Origin: Phycisphaerae bacterium
GTDB lineage: Bacteria; Planctomycetota; Phycisphaerae; UBA1845
Direction of reading: 5' to 3'
DNA length: 64,000 bases
Assembly: GCA_963666835.2 (NCBI GenBank)
Contig: CAXXGO010000001.1
Span: 2,080,001-2,144,000, forward strand
Part shown: one piece after another, positions 1 through 64,000 of the stretch
Position numbering within the stretch: position 1 is the first letter of the stretch
Layout of the letters: each line of letters starts with the position of its first letter
The notes under the pieces: model-generated
Seen by the model: only the letters and a program-made list of their open reading frames with translations
The model's database searches: none
Told to the model about the DNA's origin: nothing
Program-made: the position numbers and the translations under genes

Positions 1-184
1 CCCACGATTTCCATACTGACCTATGGGCTCTTTGCCATCGCGGCAACTTTCCTTTATGACTGAGGTATAAGAATGACGAAGCATTAGTTGGGCAGGCGAG
101 TAGCTCTCGCCGTAGTCGTGAGCTGGTGGAGTAACGCTCTTTCCTCCACTAGCTTGCGACTGCTCGACATAGAAGGAGCGAATA

Positions 185-1204
185 ATGGCGAAACGCAAAC
201 CGAAGAAGACCGCCAAGCCGATCCGGGTCGACGTTGCCCCCCGTGATGTGCTCCGGATGTACTGTGAGCAGTTCCCGGATGCGCTCACCCGATACCAACA
301 AGGCAAGCGATCAAACGACACCGCTCTCGATTCGCTCCGGGGCTGGCTGGATATACAACAACGTGTCGGCGGGGCAGATGACCACGTAGCCGAGTTCCGG
401 CGCCGGTTTGAGCTTACCCAGGCGGGATACGTCCGCGCGGTCGAGTGGCTGACGACTATAATTACGACGATCGGGGAGCTCGGCGCGGAGCTCAACCTAT
501 CCACAGACACGAAACCGGTGTACGTGCTGTTGTATGCTTTGCCGGGCGAGACGTCGGAGCACGTGACAGCGGCAGAGGGAACGGTACGCGGCTTATTGGC
601 TGATCTCTCGGTGATAGCATCGAAGGGGAAATCCGCGGATGGTGAAGAGGGTATGACAGGCTCGGATACGGTCGAATCCAAGCAGCAGGGGGCGGTGAAC
701 ATCCCCGATAAGGTGCAGGCCAAACCGAAAGATACGAGAACGAAAGAACAACGACTCGACGATATCAAGAGCTACATAGCCGGTCAAAAAGCTATCGAGA
801 AGGTGGTGGGAATCGAGGACATCGCCGCTGGTGCGAATTGTAGTACGGGGTTCGTTTCACAGTCGGCACCGTGGCAAGAATACAAGGAGTCCAAGAAGGT
901 AAGACAGAGTAAATCTGTGTGGACAACCAATTTGCTCGATCCCAATCGTGTCAATGCAGACGGAGACACCGCCCGCAGGCAGAAGCTCGGTCACGAGGCG
1001 AATGTGAACGACACCGACATGTTGATGGACATCGAGACGATTCGGGAGAAGTACCCGACATTATCTCCGCAAGAAGTCGCCCGAAAGGTCAGCGAGCTTG
1101 GCGATGAATATGAATGCACCGCCGGACATGTCGAGGCGTTCGACAATAGCCAGCGGATGAAATTCCTAACCGCCGAAACCGCTCAGCCTGTAGCCTGCTC
1201 GTGA
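185..1204 (+). CDS. Hypothetical protein of the element, possible HTH DNA-binding protein
   Basis: 339-aa ORF with RBS GAAGGAG and HTH-like segments (IEDIAAGANCSTGFVSQ; LSPQEVARKV). Confidence 0.55.
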   Translation: MAKRKPKKTAKPIRVDVAPRDVLRMYCEQFPDALTRYQQGKRSNDTALDSLRGWLDIQQRVGGADDHVAEFRRRFELTQAGYVRAVEWLTTIITTIGELGAELNLSTDTKPVYVLLYALPGETSEHVTAAEGTVRGLLADLSVIASKGKSADGEEGMTGSDTVESKQQGAVNIPDKVQAKPKDTRTKEQRLDDIKSYIAGQKAIEKVVGIEDIAAGANCSTGFVSQSAPWQEYKESKKVRQSKSVWTTNLLDPNRVNADGDTARRQKLGHEANVNDTDMLMDIETIREKYPTLSPQEVARKVSELGDEYECTAGHVEAFDNSQRMKFLTAETAQPVACS

Positions 1205-1342
1205 AATTTCATGAACTTTCACGCACACAATCCAGCCCCCAAAACGGCCATAACGACCCCGTAAAGGCCGTTCACATCTAACAACTCGTGAACACCGGGA
1301 TAGGTGAAAGCAATGTCGCTTTCCTAAACCTGGAGATTCACG
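1200..1342. promoter_or_regulatory. Operator-like array of GTGAA/TTCAC half-sites
   Basis: Near-perfect 24-bp palindrome CGTGAAATTTCATGAACTTTCACG (1200-1223), inverted pair GTTCAC..GTGAAC (1270-1293), further half-sites at 1304 and 1337. Confidence 0.5.
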
Positions 1343-1684
1343 ATGCAGAACGACGCAACGGACACACCGCCCCGGCTACTGACCACGGGGGAGATCGCCA
1401 AGCGGCTCGGCCAACGGGTTGACCGTATCGCCCGCATTCTGAGGACGAGACCACACATTCAGCCATCGGCAATGGCTGGCAACTCTCGGCTGTACGATCA
1501 TGAGTCCTACATCCTGATCTGCCGCGAGATCGCAACCATCGACGCACGGAAGACCGAGCGGAAGAGATTCATCGACAAGCTGTGCAAGGCGGCAACTGGC
1601 CCCGACCGAGCCTCTCGGCGGTTGTATTCAGACAGTGATGTGGAATTGAAGAAGCGGATGGGGCAGGAAGGCGGTGCCTCGTGA
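1343..1684 (+). CDS. MerR/excisionase-like HTH protein
   Basis: LTTGEIAKRLGQRVDRIARIL...AGNSRLYD winged-HTH pattern; RBS GGAG. Confidence 0.7.
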   Translation: MQNDATDTPPRLLTTGEIAKRLGQRVDRIARILRTRPHIQPSAMAGNSRLYDHESYILICREIATIDARKTERKRFIDKLCKAATGPDRASRRLYSDSDVELKKRMGQEGGAS

Positions 1685-1914
1685 AAGATCCATCCACACT
1701 CACCAGAAAAGAGATGACGGCGGCGCGGAAGGCTATACGTGAGCAGTGCCAATTGCTGAACGAAGCGGTCCTTAACGCGATGCATTGGCACGCTATGCGG
1801 CCATGTGTTGTAAGAAGGTACCTGAAGTATCTGACGGCAATTGAAGAGGAGTTCGTACGGGCTAAACCCCGAAAGGGCCCGAGGCGGAAAGGCGGCGCGG
1901 TCAATGAAGGATAA
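1681..1914 (+). CDS. Small hypothetical protein
   Basis: GTGA start/stop coupling to the upstream gene; overlaps the start of the next gene. Confidence 0.5.
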   Translation: MKDPSTLTRKEMTAARKAIREQCQLLNEAVLNAMHWHAMRPCVVRRYLKYLTAIEEEFVRAKPRKGPRRKGGAVNEG

Positions 1915-2383
1915 ACCCGTCATCATGATCGACCAGCGCGAGAAACTCCCGTGGAAGTTCGATAGCCCGACCGAATCTGCGTTGTTGCAGACCGCCGACT
2001 ACTCGATTCGGGGATTAGAACACCGGATCGCGATTGAGCGGAAGAGCCTTGACGACCTGCTCGGGTGTGTGGGCAGGAACCGCGAGAGGTTCACCCGTGA
2101 GCTCGAACGCCTCCAAGGTATTCAATGCCGATGCGTGGTGGTCGAGTCTAGTCTTGAGGATATCCGAGCAGGCTCATGGCGCCCGCAGATTACGCCAGCC
2201 CAGACCGTGGGCAGTATCGCTAGCTGGATGGCCAAGTTCAATGTCTGCTTCTTTCTCGCCGGCAACCGCGACTTAGCCGCAAGGTTCGCTGAGAGGTTTT
2301 TGGTCAACGCTGCCCGGACGTTGGCTTCCGAGTACGAGGCGGCTGTCGAGTTCCTCGAGGTGGCAGGAGGGCGAGATGGGTAG
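1904..2383 (+). CDS. ERCC4/XPF-family nuclease domain protein
   Basis: IDQRE, ADY and IERKSLDDL (ERKxxxD) motifs. Start moved to ATG 1904. Confidence 0.85.
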   Translation: MKDKPVIMIDQREKLPWKFDSPTESALLQTADYSIRGLEHRIAIERKSLDDLLGCVGRNRERFTRELERLQGIQCRCVVVESSLEDIRAGSWRPQITPAQTVGSIASWMAKFNVCFFLAGNRDLAARFAERFLVNAARTLASEYEAAVEFLEVAGGRDG

Positions 2384-4838
2384 TAATCAATGGCGAGAAG
2401 TCACCAAGGCTGAACCCTGCCCGATCTGCTCTCACGGCGATTGGTGCGCATTCTCGACAGACGGTTCTGCCTGCCGATGTATGCGACTGGATGCGCCATC
2501 GGCCGGATGGAAGTTCCTTCGGACTGATTCTGACGGGGGTAGTACCTTTCGGCGTACCGACGCAACCCCGACTCCGGCACCCGCGAAGCCAGACAAGCCC
2601 CGCAAGCGGCACGAGACCTTTGAGGGCGCGGTCAAAGCACTAGCTTGGAACGTTGAACGCTGTCAGAAGGAAGCCGGAAAGCGTATCGGTGCGGAGTTCG
2701 TCGCGTACTACCCATACGAGCGTCTCGACGAATCCGACAACGCAGTCGAAGTGAACCGGGAAGTCAGGTTCCTCGATCCCTCTGGCAAGAAGGAAATGAG
2801 ATGGTGTCATCAGGGCTCTGACAATCGTTGGGTGACCAAACGCGGAGATCATCGCGGCATCTTCGGGCTCGGTAATGTGCTCGCAGCACCTTCGGACACC
2901 CCGATCCTGATCGTCGAGGGCGCCAAGGTTGCTGTCCTCGCCAAGGATCTCGACCTGCTTGCGGTCACGTCTGGAGGATGCACTTCGGCTAAGCTGGTCG
3001 ACTGGTCCCCCCTCAGTGGTCGTGACGTAGTTGTCCTGCCCGATGCCGGTGAAGACGGAGCGAAGTACGCGGATGCCATACAAAGGGCACTCGCGAAGCT
3101 GAACTCTCCACCATCGGTCAAGGTTATTCGCCTGCCCGGGTTGGAGGACAGCGAGGACCTAGAAGAGTACATCGCAAACCAGCGTACCGCAGGTCTATCC
3201 GACGATGCCATCAGAGAGAAGATCGTGACGATGATTGAAGATGCCCCCAAAGCGGAACCACCAGCACCGGAGCCGGAACCGAAGAAGAAGCGTGCCGGTC
3301 CACCCATTGATGAGCAACTACTTAAGATGGTGCTTGATCGTTATGACATCCGACGTTCGATGGATGATAAGACCTTCGCCACATTGAAAGACGGCAAATC
3401 GTGCATCGTGCAGATGGTCAACACCGATCGTCGTGGGATATGCGGGGTCATGCGCAGAATGTATACCGATCGCCACGAGTATGCCAATCTGGATCAGTCG
3501 GTATTGAACAAGGTTGTTGCCACATTGGATTCACGGGGCGACGATCTAGATCGAGAGACAATCCATCTTCGTGTTGCCGATTATGGTGAGAACACATCGT
3601 ACTATGATCCGGGCTGGCGTTCGGGGCAGGCTATACAAATCGGCCCTGACGGTTGGGATGTTGTAGAGCGTCCTCCCGTATGGTTTCGACGAGCCCAGCT
3701 AACGTATCCAATGCCTGAGCCTGTGCGCGGTGGAGATCTTGATCGCCTACGTGAGCTTATCAACGTGCAGACCGATGCAGAATGGACGATGCTATTGGGA
3801 TGGTTAGTTGCATGTACGTTCGAGGTTATTGACCACCCTATTTGCTTTCTTGGCGGTCGTGCCGCCTCTGGTAAATCAACTGTAATGCACTTGATCACGA
3901 GCGCGATCGATTACCTGGGCGACGAGGATCTTGCGCCTCCAGAAGACCCACGAAGCTGGGCTGCTCTCGCCGACAATAGCTGGGTGATGCAGGCTGACAA
4001 CATATCGCATATCGATGCCGCATGGAGCAATACGTTGTGCAGCGGGGTGACTGGAGCAAGGAAACCCGACCGAGAGTTGTATACGAATACGGGGCTAGTC
4101 GTCATCGGTATGCGACGATGCATCATCCTAACGAGCATTGATGTAGGCAAGGTGCGCAGCGACTTGGCCTCCCGCCTCATGAAGATCAATCTCAAGCGAA
4201 TCGATAAGCCTCGTAAACCGAGGGTGCTGCGCGAGGCATTCAAGAGCGCTCACGGGGAGATCTTCGGCGGATTGCTCGACTTGAGCGCAAAGGTGCGAGG
4301 ACGATTGCCAAACATAACGGATACGGGATCGTTTCGTTGTGTGGACTACGCGTACATTCTCAAGGCTATTGACCAGGAACTCGGTACAACCGGGTTTGAT
4401 GCGTATGCAGCCATGCAAGCAGATTGCACACGTGCGGTGGTTGAGGATGATGTGGTGGGTGAGATGGTGGTGAAACTCGTGAGAGAGAATGGCGGGCGCT
4501 GGAGCGGGAAGATGAGAGATCTTTTTCAGATGCTGGATGGTCGCGCCGGAACGCCGAAGACACCTGCAACGCTGGGTAAGGCGATAAACCACATGGAGAA
4601 TTCGTTGGAGGCTATGGGGATTAGGTTTAAGAGTCGGCCGACTAATGATGCAAGGGTGTGGACGTTCTATGAGTTCGCATCGGATGTGGCCTCCGGAGAC
4701 GATCCCAACGTGCGGAAGTTCGCACCTGCGCCCAGCACAGACGAAGACCCATTCCCTCTGAATCCACCACCACCATCCCCGATGGAAGCGGAGGAAGTAT
4801 ATGTAGACGAGCACGGTGAGGAGTGTGGGACCATATGA
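2376..4838 (+). CDS. Primase-helicase (Zn-binding + TOPRIM + P-loop NTPase)
   Basis: CPICSHGDWC Zn finger, TOPRIM IVEG...PDAGEDG, Walker A GRAASGKST and downstream ADN motif. Confidence 0.85.
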   Translation: MGSNQWREVTKAEPCPICSHGDWCAFSTDGSACRCMRLDAPSAGWKFLRTDSDGGSTFRRTDATPTPAPAKPDKPRKRHETFEGAVKALAWNVERCQKEAGKRIGAEFVAYYPYERLDESDNAVEVNREVRFLDPSGKKEMRWCHQGSDNRWVTKRGDHRGIFGLGNVLAAPSDTPILIVEGAKVAVLAKDLDLLAVTSGGCTSAKLVDWSPLSGRDVVVLPDAGEDGAKYADAIQRALAKLNSPPSVKVIRLPGLEDSEDLEEYIANQRTAGLSDDAIREKIVTMIEDAPKAEPPAPEPEPKKKRAGPPIDEQLLKMVLDRYDIRRSMDDKTFATLKDGKSCIVQMVNTDRRGICGVMRRMYTDRHEYANLDQSVLNKVVATLDSRGDDLDRETIHLRVADYGENTSYYDPGWRSGQAIQIGPDGWDVVERPPVWFRRAQLTYPMPEPVRGGDLDRLRELINVQTDAEWTMLLGWLVACTFEVIDHPICFLGGRAASGKSTVMHLITSAIDYLGDEDLAPPEDPRSWAALADNSWVMQADNISHIDAAWSNTLCSGVTGARKPDRELYTNTGLVVIGMRRCIILTSIDVGKVRSDLASRLMKINLKRIDKPRKPRVLREAFKSAHGEIFGGLLDLSAKVRGRLPNITDTGSFRCVDYAYILKAIDQELGTTGFDAYAAMQADCTRAVVEDDVVGEMVVKLVRENGGRWSGKMRDLFQMLDGRAGTPKTPATLGKAINHMENSLEAMGIRFKSRPTNDARVWTFYEFASDVASGDDPNVRKFAPAPSTDEDPFPLNPPPPSPMEAEEVYVDEHGEECGTI

Positions 4839-5206
4839 CAGCAACAACACGACAGACATGCATGGTACTCGCAGAGCTTCGTCAGAAGGACATCGAGCTA
4901 TTCATCGGGGATGGGGAATTGCGGTACGTTCCTCGACAGGCAATGACAACGGAACTCCACGCGAGACTACAGGCCCATCGAGATGCCATTTTAACGGCAT
5001 TGTCTGACCCGTGCGATACGGCCTTGGCGATAGTCGACGATGTACTTGAGCGTGAGGGTTTTGACGCTGCTCTCGATCTTGGCGAGCACTTCGAGGAACG
5101 CGCAGCCGTGCGGGAGTTCGAGGGCGATGTCTCGCGAGAGCGGGCCGAATGCGGGGCGTTGCTGGATACTTGCTATCGGCTGAATGGTAGGGGGGTGGCA
5201 GAATGA
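4835..5206 (+). CDS. Phage-type small protein (TubC-N-like domain + FEERAA motif)
   Basis: ATGA coupling with the primase stop; ELFIGDGELRY..ELHARLQAHRDAIL and FEERAAVREFEG segments. Confidence 0.6.
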   Translation: MTATTRQTCMVLAELRQKDIELFIGDGELRYVPRQAMTTELHARLQAHRDAILTALSDPCDTALAIVDDVLEREGFDAALDLGEHFEERAAVREFEGDVSRERAECGALLDTCYRLNGRGVAE

Positions 5207-5499
5207 GTGACGCGCCACTAACCGCGCAGCAGGTCGCCGAGTATCTTCAATGCTCCGTGCAGCACGTGCGCAAACTCTGCCAGTGTGGGGCGCTCAAGTG
5301 TTCCCGCCTGCCCTCGCCGATCTCCGGCAAGATTGGACCGAAGGCTGAGTACCGGATCAGACAATCGGCGGTTGAGGAGATGTTGGGCATTGAGCCTATC
5401 AGAAAGCCTCGACGAAAGACCCTTACTCCTGCTCAGCGACGCCGGGCGCGGTCGGAATTAGAGTTGGCAAAGTCTCTGCTGCGCGCTGGAGCTGGGTAG
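5203..5499 (+). CDS. Excisionase-like HTH protein
   Basis: LTAQQVAEYLQCSVQHVRKLC...YRIRQSAVEE; next to the integrase. Confidence 0.8.
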   Translation: MSDAPLTAQQVAEYLQCSVQHVRKLCQCGALKCSRLPSPISGKIGPKAEYRIRQSAVEEMLGIEPIRKPRRKTLTPAQRRRARSELELAKSLLRAGAG

Positions 5500-6430
5500 A
5501 CCGGACTTGGGCGTACACTTGGACCATCTTCAGGTCGACATGCCCGAGCAGTTTCGCCACCACCTCAATAGGCGTACCGGCCTCCAACCACGTTTGAGCT
5601 GCAGTATGCCTGAGCGTGTACACCCCGCGAATACCATGCCGAGAGAGCGATCGAGACAGCGATCTACGCTTCCACGGTCCTCCTCGGCAATTGTGAAAGA
5701 CAAGCTCGCCCGGTGAGTGTGGTTCGGGGATTGACTCTAGAACCTCCATCGCTTGGGGTGGCAAGTAGATCGTGCGCGGTCGTCTGGTCTTGGCTGCGGT
5801 CTTGTGCTGATCGAGTACGCAAACCCGTTTCTCCATCCGGACCTGCTCCCATGTCAAAGAGATTGCCTCACTGGGACGGCAGCCGGTCGTGAGAATGAAC
5901 GTGGCGACTCGTTTAATCGTCGGGTTCAGGGTTGACCATGCCTTGGCGATGTTCTCCGGGCTCTCGTCGCGTGGATGCAGGATCTCTTTACGATGAGGTG
6001 CAGAATCGGGTGGCTTATCAATCCAGCCCTGAGCCGCAGCCCAACGACAGACGACCCTCGCCGTAGATGTGTAACGGTTGATCGTGCTGGGCTTGAGGTC
6101 CCGCGTATCGAGGTAATCACCGTAGGCGTGAAGGACAAGCGGATCGTGGAGAATGTCGAAGGGCGCATCTGTTGCGAAGTCCTCAACCCATCGGCCAGCC
6201 GCCCGGGCTAAGTTGTGGTTGGGTTTGGCCTCCTGGCACCATCGCCGATAGAGTTCAGCAATCGAGCTAGGAGCGCCCGCACGTCGCCCCAGACCACCGA
6301 GAATCTCTCCGGCCCGCTTGTATGCGACGGCCATGTCGGTCCCGAGGTGATGATCCTTGCCGCCGACCCGTAACCTGAAGTACGGATTTCGCCCCTTCTT
6401 CCGGATGCACTGAACTGTCGGTTCTCGCAT
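5423..6430 (-). CDS. Tyrosine recombinase/integrase
   Basis: Catalytic motifs TGCRPSEA (R), K, YTLRH, LLGH and VY (Tyr); RBS GGGAGG. Confidence 0.93.
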   Translation of the reverse strand: MREPTVQCIRKKGRNPYFRLRVGGKDHHLGTDMAVAYKRAGEILGGLGRRAGAPSSIAELYRRWCQEAKPNHNLARAAGRWVEDFATDAPFDILHDPLVLHAYGDYLDTRDLKPSTINRYTSTARVVCRWAAAQGWIDKPPDSAPHRKEILHPRDESPENIAKAWSTLNPTIKRVATFILTTGCRPSEAISLTWEQVRMEKRVCVLDQHKTAAKTRRPRTIYLPPQAMEVLESIPEPHSPGELVFHNCRGGPWKRRSLSRSLSRHGIRGVYTLRHTAAQTWLEAGTPIEVVAKLLGHVDLKMVQVYAQVRSTQLQRAAETLPTLIPTAPGVAEQE

Positions 6431-6805
6431 AATTCGCCTCCCTGCTAGCGCCCCCTCGAACCCTTCTTACGGCATCTTAAACGCGGTTGCGATTAGGTCA
6501 AGAGGGGGCGCTCGAAACGAGCAAACCACTATAATATAGGCACGAAACGCAATCCGTACCCCTTCTTATCAAAAATGGCGACAAGATCCGCGTCAAGGTC
6601 GAAAACCGCGAATACCAGGGCAAAGAGCACTGACGCCGGCCCGTACTCCGATCGTCTGCCCGCTGCTTGTGTCCGGCTCAGGGTTCATCCGCGGTTACCG
6701 TTGCCCCAATCCAGCGCCTGCCTTTACCCGGCTCGCTTCATTTGCGCCCTCCGGCGTCCGATAGAAACAGGAGAGTAGGTACGTACCGAGGGTCTTCGAG
6801 GCGAA

Positions 6806-7123
6806 ATGTCCGTACACGGCGGCCAACAACAGGATTCCGGATTCGACAAGACCACCGATCCCGCAGGTGGAGGGGCAGGGGCTCTGCCCTCGCGCCGCGC
6901 GATAGTAACCGGCGGGGTGAAGTTGGCTTTCGTTGCTCCGGTTCTGTCGACCTTCTTCGCCAGTCAGGCTTACGCCGCTAATTACAGTTGCTATCCGCTC
7001 GGGCACACGTGTGACACGGTCAGCGAGGGGAAACGGCAGCAGTGTTGCGGCGCGCTTACGTGCAAGGGACCTGATACGATTCCGGTTGATCCGGGCGATG
7101 TCGACGGTACGTGCCAGCCGTAA
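6806..7123 (+). CDS. Twin-arginine, Cys-rich (knottin-like) putative RiPP precursor
   Basis: SRRAIV Tat-like motif, FVAPVL motif, AYA|A signal peptidase site, then C62-x6-C69-x10-C80C81-x4-C86-x16-C103. First gene of an RRE-containing operon. Confidence 0.75.
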   Translation: MSVHGGQQQDSGFDKTTDPAGGGAGALPSRRAIVTGGVKLAFVAPVLSTFFASQAYAANYSCYPLGHTCDTVSEGKRQQCCGALTCKGPDTIPVDPGDVDGTCQP

Positions 7124-7205
7124 GGTCCGGTTGAGATTCCGGCAGGCTCTTGGTTGGGCCTGGAATGGAGCTCGCCGGAGAGACTGGATCCAAGGAAGGG
7201 TTGCC

Positions 7206-8531
7206 ATGTCCTCGGCAGCATCAGGGCGGACGGCTACGTTGTTCATAATCGCTTGTGCGCTGGGCGGGGCAGGCGTGTCCGGGACGCTGCTCAAGGCGCA
7301 CGACGGCGGTTGGCAGATCGCCAGCCGGGACGGCGTCGGTCTTATTCAGTATTGCAACGCTCAGATTATTCCCAACGCCGATTGCCCGCAGGTCATGGGC
7401 AGCCGCTGGGGGTCCTTCGATGCCCGGATCGGCTCACACCGAGTGTTGGTTCCCACCTCACTGATCGGCTTGGCGTACTTCGTTGCCGTGGCCGTCTGGT
7501 TTGGGATGGTCAGTCCCGGTGGGGTCCGGGGCGGTTGGACCTGGCCGATTACAATCCTCGCAGTGGCGGCAGGGCTCGCCGGATCGTTGTTTCTCGTGGT
7601 CATCATGGCGGTGTCGGTGAGTCGATGGTGCCCCCTTTGCGTGGTCGCACATCTGTTGAACGGGGCGATTGTCATAGCGACTTTGTGGTTGTGGCGACGC
7701 ACCAGGCGTAGTCCCGATTGCAGCGTGCCGGTTGTTCCGGGGATGATTCGTCTTCGCCGCCGGCTGGCGTGGTCTGCCGCAACAGTGGCTCTGGGGGCGG
7801 CCGTGGGATTCTGGCTCTACTTCGATGCGGTGACTGAAGCCCGTCGACAATGGCGAAAGTACACTCATTTGAAGCAAGCGGTAACCGCCCTGCAGGACGA
7901 CCCGCAACTCACGCTTCGGGCGTTCTATGCTCAAGAGGTCGTCGAAGACCTATGGGACGATCGAAACGCTGATTCGGAATGGGGGGTGAGTACGCTCCGT
8001 CCGCGGCTTACGGTGTTCACGGACTACGATTGTGGCCCCTGCGCATGCTTCGAGAGTACCCGCGAGCGGGTGATCAGCGTGGCCTTTACGGACGGCGTGG
8101 ATCTCCAGGTACGCTACTGCCCTGAAACCACCGGGACGGGGCGGGCAGACGTGTCGACTTTGGCGGCGAGCTGCGCCGCGGAAGCGGCTCGGCGCCAAGG
8201 CGGATCGGACGCGCAGCTACGCATGCATCGGTTGCTGTTCATTCACCGCCAGGCTGGTCCGCAACGAGACTACGCCGACTTGGCCCGGCAGGCCGGCCTT
8301 GACGTTGACCGATTCCTGGAAGATTGGCAAAGCGAGCCGGTGCGGGAGGCGGTTCTGAGCGATATTGGTCTGGCGAACTCTCTGAAGGTCTCCGCCCCGG
8401 CCGTGTTCCTCGAAGGTCGGCGCGTGCCGGACTTGTGCGTTGAGAGCCCGACCTTCTGGGAGGCGGTTTCGGCTGAGCTGGCCAAGGAACGGGTCGCGGC
8501 CTCGTCCGAGATCGGGGAGGAGCTGCGATGA
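7206..8531 (+). CDS. VKOR-DsbA/thioredoxin fusion (disulfide formation)
   Basis: VKOR loop Cys pair (YCNAQ..DCPQVMGSRW), TM helices and WCPLC. DsbA-like FTDYDCGPC and cis-Pro loop VSAPAVFLEG. ATG 7206 with RBS AAGGAAGG. Confidence 0.88.
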   Translation: MSSAASGRTATLFIIACALGGAGVSGTLLKAHDGGWQIASRDGVGLIQYCNAQIIPNADCPQVMGSRWGSFDARIGSHRVLVPTSLIGLAYFVAVAVWFGMVSPGGVRGGWTWPITILAVAAGLAGSLFLVVIMAVSVSRWCPLCVVAHLLNGAIVIATLWLWRRTRRSPDCSVPVVPGMIRLRRRLAWSAATVALGAAVGFWLYFDAVTEARRQWRKYTHLKQAVTALQDDPQLTLRAFYAQEVVEDLWDDRNADSEWGVSTLRPRLTVFTDYDCGPCACFESTRERVISVAFTDGVDLQVRYCPETTGTGRADVSTLAASCAAEAARRQGGSDAQLRMHRLLFIHRQAGPQRDYADLARQAGLDVDRFLEDWQSEPVREAVLSDIGLANSLKVSAPAVFLEGRRVPDLCVESPTFWEAVSAELAKERVAASSEIGEELR

Positions 8532-8860
8532 CTGACGCGGTCAACGGCGATGGTGTGCGTCTTTCGCCGGCCGTCTGCTCCGAGTCCGGCAGTCAAGCGC
8601 GCCTCGTCCGGAGAACGGATGTCACCGTCTATGAGCTGGACGGAGAGGGGCTGGTCTTCGACGCCACCCGCGGTGACACGCATCGTCTGAACGCGACGGC
8701 TATGGCGATTTGGCGCGAATGTGACGGCCGGCAGGATGCAGCGCAGATTGCCGAACGCCTTACGGATTCTTATGACGTTTCTATGGCAGCGGCTGTTGAG
8801 CATGTGGAGAGGCTTCTTCGAGAGTTTCAGGAACGGCGGCTGGTTTACACGGCGTTTTGA
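8528..8860 (+). CDS. PqqD-family RiPP recognition element (RRE)
   Basis: ELDGEGLVFD..THRLNATAMAIWRECDG..IAERL..YDV..L+E..LV PqqD pattern; ATGA-coupled to VKOR. Confidence 0.92.
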   Translation: MTDAVNGDGVRLSPAVCSESGSQARLVRRTDVTVYELDGEGLVFDATRGDTHRLNATAMAIWRECDGRQDAAQIAERLTDSYDVSMAAAVEHVERLLREFQERRLVYTAF

Positions 8861-8872
8861 CACAGGGACCGG

Positions 8873-9781
8873 ATGCTTAGCATGGCCCGGGATGACAGGC
8901 AAGACGTGATGCACTTTCAGATCGGCGAGGTAGCGATGTCGCTGCGGACGCCGCTCCGGTCGTTACGCAGTCAGTATCTTGCTCTGTATGAAGACTTCCG
9001 GGTCCCGCAGCGGGCACGCAACTCCATTCGCATCGAGGTTCGCCCCTCGCAGCGGTCCTTACGCCATCGGCGGTGCTACCGGGTCTATGTGGACGGGCGA
9101 TTGCGGTTCGAGCCGACCCGGTTCAAGGAACTGCTGCCCTACGTGGAGTGGGCGGTCAACTGGGAGTTAGCCCGGGTCATGCCGCAGTTTCTGCAACTCC
9201 ACGCCTCCTCCATGGAGATTAACGGGCAGGGCGTGATTCTGCCGGGGGCGTCGGGTAGCGGAAAGTCCACCCTGACTACCGGACTGATTGCCGACGGATG
9301 GCGATATCTCTGTGATGAATTCGCGTTGATTCATTCGGGCACCCTGGAGCTTCACCCGTTTCCCCGGGCGATTTGTGTCAAGAAGCCGGCATTTTCCGTG
9401 ATGGAGTCCCTCGGGTTTCACCTGCAGAAAGCCCGGCATTACCACAAGGGGACCAAGGGCGATGTAGTTTTTCTGAATCCGTTGAATCTGCGGCCCAATG
9501 GGATCGGACGCACCTGCCCGGTACGATATGTCGTCTTTCCGCGCTACGCCGCTGGAGCGGAACCGGCGCTGGTGCCCATCAGCCGGGCGGAGGCGGCCCT
9601 CGACATGCACCACGTCTGCTTCAACCTCTTCGGGTGCCGGACGCTCGGCGTGGAGGTTCTGGCGAAGCTGGTACGGGGGGCTTCCTGTTATCGACTTATC
9701 AGTGGAGAGATTGGCAAGACCTGTCGTTTGCTCCGCGGAATGGTCGAACAGGCGGCCCAACCGCAGGCTCTAAGCGCGTAA
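8873..9781 (+). CDS. HPr-kinase-related P-loop kinase (lasso-peptide kinase / HprK-related type)
   Basis: LHAS...ILPGASGSGKSTLT...GWRYLCDE...PFPR motifs. Confidence 0.88.
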   Translation: MLSMARDDRQDVMHFQIGEVAMSLRTPLRSLRSQYLALYEDFRVPQRARNSIRIEVRPSQRSLRHRRCYRVYVDGRLRFEPTRFKELLPYVEWAVNWELARVMPQFLQLHASSMEINGQGVILPGASGSGKSTLTTGLIADGWRYLCDEFALIHSGTLELHPFPRAICVKKPAFSVMESLGFHLQKARHYHKGTKGDVVFLNPLNLRPNGIGRTCPVRYVVFPRYAAGAEPALVPISRAEAALDMHHVCFNLFGCRTLGVEVLAKLVRGASCYRLISGEIGKTCRLLRGMVEQAAQPQALSA

Positions 9782-9816
9782 GGTCGCGATCGAGGGGAGA
9801 CGCCCTTGGCGGAGCG

Positions 9817-10995
9817 ATGGAGGACTTGATGGACCATAGTGGAATCCAACTTGCCCCCTGGTTGAACGCTGCCGGTCCGCCGCGTGCCGCTGTCGAGTGG
9901 ATGGAACCAGTCGAAGTGGCCTGCGAATCCGGGCTTGCCGGGTTGCTCTTGGAACACGTTTCGCGACACGGGCTCGAACCTCCGGCAGATGCCGCCGAGA
10001 CCCTGCGCCGCGCGGCTGCGTCAGTCGCGCAAAACAACATCCACCTGCACGACGAGCTGGCTGACGTGGTTCAGGCTTTCAACCGGGCGAAGGTCCCCGT
10101 GATGCTCCTCAAAGGGGCAGCCCTCAATCATACGATCTACCCCCGATATAACCTCCGTCCGATGAGCGATCTCGACTTGCTCGTCCACCCGGATTCGGCG
10201 GAAGAGGCCGTGCAGTTGCTTGCCGATCACGGTTGTCCGCGCGGATTCGATCTCGTCCGCGACGATTTCTTCCCGAAATACCACAACGAGGTCGAGTTGC
10301 TGACGGGCTCGCCCAATCCCGCCCGGATCGATCTGCACGCGCGACCGCTACGCCCACTACGAATCTCGCAGACAATGCCGGACGACGCTCTGTGGGAAGA
10401 CGCTCAACCGGTTCATATCGGAGACGGTAAGGCGTGGATCCCCCGTCCGGAGTTAAACTGCCTCCACTTGGCGGCCCACGCGGCTTATCATGGCTGTTCC
10501 CGGTTGATCTGGCTATATGATCTTCTCAGGCTTCACGAAGCGTACGGCAGTGTCATGGATTGGGGTCTGTTGGTCGATCGGGCTCGGGAATGGAAGCTGT
10601 CGTGGCCGGTCCTTTTCGCCCTGCGTCGCGCGGGCGAGCTCCTCGGCGAAGTCTGTCCGCCAGGGGTAATCGAGAAGCTGGAGGGACATCCGATCGGCTG
10701 GCGCGACCGGTTGGCTCTAGTTCACGCTCCACGGGACGCCGCCGCCCCGATCTCTCATCTCGTAGTAGATCTGCTCTGTACGCCCGGGATTCGCTTCCGG
10801 ATAGGGTACGCCTCGTCCTTTGTGCTGCCCGGAGGTAAGCATCTGGCCGGGATCTACCCCTTCCGGCACCGGGGATGGAAGGCGGTTGCGCACCTCTGGC
10901 GGTGTCTTCGAGCCGCAGGCCGGGCTGTGGCGGGGCTGGCGAGCGCGCCGGCCGCTCTGCTGCGTCGAGGCAGCTTCCGGTTGGCGTCTCCGTAA
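9817..10995 (+). CDS. Nucleotidyltransferase family protein (NTP_transf_5-like)
   Basis: LLKGAAL...RPMSDLDLLV, IDLH, HAAYH..RLIWLYDL. Start at ATG 9817 or 9829. Confidence 0.88.
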   Translation: MEDLMDHSGIQLAPWLNAAGPPRAAVEWMEPVEVACESGLAGLLLEHVSRHGLEPPADAAETLRRAAASVAQNNIHLHDELADVVQAFNRAKVPVMLLKGAALNHTIYPRYNLRPMSDLDLLVHPDSAEEAVQLLADHGCPRGFDLVRDDFFPKYHNEVELLTGSPNPARIDLHARPLRPLRISQTMPDDALWEDAQPVHIGDGKAWIPRPELNCLHLAAHAAYHGCSRLIWLYDLLRLHEAYGSVMDWGLLVDRAREWKLSWPVLFALRRAGELLGEVCPPGVIEKLEGHPIGWRDRLALVHAPRDAAAPISHLVVDLLCTPGIRFRIGYASSFVLPGGKHLAGIYPFRHRGWKAVAHLWRCLRAAGRAVAGLASAPAALLRRGSFRLASP

Positions 10996-11132
10996 CCACC
11001 CAGCCCGATAATCACCTGGATTGGACCGCACAAGCCGCCGATATCAGCGGCAGTTGGTGCCGTGTACGGATCACCGTACCCGGACCGACCTGACCCGGGA
11101 TTCAGGCTCTGTCGGACTGTGGCGGAACAGCG

Positions 11133-12140
11133 ATGACGCGTTGGCATCAACACACGGTGGCCGTCGTGATGACCGTGAAGAACGATCCCGCGGGTTGTGC
11201 CGTGACCCTTGGTTCGCTGGTAACCCAGACACGCCGCCCGGACGAGATAATCGTAGTAGACGGCGGGTCGACCGACGATACCGTGCGTTTGGTTCGGCAG
11301 TACCAGGGCAGCCTGCCACAATTGCGGGTTATTGACGCTCCCGGGGCCAACATCGCTCGCGGGCGAAACATCGGGGTCGAGGCGGCAGAGTCAGAGATTG
11401 TGGCCACGACCGATTGCGGATGTCGGGCGGATTCGAAGTGGCTGGAGGAGTTGCTGCGACCTTTCCAGGAGGATCCCGGCACGGAATTCGTGGCGGGTTT
11501 CTATCGAATCGAAGCCCACAGCCTTCTGGAAGAGGTTGTGGGGTTGGCGACGATGCGCGGGCAGTTGGACCCGGTCGACCCGGACAAGTTCAACCCGTCG
11601 GCTCGGTCGATGGCGCTGACCAAAGCGTTGTGGACCAGGGCGGGGGGCTGGCCGGAGTGGATCTCGTTTTCCGAAGACACCCTCCTGGATCACAAGATAA
11701 GGCAGATGGACGTCGGGTGGGCTTTCGCCGGAGATGCGGTGGTACGCTGGCGTCCGCGCCGGTCGCTTCCGGCAATTGCCCGCCAGTTTCATAATTACGG
11801 CACCGGGCGGGGGCACACGCAGATTGATGCCGCGGGCTATCTTTACGACGTTCGGAACGGCCTGCTCTTTGCGGGGACGGCGGTTGCCAGCCTGTGGACG
11901 GTGTGGGCGCTGCCGCTTCTTGTCGCGATTTTTGGCTATTTCTATGTTTGGGCGTTTCACCACAAGGCGATGCGTGTGGCCCGCCGGGCCGGACGCTGGC
12001 CGGCATACCCGCTTTGCCTCTGCGTTATGTGGGTGATCATTGCGGTGAACATCACCGGGTTCCTGGCGGGTTCCTGGCAGAGGCAACGGGATCAGGGTCG
12101 ATACCGGCGTCGGCTCGAGGCATACCTGGCCGGCCCCTGA
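11133..12140 (+). CDS. Glycosyltransferase family 2
   Basis: VVDGGSTDDT, ARGRNIG, TDCG (DxD-like position), SED and C-terminal TM helices. Confidence 0.9.
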   Translation: MTRWHQHTVAVVMTVKNDPAGCAVTLGSLVTQTRRPDEIIVVDGGSTDDTVRLVRQYQGSLPQLRVIDAPGANIARGRNIGVEAAESEIVATTDCGCRADSKWLEELLRPFQEDPGTEFVAGFYRIEAHSLLEEVVGLATMRGQLDPVDPDKFNPSARSMALTKALWTRAGGWPEWISFSEDTLLDHKIRQMDVGWAFAGDAVVRWRPRRSLPAIARQFHNYGTGRGHTQIDAAGYLYDVRNGLLFAGTAVASLWTVWALPLLVAIFGYFYVWAFHHKAMRVARRAGRWPAYPLCLCVMWVIIAVNITGFLAGSWQRQRDQGRYRRRLEAYLAGP

Positions 12141-12305
12141 GACTCCGTCCCCGCTTACCAAGGGAGGATCGAGGGGCGTCGATTCGGGAGCTGCAGAGTT
12201 TTCCGGGGTTTTCAACAAGAACGCCCGTAGTGACTTAGAAAAGTGCCCGACGCCGACAATGGAGCGGCCTATCCAGTGAATCGAAACCAGCCAACCCGCT
12301 CCACG

Positions 12306-13745
12306 ATGAGGCGACGCTGGCTGTGTGTCGCCTACGCTTTCCCTCCGATCAATCGAAGCGGAACGCACCGCACCTTGGGCTTCGTGAGGCACCTGGATTC
12401 GCTTGGGTGGGACGCCACCGTGCTAACCGTGGATCCAGGGGATGAGCCGGTTGATGCTGGTCTCCTTGACCGGGTCCCCGAGTCGACCGAGGTCATTCAA
12501 TCGCTGTGGACGGACCTTATCGCCCAGGCAAAACGGATGTTGTGCCTCGGGCGTTCTCAAGAGAGAGCGAGTGATTTTCCCCGCGACGCCGCGCGTTACG
12601 ACCAAACCGTCATCAGCGGAACCGCCCGCGATGGAAAGCCGGGCGGGGTGAAGGAGTGGGTGTCCCGTTTGTTGATTACTCCGGATTCCCGGCTTGGTTG
12701 GCTCGGTCCGGCAACACGCCGGGGTATGGCCGCAATTCGCCGACGGCGCCCCGAGGTGATCTACTCGACCTCACCGTATATGACGGCTCATCTGATCGCG
12801 GCGCGACTTGCCCGCCGAACGGGCGTCCCCTGGGTTGCGGATTTTCGAGATCCGTGGTGCGACAACCCGTTCCGCAGTCTAGGCTTCACGAGTCTTCGGC
12901 GATGGGATGAATGGTTGGAGCGTCGGACCCTTCGCCGCGCCGCTCATGTAGTATGCACGACCTCGACCATGCGGGATCGATTTGCGGAGCGACTGCCGTT
13001 CGTGCGCGAAAAGTCCAGCGTCATCACCAACGGGTTCGACGCAGAGCTGTTGACCGGCCTTACGCCGACACGCGTTGCGCCGGTGGAAGATCTGGTCCTG
13101 ACCCACTGTGGACAGTTCTACGGGCCGCGTCGCCCGCAGGTGTGGTTCGATGCCCTAAGACGGGTGCTGGACCAACCTTCGGATCGACCGCGGAGAATCC
13201 ACTTGCAGTTGCTCGGACCGGATTCGTACGAGGGCCGGCCGCTGATGGAACTGGCCGCGGACGCGGGAGTCGCCGAGCATGTTCACGTGTCGGGCTCCAA
13301 GAGCCATCGGGAGGCTCTATCGCACATGGCCGGCAGTGACGTGTTGCTGCTGGCCGGATCGTCGGGCGTCGGTAGCGATCTGCAGGTGCCCAACAAACTG
13401 TTCGAGTACCTTGCCGTGCGCCGGCCGATTATCGCCGCGGTTTCCGCAAACAGCCCGGTCGTTGGGATCCTCCGCGAAGCCGGGGCGGAGGCGTCTGTCT
13501 GCGATCCGGAAGATGCACTCGGTATTGCCGAAGCGATCGAGAACCTCTCCGAATCGCATAGTCCGGACCCCGCGCAAGCATGGGATGGCGTTTCCCGGTT
13601 CGACCGCGCCAATCGAGCGCGCGAGCTGGCTGCGATCTTTCAGCACGTATCCCAGTCGAAGATCCTCGGACGGACATCGCGGATTGCCGCCGCCGACCAC
13701 AAGTGCCAAGGCGTAGACACCGCCCGCGGCTACGCCCACGGATAG
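12306..13745 (+). CDS. Glycosyltransferase family 4
   Basis: AYAFPP..SG..R, WVADFRDPW, ITNGFD and PNKLFEYL motifs. Alternative GTG start at 12243. Confidence 0.9.
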   Translation: MRRRWLCVAYAFPPINRSGTHRTLGFVRHLDSLGWDATVLTVDPGDEPVDAGLLDRVPESTEVIQSLWTDLIAQAKRMLCLGRSQERASDFPRDAARYDQTVISGTARDGKPGGVKEWVSRLLITPDSRLGWLGPATRRGMAAIRRRRPEVIYSTSPYMTAHLIAARLARRTGVPWVADFRDPWCDNPFRSLGFTSLRRWDEWLERRTLRRAAHVVCTTSTMRDRFAERLPFVREKSSVITNGFDAELLTGLTPTRVAPVEDLVLTHCGQFYGPRRPQVWFDALRRVLDQPSDRPRRIHLQLLGPDSYEGRPLMELAADAGVAEHVHVSGSKSHREALSHMAGSDVLLLAGSSGVGSDLQVPNKLFEYLAVRRPIIAAVSANSPVVGILREAGAEASVCDPEDALGIAEAIENLSESHSPDPAQAWDGVSRFDRANRARELAAIFQHVSQSKILGRTSRIAAADHKCQGVDTARGYAHG

Positions 13746-13796
13746 AGGCTCGCGAGTTCGCCCCCTCGATCCGGTGGGTGCCGCCCGCCAGCGCTA

Positions 13797-15131
13797 TTAT
13801 CCGCGTATCACCCAGCGAAGCATCTGGGCGAAGTTCGCCCCTTTACCCTGCATCAGAATCCCGACCCGGAAGATCCGGCCGGCGGCGAAGACGCAGACGA
13901 TTGTGGTTAGTAGGACCAGCACGATTCCCACGACCGGCTGCCACAGCGGGACCCCGGGCGGCACCGCCTGCCGGATGGTCATCAGCATGGGCGTGGCGGG
14001 CGGAATCAGCGACAGAATAACCGACAGCGGGGCGGTCGGCTCGCGTACGACGAAGATCCAGCAGAACAACGGCATGGCCACGACGATCATCACCGGCATC
14101 AGAGCGCTCTGAGATTCCTTCATGTCCGAGACCGCCGCGCCGATTGCTACGAAAACGGAGCCGAACATCAGCACCGCCAGAGCAAGGAACGTGACGAACC
14201 AGATCACCAAGTGCGAGGGGAAGTACTCCTCGAAGCCGGCGTGTCGGATTGCGAAGTACGCCCCGAACAGGTAAATGACCGCGAGCGTCAGCGATACTCC
14301 GACCATACCGATCAGCTTGCCCATCATGAGCTGGAACGGCGGGATCGATCCAAGGAGGACTTCGGCGATCCGCTGCATCTTCTCTTCGAGCACGCTGTGA
14401 ACCAGTGGGGTGGCGCCAATGTTGATGATCATGAACATCAGCATCATCATACCCATGGGTATGAATATGTTGGCCAGCTCGTTAGTCTCGGTCGCCTTGG
14501 TGATGTTCCCCTCCTTGTCGACCGACACCAGGCCGAGGTTGGCAATCGACATCCACTTCGTAGCTTTCTTGACCACTTCCTGGTCGAGCCCGGCCTTGGC
14601 GAAGCGGAGTTCCTTGATCCGATTGTTGATGGGAAAGCCTACCCAACGCTGAAAATCGTCACTGGTGGGACTGTTTGAATGGTAATCAATCGACTGACGC
14701 GAGTCACCGTCTTTCGGGGTAATTACGTCGGGCTCTATAATGACGAACGCGAATAGTTCGCCGTCGCGGACCCGATTAGACAGATTCAGCTTAACCCGCT
14801 CCGGGTCGTCCGCGGTGGGGGCGATTCGTTCTATGACGAAGCGGGGCATGACTTGCTTACGCTTTCCGTTCTTCGTTTCGTAGATCCCCTGGTCTTTGAT
14901 ATCCTGCTCGTTGCGCTCGTTGGACGCCTCGACAATCGCGTCGAACAGCTCTCCAGTGTGGTCCACGATGGCTACATGCCGGTCGGAGATGTCGCGTTTG
15001 TCCTCCAGAATGGTCTGGGCAATCAGTACGCCGCACATCAGAATGGGCATGGCGATCATGCTAATGACAAAGGCCTTCGTTCTGACAGCGGCTTGATACT
15101 CGCGGACGGCGACGACGATCATCTTACGCAT
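13797..15131 (-). CDS. ABC-2 type transporter permease (NatB/YhaP-like)
   Basis: REY..VRTKAF, VLEEKMQRIAEVLLGS, MMGKLIG; multiple TM helices. Confidence 0.9.
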   Translation of the reverse strand: MRKMIVVAVREYQAAVRTKAFVISMIAMPILMCGVLIAQTILEDKRDISDRHVAIVDHTGELFDAIVEASNERNEQDIKDQGIYETKNGKRKQVMPRFVIERIAPTADDPERVKLNLSNRVRDGELFAFVIIEPDVITPKDGDSRQSIDYHSNSPTSDDFQRWVGFPINNRIKELRFAKAGLDQEVVKKATKWMSIANLGLVSVDKEGNITKATETNELANIFIPMGMMMLMFMIINIGATPLVHSVLEEKMQRIAEVLLGSIPPFQLMMGKLIGMVGVSLTLAVIYLFGAYFAIRHAGFEEYFPSHLVIWFVTFLALAVLMFGSVFVAIGAAVSDMKESQSALMPVMIVVAMPLFCWIFVVREPTAPLSVILSLIPPATPMLMTIRQAVPPGVPLWQPVVGIVLVLLTTIVCVFAAGRIFRVGILMQGKGANFAQMLRWVIRG

Positions 15132-16068
15132 GGCTGGCCTCCTGAGCTTGGGACGCGGTGGCGGCCGTGTCTGCCTCCGGGCCGGCTATCCTGACGAAGA
15201 TGTCGTGAAGCGACGGTTTGGCAAGCTCGAAGTGAGCCACCCGCCCCCGCGCCATCAGAGCGGCGAGGGTCTGTTGCGAATCGGTGTCCGGAGCCATCCG
15301 CAGTTCCTGGAGATGGCCGAAGTCCGTTACCTTCTCAACTCCTTCGATTCCACGCGGGTCGAATCCTCCGTTCTCCACCTTCACTCTGATCGTATCCTGT
15401 CCGTATGAGTCCTGGATCGAAGCGAGCGTGCCGTCGAGCACCTTGTTGCCCTTGAAGATCATGAAGATGAAGTCGCACATCTTCTCGGCCACGGCCATGT
15501 CATGGGTCGAGAAGATCACCGTGGCGCCGCGCTGCCGCAAAGCGAGGACCTCCTCCCGCAGGACATCGGTATTCACGGGGTCAAGCCCGGTGAACGGCTC
15601 GTCCAGGATCACGAGTCTCGGATCGGCGATGACCGAGGAGATGAACTGGACCTTCTGAGCCATGCCCTTCGACAGGGTCTCTATCTTGCGGTTTGCCCAG
15701 TCGGCCAAATCCAGCCGATCGAGCCAGTGCTTGACGGCGGCGTTGAAGTCACGCCGCCCTTTAAGTTCGGCGTAGAACCGCAGGAGGTCCCACACTTTCA
15801 TCTTTTTGTAAAGGCCCCGCTCTTCCGGCAGGTAGCCGATTTCGTCGTTAGCGGCCGTCAGACTCTCCTCGCCCAACACGCGAATCCGCCCGGTTCCCGC
15901 ATCGGGCCGGTAGATCCGCATGATCATCCGCAGAGTAGTCGTTTTGCCCGATCCGTTGGGCCCGATGAATCCGTAGATTGCGCCTTCGGGTACGGAGAGC
16001 GAGAGGTTGTTTACTGCGATGTGCTCACCGAACGTCTTGGTGGCGTTTTCAATCTCGACAATGTTCAT
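15124..16068 (-). CDS. ABC transporter ATP-binding protein
   Basis: GPNGSGKTT, LSKGMAQK, ILDEP, STH and C-terminal PSLHDIF. Confidence 0.95.
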   Translation of the reverse strand: MNIVEIENATKTFGEHIAVNNLSLSVPEGAIYGFIGPNGSGKTTTLRMIMRIYRPDAGTGRIRVLGEESLTAANDEIGYLPEERGLYKKMKVWDLLRFYAELKGRRDFNAAVKHWLDRLDLADWANRKIETLSKGMAQKVQFISSVIADPRLVILDEPFTGLDPVNTDVLREEVLALRQRGATVIFSTHDMAVAEKMCDFIFMIFKGNKVLDGTLASIQDSYGQDTIRVKVENGGFDPRGIEGVEKVTDFGHLQELRMAPDTDSQQTLAALMARGRVAHFELAKPSLHDIFVRIAGPEADTAATASQAQEASHA

Positions 16069-16305
16069 TATTTCAGGTTCCCGCCTGGTTCGGATCCGCT
16101 CCGCCGATTATGCAGACCCGAGAAACCACGTTCATGCATCGTACTTGCGGAGTGCCGTGGGCTCAACAGCAGGGATGTACCTTGTTGTGCTGGCAGGCTG
16201 GACAGAACCGGACAGAAAAGAGGCGATGGTGTTGCGGTGTCGCACCATCGCCTCTGTGTAGTCTGTAATGCGATGTCTTGGCCGGCGGTAAGCCGGTCCG
16301 TGAGT

Positions 16306-16572
16306 TTAGTTTACCAGGTCCTTGCCTCGCTTGGTCAACGCGGCGGCCATGATCTGCTGCCCGGCCTCGTTGCTGAGGTTGCCGGACCAGATCAGCCCCT
16401 CCGCCCGGAGCTCTTCGAGCCAGTCCATCATGTTGTCCGAACACTGCTCCACCGTGAAGCCGGAATGATCGGCGATTTCACCGGCGAGTTCGAACTCCGT
16501 CAGGGGACCACTGCGCAGTCTTCGCAAGATCACAAGCTGATGCTGTCGTAATGCGTCCATCGTGTCGATCAT
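16306..16572 (-). CDS. Small winged-helix protein
   Basis: ILRRLRSGPLTEFELA...LEELRAEGLI...LTKRG pattern. Confidence 0.6.
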   Translation of the reverse strand: MIDTMDALRQHQLVILRRLRSGPLTEFELAGEIADHSGFTVEQCSDNMMDWLEELRAEGLIWSGNLSNEAGQQIMAAALTKRGKDLVN

Positions 16573-16929
16573 GACTCGTCTCCCCATCTTTCCGACCCGG
16601 TCGCCCTTTCTTACGGTATATCGATCGAGCCGCGTTCTTCCCCGGAACCGCCAGATTGTAGGCGTACTACCGTACCCGCATCAACCTGCGCGCCGGCAAG
16701 AAAACAACGTCTTTGACAGTGTTCTTCTGCCTTGGGGGGCTTGACCGGACGCATGACCCGGCCTAGCCGAAACCGGCGTTGGACACTTGCCGATGCGCTT
16801 CGGTCTACGCGGACGTTCGGACTTCTGTGATCGGCGTGGGCGCGGTTGTGCGGCGGGCGTGGTTCTGTACACTTCCCGCATACCGGCCCCGAGCCGGGCG
16901 GACGCGGATGGTCTTTTCAAAGCGATACT

Positions 16930-17592
16930 ATGAGCGAGCAGAACCTACGTATTCACACCGTGAACGACCCGGTGTACGCCGAAAACGGGATGGTGATATA
17001 CCTCCGTGGGAGCGGACCTTGCTGGATTATCGATCCCGGTCTTCCACCGCAAGCGGAGCTAATGGTAAAATACGTCCGTGAGGAGAAGCTCGAGGCTCAG
17101 GCGATCCTGCTGACTCACGGGCACGCGGACCATCTTGCCGGGGTGGATGAGGTCCGCGCCGCCCTCGGCCCCGTTCCTGTCTACCTCGCCAAAGAGGAAT
17201 GGGCGGCGCTTCAGGACCCGATGGTGAACCTCTCCGGGCTTATGGGGCAGGGCATAACGCTGAGCGTAACAGACCAGATGGACCTCGTGCCCGGCGAGAC
17301 GCTGCTACTGGACGGCTTGACCTGGCAGATTATCGACACGTCCGGTCATTCGCCGGGCGGACGGAGTTTCTACTGCGCCGAGGTCGGGACTGTGATCGTC
17401 GGGGATGCTCTTTTCGCCGGTAGCGTCGGCCGCGTGGACTTTCCCGGGAGCAGCGGTAGCCGATTGATCGGAAACCTCCGCGAGAGACTCATGAGCTTGC
17501 CCGATGAGACTCGCGTCATCCCGGGGCACGGCCCCGAGACGACCATCGGACATGAACGCGCCACGAACCCCTACCTCTTGCGCGGGATCTGA
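16930..17592 (+). CDS. MBL-fold metallohydrolase (glyoxalase II-like)
   Basis: THGHADH, GHSPG, GDALF..SVGRVD and PGHG motifs. Confidence 0.92.
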   Translation: MSEQNLRIHTVNDPVYAENGMVIYLRGSGPCWIIDPGLPPQAELMVKYVREEKLEAQAILLTHGHADHLAGVDEVRAALGPVPVYLAKEEWAALQDPMVNLSGLMGQGITLSVTDQMDLVPGETLLLDGLTWQIIDTSGHSPGGRSFYCAEVGTVIVGDALFAGSVGRVDFPGSSGSRLIGNLRERLMSLPDETRVIPGHGPETTIGHERATNPYLLRGI

Positions 17593-17767
17593 TTGCGGCT
17601 CTTTACAGGTTGGGTATTACCGTTCCCCCCATGGGGGAAGGGGACGCCGATTAGGCGCCCCCCGAACCCCGCTTGGGTACGCCGGGATCCGCATCCTGTA
17701 CGAGGAGGGCGTAGCGGAACACGGCTGGAGTCTCGCCAACGGCACCACCTCCTATCTGCCCCCTGGC

Positions 17768-18166
17768 TTACTTCGCAGTAACGGTGATCTTCCGCGGCTT
17801 AATTGCCTCGACCTTCGGCAGGCGGAGGGTCAGGACACCGTCAGCGTATTCCGCGCAGATTCCGGCGGCGTCGATGGTCTCGCCGATTTCGAAATTGCGG
17901 TGAAAATCACCGATGTCATACTCGCGCATCAGGTACTTCTGCTGTTCGCAGTCGCGGGGCTTGACCCGTCCATGCACGGAGAGTGTGCCGTTCTCAAAAC
18001 CGACCTCGATGCTGTCGGAGCTTACTCCCGGCATGTCCACCAACAACTTCAACTCATTGCCGACCTCAATAATGTCCACGTTGGGCTGAAACAGCTTCCC
18101 GCAGCAAGGAGCTTCCTCATGGGTCATCTCGGCGCCTGTAGTCTTCTCTAGCGTATTTGTAGCCAT
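17768..18166 (-). CDS. Hsp20/alpha-crystallin small heat-shock protein
   Basis: PNVDI.E, DMPGV and A.YADGVLTLRLPK. Confidence 0.93.
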   Translation of the reverse strand: MATNTLEKTTGAEMTHEEAPCCGKLFQPNVDIIEVGNELKLLVDMPGVSSDSIEVGFENGTLSVHGRVKPRDCEQQKYLMREYDIGDFHRNFEIGETIDAAGICAEYADGVLTLRLPKVEAIKPRKITVTAK

Positions 18167-18224
18167 TTCGTTTCTCCTTCCATCAAGTACCCGGACAAGC
18201 CGGGGATGTTGCCGTTGTAGTCGG

Positions 18225-18668
18225 TCAGCTCTTCACTTCGATCCGTCTGGGCAGAACGGCATCCGCCTTGGCGAGGGTGACCAGCAGGACCCCGTCACGA
18301 AGGGAGGCTTCCACCTTCTCGGCGTTTACGTCACACGGCAACTGCACGGTGCGCTCGAAACGTCCGATGCCACGCTCGCGACGGTGATACGTCGCTTCCT
18401 TGTCATCCGACGACCGATGCTCACCCTTAATCGTCAGTTCGTCACCGGCGACGAGAACCTCGAGTTTCTCCATCCCGATACCGGGCACTTCCGCCTCGGC
18501 AAAGAGGTTCTTCTCGTCTTCCCACACGTTGATTGCCGGGAAGTTACGCCGGCCGAACGCGTTAAGGGAGCGGTTCAGGCCGGTGTTCGCCATGACGTTC
18601 TCGAAGAGCCGGTCCATCTCACTACGAAGCCGAACAACCGGGTGATTCATTGTGCGAAGCTCGATCAT
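18225..18668 (-). CDS. Hsp20/alpha-crystallin small heat-shock protein
   Basis: FPAINVWED, RRERGIGRFER and ASLRDGVLLVTLAK; RBS AAGGAG. Confidence 0.93.
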   Translation of the reverse strand: MIELRTMNHPVVRLRSEMDRLFENVMANTGLNRSLNAFGRRNFPAINVWEDEKNLFAEAEVPGIGMEKLEVLVAGDELTIKGEHRSSDDKEATYHRRERGIGRFERTVQLPCDVNAEKVEASLRDGVLLVTLAKADAVLPRRIEVKS

Positions 18669-18802
18669 CTCTGTTCTCCTTTATGGTTCTCCGCAGTTCC
18701 GTCGTGCTCCTTCGTCGCCTTCGGTGCGGTACTGCAATGTCGTAACCTTGTCAGCCAACTCCCATCTGCCGGGTGTCGGCGTCATCCACACCCAGCCATA
18801 GG

Positions 18803-18817
18803 GCAAAGGCCGTACCA
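18803..18817 (-). promoter_or_regulatory. Sigma54-type -24/-12 promoter for the hsp20 pair
   Basis: Minus strand TGGTACGGCCTTTGC = GG-N10-GC, close to consensus TGGCAC-N5-TTGC, about 135 bp upstream of hsp20. Confidence 0.65.
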
Positions 18818-19109
18818 GGAATCGCCGAAGCGGCCCAGGGTCGTAACTTCCGCATTGGCCTGGACTTACGGTCGGGCGCCCGGTGACTGAAACCGGACGG
18901 CTGCCAGTCTGACAGCTATTGTGCGGCAGTTGGCAGCCGGATCGGCGGGGGGGGCGGAAGTGGCTCGGCACAACAGAGCGGAAACCGATACCGCAGGGTA
19001 CCCGACAAGGGAGGATGCGGTTCGGGGGCGTCCCCGGGTAAGTGTGGTCTATGGGCTGCCGTGCCACGCCTTTGGCGCTAACTATCCGGCGTCTTGTCAG
19101 TGGCGTTAG

Positions 19110-20303
19110 TCAATCGGGGAGTACTTCGAGCCCTACGACGGTGACATCATCGTGCGGCTTGAGCGACCCGGTCTCGACGTCAAGGCGGGCGTCGATCTCG
19201 CGGACCATTTCCTTGATCGGCAGGCGGGCAAGTGACTCGAAAGCTCGGTGATACGCCGTCGTGTCCAGATGTTCGCTCTTCTCGCTTTGAAACGCCAGCT
19301 CGACCCCATCGGAGAACAGCAGGAGTTTGTCCCCCGGTTGGAGCTGCGTTTCGAACGTCGGGAAGTCCCCGCCCTTGAACAGACCCAAGAGACCTCCGGG
19401 AGTCTTCAGGTCGGTTATCATCCCATCGGTGGTAGCTAATATGGGATAGGGGTGCCCGCCGCGGGCGTACTGCAGAGTGAGCGTGCGGTGGTTGAACACT
19501 ACGTAACACGCCGTGACGAACTGGGCGTTGGGCAGTGATTGATCCGCCAGGGCGTTGTTGAGAATCGAGATTGTTTCGGATGGGCTGAGGATCGAGTATT
19601 CCTCTCCGATTACCCGCTTGGACACAATGGTCCGCTTGATGAACATGGTCAACAAGCTGGCGGCCATACCGTGTCCCACCGCATCGGCCACGTAGAAGCC
19701 GGTGTGGTCTTCGTCGATTCGGAAGATGTCGAAGATGTCGCCGGAAACCCAGGAGGCCGGCCGGTACACCGTGGCGAACTGCGCATTGCGAATCGCCTCC
19801 CTGGATTCCGGTAAGAAATCACGCTGCAACCGGCTGGCAAGCCGCATTTCCTGGTCGACCTCGCGGAAGTGCTCGTTGAGGCGTTTGCCGAGTCGCTCCA
19901 TGTTCTGCAACTCTTCTTCCAGACGCTGGAAGTGAGCCTGATATCGCCCGATCATCGCTAACCGGCCGCGCAGCTCGGATACGGATACATCGCGATTCAC
20001 CATGTCAATAGTGGAACTTGGGTTCTGGCCGGTGTCGTGGATCTCGTCTGCGATCACGATGGTCGCGATTCGTTGAGCGTCGATCAAGCGAAGCAGGCTC
20101 TTGTAGGCTTGCTGCTGATCGTCGTCTTGCTCGTTATCGATTGGCTGGGCGATTATGACTGCATCTAAGCGTTCGACGCGGGCGGTGTTCAGGGCGCTGC
20201 AATAGTCCGGGGTGGTAGTCGTACTCCACCCAACCTCGCTGAGCATCTCGTTCACCCCCTCTGGAAGGGGCCGGTTCGTTGGGTCGATTGTTAATACGTG
20301 CAT
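19110..20303 (-). CDS. PP2C/SpoIIE (RsbU-like) phosphatase with degenerate receiver-like N-terminus
   Basis: A..LQ..FLP, VSGDIFD, VADAVGHG, SDG and DDVT motifs. Confidence 0.92.
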   Translation of the reverse strand: MHVLTIDPTNRPLPEGVNEMLSEVGWSTTTTPDYCSALNTARVERLDAVIIAQPIDNEQDDDQQQAYKSLLRLIDAQRIATIVIADEIHDTGQNPSSTIDMVNRDVSVSELRGRLAMIGRYQAHFQRLEEELQNMERLGKRLNEHFREVDQEMRLASRLQRDFLPESREAIRNAQFATVYRPASWVSGDIFDIFRIDEDHTGFYVADAVGHGMAASLLTMFIKRTIVSKRVIGEEYSILSPSETISILNNALADQSLPNAQFVTACYVVFNHRTLTLQYARGGHPYPILATTDGMITDLKTPGGLLGLFKGGDFPTFETQLQPGDKLLLFSDGVELAFQSEKSEHLDTTAYHRAFESLARLPIKEMVREIDARLDVETGSLKPHDDVTVVGLEVLPD

Positions 20304-20413
20304 TATGCTCAACCAGTGCGCAGACCGCGTACTCGCCGGCCAAACCCGCAGGCATTATCGGAACACAACTGTCGGCTGAGGACGCGCGTGACGCCCAGGG
20401 GGACGTCGACCGG

Positions 20414-20908
20414 TTACGAATCGGCCTTTAACACCGATGCGGGAATCGCCAGAATGTCGCCGGAGACGACACCGAGTTCGCCAAACCGATCGGCGTTAAC
20501 CTCGATGGCGAAGCGGTAGGGGGCGTCCGGGGGGTAGGCGTTGTGCCGGGTGTCCAGCGGGGCCATGGTATGGACTGTGACGACTATGCCGTCTGTACTG
20601 ATGTACGCGATGTCCAGGGGGATGATCGTGTCCTTCATCCAGAAGCTCGTTCGCACGGAATGGTCGAACACGAAGAGCATCCCACGCTCCGTTCCGTCCG
20701 GCAGCGGCTGCATCTGCTCGGCCGTGACCATCATGAGCCCCGCGTTTTGCTCATCAACCGTATCGGCCACCCATAGTTCGAAGGGCTGCCCCTTGATGGT
20801 CATGGCTACTGTCGGGAGCTTATCCAGGCGGTTCGGGGTCGTAGGGGTGCATGCCGGCAAACCGCCGGCCGTCGTTACGGAAATCGCCATAAGTACCAGC
20901 CTTTTCAC
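20414..20908 (-). CDS. DUF192-family lipoprotein
   Basis: Lipobox-like LPAC; VADT..GLM, GMLFVF, FWMKDTIIPLDIAYI, AIEVNA. Confidence 0.85.
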   Translation of the reverse strand: MKRLVLMAISVTTAGGLPACTPTTPNRLDKLPTVAMTIKGQPFELWVADTVDEQNAGLMMVTAEQMQPLPDGTERGMLFVFDHSVRTSFWMKDTIIPLDIAYISTDGIVVTVHTMAPLDTRHNAYPPDAPYRFAIEVNADRFGELGVVSGDILAIPASVLKADS

Positions 20909-21303
20909 GGGTTCGAATCCTCTGCGCGGGCTGAGGAACTTTCCGCCTCGCTGCGGAGTCTAGCACGTTCGACCCTTCGTTGCGAAATCATCCATCGCGT
21001 GTACCGGACGTCCTTGATGGCCAAAGCGCAGAGCCAAAGAACCAACGCCATGATTACGACCCAATATGCCGCATAAATCCGCGGGTGGTCCGGAATGTCC
21101 ACCGCGTACACGCCCAGGACGAACATGACCGACACAAGCAGGCAGATCGCGGCGCCGATGCGTCTCCACGGTCGCTCCTCTGCGCCAGAACGCCCCGAAT
21201 CATCGCGCCGCCGCACTGGCCGCCCCAAATAGGCCCAAGCCCCGAGCAACGCAAACGTGAGAATGAAGATCGAGAACAGAATTTTCAACCAAACGTCCCC
21301 CAC
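20905..21303 (-). CDS. Small membrane protein
   Basis: Three hydrophobic helices; coupled to the DUF192 gene. Confidence 0.6.
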   Translation of the reverse strand: MGDVWLKILFSIFILTFALLGAWAYLGRPVRRRDDSGRSGAEERPWRRIGAAICLLVSVMFVLGVYAVDIPDHPRIYAAYWVVIMALVLWLCALAIKDVRYTRWMISQRRVERARLRSEAESSSARAEDSNP

Positions 21304-21550
21304 GCCGTCCAGCGCAAATGCAGCTCAAGTCCGGGTCGCCGAAACGCTCTGCCATCTCCTACATCGTACGTCAGCAACAGTGATCAGTGAAGGACGACGC
21401 GGTTTTTTCACCCAAAGTCGCATCAACAAGGTGTCGATGTACTTCAAAGCACTCACATAGGGCTCAAACGGCCTTGGGGCAAACTCCGAATGCAATCTGA
21501 AGAGCGGGGGGCGGCGATCCGGACCGGATCGCCGGTATGCGCCGACCCGG

Positions 21551-23092
21551 CTACGATTCCGCGCGCAGCCGGGAGAGCCGTTCTTCGATGAGCCGATCCA
21601 CCAGCGCCGGATCGGCTTGGCCGCCGGATACCCGAATTACTTGTCCGCGGAGAAAACCCAAGGCTCCGCAAGCCTTCTTTCGTCCGGATAGAGCATCCGA
21701 CACGGCCTTGGGGTTCTCTGAAAACACCTGTTCCAACCAAGCATCCGTCACCTTCCGGTCGCGGACCTGTACCAGGCCGAGCTTCTCTGCCAGTTGGGCC
21801 GGGGGAGCGGGGTCGTCGAGCATCGCTTGGGCCAAGCGTTCCGCCGCCCTTGCGCTTACCGTTCTGTCGGAGGTCATTCGAGCGAGGTCAGCCATGCGCG
21901 CCGGTTCCATCTTGAGGTCGCTTACGGTCATACTCCGGACCGCCGCCAGCCGGACCCACAGGTTGATCAATTGGGCGGCTGTCGTACGTGGTGGCCCGCC
22001 GGCGGTGATGATCTCGTCAAACAGATCGGCGGTGGGGCGGTGGGAGACGATGATCTCGGCATCGGCGGGTGGTATACCGACGATTTCTGCCAGCCTCTGC
22101 CGCCGTGCGATCGGCAGCTCCGGCAACTCACGACGGATTCTCTCGATAGTCGAGTCCGAGAGCTCTACGGGAACGAGATCCGGCTCCGGGAAATAGCGGT
22201 AATCGTGAGCACCCTCTTTGTCGCGTTGGAACTCGGTGCGACCATCCCTCTCGTTCCATCCGCGGTTCTCATTTGGATGCGTGCCGGCCACGTACGTGTG
22301 ATCGGCGGCCCAGGCCGATACCTGCCGATCGATTTCGAAAGCAACCGCATCGTGGACGGAGTGGAAACTGTTCAGGTTCTTGACCTCGACGATGGGCGTG
22401 CGGTACTGTTTTCCGTCCTCGCGGATCAGGATGTTGATATTGGGCTCGAAACGCATCTGCCCTTCCTGCATCGAGCCGGCGCTTACGCCAAGGTATGTGG
22501 CCAAACGCTGCAGCTCAACGCAGAATGTGTACGTCTCCTGGGCGGAGGTGAGGTCGGGTTCGGTTACGATCTCCAATAGCGGAGTGCCCGCCCGGTTCAG
22601 GTCCACGAGCGTTCCGGGTCCGCAGTCGTGAGTGTTCTTGCCGGCGTCCTCCTCCAAATGAGCGCGCTTGATGCGAATCCGCTTGGTCGCATCTCCGACG
22701 ACAATGTCGAAGTGCCCGTTGGTCGCCAGAGGCAAGTCGTATTGGCTGATCTGGTAACCCTTGGGGAGGTCGGGATAGAAGTAGCTCTTACGATCCCACT
22801 TCGTACGTTGAGCTATCGTGCAGTTCAGCGCTAAACCGGCATGGATCGCCAGTTCCACCGCCTGACGATTGATGGTTGGCAACGCTCCGGGATGGCCCAG
22901 GCACACCGGGCAGACCAGCGAGTTCGCGGGAGCCCCGAAACGAACCGCGCAGCCGCAGAACATCTTGGTTCTGACAGAAAGCTGGACATGGACCTCCAGT
23001 CCGATTATCGGATGTACCGTCAACGCCGGCTCCGTCTTACTCACCCGGTCCCGAGGATCCGCCACGGGTTGGATGATACGGGGAAGCCTCAA
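21551..23092 (-). CDS. gatB: Asp-tRNA(Asn)/Glu-tRNA(Gln) amidotransferase subunit B
   Basis: IGLEVHVQL..TKMFC, YFYPDLPKGYQISQ, HLEEDAGK, DLNRAGTPLLEIVTEPD, DYRYFPEPDL. True start probably near 23044. Confidence 0.96.
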   Translation of the reverse strand: MRLPRIIQPVADPRDRVSKTEPALTVHPIIGLEVHVQLSVRTKMFCGCAVRFGAPANSLVCPVCLGHPGALPTINRQAVELAIHAGLALNCTIAQRTKWDRKSYFYPDLPKGYQISQYDLPLATNGHFDIVVGDATKRIRIKRAHLEEDAGKNTHDCGPGTLVDLNRAGTPLLEIVTEPDLTSAQETYTFCVELQRLATYLGVSAGSMQEGQMRFEPNINILIREDGKQYRTPIVEVKNLNSFHSVHDAVAFEIDRQVSAWAADHTYVAGTHPNENRGWNERDGRTEFQRDKEGAHDYRYFPEPDLVPVELSDSTIERIRRELPELPIARRQRLAEIVGIPPADAEIIVSHRPTADLFDEIITAGGPPRTTAAQLINLWVRLAAVRSMTVSDLKMEPARMADLARMTSDRTVSARAAERLAQAMLDDPAPPAQLAEKLGLVQVRDRKVTDAWLEQVFSENPKAVSDALSGRKKACGALGFLRGQVIRVSGGQADPALVDRLIEERLSRLRAES

Positions 23093-23151
23093 AGGCGGCG
23101 AGCGTGGTGCCTGACGTTAGCGGCTTAGCAGCCCGCCTCCCGTTTCCCGAC

Positions 23152-23910
23152 TCAGGGGCGGCTGGCGATTGCGACCGCCAGCGGGTTGACAAACCCGGGA
23201 ACCACACGCTCGGTCGCAAGTTCGTCGGTTACGTCGAACAGGGTGCCGAGGGCCTCCACCAGAGTGTCCGGAGCGTCAACCCCCCAGTACTTCCGGGCGG
23301 TCAGGAAAACGCTGATCGGAGCGTTCTCGAATGAGCCACTACGAACCTCGTACGTGGTGGTCCGCGACTTGACCTCAACATAAGCCTGCAGGTCACATTC
23401 CGGTGACAGCGCTACTCCGAAGTAAGGCTGCGCGTCGATGATGTGGGCGGTATCGTCTCCGAACAAGAAGCCCCCGGCCGCATGATCGCCCATAAGGGTC
23501 TCGGCCACTAACTGATCGTGGTTTCCGCGGTAGTCCAGATCAAACCCGTAGATGAGCTCCAGATGGTCGAAATCTATATCGCTAAAGCTCAGATGGTACG
23601 GAGCCTGGGTCAGGATCAGACTTCCGAACCGCCGGACCTCCTCGATGTCGGGGGGCGAGAAGTGCCCGAAGCGCAGACTACCGTGGTCCAACCGGACCCA
23701 CCTGCGCGAGCCGCGGTCCCCGACCGATTCTTCCTCGAGCAGCAAGCACCCATCATCCCGGCGACGCAACTTGCTCAAACCGGGGTACTCCTTACGAAGA
23801 CGGTCGAAGAAGTGCAGCACGGTGTCGCGTTCCAACGGCATATCCAGCTTGAGGAACAGACGGCAATTGATATAGAACTCGTCACACACCGCACCGAGTC
23901 CGCTGTTCAT
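23152..23910 (-). CDS. Conserved hypothetical protein (planctomycete-type)
   Basis: Strong RBS GGAGG before ATG 23910; CDEFYIN..LPLERDTVLHFFDR-like N-terminus; globular composition. Confidence 0.7.
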   Translation of the reverse strand: MNSGLGAVCDEFYINCRLFLKLDMPLERDTVLHFFDRLRKEYPGLSKLRRRDDGCLLLEEESVGDRGSRRWVRLDHGSLRFGHFSPPDIEEVRRFGSLILTQAPYHLSFSDIDFDHLELIYGFDLDYRGNHDQLVAETLMGDHAAGGFLFGDDTAHIIDAQPYFGVALSPECDLQAYVEVKSRTTTYEVRSGSFENAPISVFLTARKYWGVDAPDTLVEALGTLFDVTDELATERVVPGFVNPLAVAIASRP

Positions 23911-24002
23911 CGTAATCCTCCGGGCCGGCGGAAGCACCAAAACCAATAATCGAGTATTATCGCCCAAACGGTTGCCGAATTCAACCGACATGGAGGTAGC
24001 TA

Positions 24003-24770
24003 ATGCAGACCATACACTCGCGTACAACCGTTGAGCGGCTTATCCGGGCGACGTTACTTGTGGTCTTGGTCAACGGATTCGCCCTGGCCTATTTGTGGGA
24101 CGGTTACGTCGGATACGCCAGAGATAACGTCGAGGCGCTCGTCAACACATTGGGGTTAAATACCCAATTGTATCCCCCTGTCGACCCTACGATGACGGAG
24201 CAGAGGGGGACGGCCCTGGCCGGGGAAATCAAGAACCGAACTCCGCTCAGGGACGTGACGGCTCAACTTGGCGAACCCGCCCTGGAGCATGACGGCAGTC
24301 TGTACTTCATCGGCCCGGGAGGACACCTTCGCATCGCGCTGAACAGGGGATTCGTGACGGCGGTCGAGTGGAATCGCGGCAACCACAGCGAGTCGGATCT
24401 TCTGTGGCAACGGGGGATCGGCTTCGTCCTGGTCCTGTGTGGCGTGTTCGCCCTGGTTCATTTCGTGCGCGTAGTCAGGACTCGGGTTGTGTTGACTTCG
24501 GAAAGCCTGGCGGTCGGTGGACAGCCGCCGGTCCCTCTTCAGGCGATTACCGGGGTCAATCTCGTAGCCGACGCGCGGGCGGAGCTGATTGCGATTACCT
24601 ACGACGACAACGGTCGGAGCGGCGAGCTGCAGCTTAGCGGTTACGTTGTCAAGGAGTTGCCCGCTATCGTGGCGGCCCTGTGTGCGTACAAGGGGCTGGC
24701 GAATCCGCTTGCTGCCGCCAGTGATGAGCCCGGGGAGGCTGCCAACGGCGATAGCCGCGATGCCGATTGA
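24003..24770 (+). CDS. Membrane protein, unknown function
   Basis: RBS GGAGG; two TM helices flanking a soluble domain. Confidence 0.7.
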   Translation: MQTIHSRTTVERLIRATLLVVLVNGFALAYLWDGYVGYARDNVEALVNTLGLNTQLYPPVDPTMTEQRGTALAGEIKNRTPLRDVTAQLGEPALEHDGSLYFIGPGGHLRIALNRGFVTAVEWNRGNHSESDLLWQRGIGFVLVLCGVFALVHFVRVVRTRVVLTSESLAVGGQPPVPLQAITGVNLVADARAELIAITYDDNGRSGELQLSGYVVKELPAIVAALCAYKGLANPLAAASDEPGEAANGDSRDAD

Positions 24771-24778
24771 CGTTTCGG

Positions 24779-25336
24779 CTACTCGGCGGCAGACCGGGTG
24801 AGTTGTTTGATGATCTCCGCGGCGATGCCGCGCGGGTCCTTGCCCGATGTCTCTATCACCAGATCGGCCGCGTCTTCGTAGTATAATTCGCGTTCGGAAA
24901 GGAGCCGGCGGATCTCGGTCTTGCCGTCCAGGTCCGTAAGGGGCGGGCGGCTGTCGTTGGTTGCGGAGTCGGCGCTGACGCGCTCCCAGAGCACTCCGGC
25001 CGGGGCCCTAAGCCACACCACCGTCGAGGTCGTTCGTAAGGCCTCGACGTTGCGGCTATCCAGAACCGCGCCGCCGCCGACGCTGATAACAGCCGGAGCC
25101 GATTCGACTACTCGCGCGATTACTTCACATTCGCGACGGCGAAACTCCGCTTCGCCATCCTCATCGAATATTGCGGCGATCGACTTTCCGCATAATGCCG
25201 CGATCATGGCATCCGTATCGACCTGAATGTCCCCGAGCATCTCGGCCAATTCGCGCCCCACGGTGGATTTGCCACACCCCCGGCACCCTATCAGCGCAAT
25301 GGGCGTTCGCTGGTCCGGGTCTTCTCTTCCCGTCAC
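24779..25336 (-). CDS. aroK: Shikimate kinase
   Basis: GCRGCGKSTVG, DTD, GEAEFR, GGG and RPPL motifs. Confidence 0.93.
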   Translation of the reverse strand: MTGREDPDQRTPIALIGCRGCGKSTVGRELAEMLGDIQVDTDAMIAALCGKSIAAIFDEDGEAEFRRRECEVIARVVESAPAVISVGGGAVLDSRNVEALRTTSTVVWLRAPAGVLWERVSADSATNDSRPPLTDLDGKTEIRRLLSERELYYEDAADLVIETSGKDPRGIAAEIIKQLTRSAAE

Positions 25337-26886
25337 GCCGATTCCTCCGTTTGTCCGGCAAGTTCCCTTACGATAACGTCGCGCGCGAGTCCGAGGTTAG
25401 GATTGACACCCGTCCAGAGCACGAACTGAGCGGCGGCCTGTCGGACGAACATGTCCAAACCGTTAAGTGCGGCCGCGCCGACCCGCTGAGCGTCTGCGAG
25501 GAGCTTCGTACACAGAGGGTTGTAGATGAGATCAAACACCAGCCGACAGCCTTCCAACCCCTTGGCCGTCATCGGGGATTCGTCGACCTCCGGCCACATT
25601 CCTACGCGCGTGCAGTTGATCAGGACCTGTCCGCGGCGGTCGGCTCGTGTCTCCCAGGAGGCCGACCGGCAGTGGAACTCCGCGGCGAGGCAGTCGGTTG
25701 TGCGCGGGGACCGGCCGTATACCGTCGAGTTGCACCCGGCTTCCCGCAGCCCGGCCAGCACGGCGCGGGCCGCTCCGCCGGTGCCGAGAACGTCGACCGC
25801 AAGTCCGCGCAGATCGCCGGTAGTGCATCCCAACGATGCAGCCATCGACTCTATTGCGGCCTGGCAGTCGGTATTGTGACCTTCGACCCGCCCGTTGCAA
25901 AACACCAGCGTGTTCGCCGCCCCGATGGCCGCGGTGGCCTCAGTAGCGTTGCCGCCGACCCATTCGAGAGCGGCTACCTTGTGCGGCAGGGTAACGCTGA
26001 ACCCGCCGACATTCAGCCACGGGCGGGCGACGCAGCCATCCAGGAAGCGGTGGAGGCAGTCATCCGCCCCGCGGACTCGCAACGGCATGTACACGGCGTC
26101 AAGACCGGCGTCGCTGAACCAGCGGTTCATCAGAGCGGGGCTCACGGAGTGATGAATCGGATCACCCAGCACGCCGAATACGCGCGTTGACTCGTTAATC
26201 TGGGCCCAGCGATACCGATCGATCATCGCCTTTAGGGTAGGCTGCCCCGGAGCGGTGAAGGAGGACGAGTCCAAGCAGCAGTACGTGCCGAACCCTCCGA
26301 GTTTGCCCGCAAGTACCCGAGACCAAAGACCATCTTCGCCCATCGCTATGGCGACTGCCTTATCTCGATGGCGGTGCATCAGGTCCAGTGACGCAAAGCT
26401 GTCACAAATGGCGTCGGACTTGTACGCGACCTTGGCGATTCCGCCGGCATCGCGCATTTCCTTCGCGGCAGCGGCGAGGTCCATCCGGGCACCGGAGAAG
26501 TCATGCGCAGAGAGAATCAGGTTGAGTTCGGACCTGTTGGGGCTCGTGGCGGCCCGACCGATCAGACGCTGTGCGCCGGCCGACCCTCTCCAGTCGGCCA
26601 TTTCGAAATCGATGATCGCACGGCCGTCGCCGGCAACAGTTGCAAGTTGTGCCGCCCGCTCTTCAGCCGGGGCATCGGACCGCCCGCCCTCGCGGTTCGT
26701 ACGGCACGTAAGCAGCCAGGTCTTGGGTGACGTTTCGGCGACATATTCTGCAAGAGCCGTGATGTCATCGCTGTAGGCGTCGAGCCGAATCTCGACCGCA
26801 TCGGTACCGCCGGCAAACGCTCGTTCGGCTTGCGATTTCACATCGGCAAGCGTTTTCGCGGCGATCGACGTGATCAGTAGCGACAT
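25333..26886 (-). CDS. aroE: Bifunctional type I 3-dehydroquinate dehydratase / shikimate dehydrogenase (AroDE)
   Basis: N-terminal EIRLD, TCR..EGG, SAHDF, MGEDG..SR, TAPGQ. C-terminal HSVSP, SVTLPHK, NTD, GTGGAARA, NGLDMFVRQA. Confidence 0.93.
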   Translation of the reverse strand: MSLLITSIAAKTLADVKSQAERAFAGGTDAVEIRLDAYSDDITALAEYVAETSPKTWLLTCRTNREGGRSDAPAEERAAQLATVAGDGRAIIDFEMADWRGSAGAQRLIGRAATSPNRSELNLILSAHDFSGARMDLAAAAKEMRDAGGIAKVAYKSDAICDSFASLDLMHRHRDKAVAIAMGEDGLWSRVLAGKLGGFGTYCCLDSSSFTAPGQPTLKAMIDRYRWAQINESTRVFGVLGDPIHHSVSPALMNRWFSDAGLDAVYMPLRVRGADDCLHRFLDGCVARPWLNVGGFSVTLPHKVAALEWVGGNATEATAAIGAANTLVFCNGRVEGHNTDCQAAIESMAASLGCTTGDLRGLAVDVLGTGGAARAVLAGLREAGCNSTVYGRSPRTTDCLAAEFHCRSASWETRADRRGQVLINCTRVGMWPEVDESPMTAKGLEGCRLVFDLIYNPLCTKLLADAQRVGAAALNGLDMFVRQAAAQFVLWTGVNPNLGLARDVIVRELAGQTEESA

Positions 26887-26942
26887 CGAGGGCTCCAGAC
26901 AGTCCGGCTGACGCTCGTGGCGGCCCCGCCGAGGCAGCGCGC

Positions 26943-28082
26943 CTAGCCCGCCACCCGTTTCTCCAAGATCGGGATCTGGTCTTTCAAGGCACGGGCCTGC
27001 GGCGAGTCGGGGTATTGTTCGACCACGTGTTTCGCGAGGCGGAGCGCATCCGCGTATTCATGATCCCTGACGAGATCCTTGAACCGAGCTTCGATCTCTT
27101 TGCGTTGCACAATCTCCGCATTCGATCGCAAGGTCTCCATCTGTCTCCGCAGGGCGTCGGCCTCCCGCGCGGCAGGGAACCGCTCCAGGAACTCCTCAGT
27201 AGCGGCCGCCGCTTCCGACCACCGATGCTGGTCGGCACACTTCTGAATGTGCGCGTACAGTCGGGCGCATCGGGTACGCTGCCACAACTGCCGAGCCCGA
27301 GCACTGCTGGGATGGTTTGCGTACAGCTTTTGGGTGAACTGCTCGGCGATAGCCCATTGCCCCTTCTGGCTGGCTTCCTCAACTTGCCGCTTGGTCCGCG
27401 CGAAATCGAGCGCCTCGTTCCGGGCGGCGGCTTCGTCGATCTTGGTCTGCAAGCGGGCCAACGTCGGTGTGCTTCCGAACGCAGCTTCGGCGTCCTGCAG
27501 CAGCAGACGCGCCCGGCCAAGCTGGCGGCTGTTGATTGCGTCGACGATCTCCTCGGCCGCCCGGCGCTGCACGCGGTTGTGAAGACGCTCTTTGGCCTTC
27601 TCTCGATCATCCGGAGCAAGCAACTGGAAGTCGCGGAGGTCCGTCAATAGGGCAACGGTCTGCTCGGAATCGCTGGTCGTAGTTCCGGCGGGCTGGTCTT
27701 CCGCCAGGATATTGGGTTCCTGCGCCGCCTTGATTGCTGCTTGCAGACTGGTTTCTGCCATGTGCGCCATGGCGTGGACGTATCGAAGAACTGCCGCGGC
27801 CGCGACCAGAAGCCCACCCATGGTTATGCCCACCACCAATCCGGTGACCAACGTGGATAGGAAGGGTACATCCAGCGGCTGATGTTCGCGCAGTCGCCAG
27901 CCCAGAACGATCAATGCCCCGACCGGCGCCACGACCAGATTAACGAAACCCATAGCCTGCAGAAAAACTGACAGGAAGGGCGGTTTCACCGCGGGTTGAT
28001 CCACCGGCGGTTGCGGCGATTGGTCCATCGAGACGTCTCCCTTCAGATCGAGCCGTTCCGGCAACGTATCTCGGATCGACAT
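26943..28082 (-). CDS. Membrane-anchored helical/TPR-like protein
   Basis: Two N-terminal TM helices; repeated helical units ending (F/Y/H)PxSxxAxxL. Confidence 0.65.
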   Translation of the reverse strand: MSIRDTLPERLDLKGDVSMDQSPQPPVDQPAVKPPFLSVFLQAMGFVNLVVAPVGALIVLGWRLREHQPLDVPFLSTLVTGLVVGITMGGLLVAAAAVLRYVHAMAHMAETSLQAAIKAAQEPNILAEDQPAGTTTSDSEQTVALLTDLRDFQLLAPDDREKAKERLHNRVQRRAAEEIVDAINSRQLGRARLLLQDAEAAFGSTPTLARLQTKIDEAAARNEALDFARTKRQVEEASQKGQWAIAEQFTQKLYANHPSSARARQLWQRTRCARLYAHIQKCADQHRWSEAAAATEEFLERFPAAREADALRRQMETLRSNAEIVQRKEIEARFKDLVRDHEYADALRLAKHVVEQYPDSPQARALKDQIPILEKRVAG

Positions 28083-28299
28083 GCCGGCGCACGATGATTA
28101 CCGTCACGAACGCCCGCGGTCTATCCGATTGCCGCCCCACGTTGGCTGCAACCTATTCGTTAACAACGATTTAACAGAACTCTCGCCGCGGCTCGTTCGG
28201 AATCTTGTACAACACCGGCGAGCCGCGTGCAAGCGGAGGTGACCTATATGCGCTTCGCGGGACACGTGTAATGCCGGACCGGTGGAGCCGCCGGGGAAG

Positions 28300-28797
28300 C
28301 TAGATACCCTGCTTCTCGTAGAACACGCCTTTGTCCACTTTCTGCAGGAAGGCCTGATAGAACGCGGGGTCTTCAATTGGCCGGACGGTGATGACCTCGT
28401 TCCGGTTGTTCACTACTTTGACCTGGAAGTTGACCCGCAGCCGCATGCCGTTGCGTACTTCGGTGACATTGGCCGCGCACTCGATAATCGCGTTCTTCCG
28501 CCACCTGGCGTCCTTGCTCCCGTGCCAGAATCTCGCCCAGAATCTCTCGTTGCCCTTTTCGATATCCGTCTCTTTGACGGCGTGGACGAATCCGACTTCG
28601 AGATTGACTTGCCTTGGGATAAACGCCTCATCCTGCAGAACATTCAGGACCGCCTTGATCGCCTTCTTCGGGTCTTTGATTTCGTATGAGCGAGTCTGCA
28701 TCTGGCGGACCTGGAGCTGTGACATCCGAACTTCCGGCTGGTGGCATCCGGAACAGATTGCCAGGAAGACTCCCGCTACGATGGGTATCGTCCTCAT
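28300..28797 (-). CDS. Lipoprotein, unknown function
   Basis: Signal peptide with CSGC lipobox-like site. Confidence 0.7.
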   Translation of the reverse strand: MRTIPIVAGVFLAICSGCHQPEVRMSQLQVRQMQTRSYEIKDPKKAIKAVLNVLQDEAFIPRQVNLEVGFVHAVKETDIEKGNERFWARFWHGSKDARWRKNAIIECAANVTEVRNGMRLRVNFQVKVVNNRNEVITVRPIEDPAFYQAFLQKVDKGVFYEKQGI

Positions 28798-28815
28798 GAT
28801 GAGCCCCCGTCGATT

Positions 28816-29283
28816 CTAGAATCGGCTCGAATGATAGGAGAAGTCGCTGACGCGGCTTGCTTCGTCGAACTTGATAATGACGGTGAGCGTGCGTTGGGTC
28901 GTTGCCGACGCGCCGGCCGACTTGCCGTAACCGGTCGCAAGGCCGCCGAGGATCAAGGTCTGCCCGCCCGTCATGCCGCCCCCGCCGGCCACACCGCCGA
29001 TCCCGCCGGCATCGTTGGAGTATGACGCCTCTGTCGCAATCTTGTCATATATCCACGTCTCCATACCGCCGGAGTCTCGCGATACGATATTCGGAGAGCC
29101 CAGAGCCGCGGCCACGTCCGCCCCGGACATCCCCTTGCGGATCTCCTTCTGGACAACGCCGACGGTCAGTCGTTGGTCTTGCGCGGAGTGCAGTTGCGAA
29201 GAGTGCTTCCCCGCAGTCCTACACCCGGCCACGACCCACAAGAAAGACAGGCAGAGAATCGCTGTTGTTATTCTGGAACTCAT
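28816..29283 (-). CDS. SmpA/BamE-like lipoprotein
   Basis: VAGC lipobox; IRKGMSGADVAAALGSP..ETWIY..LTVIIKFD. Confidence 0.72.
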   Translation of the reverse strand: MSSRITTAILCLSFLWVVAGCRTAGKHSSQLHSAQDQRLTVGVVQKEIRKGMSGADVAAALGSPNIVSRDSGGMETWIYDKIATEASYSNDAGGIGGVAGGGGMTGGQTLILGGLATGYGKSAGASATTQRTLTVIIKFDEASRVSDFSYHSSRF

Positions 29284-29524
29284 GAGTCACTCCCTCTGTG
29301 CATACCGTGACACGGTCCCCACGCCGGTACGGGACGGCGGACGCCGCGTTCCGTGATTCCCCATCCGTTCTTCTAACCTGACGATGGCGAACGGTCAACG
29401 TGGCGACAGGTTGACCATCCGTTTGACGGCCGTCAGGGGGCTGTTACGAAACGAACGGCGAATCAGCATGGAAGAAAGCAACGCGTGCCGATAGGATTGC
29501 CGGGCAACGACCGGTCTACGGGAG

Positions 29525-30082
29525 ATGAACGTAATGGCCCTGGAGTGTCCGAACTGTCGTGCCCCTGTTTCGCTTTGGCGAGCGTTCAGGACGACGGCTT
29601 GGGGCCGGTTCACCTGCAAAACGTGCGGGTCCGTCCTCGGTATCAATGTGAAGCGGAGGTTCTTTGCGCTGATCCCGTTAACGGTTTGGATGGTCTTCCT
29701 CATGTCCGTGGTAGGTATGCGGCAATACGGGACTGCCTGGATGGCAGCCGCGTATCTCGCGTCGTCCCTGTTCATCTTCTATCTGTTTGAGGACATCGTT
29801 TTAATCGAGAGGCGGGCTTTCTGCTGCCGAAAATGCGGGTACGAACTCGAAGGACTACCTCTGCCGCGGTGCCCCGAATGTGGCACGGGGTTCGACCCGG
29901 AAGAGAAGCAGCGGATCGAGGAGCGTATCGGACAGCCGATCCCTCGCGCCCGTTACCGTTGGGTGCTGGTGCTTTTGATCTTATTGCTCGTCGGTACGCT
30001 CATCCTCAGCATCACGACCATTCAATGCGCCAAGGCGCCACCACGACCAGCACCCGCGCCCCAGCAGCCCCAAGCCCGCTAG
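29525..30082 (+). CDS. Double zinc-ribbon membrane protein
   Basis: CPNC..CKTC, two TM helices, CRKCGYELEGL..RCPECG, then a TM helix. Confidence 0.75.
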   Translation: MNVMALECPNCRAPVSLWRAFRTTAWGRFTCKTCGSVLGINVKRRFFALIPLTVWMVFLMSVVGMRQYGTAWMAAAYLASSLFIFYLFEDIVLIERRAFCCRKCGYELEGLPLPRCPECGTGFDPEEKQRIEERIGQPIPRARYRWVLVLLILLLVGTLILSITTIQCAKAPPRPAPAPQQPQAR

Positions 30083-30103
30083 GTTCCGCCTTGGTCACGC
30101 CAT

Positions 30104-31717
30104 TCACGCCGGCGGTTTCACTGCGACAACCACATTGTGCTTGAGCTTCTGGACGATCAGAGGCCTGGCGTCTTTGAAATCACCGCGACGAAACAGCAGG
30201 TCACGGATCAAAGGAGGGCTGGAGATGACATAATCGAGCTGCAGCTCGTGGATGTACTCGGCCATCGTACCGGTCCGCAGAGCTTGGTAGGCTCCGCTGC
30301 TGGTCTTGCCGTCCAGATTGTAGATATCCGCGTCAATGAAATAGTCGAGCGTACCGCTCTCGAAACTGCCGACCTTCATCCTGGGCGTCCAGGAATCGCG
30401 AATCGTAATCGCGTCGGCGTACAGGCGTGCGGCTATTCCCGTCTTGTCTACCGGCCCGAACAGAAGGGCGTGGTCTCGGATTCCACCGGCCACCAGTACC
30501 GTGACAACGGCGATCCCGACCCATCGCCAGCGGCCGCCGCGGGCCGCCCGCTGCCCGATCCAGCTCAACAAAACGGCGCTTGGCAACAGAAGCGCAATGG
30601 CTACCGGAGTGAGGTATCGCCAGTAGTGCCACTGGGCGAAGAAGTAGAAGCAGTACGCTCCGATCAGCAGGCCACAGAACACCCACAGATACCAAAGACG
30701 CCGAAAGACGTCCCGCAATCTCGGTGGGGGCGAGTCGTCATCCCGAATTCCGTTCCGCGCCGCAAAGGCCGTCAGGACTATCACGAGAGCCACAACGACG
30801 GGGCCGAGGACGACCGAGGAGGTCAGAAGATGCGCCGGGATTGCCAGCGCGGTTGACTCGACCAGTGTTCGACCGGCGTGAGCGAGGTTGCTGGTGTAGT
30901 ATTCCCCCGGAACCTCGTCGAGAGGGAAGTAGCTGGGCTCGCGAGCCGGGCCCTCGGGCGAACCGTAAAGCTGCGCCACCATCCGCGTGGCTGCTCCGCT
31001 AATGGGCGTAAGTCGCCCGCATTCAACAAGGCTGAAGATGAACCAGGGGGCGATGACTATCGCAGCCGAGGTGACGATCAACCCCAGCGAGTCCATCTGC
31101 CGGCGGACAAGGCGAACTCTGATCTGGTCTATCCCCAACGGAACCAGCAGAAGCCCCAGGTCCAGCCGGGCCAGCATGGCTAAGCCCATCACCAGACCGA
31201 GGCTGATTGCCGAAAGCACGCCGAATCGCTGCCCGGGACACTTGCTGCGAAGGTGCAGGTAGATGACGACGAGCATCATCAGATTGGCCAGGCTGGTCTC
31301 GAGCCCGTTAAGTCCGACGCGCGTGAAATGGGCGGATACTGTCCAGAGCAGGAGTCCGACCAGCCCGGTCCGGACGTTGTGAAGTTCTCGCAGGATCAGA
31401 TAGACAAAGTACCCGGCCGCTACGCTGCACGCGCTCAACAGTCCGGCGGCCGCGACGGTTGCCTGGTGATGGTCTAGGAACCAGTAAAACGGCACAAGCA
31501 AGAAGACATAGAGCGGCTGGAACCCGTTAGTGGGCACGCCCGCCTGCGTAATCCCTAGCCCTGCCGCGATATTCGACGCGAACTTGAGCGACATGAACGA
31601 ATCGTCGCCGAAGAAACCCTGATCGGTCATCGGACCACACCATGCGATCAACGCCATGCGGATGAGAATCTCACAGGCAAGAAGAGCGATCAGAATGGCG
31701 CGGTACGAGCGTAACAA
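30104..31717 (-). CDS. GT-C superfamily (ArnT/PMT-like) membrane glycosyltransferase
   Basis: DDSF..ASNIAAG.G..TNGFQPLY, NGLET and LARLD; many TM helices. Confidence 0.78.
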   Translation of the reverse strand: MLRSYRAILIALLACEILIRMALIAWCGPMTDQGFFGDDSFMSLKFASNIAAGLGITQAGVPTNGFQPLYVFLLVPFYWFLDHHQATVAAAGLLSACSVAAGYFVYLILRELHNVRTGLVGLLLWTVSAHFTRVGLNGLETSLANLMMLVVIYLHLRSKCPGQRFGVLSAISLGLVMGLAMLARLDLGLLLVPLGIDQIRVRLVRRQMDSLGLIVTSAAIVIAPWFIFSLVECGRLTPISGAATRMVAQLYGSPEGPAREPSYFPLDEVPGEYYTSNLAHAGRTLVESTALAIPAHLLTSSVVLGPVVVALVIVLTAFAARNGIRDDDSPPPRLRDVFRRLWYLWVFCGLLIGAYCFYFFAQWHYWRYLTPVAIALLLPSAVLLSWIGQRAARGGRWRWVGIAVVTVLVAGGIRDHALLFGPVDKTGIAARLYADAITIRDSWTPRMKVGSFESGTLDYFIDADIYNLDGKTSSGAYQALRTGTMAEYIHELQLDYVISSPPLIRDLLFRRGDFKDARPLIVQKLKHNVVVAVKPPA

Positions 31718-31940
31718 AACTCACCCTCGACTCTGGGGCTCGGTGCTCTTGGCACCCCTATGGGTGCCCGCCCGCGATGTTAACGGCGACTGCGGGGGCG
31801 GGCTACTCTCGTTGGACACGCCCTTGGACACCCCGCCCGGGCCATCTGCCGGGGGTGGCCAGGACTCCGGGTTTCGGAGATACTTGCCGCGGAAGAGAGT
31901 TGATCGGTTGTCCCTGGCCTTTGAAGGAGGCGGAGTGCGA

Positions 31941-32531
31941 ATGTTTGCCAAACGAGCCTGTTGGACATTGTTGTCGATGTTGGCGATCCCTGCGGCGGCT
32001 ACGGCCCAGGACCTGCCGTGGGAGACGTACGAGGACGCGCTTTCGGATTCGGTGTGCGATGTGGTCAACGCGGAGAATGTCGAGCTGGTGGTCTCGTGGG
32101 ATTCGACGTTGGGCGTCTATAACATGGTTGTCGTAACCGGCAGCGACATCCGGCTGGCGGATACGCAGGTGCTCGACAACGGGGATGTGCTCTATCTCGG
32201 TGAGTCCGCCGGTTTCATTCAGTTTGACGAGGATGGCGACGGCTATCGAACGTTGTGGTGGGTAGGGATCGGAGGCAACGTCGTCAACGTTAACAGCTTC
32301 TCGGGCGAGCCCACGGTTTCGGACTACTTCCCGGGAGATTTTCACGATGTGCCGTGCGACGCGTGCGGTCTCTGGGACGACACCTCGGCCTGTGATCCGG
32401 TGGATTCGGATGACTCAGTGGTCGTTCCGCCGATTACCATCAACTTCTGCGGGACGGGCGCAGCTTTGGCGATGGCCATGAGTATGGTCGGGTTGACGGT
32501 CATGCGGCTCGCAGGCCGTCGTCGTTGCTAG
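31941..32531 (+). CDS. Secreted acidic protein with C-terminal CG-TM-basic sorting-like tail
   Basis: RBS AAGGAGG, ATA|Q signal peptide, C-terminus FCGTGAALAMAMSMVGLTVMRLAGRRRC. Confidence 0.75.
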   Translation: MFAKRACWTLLSMLAIPAAATAQDLPWETYEDALSDSVCDVVNAENVELVVSWDSTLGVYNMVVVTGSDIRLADTQVLDNGDVLYLGESAGFIQFDEDGDGYRTLWWVGIGGNVVNVNSFSGEPTVSDYFPGDFHDVPCDACGLWDDTSACDPVDSDDSVVVPPITINFCGTGAALAMAMSMVGLTVMRLAGRRRC

Positions 32532-32629
32532 TGCTACGTCATACTTGGGTCTTCGGGTGTGCCACTGCTCTTGAGCAGTGCAGGGGCGGGACGCGGTGTG
32601 GATTTAACCCGGACCTTCACGAGTGGCGA
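32529..32629 (+). repeat. REP/MITE-like repeat copy 1
   Basis: Core GGTGTGCCACTGCTCTTGAGCAGTGC with hairpin CACTGCTC-TT-GAGCAGTG; about 95-bp similarity to 38914-39008. Confidence 0.8.
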
Positions 32630-32763
32630 TGCACTGCCGTCCGCCGCTTAAGCAGGGGCGCCCATGACGGTGTCACGCGGAGCGTCTACGTTGTCGGGGC
32701 AGCATAGAGCTGTCGTGCATACAATCCTGGCCGAACTTCTGTGGTTTTACGAGGAGCCCTAGA

Positions 32764-33882
32764 GTGAGCAATACGATTCAGACATTGTCGGCGCGCGGGC
32801 AGTCAATCTGGTGCGACAACATCAGCCGACAGATGCTTGATGCCGGGGAGCTGCGGCGCTTGATCGATCTGGGCGTTTGCGGCGTGACCTCCAACCCCAC
32901 TATCTTCATGAAGGCCATCACCGGCAGCACGGCCTACGATGAGCGGTTCTCCGCCTTGCTCGCTCAAGGGTTGGACATGATGGCTCTGTACGAGGGTCTG
33001 GTTCTTCCAGACATCGCCGACGCAGCCGATCAACTCAGACCGGTCTACGATCGCACCGAGGGGCTGGACGGCTACGTCAGTCTCGAAGTGAACCCGAAGC
33101 TGGCTCACGATACGGCCGGAACGCTTGCCGAGGCCCGCCGGCTTTCCAAGGAACTGAACCGGCCCAACATCCTGATTAAGGTCCCGGCTACGGATGAGGG
33201 AATGCCGGCGGTTGAAACACTGATTGCCGAGGGGATCAACGTCAACGTCACGCTGATCTTCGGAATCGACGCGTACGAGCAAGTCATGCATGCGTACCTC
33301 AACGGCCTGCGACGCCTGCGCACAAACGGCGGCGACCTGTCGAAAGCGGCGTCGGTGGCCTCGTTCTTCATCAGTCGCGTCGACACGCTGGTGGATAAGC
33401 TCTTGGATGAGAAAGCCGCGGAGGGCAAGAATGTCAAGGAGTTGTACGGCTTGGCCGCGGTAGCCAATGCCAAGCTGGCCTATGCCCGTTTCGAACAAGT
33501 CTTCGATGCCGCGGGAGAGTTCGGGGACCTCGCGGCCGACGGAGCGCGCATCCAGCGTCCGCTCTGGGCCAGCACCAGCACGAAGAACCCCAACTACCCC
33601 GACACCAAGTACGTCGATGACCTGGTAGGACCTCATACGGTTAATACGGTGCCGCCCGCCACGATCGAGGCCGCCCTTGATCACGGGGCAACCGTTGATG
33701 TGATCCGGGACAACGTGGACGGGGAAAGTCGCGTGATCGATCGGCTCGCTGAACTGGGGATCGCAATCAAGACAGTCACCGATCAGCTCCGAACCGAGGG
33801 GGTGGCCGCCTTCGTCAGGTCTTTCGACGAGCTCCTGGAAGACCTGGGCAGAAAGCGGGACGAACTCGGCGCCGCTCGGTGA
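32764..33882 (+). CDS. tal: Transaldolase
   Basis: SIWCD, GVTSNPTIF, VSLEV.P, IKVPAT, NVTLIF, SFFISRVD and LWAST motifs. Confidence 0.96.
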   Translation: MSNTIQTLSARGQSIWCDNISRQMLDAGELRRLIDLGVCGVTSNPTIFMKAITGSTAYDERFSALLAQGLDMMALYEGLVLPDIADAADQLRPVYDRTEGLDGYVSLEVNPKLAHDTAGTLAEARRLSKELNRPNILIKVPATDEGMPAVETLIAEGINVNVTLIFGIDAYEQVMHAYLNGLRRLRTNGGDLSKAASVASFFISRVDTLVDKLLDEKAAEGKNVKELYGLAAVANAKLAYARFEQVFDAAGEFGDLAADGARIQRPLWASTSTKNPNYPDTKYVDDLVGPHTVNTVPPATIEAALDHGATVDVIRDNVDGESRVIDRLAELGIAIKTVTDQLRTEGVAAFVRSFDELLEDLGRKRDELGAAR

Positions 33883-34180
33883 CCGCGAGCCCTTTCTGGT
33901 GTAAACCCGCAATACTCGCAGGCGGCAACGGGATGCCCCCGGTTATTGGGGGGGGCACCCATTCGGCGCGGGTTGTCGCGGATTCGTTCCCGTCTTCACT
34001 CGGGGCCTTGGCCGAAACCACACCTGTACGTCGATGGTAACCGATGATTGAAGCACGGGGTCCGGCGGCACTCGCAGGCCGGACCCGGGGCGGTAGCGCG
34101 GACCTCTGGCATCGTAAATGCTAGAGAGCTTGATAGCGTGGCTTGACGTGGGGTTATGGGGACATTTCGGGTTAGATGCC

Positions 34181-36346
34181 ATGACGGATTGCGCAACGTT
34201 GTTGGATGAGTCGGAAAGGGCGGTTATTCGCGATCTGGAGCCGATGTTCGCTCCCCGTGCGATCGCTGTGGTGGGGGCGTCTCGTCGCCCCGGGTCGGTA
34301 GGGCATGCCGTTACCCGTAATCTCATCTACGGCGGGTTCACCGGTGTGGTTTACGCGGTCAATCCGAAGGCCAAGAGTATTCTGGGGCTCCGCTGCGCGC
34401 CGTCGATTTCCTCAATCGACGACGAGGTAGATCTGGCGGTGGTCGTCACTCCGGCCGAAACCATCGAGGGTCTTGTCCTTGAGGGCGCCGAACTCGGCAT
34501 CAAGCACTTTCTGGTCATCTCCGCGGGCTTCAAGGAGATCGGCGGAGAAGGAGTGGTGCGGGAGAAACGTCTGAAGGCTCTGGCCGACGAACGCGGTTTG
34601 TCGATCTGCGGGCCGAACTGCCTGGGGATTATCAACACGGCGCCCGGCGTGCAAATGAACGCGACGTTCGCAACCCACATGCCGGCGAGGGGGTCCCTCG
34701 GGTTGATCTCCCAGAGCGGAGCGTTGTGTACGGCGCTGCTTGATTACGCGAAAGGCCGGGGTTTCGGGTTCTCCAGGTTTATCAGTTTCGGCAACAAATC
34801 CGACGTGACCGAGATTGACCTAATGCGGGCGCTGGCCCGCGATCCGCACACGAATGTCATCCTGATGTATATCGAGGATCTGTCCGCCGGGGCGGGGTTC
34901 ATCAACGCCTGTCATGAGATTACGCACGGAGATAACCCTAAGCCGATTCTGGCGATTAAGACCGGGCGAACCACGGAGGGGGCTGCCGCGGCGGCTTCTC
35001 ACACCGGCTCGTTGGCCGGGTCGGACGAGGTCTATGATGCGATCTTCGAGCAAGCCGGAGTGATTCGGGTGGAGTCGGTCGGAGAGTTGTTCGACTGCGC
35101 CGAGGCGTTCATCGATCCGGCGTTGCCGGCGGGTCGAGGCACGGCAATCGTTACCAACGCCGGCGGTCCGGGCATTATGGCGACCGACGCCTGCATTCGT
35201 AACGGGTTAAAGATCCCCCGGTTCCAAGAGTATACGAATAAGTCTCTGCGGTTTCAGATGCCGGCCACGGGGAGCATCAAGAACCCGGTAGACGTGATCG
35301 GGGATGCGAAGCACGATCGCTATCGAGCGGCTCTGGACGCGGTGACGGCCGACGAAAACGTCCATCAGGTGGTGGTAATCGTCACGCCCCAGATGATGAC
35401 CGACGTGGAGGAGATCGCGACAGTCATCTCCGAGATCAAAAGATACTGCCGCAAGCCGGTCATCGGTTGTCTTATGGGATTGGTGGACGTTCAACCGGCC
35501 GTCGAGATTCTCCGGCGGCATGGTGTGCCGAGTTTCGCCTTCCCGGAGAACGCGATGCGCGCCCTGGCCGCAAAGGCGCAGTTTGCCGAATGGGTCCGGC
35601 ACCCGATCAGCAAGTGCAAGGTGTTTGATGTCAACCGTGAGGCGGTGGAAGCGTTGTTCCGGCAGGAGGTGGGGCAGGGGCGTACTCAGCTTGTGGAACT
35701 ACCCGCTCTCGACGCCTTGCGCCACTACGGATTCCCCACGGTTCCCTATGCGTTGGCCAAGAATGCCGACGAGGCGGTGCAGGCGGCGGCCGATATGGGC
35801 TATCCGGTGGTCATGAAGATCTCCGGCCCGAAGATCCTTCACAAAACCGATGTCGGCGGCGTGCGTTTGAACCTGACGAACGAGACGCAGGTGCGCGAGG
35901 CCTACGAGGGAATGGTCAATTCAGCGCGGGAGCATCTCGGGGCCGACGTCGAGATCTGGGGCGCGCTTGTCCAGAAGATGCTGGCCAAGGGCAAAGAGAT
36001 AATCTTGGGTATGACCCGTGATCCGAACTTCGGACCGTTGCTGATGTTCGGACTCGGCGGGATTTACACCGAAGCTCTTCGCGACGTTGCGTTCCGCCTG
36101 GCCCCCATCCCTGAGGACGTGGCTAAGGCGATGCTCAAGAGCATCAGGTCCTATCGGCTGCTGGAGGGCGTACGCGGAGAGGACCCCTCGGATATGGAGG
36201 CCCTTTCGGAATGCCTGCTTCGCCTATCACAGTTAGTTACCGAGCATCCGTCGATTCAGGAACTGGATATTAACCCGCTGATCGTATATGCAAGCGGCGA
36301 AGGGGCGGTGGCCGCCGACGCTCGCATTATTCTGAAGGAGCCATAG
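34181..36346 (+). CDS. ADP-forming acyl-CoA synthetase (alpha+beta fused, ACD/Pat-type)
   Basis: AVVGAS, GPNCLG, SQSGA, SFGNK, ASHTGSLAG (phospho-His), ATP-grasp HKTDVGGV and ELDINPL. Confidence 0.92.
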   Translation: MTDCATLLDESERAVIRDLEPMFAPRAIAVVGASRRPGSVGHAVTRNLIYGGFTGVVYAVNPKAKSILGLRCAPSISSIDDEVDLAVVVTPAETIEGLVLEGAELGIKHFLVISAGFKEIGGEGVVREKRLKALADERGLSICGPNCLGIINTAPGVQMNATFATHMPARGSLGLISQSGALCTALLDYAKGRGFGFSRFISFGNKSDVTEIDLMRALARDPHTNVILMYIEDLSAGAGFINACHEITHGDNPKPILAIKTGRTTEGAAAAASHTGSLAGSDEVYDAIFEQAGVIRVESVGELFDCAEAFIDPALPAGRGTAIVTNAGGPGIMATDACIRNGLKIPRFQEYTNKSLRFQMPATGSIKNPVDVIGDAKHDRYRAALDAVTADENVHQVVVIVTPQMMTDVEEIATVISEIKRYCRKPVIGCLMGLVDVQPAVEILRRHGVPSFAFPENAMRALAAKAQFAEWVRHPISKCKVFDVNREAVEALFRQEVGQGRTQLVELPALDALRHYGFPTVPYALAKNADEAVQAAADMGYPVVMKISGPKILHKTDVGGVRLNLTNETQVREAYEGMVNSAREHLGADVEIWGALVQKMLAKGKEIILGMTRDPNFGPLLMFGLGGIYTEALRDVAFRLAPIPEDVAKAMLKSIRSYRLLEGVRGEDPSDMEALSECLLRLSQLVTEHPSIQELDINPLIVYASGEGAVAADARIILKEP

Positions 36347-36349
36347 AAC

Positions 36350-38236
36350 ATGGCGGAGAAATGGCAGGATCGCTTCGCGGACAAAATCGTTGCTTCCGCC
36401 AGGGCTATCGGCACGATTACGCCCGGTGACCGGGTGTTTGTCGGATCCGTCTGCGGGGAGCCGCAAGAGTTGGTGCGCGCCATGGTGGCAGCCAGCGGCC
36501 AACTTGATGACACCGAGCTTATCCAGGTGCTGACTCTCGGGGCGTCACCCTACGCTGACCCGAAGTACGCAACGAACTTCCGGGCCAACGCCTTCTTTAT
36601 CGGCAACAGTCTGCGCGAGGCAGTCAACGATGCCCGCGCCGACTACACGCCGGTGTTTCTATCAAAAGTCTCTGACCTGTTGAGGTCTCGGCGTATTCCC
36701 GTCGACGTTGCCCTTATTATGGTGAGCCCGCCCGATGAGCACGGCTTCTGCAGTCTGGGCGTATCGGTGGATATCACGAAGGCGGCTGCAGAGTCTGCCG
36801 GGCTGGTGATCGCGCAGGTGAATCGGCACATGCCGCGGACCTTCGGGGATTGCGCACTGCACGTTCGGGATATTGACTACCTGGTCGAGCATGATGAGCC
36901 GCTTCTGGAGTGGCCGTCGGCGGGAGAACCGGACGAGATCACCCGCAAAGTAGCCGGGCACATTGCTACGATTGTGCCCGACGGGGCGACTCTGCAGCTT
37001 GGGATCGGCAATATGCCGGATGCGGTCTTGTCACTGCTGCATGACAAGAACGACTTGGGTATCCACACGGAGATGTTCTCCGACGGTGTCATGAAGCTGG
37101 CCAAGGACGGTGTGATAACCGGGCGGAACAAGACGCTCCATCCCAACAAGATCGTCGGCAGCTTCGCGGCCGGTTCGCGGGAACTCTTCGAGTTTCTCGA
37201 TGAGAATCCGCAGATTGAGATGCACCCGTCGGAGTACACCAACAGCCCGATCGTGATTTCTCAGCATGACAATATGGTGGCAATCAATGCGGCGATCGAG
37301 GTTGATCTCACGGGCCAGGTGGTCGCGGACTCCATCGGTACGCTGCTATACAGCGGGCTAGGCGGCCATGCCGACTTCATGCGCGGTGCCGCCATGGCCA
37401 AGAAGGGCAAGCCGATTATCGCGCTGCCCAGTACGGCGCAAGGTCCGAATGGGATCGTGTCGCGTATCGTTGCGACTCTATCCGAGGGGGCGGGCGTCAT
37501 CACCACCAGAGGTGACACGCATTACGTGGTTACCGAATATGGTATCGCGTATCTGCACGGTAGAAGCCTGCGCGAGCGAGCGATGGCCCTGATTAACGTG
37601 GCCCATCCGGATTTCCGTTCCGAGCTTCTCCACAAAGCGAAGCAGCGGCGCATCGTGTACGCGAACCAGATCCTCCCGCCGGCGCGGTCGCCGTATCCGG
37701 CGAAGTACGAATCGAAGGTCACCCTCAAGGACCAGAGTGAGGTCTTCCTGCGCCCCATCAAGCCGTCGGATGAGCCGATGATGAAGGAGATGTTCTACTC
37801 GTTCAGCGAGCGGACTCGCTATCTGCGCTTCCACGGGCCGATGAAGTCCTTCCCGCACGAACGTCTGCAGGTCTTCTGCAATGTCGACTACAAGGAGGAA
37901 ATGGCGTTCATCGTGGTCGTTGGCGATCCCGGAGAGGAAGATGTTATCGCCGTTGCCCGATACCTCCATGACCAGTCGGACAACTCTGCCGAAGCCGCTT
38001 TCACCGTTCGGGATGATTGGCAGAACAAAGGGCTAGGCACGTGTCTGTTCAATAAGCTGGTCGAGGTCGCGCGCGAGCGGGGGATCGAGACCTTCCGGGC
38101 CGAGGTCCTGACCGAAAATATCCCCATGTTGAACGTCTTCCGCCATTCCGGCTGCGGTGTGTCTACCAGCACGGAGTCGGGCGTCGTACACATGACGATC
38201 GACCTGAACCCGGAATCAGAACTGAAGAGGCTATAG
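36350..38236 (+). CDS. Acetyl-CoA hydrolase/CoA-transferase fused to a C-terminal GNAT acetyltransferase
   Basis: TLQLGIG, GIHTEM, EVDLTGQ, GGHADF, VVTEYG, HPDFR; then RTRYLRF, AEAAFTVRDDWQNKGLG, N.PM..VF. Confidence 0.92.
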   Translation: MAEKWQDRFADKIVASARAIGTITPGDRVFVGSVCGEPQELVRAMVAASGQLDDTELIQVLTLGASPYADPKYATNFRANAFFIGNSLREAVNDARADYTPVFLSKVSDLLRSRRIPVDVALIMVSPPDEHGFCSLGVSVDITKAAAESAGLVIAQVNRHMPRTFGDCALHVRDIDYLVEHDEPLLEWPSAGEPDEITRKVAGHIATIVPDGATLQLGIGNMPDAVLSLLHDKNDLGIHTEMFSDGVMKLAKDGVITGRNKTLHPNKIVGSFAAGSRELFEFLDENPQIEMHPSEYTNSPIVISQHDNMVAINAAIEVDLTGQVVADSIGTLLYSGLGGHADFMRGAAMAKKGKPIIALPSTAQGPNGIVSRIVATLSEGAGVITTRGDTHYVVTEYGIAYLHGRSLRERAMALINVAHPDFRSELLHKAKQRRIVYANQILPPARSPYPAKYESKVTLKDQSEVFLRPIKPSDEPMMKEMFYSFSERTRYLRFHGPMKSFPHERLQVFCNVDYKEEMAFIVVVGDPGEEDVIAVARYLHDQSDNSAEAAFTVRDDWQNKGLGTCLFNKLVEVARERGIETFRAEVLTENIPMLNVFRHSGCGVSTSTESGVVHMTIDLNPESELKRL

Positions 38237-38311
38237 TGCCTTGTCGCACCCGGGTCCTCCGGTGTGCCACTGCTATTGTGCAGTGCCGGGGCACGGCACT
38301 GGTTGAACCCG
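38234..38311 (+). repeat. REP/MITE-like repeat copy 2
   Basis: TAGTGC start and core GGTGTGCCACTGCTATTGTGCAGTGC. Confidence 0.7.
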
Positions 38312-38399
38312 AGTACGGTAGGTCGGGCTTTGCCCGACGCCAAACTGTGCGAATCGGGGGTCCTGCTGGGGCAGGTGGCGAGGGACGCTGTTTCTGCGA

Positions 38400-38780
38400 C
38401 TACGTGGCATCCCGCCGGGAAGGGTGGGCTTCCGTGACGCCGCCCGAATCGTCGTTTCTCTCCAGGAAACCGGGGGGGCCGCACCTTGCCATTATCGCGA
38501 ATTGTGCGAACACGCGGAGGATCAGGTTGCTGCGACTGTTCACTCTGAGTCTGCGATAGACGCGATTCAGATGCGTGTGAACCGTGTGAACCGATATGCC
38601 GAGCCGCTTTGCGACGGTACGTTCATCGGCGCCGTCAAGTATGCCTCGGATTACGTCGAGTTCTCGTCCGGAGACGCCGAGCTGCAGAGCCATCGCCCGC
38701 CACTGCTCCGATGAGAGCCACGGAGTCGCGGTTTCACCGAGTTCCGTGTCCCCCGGCCCGTTCGGTTGTCTCGCCGACAT
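38400..38780 (-). CDS. Stand-alone LuxR-type HTH regulator
   Basis: SGRELDV..G..ERTVAKRLGISVHTVHTHLNRVYRRLRVNSR; RBS GGGAGG. Confidence 0.85.
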   Translation of the reverse strand: MSARQPNGPGDTELGETATPWLSSEQWRAMALQLGVSGRELDVIRGILDGADERTVAKRLGISVHTVHTHLNRVYRRLRVNSRSNLILRVFAQFAIMARCGPPGFLERNDDSGGVTEAHPSRRDAT

Positions 38781-38913
38781 CGCTCCCTCCCTTCGTCGGA
38801 CGTACCCGCCGCCCTGGATGTCCGTGCAGAAACACTGAGTCCAATCTCATTAACGAAGTCTGCGCGCGGAGCGCTCATGGGAAACTGAAATAAATCAGAA
38901 AAAAGCTCCGGTA

Positions 38914-39008
38914 CTACGTCACACCTGGTTTTCGGGTGTGTCACTGCTCTTGAGCGGTGCAGGGACGGGACACTCGGCGGAGTGAGCCGGAACCCCTGCG
39001 AGTGGCGA
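38914..39008 (+). repeat. REP/MITE-like repeat copy 3
   Basis: CTACGTCA..TTCGGGTGTGTCACTGCTCTTGAGCGGTGCAGGG..GAGTGGCGA matches copy 1. Confidence 0.8.
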
Positions 39009-39232
39009 GTGGTTGGTCTTCCTTGACGGTTCCGCAACGGACGAGGCGCGTTGCGGGCAGTCGGTGGACTTTGCTTTGACTAATGACGCGCGGACCTGGC
39101 AGGGTCCTTCCGATCGCCCTGCGGCGAGTTCGCTAAGTTCTTATATGGGACTGCGTTATGGCTCAAGGCTACAGGCTCGTGACCCTTGGGCGCCCGGCAT
39201 GCAGTAACGCCCGACAACCTCACCCCGGGCGG

Positions 39233-41062
39233 CTACTGGCTGAGTAACTGCGCCAACTGTGCCGCCAGCGATAAATCAAGAGTCTCCAAGCGGCGGCGAA
39301 CGGACTCCGCTTCGGTGGTCATTCCCGCTTGGTAGTATGAGCCGCCTAGGTTGTACCACGCCATCGCGAAGGTCGGGGAAGCTTCGGTCGCGCGCCGGAA
39401 GGCAGCGATGGCCTCGTGAACCCGCCCGGCCTGAATCAGGGCCGACCCGAGACTGTTCTGGATCTCGGCATCGTCCGGCTGCAGGCGAGCGGCTTGCGAG
39501 AGCGAGGTTACGGCCTCTTCGAACTCGCCGAAGGCAAGCGCGATCATCCCCAGATTGAGGTGAGCAGCGGTAACCGATGGGTCCAGGCGGACCACGCCGG
39601 CGAACCCGCGTCTTGCCTCCGATAGGTTGCCTGCGCGTTGTAGCTCCAGAGATTCGTTGTAGTAGAATTGGATGAACGTCTCGCTGGGCTCCACTGATGC
39701 CTTCGATGCAACGCCGACGCCCTCCGCGACCGCCGCCGCAGTAATACCAATGGCCAACGAGCTTAGCCCGCTGAAGTTGCGTCCGAGCGATCGAGCCGAA
39801 CGTGTCGGCCGGTCGAACCGGTGACAAAGCCAAAACGCACCGAACAGAGCGGGCAGAAACAGCGAGATGAGGAAGCGGTCCCCGTACGCGATTTGCGCAT
39901 ACCAAGCATAACTCGCCAAGTACCCGCCAAAGAACATTGCGCAGAATAACGCTGCAATCCAGCCTTCCAGCGGGATTGACCTCAGTTGCCGATGGTGCTT
40001 CAGCCCGATAGCGCCACAGAACACCACGACGACCAGAAGGTACTTCGCGTACGGCCCGTGCCATGCAAGATGGCCCAGAGCACAGAGCCCGTTCCATGCG
40101 CGTTGGGCAATCTGTTGGGTACTGTGCCTGCGCCAGTAGTTGCCCGGACTCGGAATCCGCTCGGGCGGCGCGTCCGTTGGGTATCGATCACTTATCTGGT
40201 AGGTGTCGGCAAACGCTTTGGCTTCGCTCCAGCTATCGCACCACATGAAGAACGTCGAGTTCACGTTGTAGAAATACCGTCCGAAGCGAGTGCGGTTGTG
40301 GTTCAGGTATGGGTAGGCGATCGCCGCAGACACGAACACGACCACCACGGTGGACAAGAGTACGTCAGTCCCGCGTCCGCCCGTGCCGTCGGCTGGATTC
40401 TCCCCCGTTACGCGCCGCGGTCGGATAATCAACACCAAATGCACGACCGAGGCCGCGAGAAACGCTGACAGAGTGGCGGCACCGGATGCCTTCGCGAGAA
40501 AAGTCAGCCCGAGCGTTGCGCCGGCGGCGGCGGCCCACGCAATGGACGGGCGGAGGATTACGCGGCAAAGCAACACCCAGGACACCAGCAGCAGGCCGTA
40601 GTAGAGGAGCTCCACCTGCACGAAAGACGCTTTGTAGATGAACACGGTGCTCATCGCCACGATCGTAAAGGCGGTGGCTGACCACGCAGGGAGGCTTGCG
40701 TAGGCCAAACCGCCGATTCCAATGAGAATCAGTACCGACAATACGATCGAGAACCACGCGGCGCGTTCGACGAAGGTCTCCCAATCGTCGTCGTGAAACA
40801 CAGAGAGCATCGCGGGCAAAAGGGGCATCCGGTTGCGGTCGCCGAGATACGGTGCTTGTCCGTTCCGGGCAAGGCCCGAGGCGTATACCAGGTAGGGGTA
40901 TTGCCCGCCGGCGGTAGCGCTGAGGTTCAACACGCTGTTCTGGTGCCGGGCGGTTTGGACGTACCAGACCGCCATCAGCACCCACAGCAACAGCAACATC
41001 CCGAGCCCCAGCCGGCTGAGGGTCGTTCCGGAAGGTCTGCACTTGCTTGCCACGCTGGTCAT
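39233..41062 (-). CDS. ArnT-like membrane glycosyltransferase with C-terminal TPRs
   Basis: Multi-TM, NRMPL.P, ELLYY, LAKAS; TPR repeats AHLNLG, IQNSLG, AWYNLG. Confidence 0.75.
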   Translation of the reverse strand: MTSVASKCRPSGTTLSRLGLGMLLLLWVLMAVWYVQTARHQNSVLNLSATAGGQYPYLVYASGLARNGQAPYLGDRNRMPLLPAMLSVFHDDDWETFVERAAWFSIVLSVLILIGIGGLAYASLPAWSATAFTIVAMSTVFIYKASFVQVELLYYGLLLVSWVLLCRVILRPSIAWAAAAGATLGLTFLAKASGAATLSAFLAASVVHLVLIIRPRRVTGENPADGTGGRGTDVLLSTVVVVFVSAAIAYPYLNHNRTRFGRYFYNVNSTFFMWCDSWSEAKAFADTYQISDRYPTDAPPERIPSPGNYWRRHSTQQIAQRAWNGLCALGHLAWHGPYAKYLLVVVVFCGAIGLKHHRQLRSIPLEGWIAALFCAMFFGGYLASYAWYAQIAYGDRFLISLFLPALFGAFWLCHRFDRPTRSARSLGRNFSGLSSLAIGITAAAVAEGVGVASKASVEPSETFIQFYYNESLELQRAGNLSEARRGFAGVVRLDPSVTAAHLNLGMIALAFGEFEEAVTSLSQAARLQPDDAEIQNSLGSALIQAGRVHEAIAAFRRATEASPTFAMAWYNLGGSYYQAGMTTEAESVRRRLETLDLSLAAQLAQLLSQ

Positions 41063-41257
41063 CGGGGACTGATGCTACCGTCCATCGACGAAGCCGACCA
41101 GACGCAGGCATCAAGTTCCGGCCGAGCCGCGCGACGACCACGGCTGGCGTATTGCGGTTGTCCCTTGCGGTCGACCTGGGTACTCTAACGGAAAGTGCAG
41201 TGCGGCCGGGGTCGGCTCGGCGCGTACAGATCGGCGGTGCGGGTAGGAGAACACTTG

Positions 41258-41689
41258 ATGAAAGCGCTAATGGTAGCGGTGTTTATGGGGGCCTTGTTGC
41301 TGGCCGCGGCGTATTATCTTTGTGGCTTTCACACGTTCGACGCCACGCAACAGGGAAAGGACGCCCGCGCTTCGATCGGCCCGGGGATGACCTGGGAGCA
41401 GGTGTTCGACCTTATCGGCGACCCGCGCGAGTATCAGCCGATTATGAAGACGACGAAACGCTTCGGCCCGGATAGCTATGACATTTTCAAGCCCGGCCCT
41501 CGCAACAAGTTCAGCCGCAAGGGCGTGTCCGCTCGTCTGGAAGAGGATAGCCTCCCCAACGGATTCCTCTGCACTTTCACGTACTCGAGCTCGGAGGCCT
41601 TTACGATTCACTTCGACGGGACCGGTACGGTGACGGGAGTGGCAGATGCGATCACCATGGCGGATCTGCTGCAATACGACCGGGATTGA
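41258..41689 (+). CDS. Membrane-anchored SmpA-like small protein
   Basis: RBS AGGAG, N-terminal TM, IGPGMTWEQVFDLIGDP..IHFDGTGTV. Confidence 0.65.
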   Translation: MKALMVAVFMGALLLAAAYYLCGFHTFDATQQGKDARASIGPGMTWEQVFDLIGDPREYQPIMKTTKRFGPDSYDIFKPGPRNKFSRKGVSARLEEDSLPNGFLCTFTYSSSEAFTIHFDGTGTVTGVADAITMADLLQYDRD

Positions 41690-41736
41690 CGGAGCGGCGG
41701 TCTCGGTTCTTTCGCACCTGAGGAAGCGAAACTTGC

Positions 41737-42057
41737 TTAGTCGGTCGTCGTCCCGAACTTGATCGTGGTATCGCTCAGTGAGCTGAGGAACCCGATGGCG
41801 TTCTCGTTGATGTACTCTTCGGCGGTGCTGCCGTTTAGGAATTGCTGTTGATTGTCCACGAACAAGGCAGCACAAGTGCTGAATCCCTGCCCGCCGCATG
41901 CACTCAGATCCCATCCTCCGACGCTCGATATCATCCCCGCCGGGATCTGCAGGGACGACCCCAGGCTCAGGGTGCAGCCGGTAAGGAGGACCGCGGCAGT
42001 CGCCGCCGCGATCGTCAAGCCGAAACGCTGTTTCGATTGGGCTACCTTCCGTTTCAT
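41737..42057 (-). CDS. Small lipoprotein
   Basis: Basic N-terminus, hydrophobic stretch, LTGC lipobox. Confidence 0.65.
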   Translation of the reverse strand: MKRKVAQSKQRFGLTIAAATAAVLLTGCTLSLGSSLQIPAGMISSVGGWDLSACGGQGFSTCAALFVDNQQQFLNGSTAEEYINENAIGFLSSLSDTTIKFGTTTD

Positions 42058-42317
42058 CACATCCCCCGAAGACGGAGCGTGGGCGTTCTCTCGTGGATCC
42101 TCATGTTCAACGTTCAATACAGAGCGGGGGCAGTCAAAGCGTCCGACGGAAGACCCCGGCGACGGACGCACGCCGGCGAGTTATCGCCCGTTACGCAGTC
42201 TTGCCGTGAGGTTCTGACCGCCGTTGACATGGGAATACGCTTGATGTATGAAGTGAAAATGGCGTTTATCTTTCCGTTTCTTTGCGTCTTATCAGTATCG
42301 CATTAGGAGGAGTGGCC

Positions 42318-44012
42318 ATGGCTGGGTCGGGTTCGGGGAACATGAGCATACGTTGCGAGTGTGGAGCTACTTTGGGAGTTAACGCGTCGGCTATCGGGCG
42401 CCAGGCCAAGTGTCCGGCTTGCGGCGTTGTTTTTGTGATCGAGGCGCCGGACGCGGTACTGCCGATCGGGGACGATTCTGTTTCTCTGCTAGACGACTTG
42501 GCGGCGATGGAACAGTCCAGTGAGAAGATCGAGGAGCAGGGGACCGGGAACCTGAAGACAACCTGTCCGGCATGCTCCACCGTGATGGCGGCCGATGCGA
42601 ATATCTGCGTCTCGTGCGGCTACGACATGCGAACCGGTGCAAGCCATAAGGCGGTTAATGCCAAGAGGGCCGCCGCCGCCGATGCCACACGACGGCTAGG
42701 CCGCAGAGCACGCTCGTTTGCCTTCGGATGCGCTCTCAGTGCCGCCGGCGCGTTGATCGGCGCGGCGATCTGGTGTGTCATAGCAATCGTGGCGAACTAT
42801 GAAATCGGTTTTATTGCTTGTGGGCTGGGGGCTCTTGCCGGACTCGGCATGGTCAAGGGATGCGGCGAGGAAAGTGTCAAGGCTGGAGTGACTGCAGCCG
42901 CGTTCGCGGTTGTTGGTATCCTGGCGGCGAAGCTGATGATCTTCCTGACCGTCAATTACGCCGAGCTGCAGGAGGCGCAGGCGGCAATTAACTCGATCAG
43001 TCCGGAGGACGAGACGGCGCGCAGCGAGTTGGCCGCTCATCGCACTGATTTGGAGATACTGTCACGAGGGTTACACAGCGATGACGACTCCCGCCTTGCC
43101 ATCTATGAGAGAGAGTCGGATGCGATCGACGTTCTCTCGGATGAAGAGTTGAACAGCGCTCTTGAAGAGATGAAGGCGTGGGAAGCCGGCGGAAAATGTG
43201 AAGACCCTGCGTTTGTTCGGAAGTACCTGATTTCAGACCGGGCGGAGCAACTCTGGACGGAATCGCTGGCTGCCGACGGGAAGGATCCGGAGTTGGAGTA
43301 CAAAGCCCCACGACGTCGGGATTGGCGAAAGGTCTACAAAACCGCTGAGACTGAAGTCGAAGAGATGACCCCCGACGAGCAGCTCGCAGGGTGCAAACAG
43401 ATTGAAGCCGACAAGAAGCTGCAGGGTGAGGTTGATAGGCTGGCGACGCAGCGGGCGGTGAATCGGCTCGTTGAGAGCAAGAGGCCTCTATTCGGCAGTG
43501 AACACGACGCTGCCTTCATAGAGGAACAAGCCGTCTGCCGGGCGTTGTCGGATGAGGAGTTGGCAACCGCCTTGGTAGAGCTTGATGCCTGGGAGGCCGA
43601 GGGCAAATGGCAGGACTCTGTGTACCTCCGCAACAAGCTCATCTATGCACAGGTCGACAAGAAGGTGATGGAAGCGTACTTCGAGAACCTGGAGGCGTCC
43701 GACGAGGAAGCCGGAGACTACGATGAATGGCTGGACGGGAATTGGGATCAGGTGTATGCGGAAGCTGAGGCGGAGATTGCCCGGGTTCCTGAGGACGAAC
43801 TCCTCCCACGCGCCAAGGGGATCGAGGAGGAGCAAAAACGTCGTCAGGACGCAGCTTACGCGCGCATGCGCCGCGCTGCCTCCAAAGCGTTCGCCGGTGA
43901 TGTTCTCTCGTTTATCGTCGAGAACTACTTCGGGGCTATGGACCTTCTGTTCATAGCTTTTGCAGTATTGGCCGCCTACAATATTGGCACAGGGTCGAGC
44001 GAAACGGAGTGA
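42318..44012 (+). CDS. Zinc-ribbon membrane protein with an internal 137-aa duplicated domain
   Basis: RBS AGGAGG; CECG/CPAC and CPAC/CVSC ribbons, TM block, two LSDEEL..AL..WEA.GK repeats, C-terminal TM. Confidence 0.8.
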   Translation: MAGSGSGNMSIRCECGATLGVNASAIGRQAKCPACGVVFVIEAPDAVLPIGDDSVSLLDDLAAMEQSSEKIEEQGTGNLKTTCPACSTVMAADANICVSCGYDMRTGASHKAVNAKRAAAADATRRLGRRARSFAFGCALSAAGALIGAAIWCVIAIVANYEIGFIACGLGALAGLGMVKGCGEESVKAGVTAAAFAVVGILAAKLMIFLTVNYAELQEAQAAINSISPEDETARSELAAHRTDLEILSRGLHSDDDSRLAIYERESDAIDVLSDEELNSALEEMKAWEAGGKCEDPAFVRKYLISDRAEQLWTESLAADGKDPELEYKAPRRRDWRKVYKTAETEVEEMTPDEQLAGCKQIEADKKLQGEVDRLATQRAVNRLVESKRPLFGSEHDAAFIEEQAVCRALSDEELATALVELDAWEAEGKWQDSVYLRNKLIYAQVDKKVMEAYFENLEASDEEAGDYDEWLDGNWDQVYAEAEAEIARVPEDELLPRAKGIEEEQKRRQDAAYARMRRAASKAFAGDVLSFIVENYFGAMDLLFIAFAVLAAYNIGTGSSETE

Positions 44013-44060
44013 TCGCAGCGTCGTCTGCCATGCGAGTATAGGTCTTGGGGAGAGCGTACG

Positions 44061-44864
44061 ATGAAGTTCTGGCGGATCCGGAGTCCTGATTATGGCTCCG
44101 ACTACGAGGACTCCTTCATAAATGGCTCACTCGAGCATCCCTATGCTTTGCCCGGTGTCAAATGCGATGTCTGTGACGCCACCTGGGGCGGGGGCAGGAT
44201 TCTATCCGTCGATTGTCCGGATGATCTTCGCAGCCACAAGAACGTCACTAGCGGATGGCCGGTCTCACGGGGGGAACATGAAGCCCTGCAAAGACGTTTT
44301 ATGACCGCCCTTGCCCTTCAGGGTGAGCCGTTTAAGGTGCTTCGCCCCGGTGACGAATTCCAGCCGTGCTATCTTAACGTACCTTCGCGTCCTCGCGCCG
44401 GTTTTCTCTGGCCCAGCCTTGGTGGCCTTGTGGTCTCAGAGCGGATCAGGAACTGCCTTGTCGGCTTCTGTTCCGGCGAAATAGCCGTTTGCCCGGTGAC
44501 GCTCCGCAAAACCGGGAAACGAGAAGCGACCCTGCCGCCCCCGATCCCGTCCACAGGTGAGCCGGAGGACATGATGGATGAGGTGCCCATCCGCAACATA
44601 ACGTCCGACATCGGCCCGTACTTCGAAGTTGTGATCCTCAAGGAGTCAGGGTACCCGCGAGGGGGCACGCCTACCGGTTTTTGCAGCGGGTGCGGCCGCC
44701 CCGAGTTAGACCGTTCCGCCAGGGAGCTGCGTATGAAGCCGGAAATGTGGCGAGGAGACCGCATGTTCTTTCTTGCGACCACGTTGTATGTGGTGGTCAC
44801 GGATGATCTGAAAGAGCGGTTATCGAAGCTCTGCCCCACAAACGTTGTCTTCGAGAGAATATGA
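44061..44864 (+). CDS. Double-CXXCG motif protein (myxobacterial SitI6-like immunity family)
   Basis: LPGVKCDVCDATW, LRPG, FLWP..LVVSER, CSGCGR and F..TTLYVVVTD. Confidence 0.65.
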   Translation: MKFWRIRSPDYGSDYEDSFINGSLEHPYALPGVKCDVCDATWGGGRILSVDCPDDLRSHKNVTSGWPVSRGEHEALQRRFMTALALQGEPFKVLRPGDEFQPCYLNVPSRPRAGFLWPSLGGLVVSERIRNCLVGFCSGEIAVCPVTLRKTGKREATLPPPIPSTGEPEDMMDEVPIRNITSDIGPYFEVVILKESGYPRGGTPTGFCSGCGRPELDRSARELRMKPEMWRGDRMFFLATTLYVVVTDDLKERLSKLCPTNVVFERI

Positions 44865-44940
44865 TGAAGAACGCGGCATGGGCAGGAGTATGATACAGTA
44901 ATGTTATCATGGGCGGTTTCGCGCGAGCGACGATCCCGAA

Positions 44941-46260
44941 TCAGCCCAGATCAAAGGCCAGCAGGTTCTTGCGGTCCCGAACGTACAGGGTCTTGCCCAC
45001 CAGGGTCGGCGGGGTGTGCAGGGGGCCGGACCAGCCGGGGAGGTTCCAACTGGATTGAACCGCAAGACCATCAGCGGACGCCTTGGCCAACACTAGCTGC
45101 CCCTTCTCGTCCAGGAGGATGACCTTCCCGTCGGCGTGAAGCAGCATGGACTCCGCGAAGCCCCGCTCCACCCACAAGCGTTCTCCAGTTCGCGGATCCG
45201 CGCCGAGGATATGGGTGGAAGCCTGGCCGCCTTTGGGAGCCACGAGGATGTCATCCGCCCAGATCGGGGCGGACACATGTACGTTGAGTTTCTTGTTGAC
45301 CCAAACGTCCTCGGTGGTCACCTTCCCGTTCTTCTGGATAAGACGCATCAGCCGTCCTTGGGAAGTGCTCAGGTATAGCAACAGGTCCTTCCCATCCCAC
45401 AAGGGTGTCATGACATGTCCGCCGTCTTTCGCCAGTTCGCGCTTCCACAGGACTTCGCCGCTTCCCGGATCGATACCCGCGATTCCGAACCGAGGCATGA
45501 CGATTAAATGGTCCCGTCCGGCGAAGTTGATCAGAATGGGTGACGTGTACTTGGTTCGGAAGTTCTGGCTTTTCCACTTCACCGCGCCGGTGGCCACGTC
45601 GACCGCAATGAGGGAGGCCTTGTCCTCGTCGGGGACGGCCGCGGCGATTTCCAACATCGGGTCCGTACGCGGGCGGCTGTCAAACCGTCGCGCGCCGACC
45701 ATTGTGATTACCGTGTCTCGATAGGCGATCGGGCTGCTGGAGAACCCCCACACGGGCACGACTGCGCCGAACTCTGCCACCAGGTCGTGTTGCCAGAGGA
45801 TCTTGCCGGAGGTCTTCTCGTAGCATCGCATTACGGCGTTGCGTCCGATGGTGACGACCCGGTCCGCCAGAACAAGCGGGGTAGCGTTCGGGCCCGGAAA
45901 CATCCGCTCGTCCACCGGTGTTGGCGACTCGTGCTTCTGCTCCCACAGGGTCTTACCCGTGCTTGCGTCGAGCGCAATGGTGTATTCTTGTTGATCCGCC
46001 TGGTTCTTGCGATACATCGTGAAAAGGACGCCGTCGTCGACGGACACCGGCGAGAAGCCTTCCCCGAGCGGCACTTTCCAGAGCATGTTCGGTCCGCCCT
46101 CAGGCCAGGCATCCGCCAACCCTTTGGAGGGAACCTTGAAGTCGCGGGTCGGCCCGCCGAACTGAGGCCACTGCGCCGTAGCGTCCTTTGCGACTATCGC
46201 CGTGAGCAGAGCTGCGAAACCGAGTACGACTCCGTTAATGCGATTTACTGCCGAACGCAT
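44941..46260 (-). CDS. PQQ-like beta-propeller (BamB-like) secreted protein
   Basis: QWPQFGGPTRD, W...GP..LWK, repeated A.D..TG..LW and C-terminal LYVRD. Confidence 0.88.
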   Translation of the reverse strand: MRSAVNRINGVVLGFAALLTAIVAKDATAQWPQFGGPTRDFKVPSKGLADAWPEGGPNMLWKVPLGEGFSPVSVDDGVLFTMYRKNQADQQEYTIALDASTGKTLWEQKHESPTPVDERMFPGPNATPLVLADRVVTIGRNAVMRCYEKTSGKILWQHDLVAEFGAVVPVWGFSSSPIAYRDTVITMVGARRFDSRPRTDPMLEIAAAVPDEDKASLIAVDVATGAVKWKSQNFRTKYTSPILINFAGRDHLIVMPRFGIAGIDPGSGEVLWKRELAKDGGHVMTPLWDGKDLLLYLSTSQGRLMRLIQKNGKVTTEDVWVNKKLNVHVSAPIWADDILVAPKGGQASTHILGADPRTGERLWVERGFAESMLLHADGKVILLDEKGQLVLAKASADGLAVQSSWNLPGWSGPLHTPPTLVGKTLYVRDRKNLLAFDLG

Positions 46261-46533
46261 GGCACCTTTTCCTTGTGATGGCTGGTAAGGACCCCTTAAC
46301 GCAAACCGGGCTATGCTCCGAGCCCTGCAGCGTCGGCATTATAACGCAAGCCGAACGACCGCCTCGCTCTGCACTCGCAGCATTGACAAGTTCGTACACG
46401 GCTTGACGACATTACGAACGAAGCATGCGTAGAGCGGACGACGGTCACCGTCAGATCTTGTCAGCCGCGTCAAGAGGGAAGACTTGCCGCACTTCGTCAA
46501 TGTACGAGTGATCAACGCGGTGACCATCGGGAA

Positions 46534-46558
46534 GAAGGCCGGCACACCGGCCTCTTTT
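46534..46558 (+). terminator. Rho-independent terminator-like hairpin
   Basis: AGGCCGG-CACA-CCGGCCT followed by CTTTT. Confidence 0.5.
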
Positions 46559-46635
46559 GCCCCGACCGCCTTGGCGATCTAAGATACGTCCTTACGTAAC
46601 AAGGAACGCGGCACCGTAAGACAGGAGATCCACCC

Positions 46636-46818
46636 GTGAGTGTGAAGCTTGCATCCAAGCCCGCCGACTATGATCCGCTCTGCCCGCATTGCGAGAAGAA
46701 GATCCAAGAGGTCCACTGGCGCCAGATCGAAGCGATAAACGCCGAGTACATGTTCATATGCCCAAACTGCAAGAAAGTCATCGGCGTGGGCGTGCGCAAG
46801 ACGGCTTGGATCAACTAG
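46636..46818 (+). CDS. Small zinc-finger protein (60 aa)
   Basis: RBS AGGAG; CPHC..CPNC..IGV. Confidence 0.75.
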   Translation: MSVKLASKPADYDPLCPHCEKKIQEVHWRQIEAINAEYMFICPNCKKVIGVGVRKTAWIN

Positions 46819-46860
46819 GTTTGCCGGCGTGGCGCAAGTGTCTTGTGGCACGTAGCGGTT

Positions 46861-46939
46861 CGGCTCGAATCCACAACGTGTCCTGGGCACTGCTCAAGAG
46901 CAGTGGCACACCCGAGAGCCGGCGGGCAACCTGGCACTA
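46861..46939 (-). repeat. REP/MITE-like repeat copy 4 (inverted)
   Basis: Minus strand TAGTGC..CTCGGGTGTGCCACTGCTCTTGAGCAGTGC..TGTGGATT. Confidence 0.8.
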
Positions 46940-46989
46940 GTTTCATAGGTATCAGACACTCTCGCCGTGCCGGCTGATGCTCCAACGCG

Positions 46990-47586
46990 TCAGCCTGATG
47001 CATTTGCTTCGGGCAATGTTCGCACAGGCTGAGATTCTCCGACAGGCGGGGAATCGAGCCGCCCGGCGATCACGGTCGTTAGCACAATTGCGGCCAGCAC
47101 GAAGGCGACCCCCAGTTTGGCCACGGTTCCGAGGACGAAGCCCACGGCCGAGAACACCCCGACCCGCGTTCCCTGGACCAGCTCGCGCTTCACGGACAAT
47201 TCTCCGATCATCGCTCCGCCGAAACAGCCCACCAACGCCCCGACCATCGTTCCGACAACCGGGATCGGGACCAGGAAGGACAGCATCAGCATCCCCAGGA
47301 ACCCCCCGATGAGGCCTCCCCAGGCGGCTCTACCGCTGGCGCCCGCCCGCCGCGCCGTAAACACCGACATGAGCATCTCGAGCACCTCACCCACGACGGC
47401 GATGCCGACGAGAATTGCGATCAGCCACGCGCCAACGTCTTCCCACTCGGTCATCCAGCCGTAGAGCAATGCCTCGGCGACGATCAGCCAATTCCCCGGC
47501 AGTCGCACCGTTGTCAGCAACACGCCGACCATGCACCCCAGCAACCACGGCAACACGGCCAGCGAATCCGAGGCGATTTCCAACAC
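46990..47586 (-). CDS. DUF456-family membrane protein
   Basis: LPGNWLI, RRAGAS..WGGLIGG, P..G.MVGA..G.F.GA..GE and G..AK motifs. Confidence 0.8.
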   Translation of the reverse strand: MLEIASDSLAVLPWLLGCMVGVLLTTVRLPGNWLIVAEALLYGWMTEWEDVGAWLIAILVGIAVVGEVLEMLMSVFTARRAGASGRAAWGGLIGGFLGMLMLSFLVPIPVVGTMVGALVGCFGGAMIGELSVKRELVQGTRVGVFSAVGFVLGTVAKLGVAFVLAAIVLTTVIAGRLDSPPVGESQPVRTLPEANASG

Positions 47587-47796
47587 GGCGACTCCTCCAT
47601 TAGACGCCCAAAGACGACCTCACCAGCGCTGTATTCGCGCTCGCGTCCGATAGATTCGCGGAATTCGGGGCACCGTACAACCGCGCATCGGCAATATGCC
47701 CGCTGCCGATCCGCATGGTGTATCGACGAGCGGGGGCGTAGTCGCGTAGAATCACCGCTGGACGCTCGATCTCGCATAGTCGAGGGCCTGAGAAGT

Positions 47797-48138
47797 ATGC
47801 TCCGTCGAAAAAGCCATGTTGTTTTGTTCGCCCTGGGCACGGTCCTCTGGGTCGGCCTTCCGGGAGCGTACGCGTATCGTGAAGTGGGCGGCGACCCCGC
47901 GACGAATATCGATTGGGCAGCCGCCCAAACCAACGAAGATGTCCCGGTTGATCCCGTGGTCGAGGAGCCGATAAGGCCGCTATTCCCGGATGACACGTGC
48001 ACGGCCGATCTGGTCGGGCAGGACCCTCGGTGTGGTGCTGTGGATCTCGTGATTCCGTCATTGACACTGGTTGCACTCTTGTTGGCGCCGGGTCTGGCGC
48101 CTGCCTGGCGGTGGCGCCGGCCACTGGAATCCCGGTGA
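47797..48138 (+). CDS. Small secreted protein with CG-TM-basic tail
   Basis: AYA signal site; C-terminus RCGAVDLVIPSLTLVALLLAPGLAPAWRWRR. Confidence 0.6.
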   Translation: MLRRKSHVVLFALGTVLWVGLPGAYAYREVGGDPATNIDWAAAQTNEDVPVDPVVEEPIRPLFPDDTCTADLVGQDPRCGAVDLVIPSLTLVALLLAPGLAPAWRWRRPLESR

Positions 48139-48248
48139 TCTTAAAAACAGTGGGCATGATGTATGATGCGCGGGCGTGCCGATGACCTAGGTGGGCGGCG
48201 GGGGCTTTATCCGAGCCGCCGGACCACGACGCCCGGGGAGGTTATGCC

Positions 48249-49124
48249 ATGCGTATTCGTGAGCCGGTTGTTGAAGGACAGTTCTACCCGGCCGGTGCAA
48301 ACGATTGCCGGAAAGCGATAGAGGAGCTTCTCGCCGCGCTCCCCGAGCCTGAGGACTCAGCGGCCCGGTTTGTCGGCGGGATCGTCCCGCATGCCGGTTG
48401 GGTGTACAGCGGACGCGCGGCCGCCCGCGTTTTTCGGGTGCTGGCAACCGGCCGCACGCCGACAAGCGTTGTGCTGTTTGGTGGAGCTCATCGCGGACGC
48501 TCGGCAGATGCGGCCATCTTCGCCGACGGGCGGTGGGATACACCGTTGGGATCGATTGACGTTGATGCCCGACTGGCCGACCGCATTCAGGGGCAGTCCA
48601 ACCTGTTCCGTGATGATCCGTTTGCCCATGAGGCCGAGCACTCTATCGAGGTGCAATTGCCGATGGTCCGGCATCTTCTCCCCGAGGCAAAGATCGTCCC
48701 GATTATCGTGCCGCCCGGTCCCCACTCCGTTGAAGTTGGTGAAGCCATTGGCCGGACCCTGACGACGTACGAATACGATGCTCTCGTGGTGGGCACTACG
48801 GATCTTACGCACTACGGCCCGAGCTACGGGTTCATGCCGAAGGGAATAGGGGCAAAGGGGAATGCGTGGGCGAAGAACGAGAACGACCGGCGGATGATAG
48901 AGCTTATCTGCGCCTTGCGCGGTGATGAAATCGTGGTAGAGGCTCTCGGGCATCAAAACGCCTGCAGCAGCGGAGCGGTGGCCGCGACCATCGGTGCCGT
49001 TCGAGTGCTGGGAGCCGAACGCGGTGAACTGCTCGAGCACACCGTCAGTAGCGAGGTGATGCCGGGGAATGCCCCCGGTGACGTGGCGGACTCGGTGGGA
49101 TATGCCGGGTTGGTCTTTTCGTAG
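48249..49124 (+). CDS. amrB: AmmeMemoRadiSam system protein B (MEMO1 family)
   Basis: R.P.V.GQFYP, PHAGWVYSG, TPLG, EHSIEVQLP, DLTHYG and SVGYA. Confidence 0.9.
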   Translation: MRIREPVVEGQFYPAGANDCRKAIEELLAALPEPEDSAARFVGGIVPHAGWVYSGRAAARVFRVLATGRTPTSVVLFGGAHRGRSADAAIFADGRWDTPLGSIDVDARLADRIQGQSNLFRDDPFAHEAEHSIEVQLPMVRHLLPEAKIVPIIVPPGPHSVEVGEAIGRTLTTYEYDALVVGTTDLTHYGPSYGFMPKGIGAKGNAWAKNENDRRMIELICALRGDEIVVEALGHQNACSSGAVAATIGAVRVLGAERGELLEHTVSSEVMPGNAPGDVADSVGYAGLVFS

Positions 49125-49217
49125 AGGTCCCGGGTTGGGCCGCCGGGCGCGTGGCACAACCGAATCGCGGCCCGTGCCAGTGGTGAATCGAACCGGTGAA
49201 GGGACGACGGGATTCTG

Positions 49218-50195
49218 ATGAGCGAGTCAGTAGCTGTTGGAATAGACCTCGGGGGCACCAATGTGAAGGTGGCTCTCGTTGACGTTCGTGGACGCATCAA
49301 GGCCCGGTGGGTGTCCCCGCTCGATCCTGCTGAGAGCCCGTCAGTGACGGTGCGCGAGATCGTTGCCACTATCGACAGCCTGCTGGCCGAGGCCGGGCTA
49401 AGCAGGCTGGATCTGGCGGGTGTGGGCATAGGTGCGCCGGGCCCTATGGACCTGCGCCGCGGACGCATTGTCAAGGCCGCAAACCTCCCCGCATGGCACG
49501 ATGTCCCCATCCGCGAACTGATGTCCGACGCGCTTATCCAACCGGTCGTGTTCGACAACGACGGTAACGCCGCAGCCTATGGAGAACACTGGGCCGGCGC
49601 AGGCCGCGGTTCGGATGATATGGTGATGCTCACCCTGGGTACGGGGATTGGGGGCGGCGTTATCCTCGGAGGACGGGTACTGCACGGGCATTTCGAGAAC
49701 GCCGCCGAGCTGGGGCATACGATCGTGGCCGTAAACGGAGCCCCATGCACGTGCGGGCAACGCGGTTGCCTCGAGGCCTATGCCTCGGCCCGTGCGGTGG
49801 CGCAGAGGGCCTCGGCCGCCCTGGCCCAGGGCGAATCGAGCACGCTTCGAAAGGTGGCGGATGATAACCTGAACGTCCAAGCTGTCACAGTTGCACAGCA
49901 TGCCCGCGGCGGAGATTCACTCGCCCGGCGGGTCTGGGATGACGCCTGCCTTCATCTTGCCGTAGCGTGCGTGAACGTTCAACATGCGTACAATCCGGCG
50001 CGAATCGTGCTGGGCGGCGGTCTGAGCCGGGCGGGCGATTTGCTGCTTGACGGCGTTCGCGAGCACTTTGCCCGGCAGAAGTGGTCACTGCACGATGATC
50101 TTCCTACCATCGAGTTGGCCGCCCTCGGTTACGACGCCGGCCTCATCGGCGCCGCCGGCCTTGGCTGGCATCGCCATCGCAGACCTGATGAGTAG
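49218..50195 (+). CDS. ROK-family sugar kinase (glucokinase-like)
   Basis: GIDLGGT, DNDGNAAA.GE, TLGTGIGGG, ELGH and CTCGQRGCLEAYAS. Confidence 0.92.
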   Translation: MSESVAVGIDLGGTNVKVALVDVRGRIKARWVSPLDPAESPSVTVREIVATIDSLLAEAGLSRLDLAGVGIGAPGPMDLRRGRIVKAANLPAWHDVPIRELMSDALIQPVVFDNDGNAAAYGEHWAGAGRGSDDMVMLTLGTGIGGGVILGGRVLHGHFENAAELGHTIVAVNGAPCTCGQRGCLEAYASARAVAQRASAALAQGESSTLRKVADDNLNVQAVTVAQHARGGDSLARRVWDDACLHLAVACVNVQHAYNPARIVLGGGLSRAGDLLLDGVREHFARQKWSLHDDLPTIELAALGYDAGLIGAAGLGWHRHRRPDE

Positions 50196-50203
50196 TGCCG
50201 TCA

Positions 50204-52114
50204 TCATGTCCGTTTGAACTGACGGTCCAGCTCGCGCTTCGTAAGATGGAGCATGGTCGGGCGACCGTGCGGACAGCTACTCGATCCTTCAATCAGGTGA
50301 CGCTTGCGCATGAGGGCGTCGATCTCCCCATCGGTTAACACGTCCCCGGCCTTCACCGCGGCTTTGCACGCCATCATATCGAGCACCTCATGGAGGACGG
50401 CCTCGCCCTCCACCGTTGCCGGTTGAATAGCGAGGAAGTCAAGCAGGTCGCGGAAGAAGGAAACGACGTCCGTATCCTTGAGCAAGGACGGAAACGCGTG
50501 GACGGCGATGGTGTCACTGCCCAAAGGCGTGGCTTCGATGCCCAGACTCCGGAGCAGATCACCATGCGTTTCCAGGAGGGCAATCTGCGACGATGTAACA
50601 TTCACCGTTTCCGGGAGAAGCAACCGCTGGGCCTCTAAAGGTCCCGATGTAATGCGATCCCGCAACTGTTCGTAGATTACGCGCTCGTGCAGGGCATGCT
50701 GGTCGATGATCACGATGCCGTCGTCGGTTTCGGTGACCAGATACAGCTCGTGCAGTTGGATGGCGCGTGGCCTTGCAGTTGTAGCCGGTGGGAACATCGT
50801 AGTTGAAACGTCGGTTGTGGTGCCGGCGTGCTCTGCGGGTGTCGATTCGACGTTTCCGGGTTCACCATACAACGACTTCCAGACTTTGGTCGGATCGACG
50901 CCAGGCTTACCGGGGTAACGATCCTCAGCCATGGCCCGACCGGTTGACGCCGCCGATTCCAATCGTTGATACTTCGGCGGGTCGCTCGGCCGCAACGGAC
51001 TAAGCGCCTTGAGAGACATGGCCGCCTCTCGGCGGATGCGATCTTGTTCCGCCGGCTCAATTGGGGTGGGGCTGGTGCTCGGGCGCAGTGCCGCGGGCAG
51101 GCTGCCCTTGCGTAACGTCTCGCGCAGGGCGCTGAGCACCTGCGAGTGAATCAAGTTTGAATCCGCCCAACGCACTTCGATCTTCGTCGGGTGAACGTTG
51201 ACATCCACCTCGTGCGGATCAACGGTGAGAAAGAGAAATACCACCCCGTGACGGTTCGGTTCCGTCAGTCCGCGGTATGCCTCCTTGATGGCATGCTGCA
51301 CGTAGCGATCGCGAATGTAGCGACCGTTGACGAAGGTATATTGCCATTGGGCGGTCGCACGCGACTGGGCCGGTGGCGCCAGAAACGCCTCCAGAGCGAC
51401 CCCGCGCTCGTCACGCTCCACCCGAATCAGTGCCTCAGCCAGCTCAGGGCTGTAGAACTTGGCTATCCGCCCCATGCGTTCGGCGCTGGGCGGCAGATTA
51501 TGAGTCACTCGCCCGTTGTTTGTCAGTTCGAACCCGATATCCGGAAAGGCTAGGCCCACCCGGGCGATCTGCTCGTTGATGTGCCCGACCTCGGTAGACT
51601 TGGCCCGCAGGAACTTCCGCCGGGCAGGTACGTTGAAGAACAGGTCGCGGACTTCAATCGTCGTCCCCGCAGGGCACCCGGCCGCCTGGGCGGCGACGAG
51701 TTCCTTCCCCGCGACCCGCAGCTCGTTTCCTTCCACCGCCTCGGGTACTCGCGAGACGATCCGAAGTTTCGAGACGGCCGAGATACTCGCCAACGCCTCC
51801 CCGCGAAACCCCATCGTGGAAATCGCATACAAATCCTCGTCCGACCCGATCTTGCTGGTCGCGTGGGGCATGACCGCCAGACGGAGATCCTCCGCGGTCA
51901 TGCCGAACCCATCGTCTGTGACCCGAATAAGCTGCTTACCGCCGTCCTCGATGGCGACCGAAATACGAGTCGCCCCGGCATCAAGCGCGTTGTCCACAAG
52001 TTCCTTGACTACACTCGCCGGCCGCTCCACAACCTCACCGGCGGCGATCTTGTTGACCAGTAAGTCGGGGAGTACTCCGATTCTGCAGCCGTTGCCGGCG
52101 GGGTTGCTGGCCAT
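50204..52114 (-). CDS. mutL: DNA mismatch repair endonuclease MutL
   Basis: IAAGEVVERPASVVKELVDNALDA, GFRGEAL, DQHALHER, ACK and CPHGRP. Confidence 0.97.
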   Translation of the reverse strand: MASNPAGNGCRIGVLPDLLVNKIAAGEVVERPASVVKELVDNALDAGATRISVAIEDGGKQLIRVTDDGFGMTAEDLRLAVMPHATSKIGSDEDLYAISTMGFRGEALASISAVSKLRIVSRVPEAVEGNELRVAGKELVAAQAAGCPAGTTIEVRDLFFNVPARRKFLRAKSTEVGHINEQIARVGLAFPDIGFELTNNGRVTHNLPPSAERMGRIAKFYSPELAEALIRVERDERGVALEAFLAPPAQSRATAQWQYTFVNGRYIRDRYVQHAIKEAYRGLTEPNRHGVVFLFLTVDPHEVDVNVHPTKIEVRWADSNLIHSQVLSALRETLRKGSLPAALRPSTSPTPIEPAEQDRIRREAAMSLKALSPLRPSDPPKYQRLESAASTGRAMAEDRYPGKPGVDPTKVWKSLYGEPGNVESTPAEHAGTTTDVSTTMFPPATTARPRAIQLHELYLVTETDDGIVIIDQHALHERVIYEQLRDRITSGPLEAQRLLLPETVNVTSSQIALLETHGDLLRSLGIEATPLGSDTIAVHAFPSLLKDTDVVSFFRDLLDFLAIQPATVEGEAVLHEVLDMMACKAAVKAGDVLTDGEIDALMRKRHLIEGSSSCPHGRPTMLHLTKRELDRQFKRT

Positions 52115-52284
52115 GCGCGGGGAATCTTCGGTGTCCGGGTCTTGAAACCGCTGCACATCGCAACGGTGGTTCCACCGGAGTATAATCGCCCCGGTGAACG
52201 GAATCAAAGCCGACCCGTGCCGGCGAGAGCGACGAGGCGCGACAATGATGTCTTGCCGGCCGACCGTGCGGAGAACTCCCGGCG

Positions 52285-53028
52285 ATGAAACGACCGACCG
52301 CTATACGCATACCGACTCGAAGCGACGGAAATGACTTGTTGATCACTTGTTCCCGCGCGGTTGAGCTTGGCGTCGATGGGGTCGAGTGGGCTGTCGGTGC
52401 CGGCGACCTGTTCGAGGTGCCGGCGCCGGGAACGGACTTCCCGGAGGTCGTGTCGGTTGCGGCCGAATGCGCCCTGACGGAGATCTCCCCCGCAATCGAT
52501 CGTGTGAACAACTTGCTCCAGCAATCGGCACAGGTAGGCGCTCGCTGTCTCGCACTGGGACTGCCCGGCGTGTCCTTCGAGGCCGGCAGTGGATGCTTCT
52601 CTCGTTATCAAGAGGTGCTGGACTTCGTTTACGCCCTCCTCCGGGAGGTGCGTTTTGAGGCGGAGGCTTGCGGGGTGCCGATTGCCGTAGAGGCGATGCG
52701 GGATCAGTCGCTCATGTCGCCGTCGGAGCTACGCGGAATCGTCGACGGAGCGAATTCCTGGGCGGTCGGAGTGTGTGTAGACACCGGACGCCTGGCCGGG
52801 CGGGGTCATGCCGCGGATTGGATCGAGACCCTCGGGCGGCGGGTGCATCTGGTTCGACTTGGCACCATCGGCGAGGGGGGCGTTCCGGCAGAATCAGATC
52901 TCGTCGGTCTGGCATCGGCGTTGGATTCGGTTCCGATTGACAGACCAATAGTCGGGGTAGCTTTGCCCTCGCCGGACCGGTTGCGCGCCGCGGCGGACTG
53001 GCTCTGCAGATTGTCCGGCGCGCCTTAG
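52285..53028 (+). CDS. Sugar-phosphate isomerase/epimerase-like TIM barrel (divergent)
   Basis: GVDGVE, GV.IAVE, SP.ELR..VD..NS..VG..VDTG; C-terminal metal ligands appear missing. Confidence 0.6.
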   Translation: MKRPTAIRIPTRSDGNDLLITCSRAVELGVDGVEWAVGAGDLFEVPAPGTDFPEVVSVAAECALTEISPAIDRVNNLLQQSAQVGARCLALGLPGVSFEAGSGCFSRYQEVLDFVYALLREVRFEAEACGVPIAVEAMRDQSLMSPSELRGIVDGANSWAVGVCVDTGRLAGRGHAADWIETLGRRVHLVRLGTIGEGGVPAESDLVGLASALDSVPIDRPIVGVALPSPDRLRAAADWLCRLSGAP

Positions 53029-53156
53029 ACGGGTGAGCTCATGCCGGGTGAATCTGCGGAGGCGGCTGCGGTTTGCACTCCGTTCTCAGGCGAGCTAGAT
53101 TGCGGTTTTGATGGTATCAAGACGCCGGGTGGGCGGCGGTTCTTTCTACCAGGGGA

Positions 53157-53558
53157 GTGATTGAGATGGTGCCGATTTCATGGCAGTGCAGGGGACGGGT
53201 GGTTTGCGTGCTCGGCGTTCTTCTTGTGATTGCGAGCCCGGGCTGCCGGAGCGAGGAGGAAGCCAAGGTCCAGACGATGGAGGGCAAGGTCGAGAAGATC
53301 GTGGTCAACCCCGACGGCACCGGTGAGATCACCGTCGTGTACTTCAGTGAAAAGCACAACCAGGAGATGCCCGGCACGGGGATAGTGACCAAAGATACGG
53401 AGATTATGATCAACGGAGTGGTCAGTAAGCTCAGCGATATTCGCGAGGGGGAACGTGTTCGCGGACAGGTCCGGACCACCAAGAGCGGCGGAAAGCGGAT
53501 TCAAACCGCCCTGAAGATCCACGTCGATCGTCCCAAACCAGTTGGCGCCCCCGGTTAG
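53157..53558 (+). CDS. Lipoprotein with OB-fold-like domain
   Basis: SPGC lipobox-like site; TEIMING..LSDIREGERV. Confidence 0.65.
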   Translation: MIEMVPISWQCRGRVVCVLGVLLVIASPGCRSEEEAKVQTMEGKVEKIVVNPDGTGEITVVYFSEKHNQEMPGTGIVTKDTEIMINGVVSKLSDIREGERVRGQVRTTKSGGKRIQTALKIHVDRPKPVGAPG

Positions 53559-53630
53559 TAGTCGGTTGAATGGCCGTGCCGGCACTCTGCGATGGGTGTC
53601 CCTCGGTGTTCGACAATGCACTCGACGCGA

Positions 53631-54710
53631 TCACGGTTTTGAGGTCCTCGCAGGTATCGGCGTCGCGTAGAACGCCTGCCAGATGGCCTCGGCAAACAAC
53701 CGGTGGGCGGTTTCGTTGGGGTGCGGGTCGCGGGCATTGACGACGAGCTCCCGCGGGTCCTGGCCTAAGATCGTCGGGAGCAGATCCACCACTTCAACGT
53801 TGTTGGCCTCAAAGAACCGCCGAACGACTTCATGGAGCCGCTCCGGAATCAGTCGCTCGCCGCCCGTCTGAATGAACGGGAGCAACACGACCCGAAACGT
53901 CACTTCGTTATCCGCGCAGACTCGCGTGATGTCACCCAGTTGACGCTGATGCCGCCTCCAGATCCCTTCGTCGGCGTACGCCGAAGCCAGCCAGTCGTGG
54001 TGACCCCGGACCGTGGGCAGGCGCGGAACGATGATCGTTCGGTAGAAATAGTCAACCAGGCACGAGCGATCCGGGTCGAAGAACCCCGGCTCCGGCGGGC
54101 GCTTGGGATCGTAATCGTCCGTAGTGGGAATCAGCTTCTCGATGTCGTTGAACACATAGCAAAGCACGATCTCGTCAACGGCGTACCGGTTGATCAAGTC
54201 GCGAATCGGAGCGAGCTGGTCGCTGCTGCCCCACCCCGGCTTCGCTACATTCATGACTTCGACGGAACCGGGCGACAGTTCCGCAAACCGCTCACCGACA
54301 ATGTCGCTGAAGCGATCCTGCACCCGCTTGATGCCCCAGCCGTACGTGAAGGAATCGCCAACGAACGCAACGCGGCGGACGCCGGCCGGCTTCTCAACGG
54401 CCCATTCATAATCCCGGCAGCCCATGGTGTTCTTCTCAGTATACAACGCGAACCAACGCCGCGCCGGCAACGAGACCCCGAAGGAGTCCGTTTCGACCAC
54501 CGTAAACCGCAGGTAGGTCTCTCCCGCCATGGCAATGACGCCGAGAAAGCACAAGAAGACCAATCCGTTTCCCAGAATCAGCCCGGACTTGCGGTGCTTG
54601 TCGGACGGAAACAGCTTGAAGAAGCACCAGGTGTTCGCCACCAGTGACAGCAGAAGCACCCACCACAGTAGGTAGTCTGCCACGTATCCGAACACCCCGC
54701 TGGTCAGCAT
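53631..54710 (-). CDS. Membrane-anchored SGNH/GDSL hydrolase
   Basis: GDSFTYG, N.AKPG, ND and DPHPN catalytic blocks. Confidence 0.88.
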   Translation of the reverse strand: MLTSGVFGYVADYLLWWVLLLSLVANTWCFFKLFPSDKHRKSGLILGNGLVFLCFLGVIAMAGETYLRFTVVETDSFGVSLPARRWFALYTEKNTMGCRDYEWAVEKPAGVRRVAFVGDSFTYGWGIKRVQDRFSDIVGERFAELSPGSVEVMNVAKPGWGSSDQLAPIRDLINRYAVDEIVLCYVFNDIEKLIPTTDDYDPKRPPEPGFFDPDRSCLVDYFYRTIIVPRLPTVRGHHDWLASAYADEGIWRRHQRQLGDITRVCADNEVTFRVVLLPFIQTGGERLIPERLHEVVRRFFEANNVEVVDLLPTILGQDPRELVVNARDPHPNETAHRLFAEAIWQAFYATPIPARTSKP

Positions 54711-55594
54711 CAGCTACGCTCCAACGAGATATCCAGCGCCGTGGCGGAATGAGTGATCGCGCCGACGGAGATGCGATCGACGCCGGTCTCGGCCACGCTC
54801 CGAATAGTCTCCAACGTAATGCCGCCGGAAGCCTCGAGACTCAGCTTGCCTTTGAGCCCATACCCGTCGCGAAGCTCTACGGCCCTCCGGCTATCGTCCA
54901 GCGAGAAGTTATCCAGAAGCACCAGGTCAATCCCTACCACTTTGAGCACCTGCTCGAACTGGGCCGGCGTGTCGACCTCCACCTCGATGAACGACGGCTT
55001 GACAATAGCGCAGCCGAGACGGTTGAGCATGCGGGACAACGAAGCTGCCAAGTCCTCGGTTGCTACGTCGGCCAAGTGGTTGTCCTTAATCAGGACAGCG
55101 TCATAGAGGCCCTGGCGGTGGTTCCGGCCTCCGCCGCAACGAACCGCGTACTTCTCCAGTGAACGCCACCCAGGAGTGGTCTTCCGCGTGTCATAGACTT
55201 CTGCACTCGTTCCGTCGATAGCCTCCACGTATTGCCGGGTGAGGCTGGCGATCCCGCTGAGCCGCTGCAAGAAGTTGAGCAGGACTCGCTCGGCCGACAG
55301 GACCGCCCCGAGCGCCCCACGGATCGTAGCCAGCTCGACCGGCGTCCGGTCCAGCAGACTGCCGTCGGGATGGGAGGGGTTCCACCTGATCTCAATTGAC
55401 GGGTCATAAGCCTGCAGGATGGTCTGGGCGATCTCCTGGCCGGCGACGACCCCAACTTGCTTGGCCAACAGACGTAATTCGGCTGGTTTGTCCGGATGGG
55501 GGAGCAGGGCGGCCGAAAGATCACCGCTGCCGAGGTCCTCGCTCTTGGCCAAACCTATCAAGGTGGCGGTGCTTTGGTCATTCATGAGGGTCAT
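54710..55594 (-). CDS. nadC: Quinolinate phosphoribosyltransferase
   Basis: ED...GD, ERVLLNFLQRLSGIA, DTRKTTPG, HRQGLYD..LIKDNH, LLDN and EASGGI. Confidence 0.96.
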   Translation of the reverse strand: MTLMNDQSTATLIGLAKSEDLGSGDLSAALLPHPDKPAELRLLAKQVGVVAGQEIAQTILQAYDPSIEIRWNPSHPDGSLLDRTPVELATIRGALGAVLSAERVLLNFLQRLSGIASLTRQYVEAIDGTSAEVYDTRKTTPGWRSLEKYAVRCGGGRNHRQGLYDAVLIKDNHLADVATEDLAASLSRMLNRLGCAIVKPSFIEVEVDTPAQFEQVLKVVGIDLVLLDNFSLDDSRRAVELRDGYGLKGKLSLEASGGITLETIRSVAETGVDRISVGAITHSATALDISLERS

Positions 55595-55938
55595 GGGCCG
55601 GATTGTCCATTCGGAACATTGGTCTGGCAAGCCGGGTCCGGAGGCTCAGGCACGGCTTGGTGCATGTAGATAACGAGTGGCACCGCTACAAATGGCCGAT
55701 AATAGCCTCGATAGGGCTGATCAGACCGCCGGATCCACGGTCCCGATGGGCTCTGGCGATCCGATTGGGGACTGGCCGCGGTTGCTCCCGGTCCGCAACT
55801 CGCCCTCTTATGGAGGGTACAAGAAGGTTACAGGAATCCGCCCGAGGTGCTTTCGGACATTGGACACGCGGCCCGTCCGCGAGACAATAGCCCGCCTCTG
55901 GTCCCTGGGGCTCGGAATCGAGAAGGACGAAACACGCT

Positions 55939-56940
55939 ATGTTGATTCACCAGTTGAAGCCGGTATTGACTCTGACGATGCTCTCTGTTGCGGCACTCGG
56001 CGCCGAACCGGGTGCTCCGATTGCGGGACTTCGCGCACACTTGATGCCGGCTTCCTACCAGGTGCCCTTGGGGCAACCGGTCTGGGTATTGTTCGCCATC
56101 GAGAACACGACGGCGGAACCCATAACGTTGTCGGTTCCGGGATGCGTTCCGCAAATCCCCTCGCCGGAGATGGGGCTGCCGCTCTCGCATGTATTCAGCG
56201 GTGTGGATGGGGCGGGCGTTGCCGTCACAACCGAGTCCAATCGTCGCTGGGAGTCACCGGTCGGCTATCGCTCGAATTCGGAGGCTCCGATTCTGATCAT
56301 AGCCCCCCATAGCACGGTCGGGACCTCATTGGATTTGCGGGAGTACTTCCCGGCATTGCGGGGAGCGGGGCGTTTCCGCATCTCATGGTCGCCGTATCGA
56401 GGAGCCGTGGTAAGTGATACGATGATGTTGACGGTTGCCCCGCGTAAGTGGGTGGAGGTGATTACCGATGACGGGTCGATGACACTCCAGCTTCTTTACG
56501 ACGACGCGCCACGTCACGTCGACAACTTCATCGATCTCGTGGAGTCCGGATTCTACAATGGCAAGACCTTTCATCGGATTGAGCCCGGTTACTTCCTGAT
56601 GGGGGGGTGCCCCCGCGGCGATGGGACCGGGATTCGCCCGGACGGCAAGCGAATCCCCGCCGAGTTGAACGGTCAAACCCACGAAAAGGGCTCGGTTTCC
56701 ATGGCCCTGCTTGATGGAGATGTGGATTCCGGAAGTTGCCAGTTCTTCATCTGCAATACCCGCCAGAAAGACTGGGACGGACAATACACCGTGTTTGCCA
56801 AGGTCACCGGCGACAGCTCCTTCGCTACTCTCGATCGCCTGATGGCGGTTCCGGCCGACGAATTCGGTCGTCCGATGCGCACGCTCTACCTGCGAACCGT
56901 TCGCCTTATCGATGAACCCACCGGGCTCGTTTCGGACTAA
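55939..56940 (+). CDS. Exported cyclophilin-type peptidyl-prolyl isomerase
   Basis: Signal peptide, then APRHVDNF..L..GFYNG..FHR, GSVSMA, QFFI and YTVF. Confidence 0.9.
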   Translation: MLIHQLKPVLTLTMLSVAALGAEPGAPIAGLRAHLMPASYQVPLGQPVWVLFAIENTTAEPITLSVPGCVPQIPSPEMGLPLSHVFSGVDGAGVAVTTESNRRWESPVGYRSNSEAPILIIAPHSTVGTSLDLREYFPALRGAGRFRISWSPYRGAVVSDTMMLTVAPRKWVEVITDDGSMTLQLLYDDAPRHVDNFIDLVESGFYNGKTFHRIEPGYFLMGGCPRGDGTGIRPDGKRIPAELNGQTHEKGSVSMALLDGDVDSGSCQFFICNTRQKDWDGQYTVFAKVTGDSSFATLDRLMAVPADEFGRPMRTLYLRTVRLIDEPTGLVSD

Positions 56941-57362
56941 GCGGCCGTCCGGCGGAAATCGTCGACGGGCGACAAGCACTGGTAGCGAACGCAAGCTTCC
57001 CGTTGCGACTCGTCCGAGAACCTGCAATCAGATCCGGTAAGACTATTCGTTGGTGTTACATTAGTGACACTTGGGGGTTATGGGGATCTCGCCGACACAT
57101 TCACACGTCCTAGTAGCGCGAATTTTTTTGTCCGGTTTGGAAACCTCGCCTTCGCGGGCCTAGAGTCTGAAGATCGGGACAGGGCTTTGTTCTACGGTCG
57201 GGGTACCGCTTCCCAGGAGGTTTCAACCTCTTCAGCAGAGTCAGGGAACGCTCGATCGGCCTGTCGTCTTGTTTTCAGACCGGGCGTGGCCTGGTTCGTT
57301 CTGTCGGGTCGTGCAACTTCGCCGCGATCGACAACTTGGTCAATAAGGGGGATTGAAGAACG

Positions 57363-58481
57363 ATGACGAATGCCAAATCTAATATTGGATGGGCCAAGCA
57401 CGCCATGGTCATCGGCCTTGTGGCGGTTCTGGTTCTGAAAGCCGGATGTGATTCCGGTGTAGGATTCCTCGGCTTGCAGGACTATCAGCGCGACTTGCTT
57501 ATCGGCGGGTTGGTTGCCGTCGCTTTGTTGAATGATGCCGCTGCAGCCGATGCCGATGCTGATACTGAACCGGCCGCCGGACAGGCGTTACCGGGTGAGG
57601 ACGGCGAAGACGGTGAGGACGGCGAGGATGGCGAAGACGGTGCCCAGGGCGAACAAGGTGAGCAGGGCCCCCAAGGCGAGCAGGGTGAACAAGGTGAGCA
57701 GGGCCCGCAAGGTGAACAGGGCGAGCAGGGTGAACAGGGCGAGCAAGGTGAACAAGGCGAGCAGGGCCCGGCAGGCCCCGCAGGCCCCGCTGGTCCCGCC
57801 GGCCCGCAGGGTGAGCAAGGCGAGCCTGGCGACTCGAATTTCCAGATCTTCGTGGACGACTTCTTCACGATGTCGGGCAATCCGAGTGGCTCCTTGCCCG
57901 TCGAAGTGATCGAGATTGAGGAGCCCCGCATGGGGCCGGCCGATCCGAACACGGGCGAGACCGGCGCTATTGCCTATCGGGTCGCCATTCCCGAGAAGTA
58001 CGATGCCGGCAACGATATTACCATGCGTCTCTTCTTCCAGCGAAGCGGCCAGTGGAACGAGGGTTGTTTCGTCTTCTCCGTGGATGCCCGGCGACTGCGC
58101 GACGGATACGGCGTCGAGATCTACGGCGAGACCCGCTGGATCCGCGTCGATCCCTTCAGCAACGCTGTGGTCGAAGCGAGTCTGGTGGATGAGATGTTGG
58201 GCGACGGTACCGGTGGCGGCGAGTTCCTCGTGATCGATCTGCCGATCAACACAGCCGCGGGACTCGGCGGTCAGACTAACCTGGCGTCGGCCGAGATGCT
58301 GGCCTACGAGCTGGCCACCTACACGACGCCCGACGGTTCGTACGATGACGGGCGTGATTATCACCTGCTGGGCGTCGACTTCTTCGAGTCGGGCGCCGGC
58401 ACCGCAACGATGTCGGGCAACATCACGATTTTCGAGGCGGCTGAGGCGGTGAGTTGCTACGATGAGGTGCCGTCCGAGTAA
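57363..58481 (+). CDS. Collagen-like lipoprotein
   Basis: AGC lipobox-like site, 27 contiguous Gly-X-Y triplets, C-terminal globular domain. Confidence 0.85.
57594..57836 (+). repeat. 9-bp-period Gly-X-Y tandem repeat
   Basis: (GED)5 GAQ, then GEQ/GPQ triplets, (GPA)4 [12 protein letters not shown]. Confidence 0.95.
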
Positions 58482-58613
58482 TGTCAGTATTGCGAAGGAC
58501 ACAGGAATCTGACACTGTGACCTTTGCTTCAAAACGATGTTCGGGCCTTTGACATGAGAGACTGAACCGCGAGTACTGCCTTCCCGCGAAGATAGTGTCT
58601 TTGGAAAAGGCTT

Positions 58614-58653
58614 AAGCCCGTGCGGACTACCATGTAGCCGCACGGGCTTCTTT
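58614..58653 (+). terminator. Terminator-like hairpin
   Basis: AAGCCCGTGCGG..CCGCACGGGCTT followed by CTTT. Confidence 0.65.
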
Positions 58654-59009
58654 CGTAGGAGTCTGACGGCTTTTACCAGCGACGCCCCGTATCCGCGATG
58701 AGCACGCCCACTACCTCCTAACCCGGGTCGTTTGCCCAAGCGAAGTGGTGGCCGTGAGTCGTCTGTAGCGCCAGGGCTTGTCCCTGGCGTGGAAGCGAGC
58801 CGTGTTACCGCGCCGCCGCCCACAAGGGACGGTGCTACAGTGAGTTACGCGGATTGATGCGAGCGTTATGAGTCGTCCGGGACGGCTCAGGTTATGAGAA
58901 GCCACCGCCGAAACACCCTCCAACGCAAGGCGGGACAACAGACCGTGGTGGCGGAGGGTGCTTTTCCCGGCGGGCGGCAGGGTGGCCGAAAGACGACGTC
59001 AACCCTTAT

Positions 59010-59606
59010 TCAGTCTAACGAAACCCGGGAAACGTCTGCCGGCGCGGTCCCCTCGCCATTCCACAAGCGAAGTTCCGCAATCTCTGTCACGGTAATGGCA
59101 TTATCCAGACTTGCGGACGCCACGGGTCCGCGACAGGATGATACCACGATGTGCCGGGTCTCGTGTGGGAAGAGAGGCCCGCGCCACTCGCCTTCGATAG
59201 CCAACGGTGTGGCCGCTACCTGGGTCCAATCGCGGATGGGGTTTCCGGCCGCGTTCACTGCGGCCACGCGGATAGCCAGCATTGACACGACATCGTCGCC
59301 CTGGTTGGTAATGGTCAGAACAGGCCGGCTTACTCCCGTCCGCTCGTCGGCGAGCAGGGCTGCTTGCACGTCGATATTGGGAGCATACTCCGGAGCCCGC
59401 CGGTCGTTCAGAAGGTCGCCAACAGTTGGAGGCAGAGCCCGGAGAAGGTCAGGCAATCCCTCCATCGTCCCGGTGGCGAATCCGATGATGTTGGAAGCCT
59501 TTCCGTCGACTACGGACAACGCGTAAACGGTTACCGCTGCGCCGGATACAATCCCAACCGCGACTACCCCGAACAAGCCAAGAAACAGGGCAGTAAGGGG
59601 CGACAT
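59010..59606 (-). CDS. Membrane-anchored hypothetical protein
   Basis: N-terminal TM from ATG 59606, then a beta-rich domain. Confidence 0.6.
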   Translation of the reverse strand: MSPLTALFLGLFGVVAVGIVSGAAVTVYALSVVDGKASNIIGFATGTMEGLPDLLRALPPTVGDLLNDRRAPEYAPNIDVQAALLADERTGVSRPVLTITNQGDDVVSMLAIRVAAVNAAGNPIRDWTQVAATPLAIEGEWRGPLFPHETRHIVVSSCRGPVASASLDNAITVTEIAELRLWNGEGTAPADVSRVSLD

Positions 59607-59741
59607 CGATCGTTGAACTTGCACGGTAATGCTCCTGTTTGGACGAAGTTCGTCTGCCGTGTTCACCGGAACGTCGACGGCGACGTCTACCGGACAATTC
59701 GAACCTCGCGCCCGGATATTCCGGTGCACGGACATAGCCCA

Positions 59742-60353
59742 TGCGGGTTCCGGAAAATTTTGCCACATCCTTTCCGGAAATTATTGCCACATCAATGGCT
59801 GTGATTCTCGGTAGCGTTTCCTCACGAAGACCGGGTGCAATAGGGCATCCGGACGTGAGGGACCAGGAGGATGATCAAGATGTTAGATCGTGTGCGGATT
59901 CGGGCGCTTCGGGACGCCGGTCATACATTGGAGGAGATTGCGGCCCAGGTTGGCGTGGCCAAGCGGTCGGTGCAGAACATTCTCAAAGAGCCGCGTATCA
60001 CGTCTCCGGAGGAAGCCCCCACGCCCATCGGGCGAGGCATCGGCCGGCCGAGCGCGGTGAAGGCTTATCGCAAGCACGTCGAGGCCATTCTAAAAGAGGA
60101 ACCCGGACTGGCGACCGTCGAAGTCCTCAGCCGACTGCGCGGTGTCGGCTACGACGGCGGCAAGTCGGCGGTGTACGACCTCGTCAAGGCGATCCGCCCG
60201 GGCAAGGCGCAAGCGCCCGTGGTTCGGTTCGAAGGCATGCCGGGCGAGTTCAGCCAGCACGACTTCGGTAGCGTGAACGTCGCATACGGCGACGGCACGA
60301 GCGAGAAGGTGCACTTCTTCGCCTCGCGCCTAAAGTACTCGCGATGGACGCAT
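59742..60353 (+). mobile_element. IS21-family remnant (left end + 5' istA)
   Basis: Begins TG; two 22-bp direct repeats TTCCGGAAAwTwTTGCCACATC at 59748 and 59772, typical of IS21 ends; followed by an istA fragment. Confidence 0.8.
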
Positions 60354-60386
60354 GACCGCACCACCGCAGTGTGGGCAGCACGGTAA
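59871..60386 (+). pseudogene. istA: Truncated IS21 transposase IstA
   Basis: HTH, GYDGGKS.V, RFEGMPGEFSQHDFG and SRLKYSR; ends after 171 aa, lacking the rest of the DDE domain. Confidence 0.85.
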
Positions 60387-60662
60387 TGAGTATTTGCGTA
60401 CGTCGTCTATCTCTTCCGAGGAGAAGGGGGGACGCTCGTGTTTCACATGACCCGGCTGGCCACCGATCTTGCGTTTCTGCTTCTTGGCCTTTGTCTTCTT
60501 GCCCGATGCCGCTTTCGGCGGTTTGGCGATGTCACTCGAAGGCGGTCTGGAGGAATTCGAGGAGTTCTTGGACAGCTTGGCGACCAGTTCGGTAAGCCGG
60601 GCTACCTGCGCTTCTAACTCAGCGATCCGTCGCTGATAGGCTTGTTCTCGGGTCGGTTCCAT
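60330..60662 (-). pseudogene. Truncated IS66-family transposase N-terminus
   Basis: Coiled coil, NSSNSSRPPSSD, GGQPGH and CPHCG; truncated at the istA junction. Confidence 0.85.
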
Positions 60663-60922
60663 CGGCCGCTTCCTGGAATGGGGTCTTACCTCCATACCAT
60701 GATCGGCAATCTCCTCTCGCCATTCAACGTGGTAGCCGGGCAGAGTCTTTCCCCGGGCGATACGTTTCCCGGCGCCACCCGTCAGCCAAGCTCTGTGCTT
60801 GCGACCCATGCGAACAGGCTACGACCGGACGAAGTCGCCGTAAACTGAGTGCGCATAGCGCACGCACAGATATCCGAAGCAAACCGACAGGCTCGTAAGT
60901 CCTTATTTTGCATGTTTTAGAC

Positions 60923-60966
60923 TACGCCGCGCGGGATTCGAACCTGCAACCTTCGGTTCCGTAGAC
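60923..60966 (-). tRNA. 3' half of tRNA-Arg(ACG), att-site duplication (not a full tRNA)
   Basis: Minus strand GTCTACGGAACCGAAGGTTGCAGGTTCGAATCCCGCGCGGCGTA: ACG anticodon loop, T-arm GGTTCGAATCC. No D-arm or 5' acceptor strand. Confidence 0.8.
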
Positions 60967-60978
60967 GGCGAGCCCCAT

Positions 60979-61428
60979 GTGCAAGCCATTAAACCGCAAG
61001 GAGTTACGGACGTGGCTTCCGTCGCTTGTACCAATGCTTGTACCGGAATCCAGAATCCAGCGCAAGCCGAGACCGCCCAAGTGGAAAGCGAGGCAGGGGG
61101 CGAAGACTCCGGTGAGCCGGAATCCGACGAAGGCGACCAGACCGCGGGCAGGTCTTCTTCTCTCTCTGAGAGCTCGGCCAAGTCTGCTATCAAGGACGAT
61201 GAGACTCTATCGCGGGAGGGAGTTGCTGATACCGTCGCGACTGCGGCTCCGACGGCTCAGGCGTTGGTCGATGCGTTGGCCATACTGGAGAGGCTCCCGC
61301 TAACTGATACGGAGCGGGCCGAGGCAGTCCGTCGGCTACTGGGCAGGCCGGACGAGTCGGGGGACGTGCAAGCCGGACCGGAAGCCCCGACCGCCCGGGA
61401 GCCAACGGGGGGCGGGGTCGATGTGTGA
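60979..61428 (+). CDS. Low-complexity hypothetical protein (doubtful)
   Basis: Open frame with a short helical segment LERLPLTDTERAEAVRRLL; overlaps att-side repeats. Confidence 0.3.
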   Translation: MQAIKPQGVTDVASVACTNACTGIQNPAQAETAQVESEAGGEDSGEPESDEGDQTAGRSSSLSESSAKSAIKDDETLSREGVADTVATAAPTAQALVDALAILERLPLTDTERAEAVRRLLGRPDESGDVQAGPEAPTAREPTGGGVDV

Positions 61429-61620
61429 CCCTCGCCTCGATACGTGGCAGAGCTTCGATCGCGTTGCTTGGGTGCTGCGGCGGTCTGGTGTACACAGTGT
61501 GGCACTCACGGAATGTAAGAACCCGGACCCCCCGTCCGTTTTGATCAAGCTTAATCCTGTTTGCGATGGCCCGGTTTTTACAGACGGCCACACCGCATTC
61601 GAAAAGGTCGGACGCGGTTC

Positions 61621-61660
61621 GGGTCCTTTTGGACGCCCCCCCGCGGGCGGGGACCGCGGG
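61621..61660 (+). other. Lambda-like cosQ/cosN packaging-site motif
   Basis: GGGTCCT (identical to lambda cosQ), then GGGCGGGGACCG (10/12 to the lambda cohesive end GGGCGGCGACCT), upstream of a terminase-like gene. Confidence 0.5.
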
Positions 61661-61841
61661 GTATCGGCTGAAAAACGCGCGCGGGGGGTTTGTTTTGACT
61701 AAGTAAGTAACAAATCGCGTGACATAGGCTCGACACCGCTCCTAATGTAGGGTATATGTGGTTGAGGAGAGTGCCACCCCGGAGGCGTTCGAGGCCCGCA
61801 CTGGACGACGATCACCGGGCGCCGTTGGAGGTTTAGGGTCG

Positions 61842-62417
61842 ATGAAACAGCACCACACCAAGCGCGTTTGCCTGGCCGATCTGCGGCCGGCGGACTACAA
61901 CCCTCGGCGGATCGACGATCGGGCGTTTACGGGGCTCTCTGCGTCTCTGAAGCGGTTCGGGTATGTCGAGCGGATCGTCTGGAACACGCGGACCGGAAAC
62001 GTCGTCGGGGGGCATCAGCGGCTCAGGGCGATGCTGGCGGCCGGGGTGGTCGAGGCGGATGTCGTGGTCGTCGACCTGTCGGAGACCGAGGAGAAGGCGC
62101 TCAACGTGGCGCTAAACTCGCCGACGATTGCCGGGGAATTCACGCCGGAGTTGGACGCGATCCTCGAGGAGCTCCGGGGCAGCGCGGTTGACCTGTACGA
62201 CGAACTTCTGTTCGACGATCTCGCCCAGCCGGCCGTGCTGGCCGAGGGGGACCTCGAGGGCTGCTTCGTCGACCGCATCTCCGAGTCTGCGGACTGTGAG
62301 CAGATCACGTTCCTCTTCCCGCCGGAGGATGCGGCGGTGGTTAGACGGGCTTGTTCGGATCACAGCAAGACAACGGTGGCGGAGCGGATTACCGCGCTGT
62401 GCGCGGAGATGGCGTGA
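61842..62417 (+). CDS. Phage ParB N-terminal domain protein
   Basis: LRPADYNPR, SLKRFGYVE.IVWN..TGNVVGGHQRL and EKALNVALN; RBS GGAGG. Confidence 0.88.
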   Translation: MKQHHTKRVCLADLRPADYNPRRIDDRAFTGLSASLKRFGYVERIVWNTRTGNVVGGHQRLRAMLAAGVVEADVVVVDLSETEEKALNVALNSPTIAGEFTPELDAILEELRGSAVDLYDELLFDDLAQPAVLAEGDLEGCFVDRISESADCEQITFLFPPEDAAVVRRACSDHSKTTVAERITALCAEMA

Positions 62418-62439
62418 GGCACTGACAGAAGGAGCGACA

Positions 62440-63444
62440 ATGCCCCGAGCCGGATCACAAGTAGTGCTGTGCGACCTGCCGGTGCGATTCGACACGTATC
62501 AGGGCTGCACCCACGAATGCGCTTACTGCTTCGTGCGGCGGAAGGCGGATCTGAAGGTCAAGCTGGGTGAGTCCGCGGACTCGCTCCGGCGGTTCATCAA
62601 TGGGCATCGGACCCTGGAGACCACCTGGTGTGATTGGGACATCCCGATCCACTGGGGCGGAGTGAGCGATCCCTTCCAGCCGGTTGAGCGGAAGCACCGG
62701 CGATCCCTGGAGGCGTTACAGATTCTGGTAGAGGCACAATACCCGTTTGTGGTGTCCACCAAGGCCACGCTCCCGGGGGAGGAGCCGTACCTCGGCCTGC
62801 TCGGCCGGGCCAACGTCGTGTTCCAGGTGTCGATGGTCTCACCCCAATACGACAAGCTGGAGCCCGGAGCGCCGCCGTACCATGAGCGACTCGAGCTCAT
62901 GCGGAAGATGTCTCCGATGGTGCCGCGCACCATTGCGCGAATCCAGCCGTATGCGCTGGGCTTGTGCCGGGACGTACTGGCGAACCTCGCGAAGCTGGCG
63001 GAGGCCGGGGTGTATGGCGTTACGATCGAGGGTCTCAAACGCGGTCGCAAGGCCGACGGGTTCGTGAAGGTCGCGGGTGATTGGTGTTATCCGGTTACGG
63101 CTTTGGAGCGGGACTTTCGGCGGATTCGAGACCGCTGTCACCAGTTGGGGCTCCGGTTCTATTGTGCGGAGAATCGGCTGCGGTCGCTCGGCGATCATCC
63201 GTGCTGTTGCGGCGTAGACGGCATGGGCTGGCAGACTCTCACGGCCAACATGAATCACATCGCCCGTGACGGACGGGTTGAATACTCCGACGGAATGCGG
63301 AAGCCGGGCACTGCGTATTGCTTCAAGACCATGGCTCAGGATACGCGGTCGACCCGGACTCTGCCGAAGATGTCGTACGCGGAGTGCATGGACGCCATCA
63401 AGCAGACGCCGACCTATCGGAAGGTGATGGGATTGAGAGTGTAG
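62440..63444 (+). CDS. Radical SAM enzyme, spore-photoproduct-lyase (SplB)-like
   Basis: DTYQGCTHECAYCF (CX3CX2C), GGVSDPFQPVE, STK, RIQP and C-terminal CAEN..CCCG; RBS GAAGGAG. Confidence 0.88.
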   Translation: MPRAGSQVVLCDLPVRFDTYQGCTHECAYCFVRRKADLKVKLGESADSLRRFINGHRTLETTWCDWDIPIHWGGVSDPFQPVERKHRRSLEALQILVEAQYPFVVSTKATLPGEEPYLGLLGRANVVFQVSMVSPQYDKLEPGAPPYHERLELMRKMSPMVPRTIARIQPYALGLCRDVLANLAKLAEAGVYGVTIEGLKRGRKADGFVKVAGDWCYPVTALERDFRRIRDRCHQLGLRFYCAENRLRSLGDHPCCCGVDGMGWQTLTANMNHIARDGRVEYSDGMRKPGTAYCFKTMAQDTRSTRTLPKMSYAECMDAIKQTPTYRKVMGLRV

Positions 63445-63446
63445 TT

Positions 63447-64000
63447 ATGGCGAAACCGAAGACCGCACGGGAGGCAACCAAGCCCGGGGAACCGGTGCTC
63501 ACGGTGGTCGATCAGATCGATCGCGAGCTGGCCGCTACGGCGTTGGCGAAGCGTCGGGCGGGGGAGAAGCCCACCGGTCGGGAGCTGGCCGCTCTGCGTC
63601 GGGCGGAGGCGGCGCGTGCAACTCAACTCCGTTGGCAGCATTACAGATCGATCCCGAAGCGGGATTGGCAGACGATGTCCGGGCGACAGGTGAAGGTCAT
63701 CAACGAGCAGGCCCATCGGTACGGTCTGCCGCTGCTGGGTCGGACGATCGACCTACCCGCGGTCGTGGCCGCACTGCATGACTTCCTGGCCAGTAACAAG
63801 CACCGGCTTGCCGGCGATGGAAAAGACGGCCGGGTGAGCAGCCGTGAGGCGGATCGCCGGTACAAGCAAGCCCGGGCTGAACGGGAAGAGCGGAAGAACC
63901 AGGAGGAGGCCGGGCTGCTGGTGACGCTCGAAGAACTCAAGCGAAACCGCCTTGAGCTGATTGAATGGTTCGTGAGCGTTCTGGAGGAGCTTCCGGCCCT
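63447..64000 (+). CDS. Probable terminase small subunit (Nu1-like), partial
   Basis: Hand-translated frame open to the window end: MAKPKT...IDLPAVVAALHDFL...RYKQARAEREERKNQEEAGLLV..E...LEELP. This HTH plus coiled-coil layout resembles lambda Nu1-type proteins. Confidence 0.6.
   Translation, partial: MAKPKTAREATKPGEPVLTVVDQIDRELAATALAKRRAGEKPTGRELAALRRAEAARATQLRWQHYRSIPKRDWQTMSGRQVKVINEQAHRYGLPLLGRTIDLPAVVAALHDFLASNKHRLAGDGKDGRVSSREADRRYKQARAEREERKNQEEAGLLVTLEELKRNRLELIEWFVSVLEELPA

Follow-up and report, generated by a model that had tools for sequence, protein, structure and literature searches.

The locus analyzed here lies in a 64-kb window (the whole stretch of 64,000 nucleotides of a Phycisphaerae contig) and raises the question whether one short sequence can be both the leader by which an RRE recognizes a precursor and the Tat signal by which the product is exported. 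Nucleotides 6890-6979 (+) encode SRRAIVTGGVKLAFVAPVLSTFFASQAYAA, residues 29-58 of the 105-aa ORF 6806-7123, and a preliminary description of this DNA had read the segment as a Tat signal with a lasso-type RRE-binding motif inside it. Translation confirmed the twin arginine R30-R31, F42, P45, L47, and A55-Y56-A57/A58 where that description had placed them. From the comparative evidence given below, we consider it rather likely that the leader of this RRE/kinase/nucleotidyltransferase precursor binds the RRE via F42-x-x-P45, and we predict that it then acts as a Tat signal removed by signal peptidase I.

The precursor has no match in Pfam or NCBIfam, and a search of the ESM Atlas returned unnamed clusters only. 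Judged by its conservation, it is nevertheless a real gene despite lacking a named family: a full-length search gave 20 candidates, 18 of which are homologs, from Phycisphaerae/Planctomycetota records. No homologs of 262-2000 aa were found, a length range that leaves out the 185-258 aa fusions discussed below. In all 19 sequences (the ORF and its homologs) R30, R31, G37, F42, A44, P45, S48, T49, A57, Y60, S61, and six Cys are invariant, and the 25 N-terminal residues preceding RR are not conserved. By this alignment, conservation of the leader is well above chance expectation. The consensus of the family leaders is RRxVVRxGxKLAFVAPVxSTFFAxxAYA; leader statistics refer to 173 parsed leaders (10 rows were unparsed), and the RR and hydrophobic counts for these leaders, as for the RRE-fused ones below, are partly inherent in the search profile and the parsing pattern. 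According to tblastn and the leader profile, the genome holds one precursor and one such RRE. The leader profile had no match among PDB sequences, tblastn of plasmids with a related precursor (L060) gave nothing credible, a listing of sequencing runs contained no RNA data sets, and a promoter/terminator scan gave no signal exceeding shuffles. Distant leaders of the YAAP type were observed in P0077, P0096, and P0107, one of them named from a Thermomicrobiales genome; P0077 and P0096 each contain two leader copies in a single frame.

Table 1. Features of the precursor locus and its surroundings (positions are those of the window).
Feature	Positions	Strand	Basis or remarks
Precursor gene, 105 aa	6806..7123	+	Unconserved n-region, conserved leader, six-Cys core; 18 homologs
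Conserved leader S29-A57 (twin-arginine motif, h-region, AxA)	6890..6976	+	Homolog alignment, family leaders
Twin arginine R30-R31	6893..6898	+	Invariant 19/19; 27/27 RRE-fused leaders
Predicted RRE recognition sequence K39 + F42-x-x-P45-x-L47 (-19, -16, -13, -11)	6920..6946	+	Family spacing, LppA likeness
Predicted signal peptidase I site A55-Y56-A57, cut before A58	6968..6976	+	Strict A-x-A in 149/173 leaders
Predicted mature core, 48 aa, C-x6-C-x10-CC-x4-C-x16-C	6977..7120	+	Six Cys, S61 invariant 19/19
Candidate kinase site S61 (+4)	6986-6988	+	Inferred from LppA Ser3
VKOR + DsbA-like thioredoxin fusion (CPLC, CGPC), predicted disulfide-forming enzyme	7206..8531	+	Pfam VKOR, DSBA
Discrete PqqD-type RRE	8528..8860	+	TIGR04353 43 bits, cut-off 35; PF05402
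HprK-related kinase A-like enzyme, Walker A intact	8873..9781	+	TIGR04352 189 bits, cut-off 200
NTP_transf_5 nucleotidyltransferase-fold enzyme, DxD intact	9817..10995	+	PF14907
GT2 glycosyltransferase	11133..12140	+	Kept behind cassette in close clade
GT4 glycosyltransferase	12243..13745	+	Kept behind cassette in close clade
ABC-2 permease + ATPase, convergent with operon	13797-16068	-	Permease without homolog in related loci searched
Tyrosine integrase	5423-6430	-	Pfam
HTH_17	5203-5499		Pfam
ERCC4-domain protein	1841-2383		Pfam
820-aa ORF, weak DUF6371 match	2376-4838		Pfam

The gene order of the cassette recurs in relatives (Table 1). Directly upstream of the precursor lies an integrative element (185-6430); of the related loci that were scanned, just two (L115 and L139) have an integrase nearby, and the 64-kb window contains no tRNA. 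In another locus (L151:7098-13946) a long frame (2,283 aa; weak cadherin-like match) separates the precursor/NTP transferase from the RRE.

Presence of the leader is closely tied to presence of the RRE. The leader profile matches 33 of the 401 genomes of the class, 27 of them with a precursor-type leader and six in long frames, of which the four that were read are ordinary Tat substrates. This RRE family is present in every genome whose leader is precursor-type (27 of 27). Conversely, an RRE match at E<=1e-13 is found in 28 genomes; the leader profile also matches in 26 of these, and in the remaining two a leader sits immediately upstream of the RRE. For 20 divergent leaders DNA was fetched: the RRE and kinase lie in the same stretch for 19 of them and at a distance of about 6 kb for the last, and each of the five orphan-precursor genomes tested has a close RRE elsewhere. 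The RRE is present in the fetched DNA of 26 of the first 50 loci, many of the others being short contigs. Because kin are not independent, no P value is attached to this co-occurrence. Among 13 other genomes of the phylum that have an HprK_rel_A match, the leader was seen in three (one of them atypical) and in none of the fetched DNA of the other 10, and this low count speaks against generality.

The position of the motif points in the same direction. A cut after A57 puts F42, P45, and L47 at -16, -13, and -11. The crystal structure of LppB with LppA shows Y-16, P-13, and V-11 in the RRE pockets, with D70 of LppB bonding the Tyr hydroxyl and N33 binding the Pro; Y-16A and P-13A reduce LppA binding, and V-11A does not (PMC13381572). 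By analogy with LppA, L47A may barely affect binding. The Pro at -13 is invariant in the family, and Lys or Arg occupies -19 in 97% of the 173 leaders; a basic residue there, comparable to K-18 before W-15 in PbaA, would account for the odd charge of the h-region. The preliminary description had equated FVAPVL with the published (Y/W)xxPxL motif. The spacing, the Pro, and the Leu agree with it, whereas the first residue is Phe, not Tyr or Trp; both of these are found at the aromatic position in leaders of relatives.

The residue at the aromatic position covaries with the RRE. The RRE profile aligns with LppB (9x8z_B) without gaps, so that N55 corresponds to N33 and H92 to D70 (taking an 18-residue tag offset, deduced from the residues the paper names). 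Among 23 discrete pairs with a Tyr leader, the RRE pocket residue is Asp in 18 and His in five, whereas among 22 discrete pairs with a Phe leader it is His in 21, Cys in one, and Asp in none. Good support in the RRE tree is limited to 16 of its 52 inner branches, so this pattern may stem from one or few events. In two loci (L120:6137-6951 and L147:5996-6620) Lys replaces the aromatic residue and the RREs form a long branch; the RRE of L147 has lost both pocket residues.

Natural gene fusions provide a further link. The leader-only profile gave 94 matches at E<=0.001 among 1.84 billion representatives, and 23 of them are RRE-linker-leader-core proteins in which the RRE is N-terminal to the leader. 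Such fusions were read in DNA at seven loci (L021, L047-L051, L158); their presence in seven loci and 23 clusters rules them out as assembly artefacts. There is no conserved internal start between the RRE and RR, and in L048 no start codon at all in this interval. The leader and core are also fused C-terminally to the kinase in L127, L130, L157, and P0102, where the linkers contain possible start codons; in L127:7498-8751, L130:3886-5079, and L157:5075-6328 an HprK-like kinase is in frame with its own leader and a Cys-rich core. Overall, RR sits 91-355 residues downstream of the frame start in fusions. RR is kept in all 27 RRE-fused proteins, but the aromatic residue is replaced by L/I/V in 14 of them, compared with a non-aromatic residue in five of 148 free leaders (six rows were corrected by eye and four skipped in this count). 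Relaxation of the aromatic position once the leader is tethered is the behavior expected of an affinity determinant. The RRE-fused forms look like one group and hence are not independent of each other. A single-sequence AlphaFold2 model of the fusion L048 has a mean pLDDT of 50, too low to be informative. In recognition of the lasso/LPP type the leader lies as a beta-strand on beta3 of the RRE. In an alignment-based AlphaFold2 model of a natural fusion the RRE and the Cys domain are confident, the leader region has a pLDDT of 53-64, and at this low confidence a strand is placed at residues 115-119, just past the Pro. In another type of fusion, VKOR-DsbA is in frame with the RRE via an acidic linker (L008:4060-5940, L012:10218-12125, L014:2750-4627); this would make the RRE periplasmic, unless the RRE has a start of its own at a Met some 20 residues ahead of it.

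The motif by itself is less informative. The pattern [FYW]xxPx[LIVFA] arises in 8% of shuffles of residues 32-57, and thus its presence in a single sequence is weak evidence. It is absent from 43 loose and seven canonical twin-arginine candidates elsewhere in the genome. The canonical Tat signals of the ordinary long planctomycete proteins L057, L097, and L100 carry FAAPVV or FAAPYV; a scan of four such proteins identified three, L097, L099, and L100, as Gfo/Idh/MocA oxidoreductases. The contigs of L057, L097, and L100 have no PqqD match, and the PqqD-like matches of those genomes are on other contigs. Since ordinary Tat signals with no PqqD nearby carry it, an RRE cannot be deduced from the motif alone, and together with the chance rate this led us to reject it as proof on its own. 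An AAP or FAAP sequence is often seen in the h-region of planctomycete Tat substrates of the Gfo/Idh/MocA type (L057, L097, L099, L100, L102). It is possible that the leader motif came from Tat signals of this type. The claim that the RRE binds the segment draws its support from comparison, namely the fusions, the co-occurrence, the LppA-like spacing, and the matching pocket residue, and on these grounds binding via F42-x-x-P45 is very likely.

The second part of the question is whether the leader is a Tat signal. The sequence S-R-R-A-I-V of the ORF matches the general Tat pattern Z-R-R-x-hydrophobic-hydrophobic at the n/h boundary (PMC13673990), and the leader passes a TatFind-like rule written for this analysis. 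The h-region has 14 uncharged residues, L40-S53, and leads into an AxA c-region; a strict A-x-A stands at -3/-1, 10-12 residues past the Pro, in 149 of 173 leaders. Other properties are less typical: Phe at RR+2 is found in only 18 of 173 leaders, the h-region contains Lys, PF10518 is matched by one of 37 leaders (E 0.018), and none of 56 relatives matches the NCBIfam Tat-signal models at E<=0.05, these being short profiles and not a definition. Relatives have the canonical motifs SRRKFLK (L060), SRRAFLR, SRRNFLR, and TRRRFL, and RR is also present in leaders located via their neighbors and not by the profile (L137, L145, L146, L147). The closest matches of the leader profile outside the family are ordinary Tat signals, which suggests that the leader derives from true Tat signals.

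The genome encodes TatA, TatC, and signal peptidase I, and TatC is found in each of five other carriers examined. No B2 peptidase (PF13471) scored above the cut-off in the genome, no archaeal-type signal peptidase (TIGR02228, a profile that may not detect LppS) was found in five carrier genomes, no S24 matches lie inside the clusters, and no peptidase or exporter recurs among the 61 of 123 candidate neighbor ORFs scanned. VKOR-DsbA adjoins 17 of 31 Cys-rich cores compared with one of 20 Cys-poor cores, and this one shares its locus with a Cys-rich precursor; that VKOR-DsbA tracks Cys-rich cores points to oxidation after export. Tat tolerates small unfolded substrates. The proposal that a Tat signal is cut here by the housekeeping signal peptidase I thus agrees with the conserved RR and AxA, SRRxFL in relatives, the lack of a B2 or archaeal-type peptidase, and VKOR-DsbA, and Tat export with cleavage after A57 is probable.

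The core peptides behind this leader are very different. The predicted core of the ORF has a Cys spacing that we take to resemble that of a cystine knot, whereas in 16 related loci the core consists of only 5-15 residues and is Cys-free and Ser-rich, for example ASPSS. Ser is present at +1..+6 in 168 of 172 cores, versus 101 of 179 for the eight residues preceding the RR motif. LppK phosphorylates Ser3 of its core (PMC13381572), and PsmN is required for placing hexoses on the Ser-phosphate of pseudomycoidin (PMC6993621). Ser enrichment and these two precedents make S61 a candidate modification site. At two loci radical SAM enzymes accompany the leader: in L060:6869-8798 a SRRKFLK/YTAPVI precursor is followed by a radical SAM-like protein that carries a C-terminal RRE, and two B12-binding radical SAM genes lie between the precursor and the RRE in L106:3032-6697.

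Three other explanations of the segment have to be weighed. It may be an RRE leader only, with RR and the AxA-like end serving enzyme docking or another protease, and with a product that leaves via Sec or the ABC-2 system or stays inside the cell. Such a role would fit the failure of Tat profiles to match the leaders, the Lys within the h-region, the internal position of RR in fusions, and the ABC-2 pair that follows the operon on the opposite strand, and LPP provides a precedent with its RRE-dependent dedicated peptidase and ABC exporter. However, exact SRRxFLK/R motifs followed by a hydrophobic stretch and AxA occur in relatives, the ABC-2 permease has no homolog in the related loci searched, TIGR02228 finds no LppS-type peptidase in five genomes (with the reservation about this profile made above), and VKOR-DsbA follows Cys-rich cores, so that we regard this explanation as unlikely. 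The opposite possibility, an ordinary Tat signal that inherited FVAP from planctomycete Tat signals while the target of the RRE lies elsewhere in the precursor or in another protein, is quite improbable. The invariant Pro at -13 and the aromatic residue that tracks the RRE pocket and relaxes in fusions argue against it, as does conservation residue by residue, which is unusual for signal peptides. Moreover, with cores of 5-15 residues in 16 loci and an unconserved n-region, no conserved surface other than the leader is on offer. What makes this possibility worth considering is FAAPxV in unrelated Tat signals, the chance rate of the motif in the ORF, and the bufferins, whose signal is not needed for modification.

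Alternatively, the leader could bind the RRE and be inserted by Tat but remain uncleaved, as a membrane anchor displaying a Ser-phosphate-linked glycan; the peptide would then be a primer of a surface glycan. It is hard to imagine free products as small as cores of 5-8 residues (ASPSS, for instance), the close clade keeps GT2 and GT4, uncleaved Tat signals of classes III and V are known (PMC13673990), and LPP clusters are found in capsule loci (PMC13381572). On the other hand, the strict A-x-A at a fixed position in most leaders speaks against an anchor, and no homologs of the GT2/GT4 of this operon were found in the fetched DNA of the 19 loci that contain an RRE but have Cys-poor cores only; we consider an anchor very unlikely. 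The reading preferred here remains an RRE-bound leader that is subsequently exported by Tat and cleaved.

The preliminary description took lasso peptides as the model for the RRE. In a fold search the RRE of a fused relative resembles the lasso B1 protein 6jx3_B (Z 10.8, rmsd 2.1 over 85), but the better comparison, with an RRE, HprK kinase, NTP transferase, and signal-peptidase homolog, is LPP. The set of paeninodin/pseudomycoidin B1, PsmK, and PsmN shares with our operon an RRE, an HprK kinase, and an uncharacterised nucleotidyltransferase, and the pseudomycoidin set yields a Ser-phosphate capped by one or two hexoses (PMC6993621). Unlike the lasso set, the operon has no macrolactam synthetase gene, there is neither Thr-2 nor a ring-forming Asp/Glu pattern, and the predicted Ser site is N-terminal. 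With no cyclase in the operon and no B2 above the cut-off in the genome, assignment to lasso peptides was rejected.

The closest known system is that of the linear polyphosphorylated peptides (LPP, 2026) of Bacillota, with LppA, LppB, LppK, LppN, LppS, and LppD (PMC13381572). Common to both are a discrete RRE together with an HprK-like kinase and an NTP transferase, and the lack of a lasso cyclase; the leader motif at -16/-13/-11 and a Ser just past the cleavage site; an RRE Asn equivalent to N33; a setting rich in glycosyltransferases; and a leader peptidase of the type I signal peptidase fold, which here is predicted (PMC13381572). In contrast, LPP leaders as described have no twin arginine or h-region and end in FET, whereas the leader here ends in AxA, and LPP clusters encode the RRE-dependent peptidase LppS and an MsbA-like exporter (PMC13381572). 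We found neither: there is no LppS-type archaeal signal peptidase in the operon or among 61 neighbors, and instead of an MsbA-like exporter the cluster has just the unconserved convergent ABC-2 pair. A disulfide-type core with a VKOR-DsbA gene, Phe as the first motif residue with His in the pocket, and fusions of RRE and kinase to the precursor also set the present family apart. The LPP leader consensus YxxPxVLxHQxIxFETxxS is not matched by the family consensus, and with three defining features lacking (own peptidase, MsbA-like exporter, leader consensus) membership in LPP was rejected.

Other known systems share single features. The HPr-rel-A names (TIGR04352/TIGR04353) apply to the enzyme and the chaperone only: the RRE scores above the TIGR04353 cut-off and the kinase 189 versus 200 bits, no NCBIfam model matches the precursor, and the names had no mention in the literature searched. 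REMP chaperones of the Tat pathway serve cofactor insertion into redox enzymes and, to our knowledge, are not RRE folds. Like the RRE, they are dedicated, genetically linked chaperones that use the signal peptide as a maturation platform (PMC13673990). Class V Tat substrates such as FecR have an internal signal past a folded cytoplasmic domain, as in our fusions, but these signals are described as uncleaved, whereas the leaders here keep the AxA site (PMC13673990). In bufferins, the general export pathway and signal peptidase likewise replace dedicated ones and the core is a Cys-rich small protein; they differ in using Sec instead of Tat and MNIO enzymes, and their signal is dispensable for modification (PMC11626156), so the export signal of a RiPP need not be its recognition site. 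The available part of a study that mapped 13 RRE motifs does not mention Tat (PMC12710340). An RRE-bound Tat signal had no description in the literature searched, which covered few subscription papers; term searches of supplementary files found no such family, and the 8,285-pair RRE-peptide table of PMC12710340, which lies outside this coverage, could hold the family unnamed.

The following sequence of events can be proposed. The cytoplasmic RRE would bind K-x-x-F-x-x-P-x-L in the manner of lasso and LPP complexes, presenting the core to the kinase. By analogy with LppK and PsmK, the kinase would phosphorylate a Ser just past the cleavage site, probably S61, and the NTP_transf_5 enzyme, perhaps together with GT2 and GT4, would add a sugar to the phosphate, as PsmN suggests. 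The RRE would then let the leader go, TatBC would bind RR, and the modified, still reduced peptide would cross the inner membrane. Signal peptidase I would cut after A57, and VKOR-DsbA would make three disulfides in the periplasm. The least supported step is that RRE-bound precursor is kept from Tat until release, the RRE site being within the h-region. TatC contacts the h-region of the signal (PMC13186574), and this overlap is the one ground for export gating; a real delay of export by bound RRE is conceivable, although we lean slightly against it.

Still more tentative, and on balance doubtful, is the full scheme of a RiPP class with a Tat signal as its leader. Here the RRE would mask the h-region, gate export until the Ser-phospho-sugar is built in the cytoplasm, and hand the precursor over to TatBC. 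A fused RRE or kinase would be the precursor's own cytoplasmic n-region in front of a cleavable internal Tat signal, a built-in, single-use form of proofreading. The leader would have come from a planctomycete FAAPxV Tat signal, and the precursor would be the missing HPr-rel-A substrate.

In summary, the family makes several problems accessible to experiment: the function of nucleotidyltransferases of the PsmN/LppN type, for which cores down to five residues are at hand, the order of export and modification, and whether a cleavable internal Tat signal can work when a folded domain precedes it. The pairing of Tyr with Asp and of Phe with His lends itself to a simple swap experiment, and a leader able both to recruit enzymes and to export cores of widely differing kinds would be of use in engineering. 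If the proposed role of the leader is true, a substrate would be supplied for a widespread orphan RRE-kinase-nucleotidyltransferase cassette, and a Tat signal would be able to double as an RRE leader, one short sequence both recruiting the enzymes and exporting the product.

Follow-up and report, generated by a model that had tools for sequence, protein, structure and literature searches.

The window analysed here is a 64,000-nucleotide stretch of a Phycisphaerae genome, and all coordinates are positions within it. ORF and domain searches placed seven cassette ORFs at 6806..13745, all on the + strand, in the order and with the domain content proposed in the initial annotation. The precursor gene (6806..7123) encodes 105 aa made up of a variable N-region, a twin-arginine leader and a 48-residue core with six Cys. 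Within the leader lie the twin-arginine motif S29-V34 (6890..6907), a predicted RRE-binding motif, F42-x-x-P45-x-L47 (6929..6946), situated inside the hydrophobic region, and A55-x-A57 (6968..6976), the predicted signal peptidase I site. The predicted mature core, A58-P105 (6977..7120), contains Cys 62, 69, 80, 81, 86 and 103 as well as the candidate acceptor S61 (6986-6988), and has a computed monoisotopic mass of 4999.17 Da when reduced. It is followed by a cassette-type VKOR-DsbA fusion (7206..8531; PF07884 54 bits, DSBA/Trx 29.9), whose stop is overlapped as ATGA by the start of a discrete RRE of the PqqD family (8528..8860; PF05402 53.3, TIGR04353 43.1 bits with a cut-off of 35). Next are an HprK-related kinase (8873..9781), which matches TIGR04352 over its full length at 189.3 bits, under the cut-off of 200, and a PF14907 nucleotidyltransferase-fold enzyme (9817..10995, start probably 9829; 181.3). 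Two accessory glycosyltransferases, GT2 (11133..12140) and GT4 (12243..13745), complete the cassette; their orthologues occur only in loci with Cys cores. In the mechanical ORF list VKOR begins earlier, at 6933 (TTG), inside the precursor gene; we rejected this start in favour of ATG 7206, which agrees better with the Pfam match and has a Shine-Dalgarno sequence.

Domain searches detected no lasso cyclase or B2 gene in the locus, in agreement with the initial annotation. The five PF00733 matches in the genome all lie far from the locus, and the best PF13471 score in the genome scan was 21.6 (cut-off 26). Promoter and terminator scans of the locus returned chance-level matches only. We rejected the idea that the cassette is cargo of an adjacent phage-like element: the element stops at a 65-bp repeat (6566-6630), which recurs at the 3' end of an efp paralogue, and leaves the cassette outside. 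The ABC genes at the locus are a convergent ABC-2 pair on the opposite strand that is not conserved across loci.

Conservation of the precursor and its linkage to the kinase

The precursor gene is more than a chance ORF. Eighteen of 20 candidates were homologues, and RR, F..P and the six Cys were invariant in their alignment, although the invariance of RR and Pro is partly circular because both served as anchors when the family set was assembled. Across 24 precursor copies, codon-position identity over a 30-residue leader block was 0.56/0.66/0.38. A leader model scored true matches at 28 bits or more and reversed decoys at 10.9 or less. Four search matches resembling repeats or unrelated Cys-rich proteins (P0074, P0093, P0109, P0111) were left out. 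The precursor itself matched no Pfam or NCBIfam model, and 76 relatives yielded just the RRE domains of fusions and weak matches, one of them to NF047792 (16.4, cut-off 80). A search of the ESM Atlas (best 0.93, hypothetical clusters) is used as a lead only.

Of 101 genomes of the source's Phycisphaerae family, 90 contained a core resembling the HPr-rel-A system (RRE, HprK-like kinase, PF14907); among the good genomes, 55 of 58 had the kinase, mostly as a single copy. The conserved precursor accompanied the kinase in 95 of 117 distinct loci, and these 95 also held the RRE (91) and the nucleotidyltransferase (83). Moreover, precursor and kinase were fused in nine loci, one of which has no internal start in the 45 codons ahead of RR; precursor-RRE fusions occur in further loci, and VKOR-RRE fusions also exist. 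Synteny and fusions support the view of the small gene as a conserved precursor tied to the RRE, kinase and nucleotidyltransferase. One could instead regard the locus as two unrelated neighbouring modules, one for an exported knot peptide and the oxidase serving it, the other a kinase/nucleotidyltransferase/glycosyltransferase set with a different target, since 22 of the 117 kinase loci showed no precursor in the available DNA and genome G056 carries a VKOR-GT2-GT4 block apart from its kinase locus. The fusions speak against this reading, as do the occurrence of the same leader beside the kinase with either Cys or Cys-free cores, the presence of a precursor elsewhere in five of those 22 genomes, and the precedent of the linear polyphosphorylated peptides discussed below; we consider it very improbable.

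By core type, the 95 precursor loci divided into 56 Cys-rich and 39 Cys-free, with a Cys-free example in record CP087563 (L128). The Cys-free loci have no Cys core, VKOR-DsbA, GT2 or GT4, and none of the 33 whose flanks were long enough to judge had a GT2 or GT4 orthologue. Because 39 of 95 loci do without all of these parts, and 20 of the 56 Cys loci have no nearby VKOR, the Cys core, VKOR and both glycosyltransferases are accessory parts of the cassette.

The putative modifying enzymes

The RRE is the sole PF05402 match in the genome, and its nearest solved structures are TfuB1, TbiB1 and 9X8Z. The leader positions predicted to bind it are Y/F in 89 of 98 precursors (Y in 57, F in 32; Phe in the studied copy) and V/I/L in 97. 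A model of the RRE-leader complex scored 0.55 (best control 0.01), with a partner pLDDT of 57 and 87% contact agreement. Of 157 solved pairs, 116 attained the mark for such models, as did two of 215 mismatched pairs. However, at 0.60 or below it was reached by just 18 solved pairs together with both mismatches and, since few solved pairs score so low and like complexes have already been solved, the model lends weak support to binding of the leader motif. The kinase, single-copy in this genome, is intact (His110, Walker A, Asp148-Glu149); the TIGR04352 cut-off is passed in 3 of the 101 family genomes. The PF14907 enzyme has an invariant KG..R...DxD and a Pol-beta-type fold (pLDDT 95.6) and no sequence match in the PDB. 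Its model most resembled MenT1 (Z 14.7, rmsd 2.9 over 181), followed by ANT(2'') (12.2), LnuA (10.2) and FKRP (7.9), a comparison that cannot separate nucleotide from sugar transfer.

Comparison with known systems

The locus had been proposed as a new RiPP class for which no characterised system was known. The closest characterised system is that of the linear polyphosphorylated peptides (LPP), lppA-K-B-S-D-N of Paenibacillus alginolyticus (Popov et al. 2026, PMC13381572), which has the same cyclase-free set of discrete RRE, HprK-like kinase and uncharacterised NTP transferase. Its LppA leader places Y, P and V at -16, -13 and -11; F42, P45 and L47 lie at exactly these positions from the predicted cleavage site, so that both leaders share [Y/F]xxPx[V/L] 16 residues ahead of cleavage. 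Both also have variable cores, a Ser close to the start of the core and processing by a signal peptidase (predicted here). Given this precedent and the identical register, the cassette is better described as a variant of LPP-like chemistry than as a new class. Features confined to LPP are an HQxIxFET part of the leader, a dedicated SipW-type peptidase, an MsbA-like exporter and a linear product; our locus contained no SipW-like peptidase or MsbA-like exporter, and TIGR02228 gave 0 matches in the 92% complete genome. Conversely, the RR signal, AxA, six-Cys core, VKOR-DsbA and two glycosyltransferases set the planctomycete cassette apart. LPP are described as restricted to Bacillota, and the text of that paper makes no mention of Tat, twin-arginine, disulfide or planctomycete (PMC13381572).

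The RRE (above the TIGR04353 cut-off), a kinase nearest to TIGR04352 and the adjacent nucleotidyltransferase also recall the HPr-rel-A system, from which the studied kinase differs in falling under the model's cut-off; the two models include no substrate, VKOR or Cys peptide. We know of no role assigned to this system, and our literature search found no functional paper on the kinase/RRE/nucleotidyltransferase cassette and none on its combination with a knot peptide, though the supplements of the LPP and RRE-survey papers could list such clusters. Paeninodin- and pseudomycoidin-type lasso clusters share the kinase-nucleotidyltransferase tailoring pair. Unlike the phosphorylated or glycosylated lasso peptides, the cassette lacks a cyclase and B2 peptidase and the studied core has no C-terminal Ser; the C-terminal Ser of 33 of 39 Cys-free relatives does recall the pseudomycoidin site. 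In bufferins (PMC11626156), a Cys-rich precursor with a general export signal is modified in the cytoplasm with an RRE-like partner, exported by Sec and disulfide-bonded, and the cluster encodes a membrane oxidoreductase, DoxX, which proved dispensable. Bufferins differ in that the Sec signal is dispensable for modification, the chemistry is of the MNIO type on Cys, and there is no kinase.

All 59 Cys precursors and 38 of 39 Cys-free ones have Ser within core positions +1 to +6. The Cys-free cores are mostly Ser-tailed stubs of 5-9 residues, too short for much beyond a Ser carrier, which raises an alternative in which an envelope phosphoglycan is built on the peptide, its primer, tethered to the membrane or lying in the periplasm. 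Ser would be primed by the kinase and nucleotidyltransferase and extended by the glycosyltransferases; the knot would be just a stable spacer, the leader might stay as an uncleaved anchor, and the product would be a glycoconjugate and not a free peptide. The near-universal kinase of the family, in contrast to the scattered occurrence of LPP (80 of 9173 Bacilli genomes), fits this proposal, and so do the location of LPP clusters in capsule loci (PMC13381572) and a ~190-aa RR-leader protein that replaces the precursor in proteobacterial loci. Yet a scan of 36 representatives, covering the 45 neighbour clusters that recur most, showed no polysaccharide export or polymerase family, the glycosyltransferases are absent from Cys-free loci, AxA is conserved, and five tandem, diverging precursors in genome G346 look like a diversifying product. 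We regard the primer as unlikely.

The putative export signal

In sequence the leader resembles a Tat signal that ends in AxA: S/T-R-R-x-hydrophobic-hydrophobic, an uncharged stretch and AxA are all present. By a TatFind-type rule, a Tat-type motif was found in 94 of 98 precursors, and together with the uncharged stretch in 75, versus 30 of 4455 ORFs of the genome. In addition, the leader model described above matched RR signals in two long proteins unrelated to the precursor. The motif has S/T in 82 of 98, with F or L at the consensus places in 47 and 51. Of the 98, 75 have Ala at -3 and 88 have it at -1, and the genome encodes both LepB and tatC. The Tat export claimed in the initial annotation has its basis in this motif. 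The Tat HMM TIGR01409, which placed seven other sites in the genome over its cut-off, did not match the studied leader; NCBIfam Tat models matched none of the 76 relatives; and in fusions RR sits 120-350 residues from the N-terminus (~330-350 in kinase fusions). These results, the Lys and Pro within the hydrophobic region, and the bufferin precedent would favour a leader acting as a docking tag for the RRE/kinase or as a Sec signal, with export via Sec or a transporter and with fused forms perhaps staying cytoplasmic. Against this stand RR flanks that follow the Tat consensus, a median hydropathy of 1.93, near that of the genome's eight strict Tat-motif proteins (1.68), the finding that LppA does not need RR to bind its RRE (PMC13381572), and a neighbouring ABC ATPase family that recurs in just 12 of 95 loci; a non-Tat leader appears improbable, a little more so than the phosphoglycan primer.

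The predicted cystine-knot core and the VKOR-DsbA

The C-C-CC-C-C framework of inhibitor cystine knots was found in 52 of 59 Cys-rich precursor sequences and, with a spacing of 6-10-0-4-16, in the studied core. The proposed three-disulfide knot itself is something we infer from a core profile and a low-scoring model (pLDDT 72; no Foldseek match at E 0.001) that resemble knot peptides, a comparison that does not give disulfide connectivity. Tachystatin B was the best structural match (Z 4.5, rmsd 1.6, 39 aligned), with colipase close enough (Z 4.2) to count as a tie. Tachystatins and the spider, cone-snail and plant inhibitors share with the core C-C-CC-C-C and a small modelled beta-sheet, and tandem double forms occur on both sides; this likeness concerns Cys spacing and fold and implies neither ancestry nor toxin activity.

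The VKOR domain has Cys 50, 60, 142 and 145, and the Trx domain CxxC at 276/279. The Trx domain also has an invariant third Cys, 281. Cassette VKOR-DsbA paralogues occurred in 36 of 56 Cys loci versus 0 of 39 Cys-free loci, and 26 unlinked copies, including the source genome's second one, formed a separate branch (support 100). These data support the view of a dedicated VKOR-DsbA, a paralogue of the cassette type that accompanies Cys cores exclusively. The Cys trait changes just ~3 times on the kinase tree, however, and a phylogenetically independent test of its association with VKOR, GT2 and GT4 comprised two pairs (p 0.5, not significant). In four genomes with VKOR-less Cys loci that were placed on the tree, the best match was solely of the housekeeping type, VKOR was absent from the loci of the nine kinase-precursor fusions, and among 34 cassette DsbA domains nine lack both CxxC Cys and two lack one.

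Discussion

We lean slightly towards an LPP-like, leader-guided peptide modification with a general export route, yielding a disulfide-knotted product in the source lineage. The RRE would bind F42-x-x-P45-x-L47 and present the core to the kinase, for which the peptide is very probably the substrate, and the kinase would phosphorylate Ser near the core N-terminus, here probably S61. The PF14907 enzyme would then, somewhat more probably than otherwise, add a sugar or nucleotide to the Ser phosphate, as PsmN is needed for such decoration in pseudomycoidin. GT2 and GT4 may, at less than even odds, extend the phosphate-linked decoration; of all steps in the earlier interpretation, glycosyltransferase activity towards the peptide is the weakest. 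As the RRE site lies inside the hydrophobic region of the signal, the RRE would have to release the peptide before export, creating a checkpoint. Tat would be the likely exporter, LepB would cleave after A57, and the cassette VKOR-DsbA or its housekeeping paralogue would, with high probability, form three disulfides outside the cytoplasm; an inhibitor-cystine-knot fold is the product we would expect with nearly as much confidence. In favour of this pathway we count precursor linkage and fusions, the LppA register, core Ser, the Tat-type motif with TatC and LepB, the C-C-CC-C-C framework and knot-like model, the VKOR distribution and, weakly, the RRE-leader model. Against it, LppK rejected S3Y and S3T variants (PMC13381572), and in the studied core the residue at +3 is Tyr, with Ser following at +4; Ser is at +3 in just 34 of 59 Cys precursors. 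The inactivity of heterologously expressed LppN (PMC13381572) and of PsmN in vitro, the negative Tat HMM result, internal RR, Cys loci with no nearby VKOR, CxxC loss, the few changes of the Cys trait and low fold scores also weigh against it. Family-wide, single-copy inheritance makes an envelope or signalling role more likely than a weapon.

The composite reading, a Phycisphaerae cystine-knot peptide with a phospho-sugar on Ser, a leader that is both RRE dock and Tat signal, with the RRE holding back export until the modification is finished, and its own VKOR-DsbA paralogue with an unusual third Cys at the active site, is tentative as a whole, and we would sooner bet against all its parts holding together. 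If true, the HPr-rel-A cassette would find its explanation in a widespread system coupling phosphorylation to export, with this peptide as the Phycisphaerae branch. The locus supplies a candidate substrate, site and mass shift, which makes the function of the kinase/RRE/nucleotidyltransferase cassette directly testable, and it may offer a context in which a PF14907 enzyme works after the failures of LppN and PsmN. Should the fold hold, the family would provide dozens of natural variants of a knot peptide native to bacteria and equipped with a gene of its own for oxidative folding, of relevance to peptide scaffolds and to the question of how a single leader can work in modification as well as in export.

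Gene content and genomic setting of the cassette

The initial annotation had described seven co-oriented genes at window positions 6806-13745, and both the arrangement and the predicted domains were borne out: the precursor gene is followed by genes for a VKOR with a DsbA-like thioredoxin domain, a PqqD-type RRE, an HprK-like kinase, a PF14907 nucleotidyltransferase, a GT2 and a GT4. The RRE passed the cut-off of TIGR04353, and the kinase, with a score of 189.3, narrowly missed that of TIGR04352 (200); together these two models describe the HPr-rel-A system, to which, to our knowledge, no role has been assigned. Closest to the kinase were Phycisphaerae records, which probably places the window in that class. 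The kinase, RRE, nucleotidyltransferase and precursor each occur once in the source genome (92% complete). The nucleotidyltransferase retains an intact Pol-beta-type site; its predicted fold does not disclose its reaction.

We considered whether the cassette belongs to a phage-like element of about 16 kb (GC about 0.56), but that element fills window positions 1-6630 and the cassette lies beyond its end. It carries an ERCC4 nuclease (1841-2383), a primase-like gene (2376-4838) and an integrase (5423-6430), and its insertion site is the 3' end of an efp paralogue, not a tRNA gene; the element is bounded by a 65-bp repeat (window 6566-6630 and, in the efp paralogue, G000:C1:2070204-2070268 of the source genome; 95% identical). 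On the other side lie a convergent ABC-2 transporter pair (13797-16068) and a metallo-beta-lactamase-fold hydrolase (about 16930-17592), whose family was found again beside 15 Cys-type loci, probably through vertical synteny. A tRNA-SeC is predicted elsewhere in the genome (G000:C6:1320413-1320508).

The precursors form a conserved family

The precursor represents a genuine family. Eighteen of 20 candidates were homologues, a search at E 0.001 yielded 98 representatives, a few of them spurious, and the profile matched 59 of the 101 genomes of the Phycisphaerae family. The kinase was found in 90 of these 101 genomes (55 of the 58 good ones); across the rest of the class it turned up in just 5 of 288. 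We gathered 179 kinase loci, 135 of them distinct, and set aside 18 as distant, of which 16 were proteobacterial records and two were class-level outliers. Using a leader model that separated cleanly from reversed decoys, a precursor was detected at 95 of the remaining 117, a count that excludes two degenerate copies lacking the RR. At least five genomes of the other 22 loci carry a precursor elsewhere, and many of these loci stop at contig edges. The degenerate copies (L030:13764-14078 and L077:7542-7856) lie beside the VKOR and have lost most cysteines; both loci also hold an intact copy preceding the RRE.

At nine loci the precursor is joined to the C-terminus of the kinase, reflecting one or two events on the kinase tree; at others it is fused to the RRE, and at two the VKOR-DsbA and RRE share one frame. 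The strongest evidence for a joint function of these components comes from such fusions.

Several variant precursors were also observed. Precursors of a double-knot type, in which two six-Cys units stand in tandem, occur at L069, L076, L078, P0017 and P0018, one of them fused to a kinase, and genome G346 carries five tandem, diverging precursor genes (L067:8394-10995) far from its kinase locus. P0084 and P0092 contain two leader copies each and resemble Atlas clusters for which the few taxa on record belong to Thermomicrobiota. Among 12 matches in 401 other planctomycete genomes, three genomes have a related leader adjoining genes of the cassette. An RR-leader protein also lies just upstream at 10 of the 16 proteobacterial kinase loci; nine of these, from Alphaproteobacteria (L149-L152, L154, L156, L159, L161 and L166), encode proteins of about 190 residues some 0.9 kb upstream of the kinase.

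Leader anatomy and candidate phosphorylation site

Leader anatomy was counted over the 98 distinct precursors with the RR and Pro as anchors, so the invariance of both is partly built in. Ser or Thr precedes the RR in 82; after it come Tyr or Phe (89), the Pro and then Val, Ile or Leu (97), and the cleavage region has Ala at -3 in 75 and at -1 in 88. In the system of linear polyphosphorylated peptides (LPP; PMC13381572), the RRE contacts Y-16, P-13 and V-11 of the precursor LppA, which is cleaved after T-1 and phosphorylated on S3. F42, P45, L47 and A57 of the window precursor fall at exactly -16, -13, -11 and -1, the same register, and its core has Tyr at +3 and Ser at +4 where LppA has the phosphorylated Ser at position 3. 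All 59 Cys-rich precursors have a Ser within the first six core residues, as do 38 of the 39 Cys-free ones. Moreover, 33 of the 39 Cys-free cores end in Ser, which corresponds to the pseudomycoidin-type site, a C-terminal Ser (PMC11912497). The solved structures nearest the RRE profile were lasso B1 proteins and 9X8Z, a complex of the LPP RRE, LppB. A model of the RRE-leader complex scored 0.55 versus 0.01 for the best control, weakly supporting binding.

The six-Cys core and its probable export

A C-C-CC-C-C pattern of six cysteines is present in 52 of the 59 Cys-rich precursors, and most others are doubled. With E values up to 10 allowed, the core profile matched 54 PDB sequences, almost all of them named as knot peptides and three or four at E < 0.001; these matches are undoubtedly driven by cysteine spacing. 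The core model (pLDDT 72) aligned best with tachystatin B (Z 4.5, rmsd 1.6 over 39 residues), with colipase tied, and Foldseek returned no match for it at E 0.001. A cystine-knot fold is a likely prediction from modelling, one with no bearing on activity.

Scored by a TatFind-type rule, 75 of the 98 precursors passed, the window copy included, as did 30 of 4455 genome ORFs. The source genome encodes TatC and LepB, and SipW was not found in it (92% complete). With TIGR01409, seven other genome sites exceeded the cut-off but the window leader did not. Both this result and the internal position of the RR in precursor fusions count against Tat export; Rieske proteins of actinobacteria are known to have internal Tat signals. 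In the VKOR-DsbA, a basic loop lies ahead of the thioredoxin domain. This layout suggests, with the reservation that the fifth helix falls below the hydropathy threshold, an extracytoplasmic oxidase, which would imply, independently of the leader, that the substrate is exported.

VKOR-DsbA and glycosyltransferases accompany Cys-type loci

VKOR-DsbA was found at 36 of 56 Cys loci versus none of 39 Cys-free loci (31 of 49 versus none of 30 among loci with at least 4 kb upstream), and some match exists in 97 of the 101 family genomes. A tree was built from 44 cassette and 31 unlinked copies. Of the latter, 26 grouped on a separate branch (support 100) that includes the source genome's second copy; the remaining five came from genomes with Cys precursors. 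A third Cys two residues past the CxxC marks all 34 aligned cassette copies and none of the 26 housekeeping ones (window 8031-8048, residues 276-281). Nine of the 34 have lost both CxxC cysteines while retaining the third; the window copy has an intact CxxC. However, the kinase tree shows no more than three changes of the Cys trait, so the Cys-VKOR link lacks statistical independence (p 0.5). The proposal of a dedicated VKOR-DsbA held in part: the protein occurs beside Cys cores only, yet is absent at 20 of the 56 Cys loci. Cassette copies stand apart from the branch of 26 unlinked copies and carry the third Cys, and several near-complete Cys genomes have matches at housekeeping level only; the sequences indicate a specialised but dispensable paralogue, in which it resembles DoxX, dispensable in bufferin clusters (PMC11626156).

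Among loci with at least 4.5 kb downstream, a GT2 and/or GT4 orthologue was present at 21 of 43 Cys loci versus none of 33 Cys-free loci, and in genome G056 the VKOR, GT2 and GT4 have relocated together. The alternative raised initially, that the glycosyltransferases act only in polysaccharide synthesis, was partly countered, as they accompany Cys loci only and a scan of neighbours (36 of the top 45 clusters) gave no recurrent family for polysaccharide export. The evidence leans towards a tie to the Cys peptide, resting on the same few events as the Cys-VKOR link. A paralogous GT4-GT2 pair (30% and 34% identity) lies in a small glycosyltransferase cluster of the source genome (G000:C6:2230006-2236027).

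Relation to known systems

The cassette is real and conserved; we infer each of its chemical steps. Its combination of genes is undescribed in the papers searched, and the main text of two RRE surveys does not contain the word 'kinase'. The cassette would work like LPP, but the lack of SipW and MsbA places it outside LPP membership, and its kinase narrowly misses the TIGR04352 cut-off. The likeness to LPP weakens the suggestion of a new RiPP class. With this description the cassette's substrate becomes testable, and the family adds a probable knot peptide from bacteria, accompanied by an oxidase of its own.
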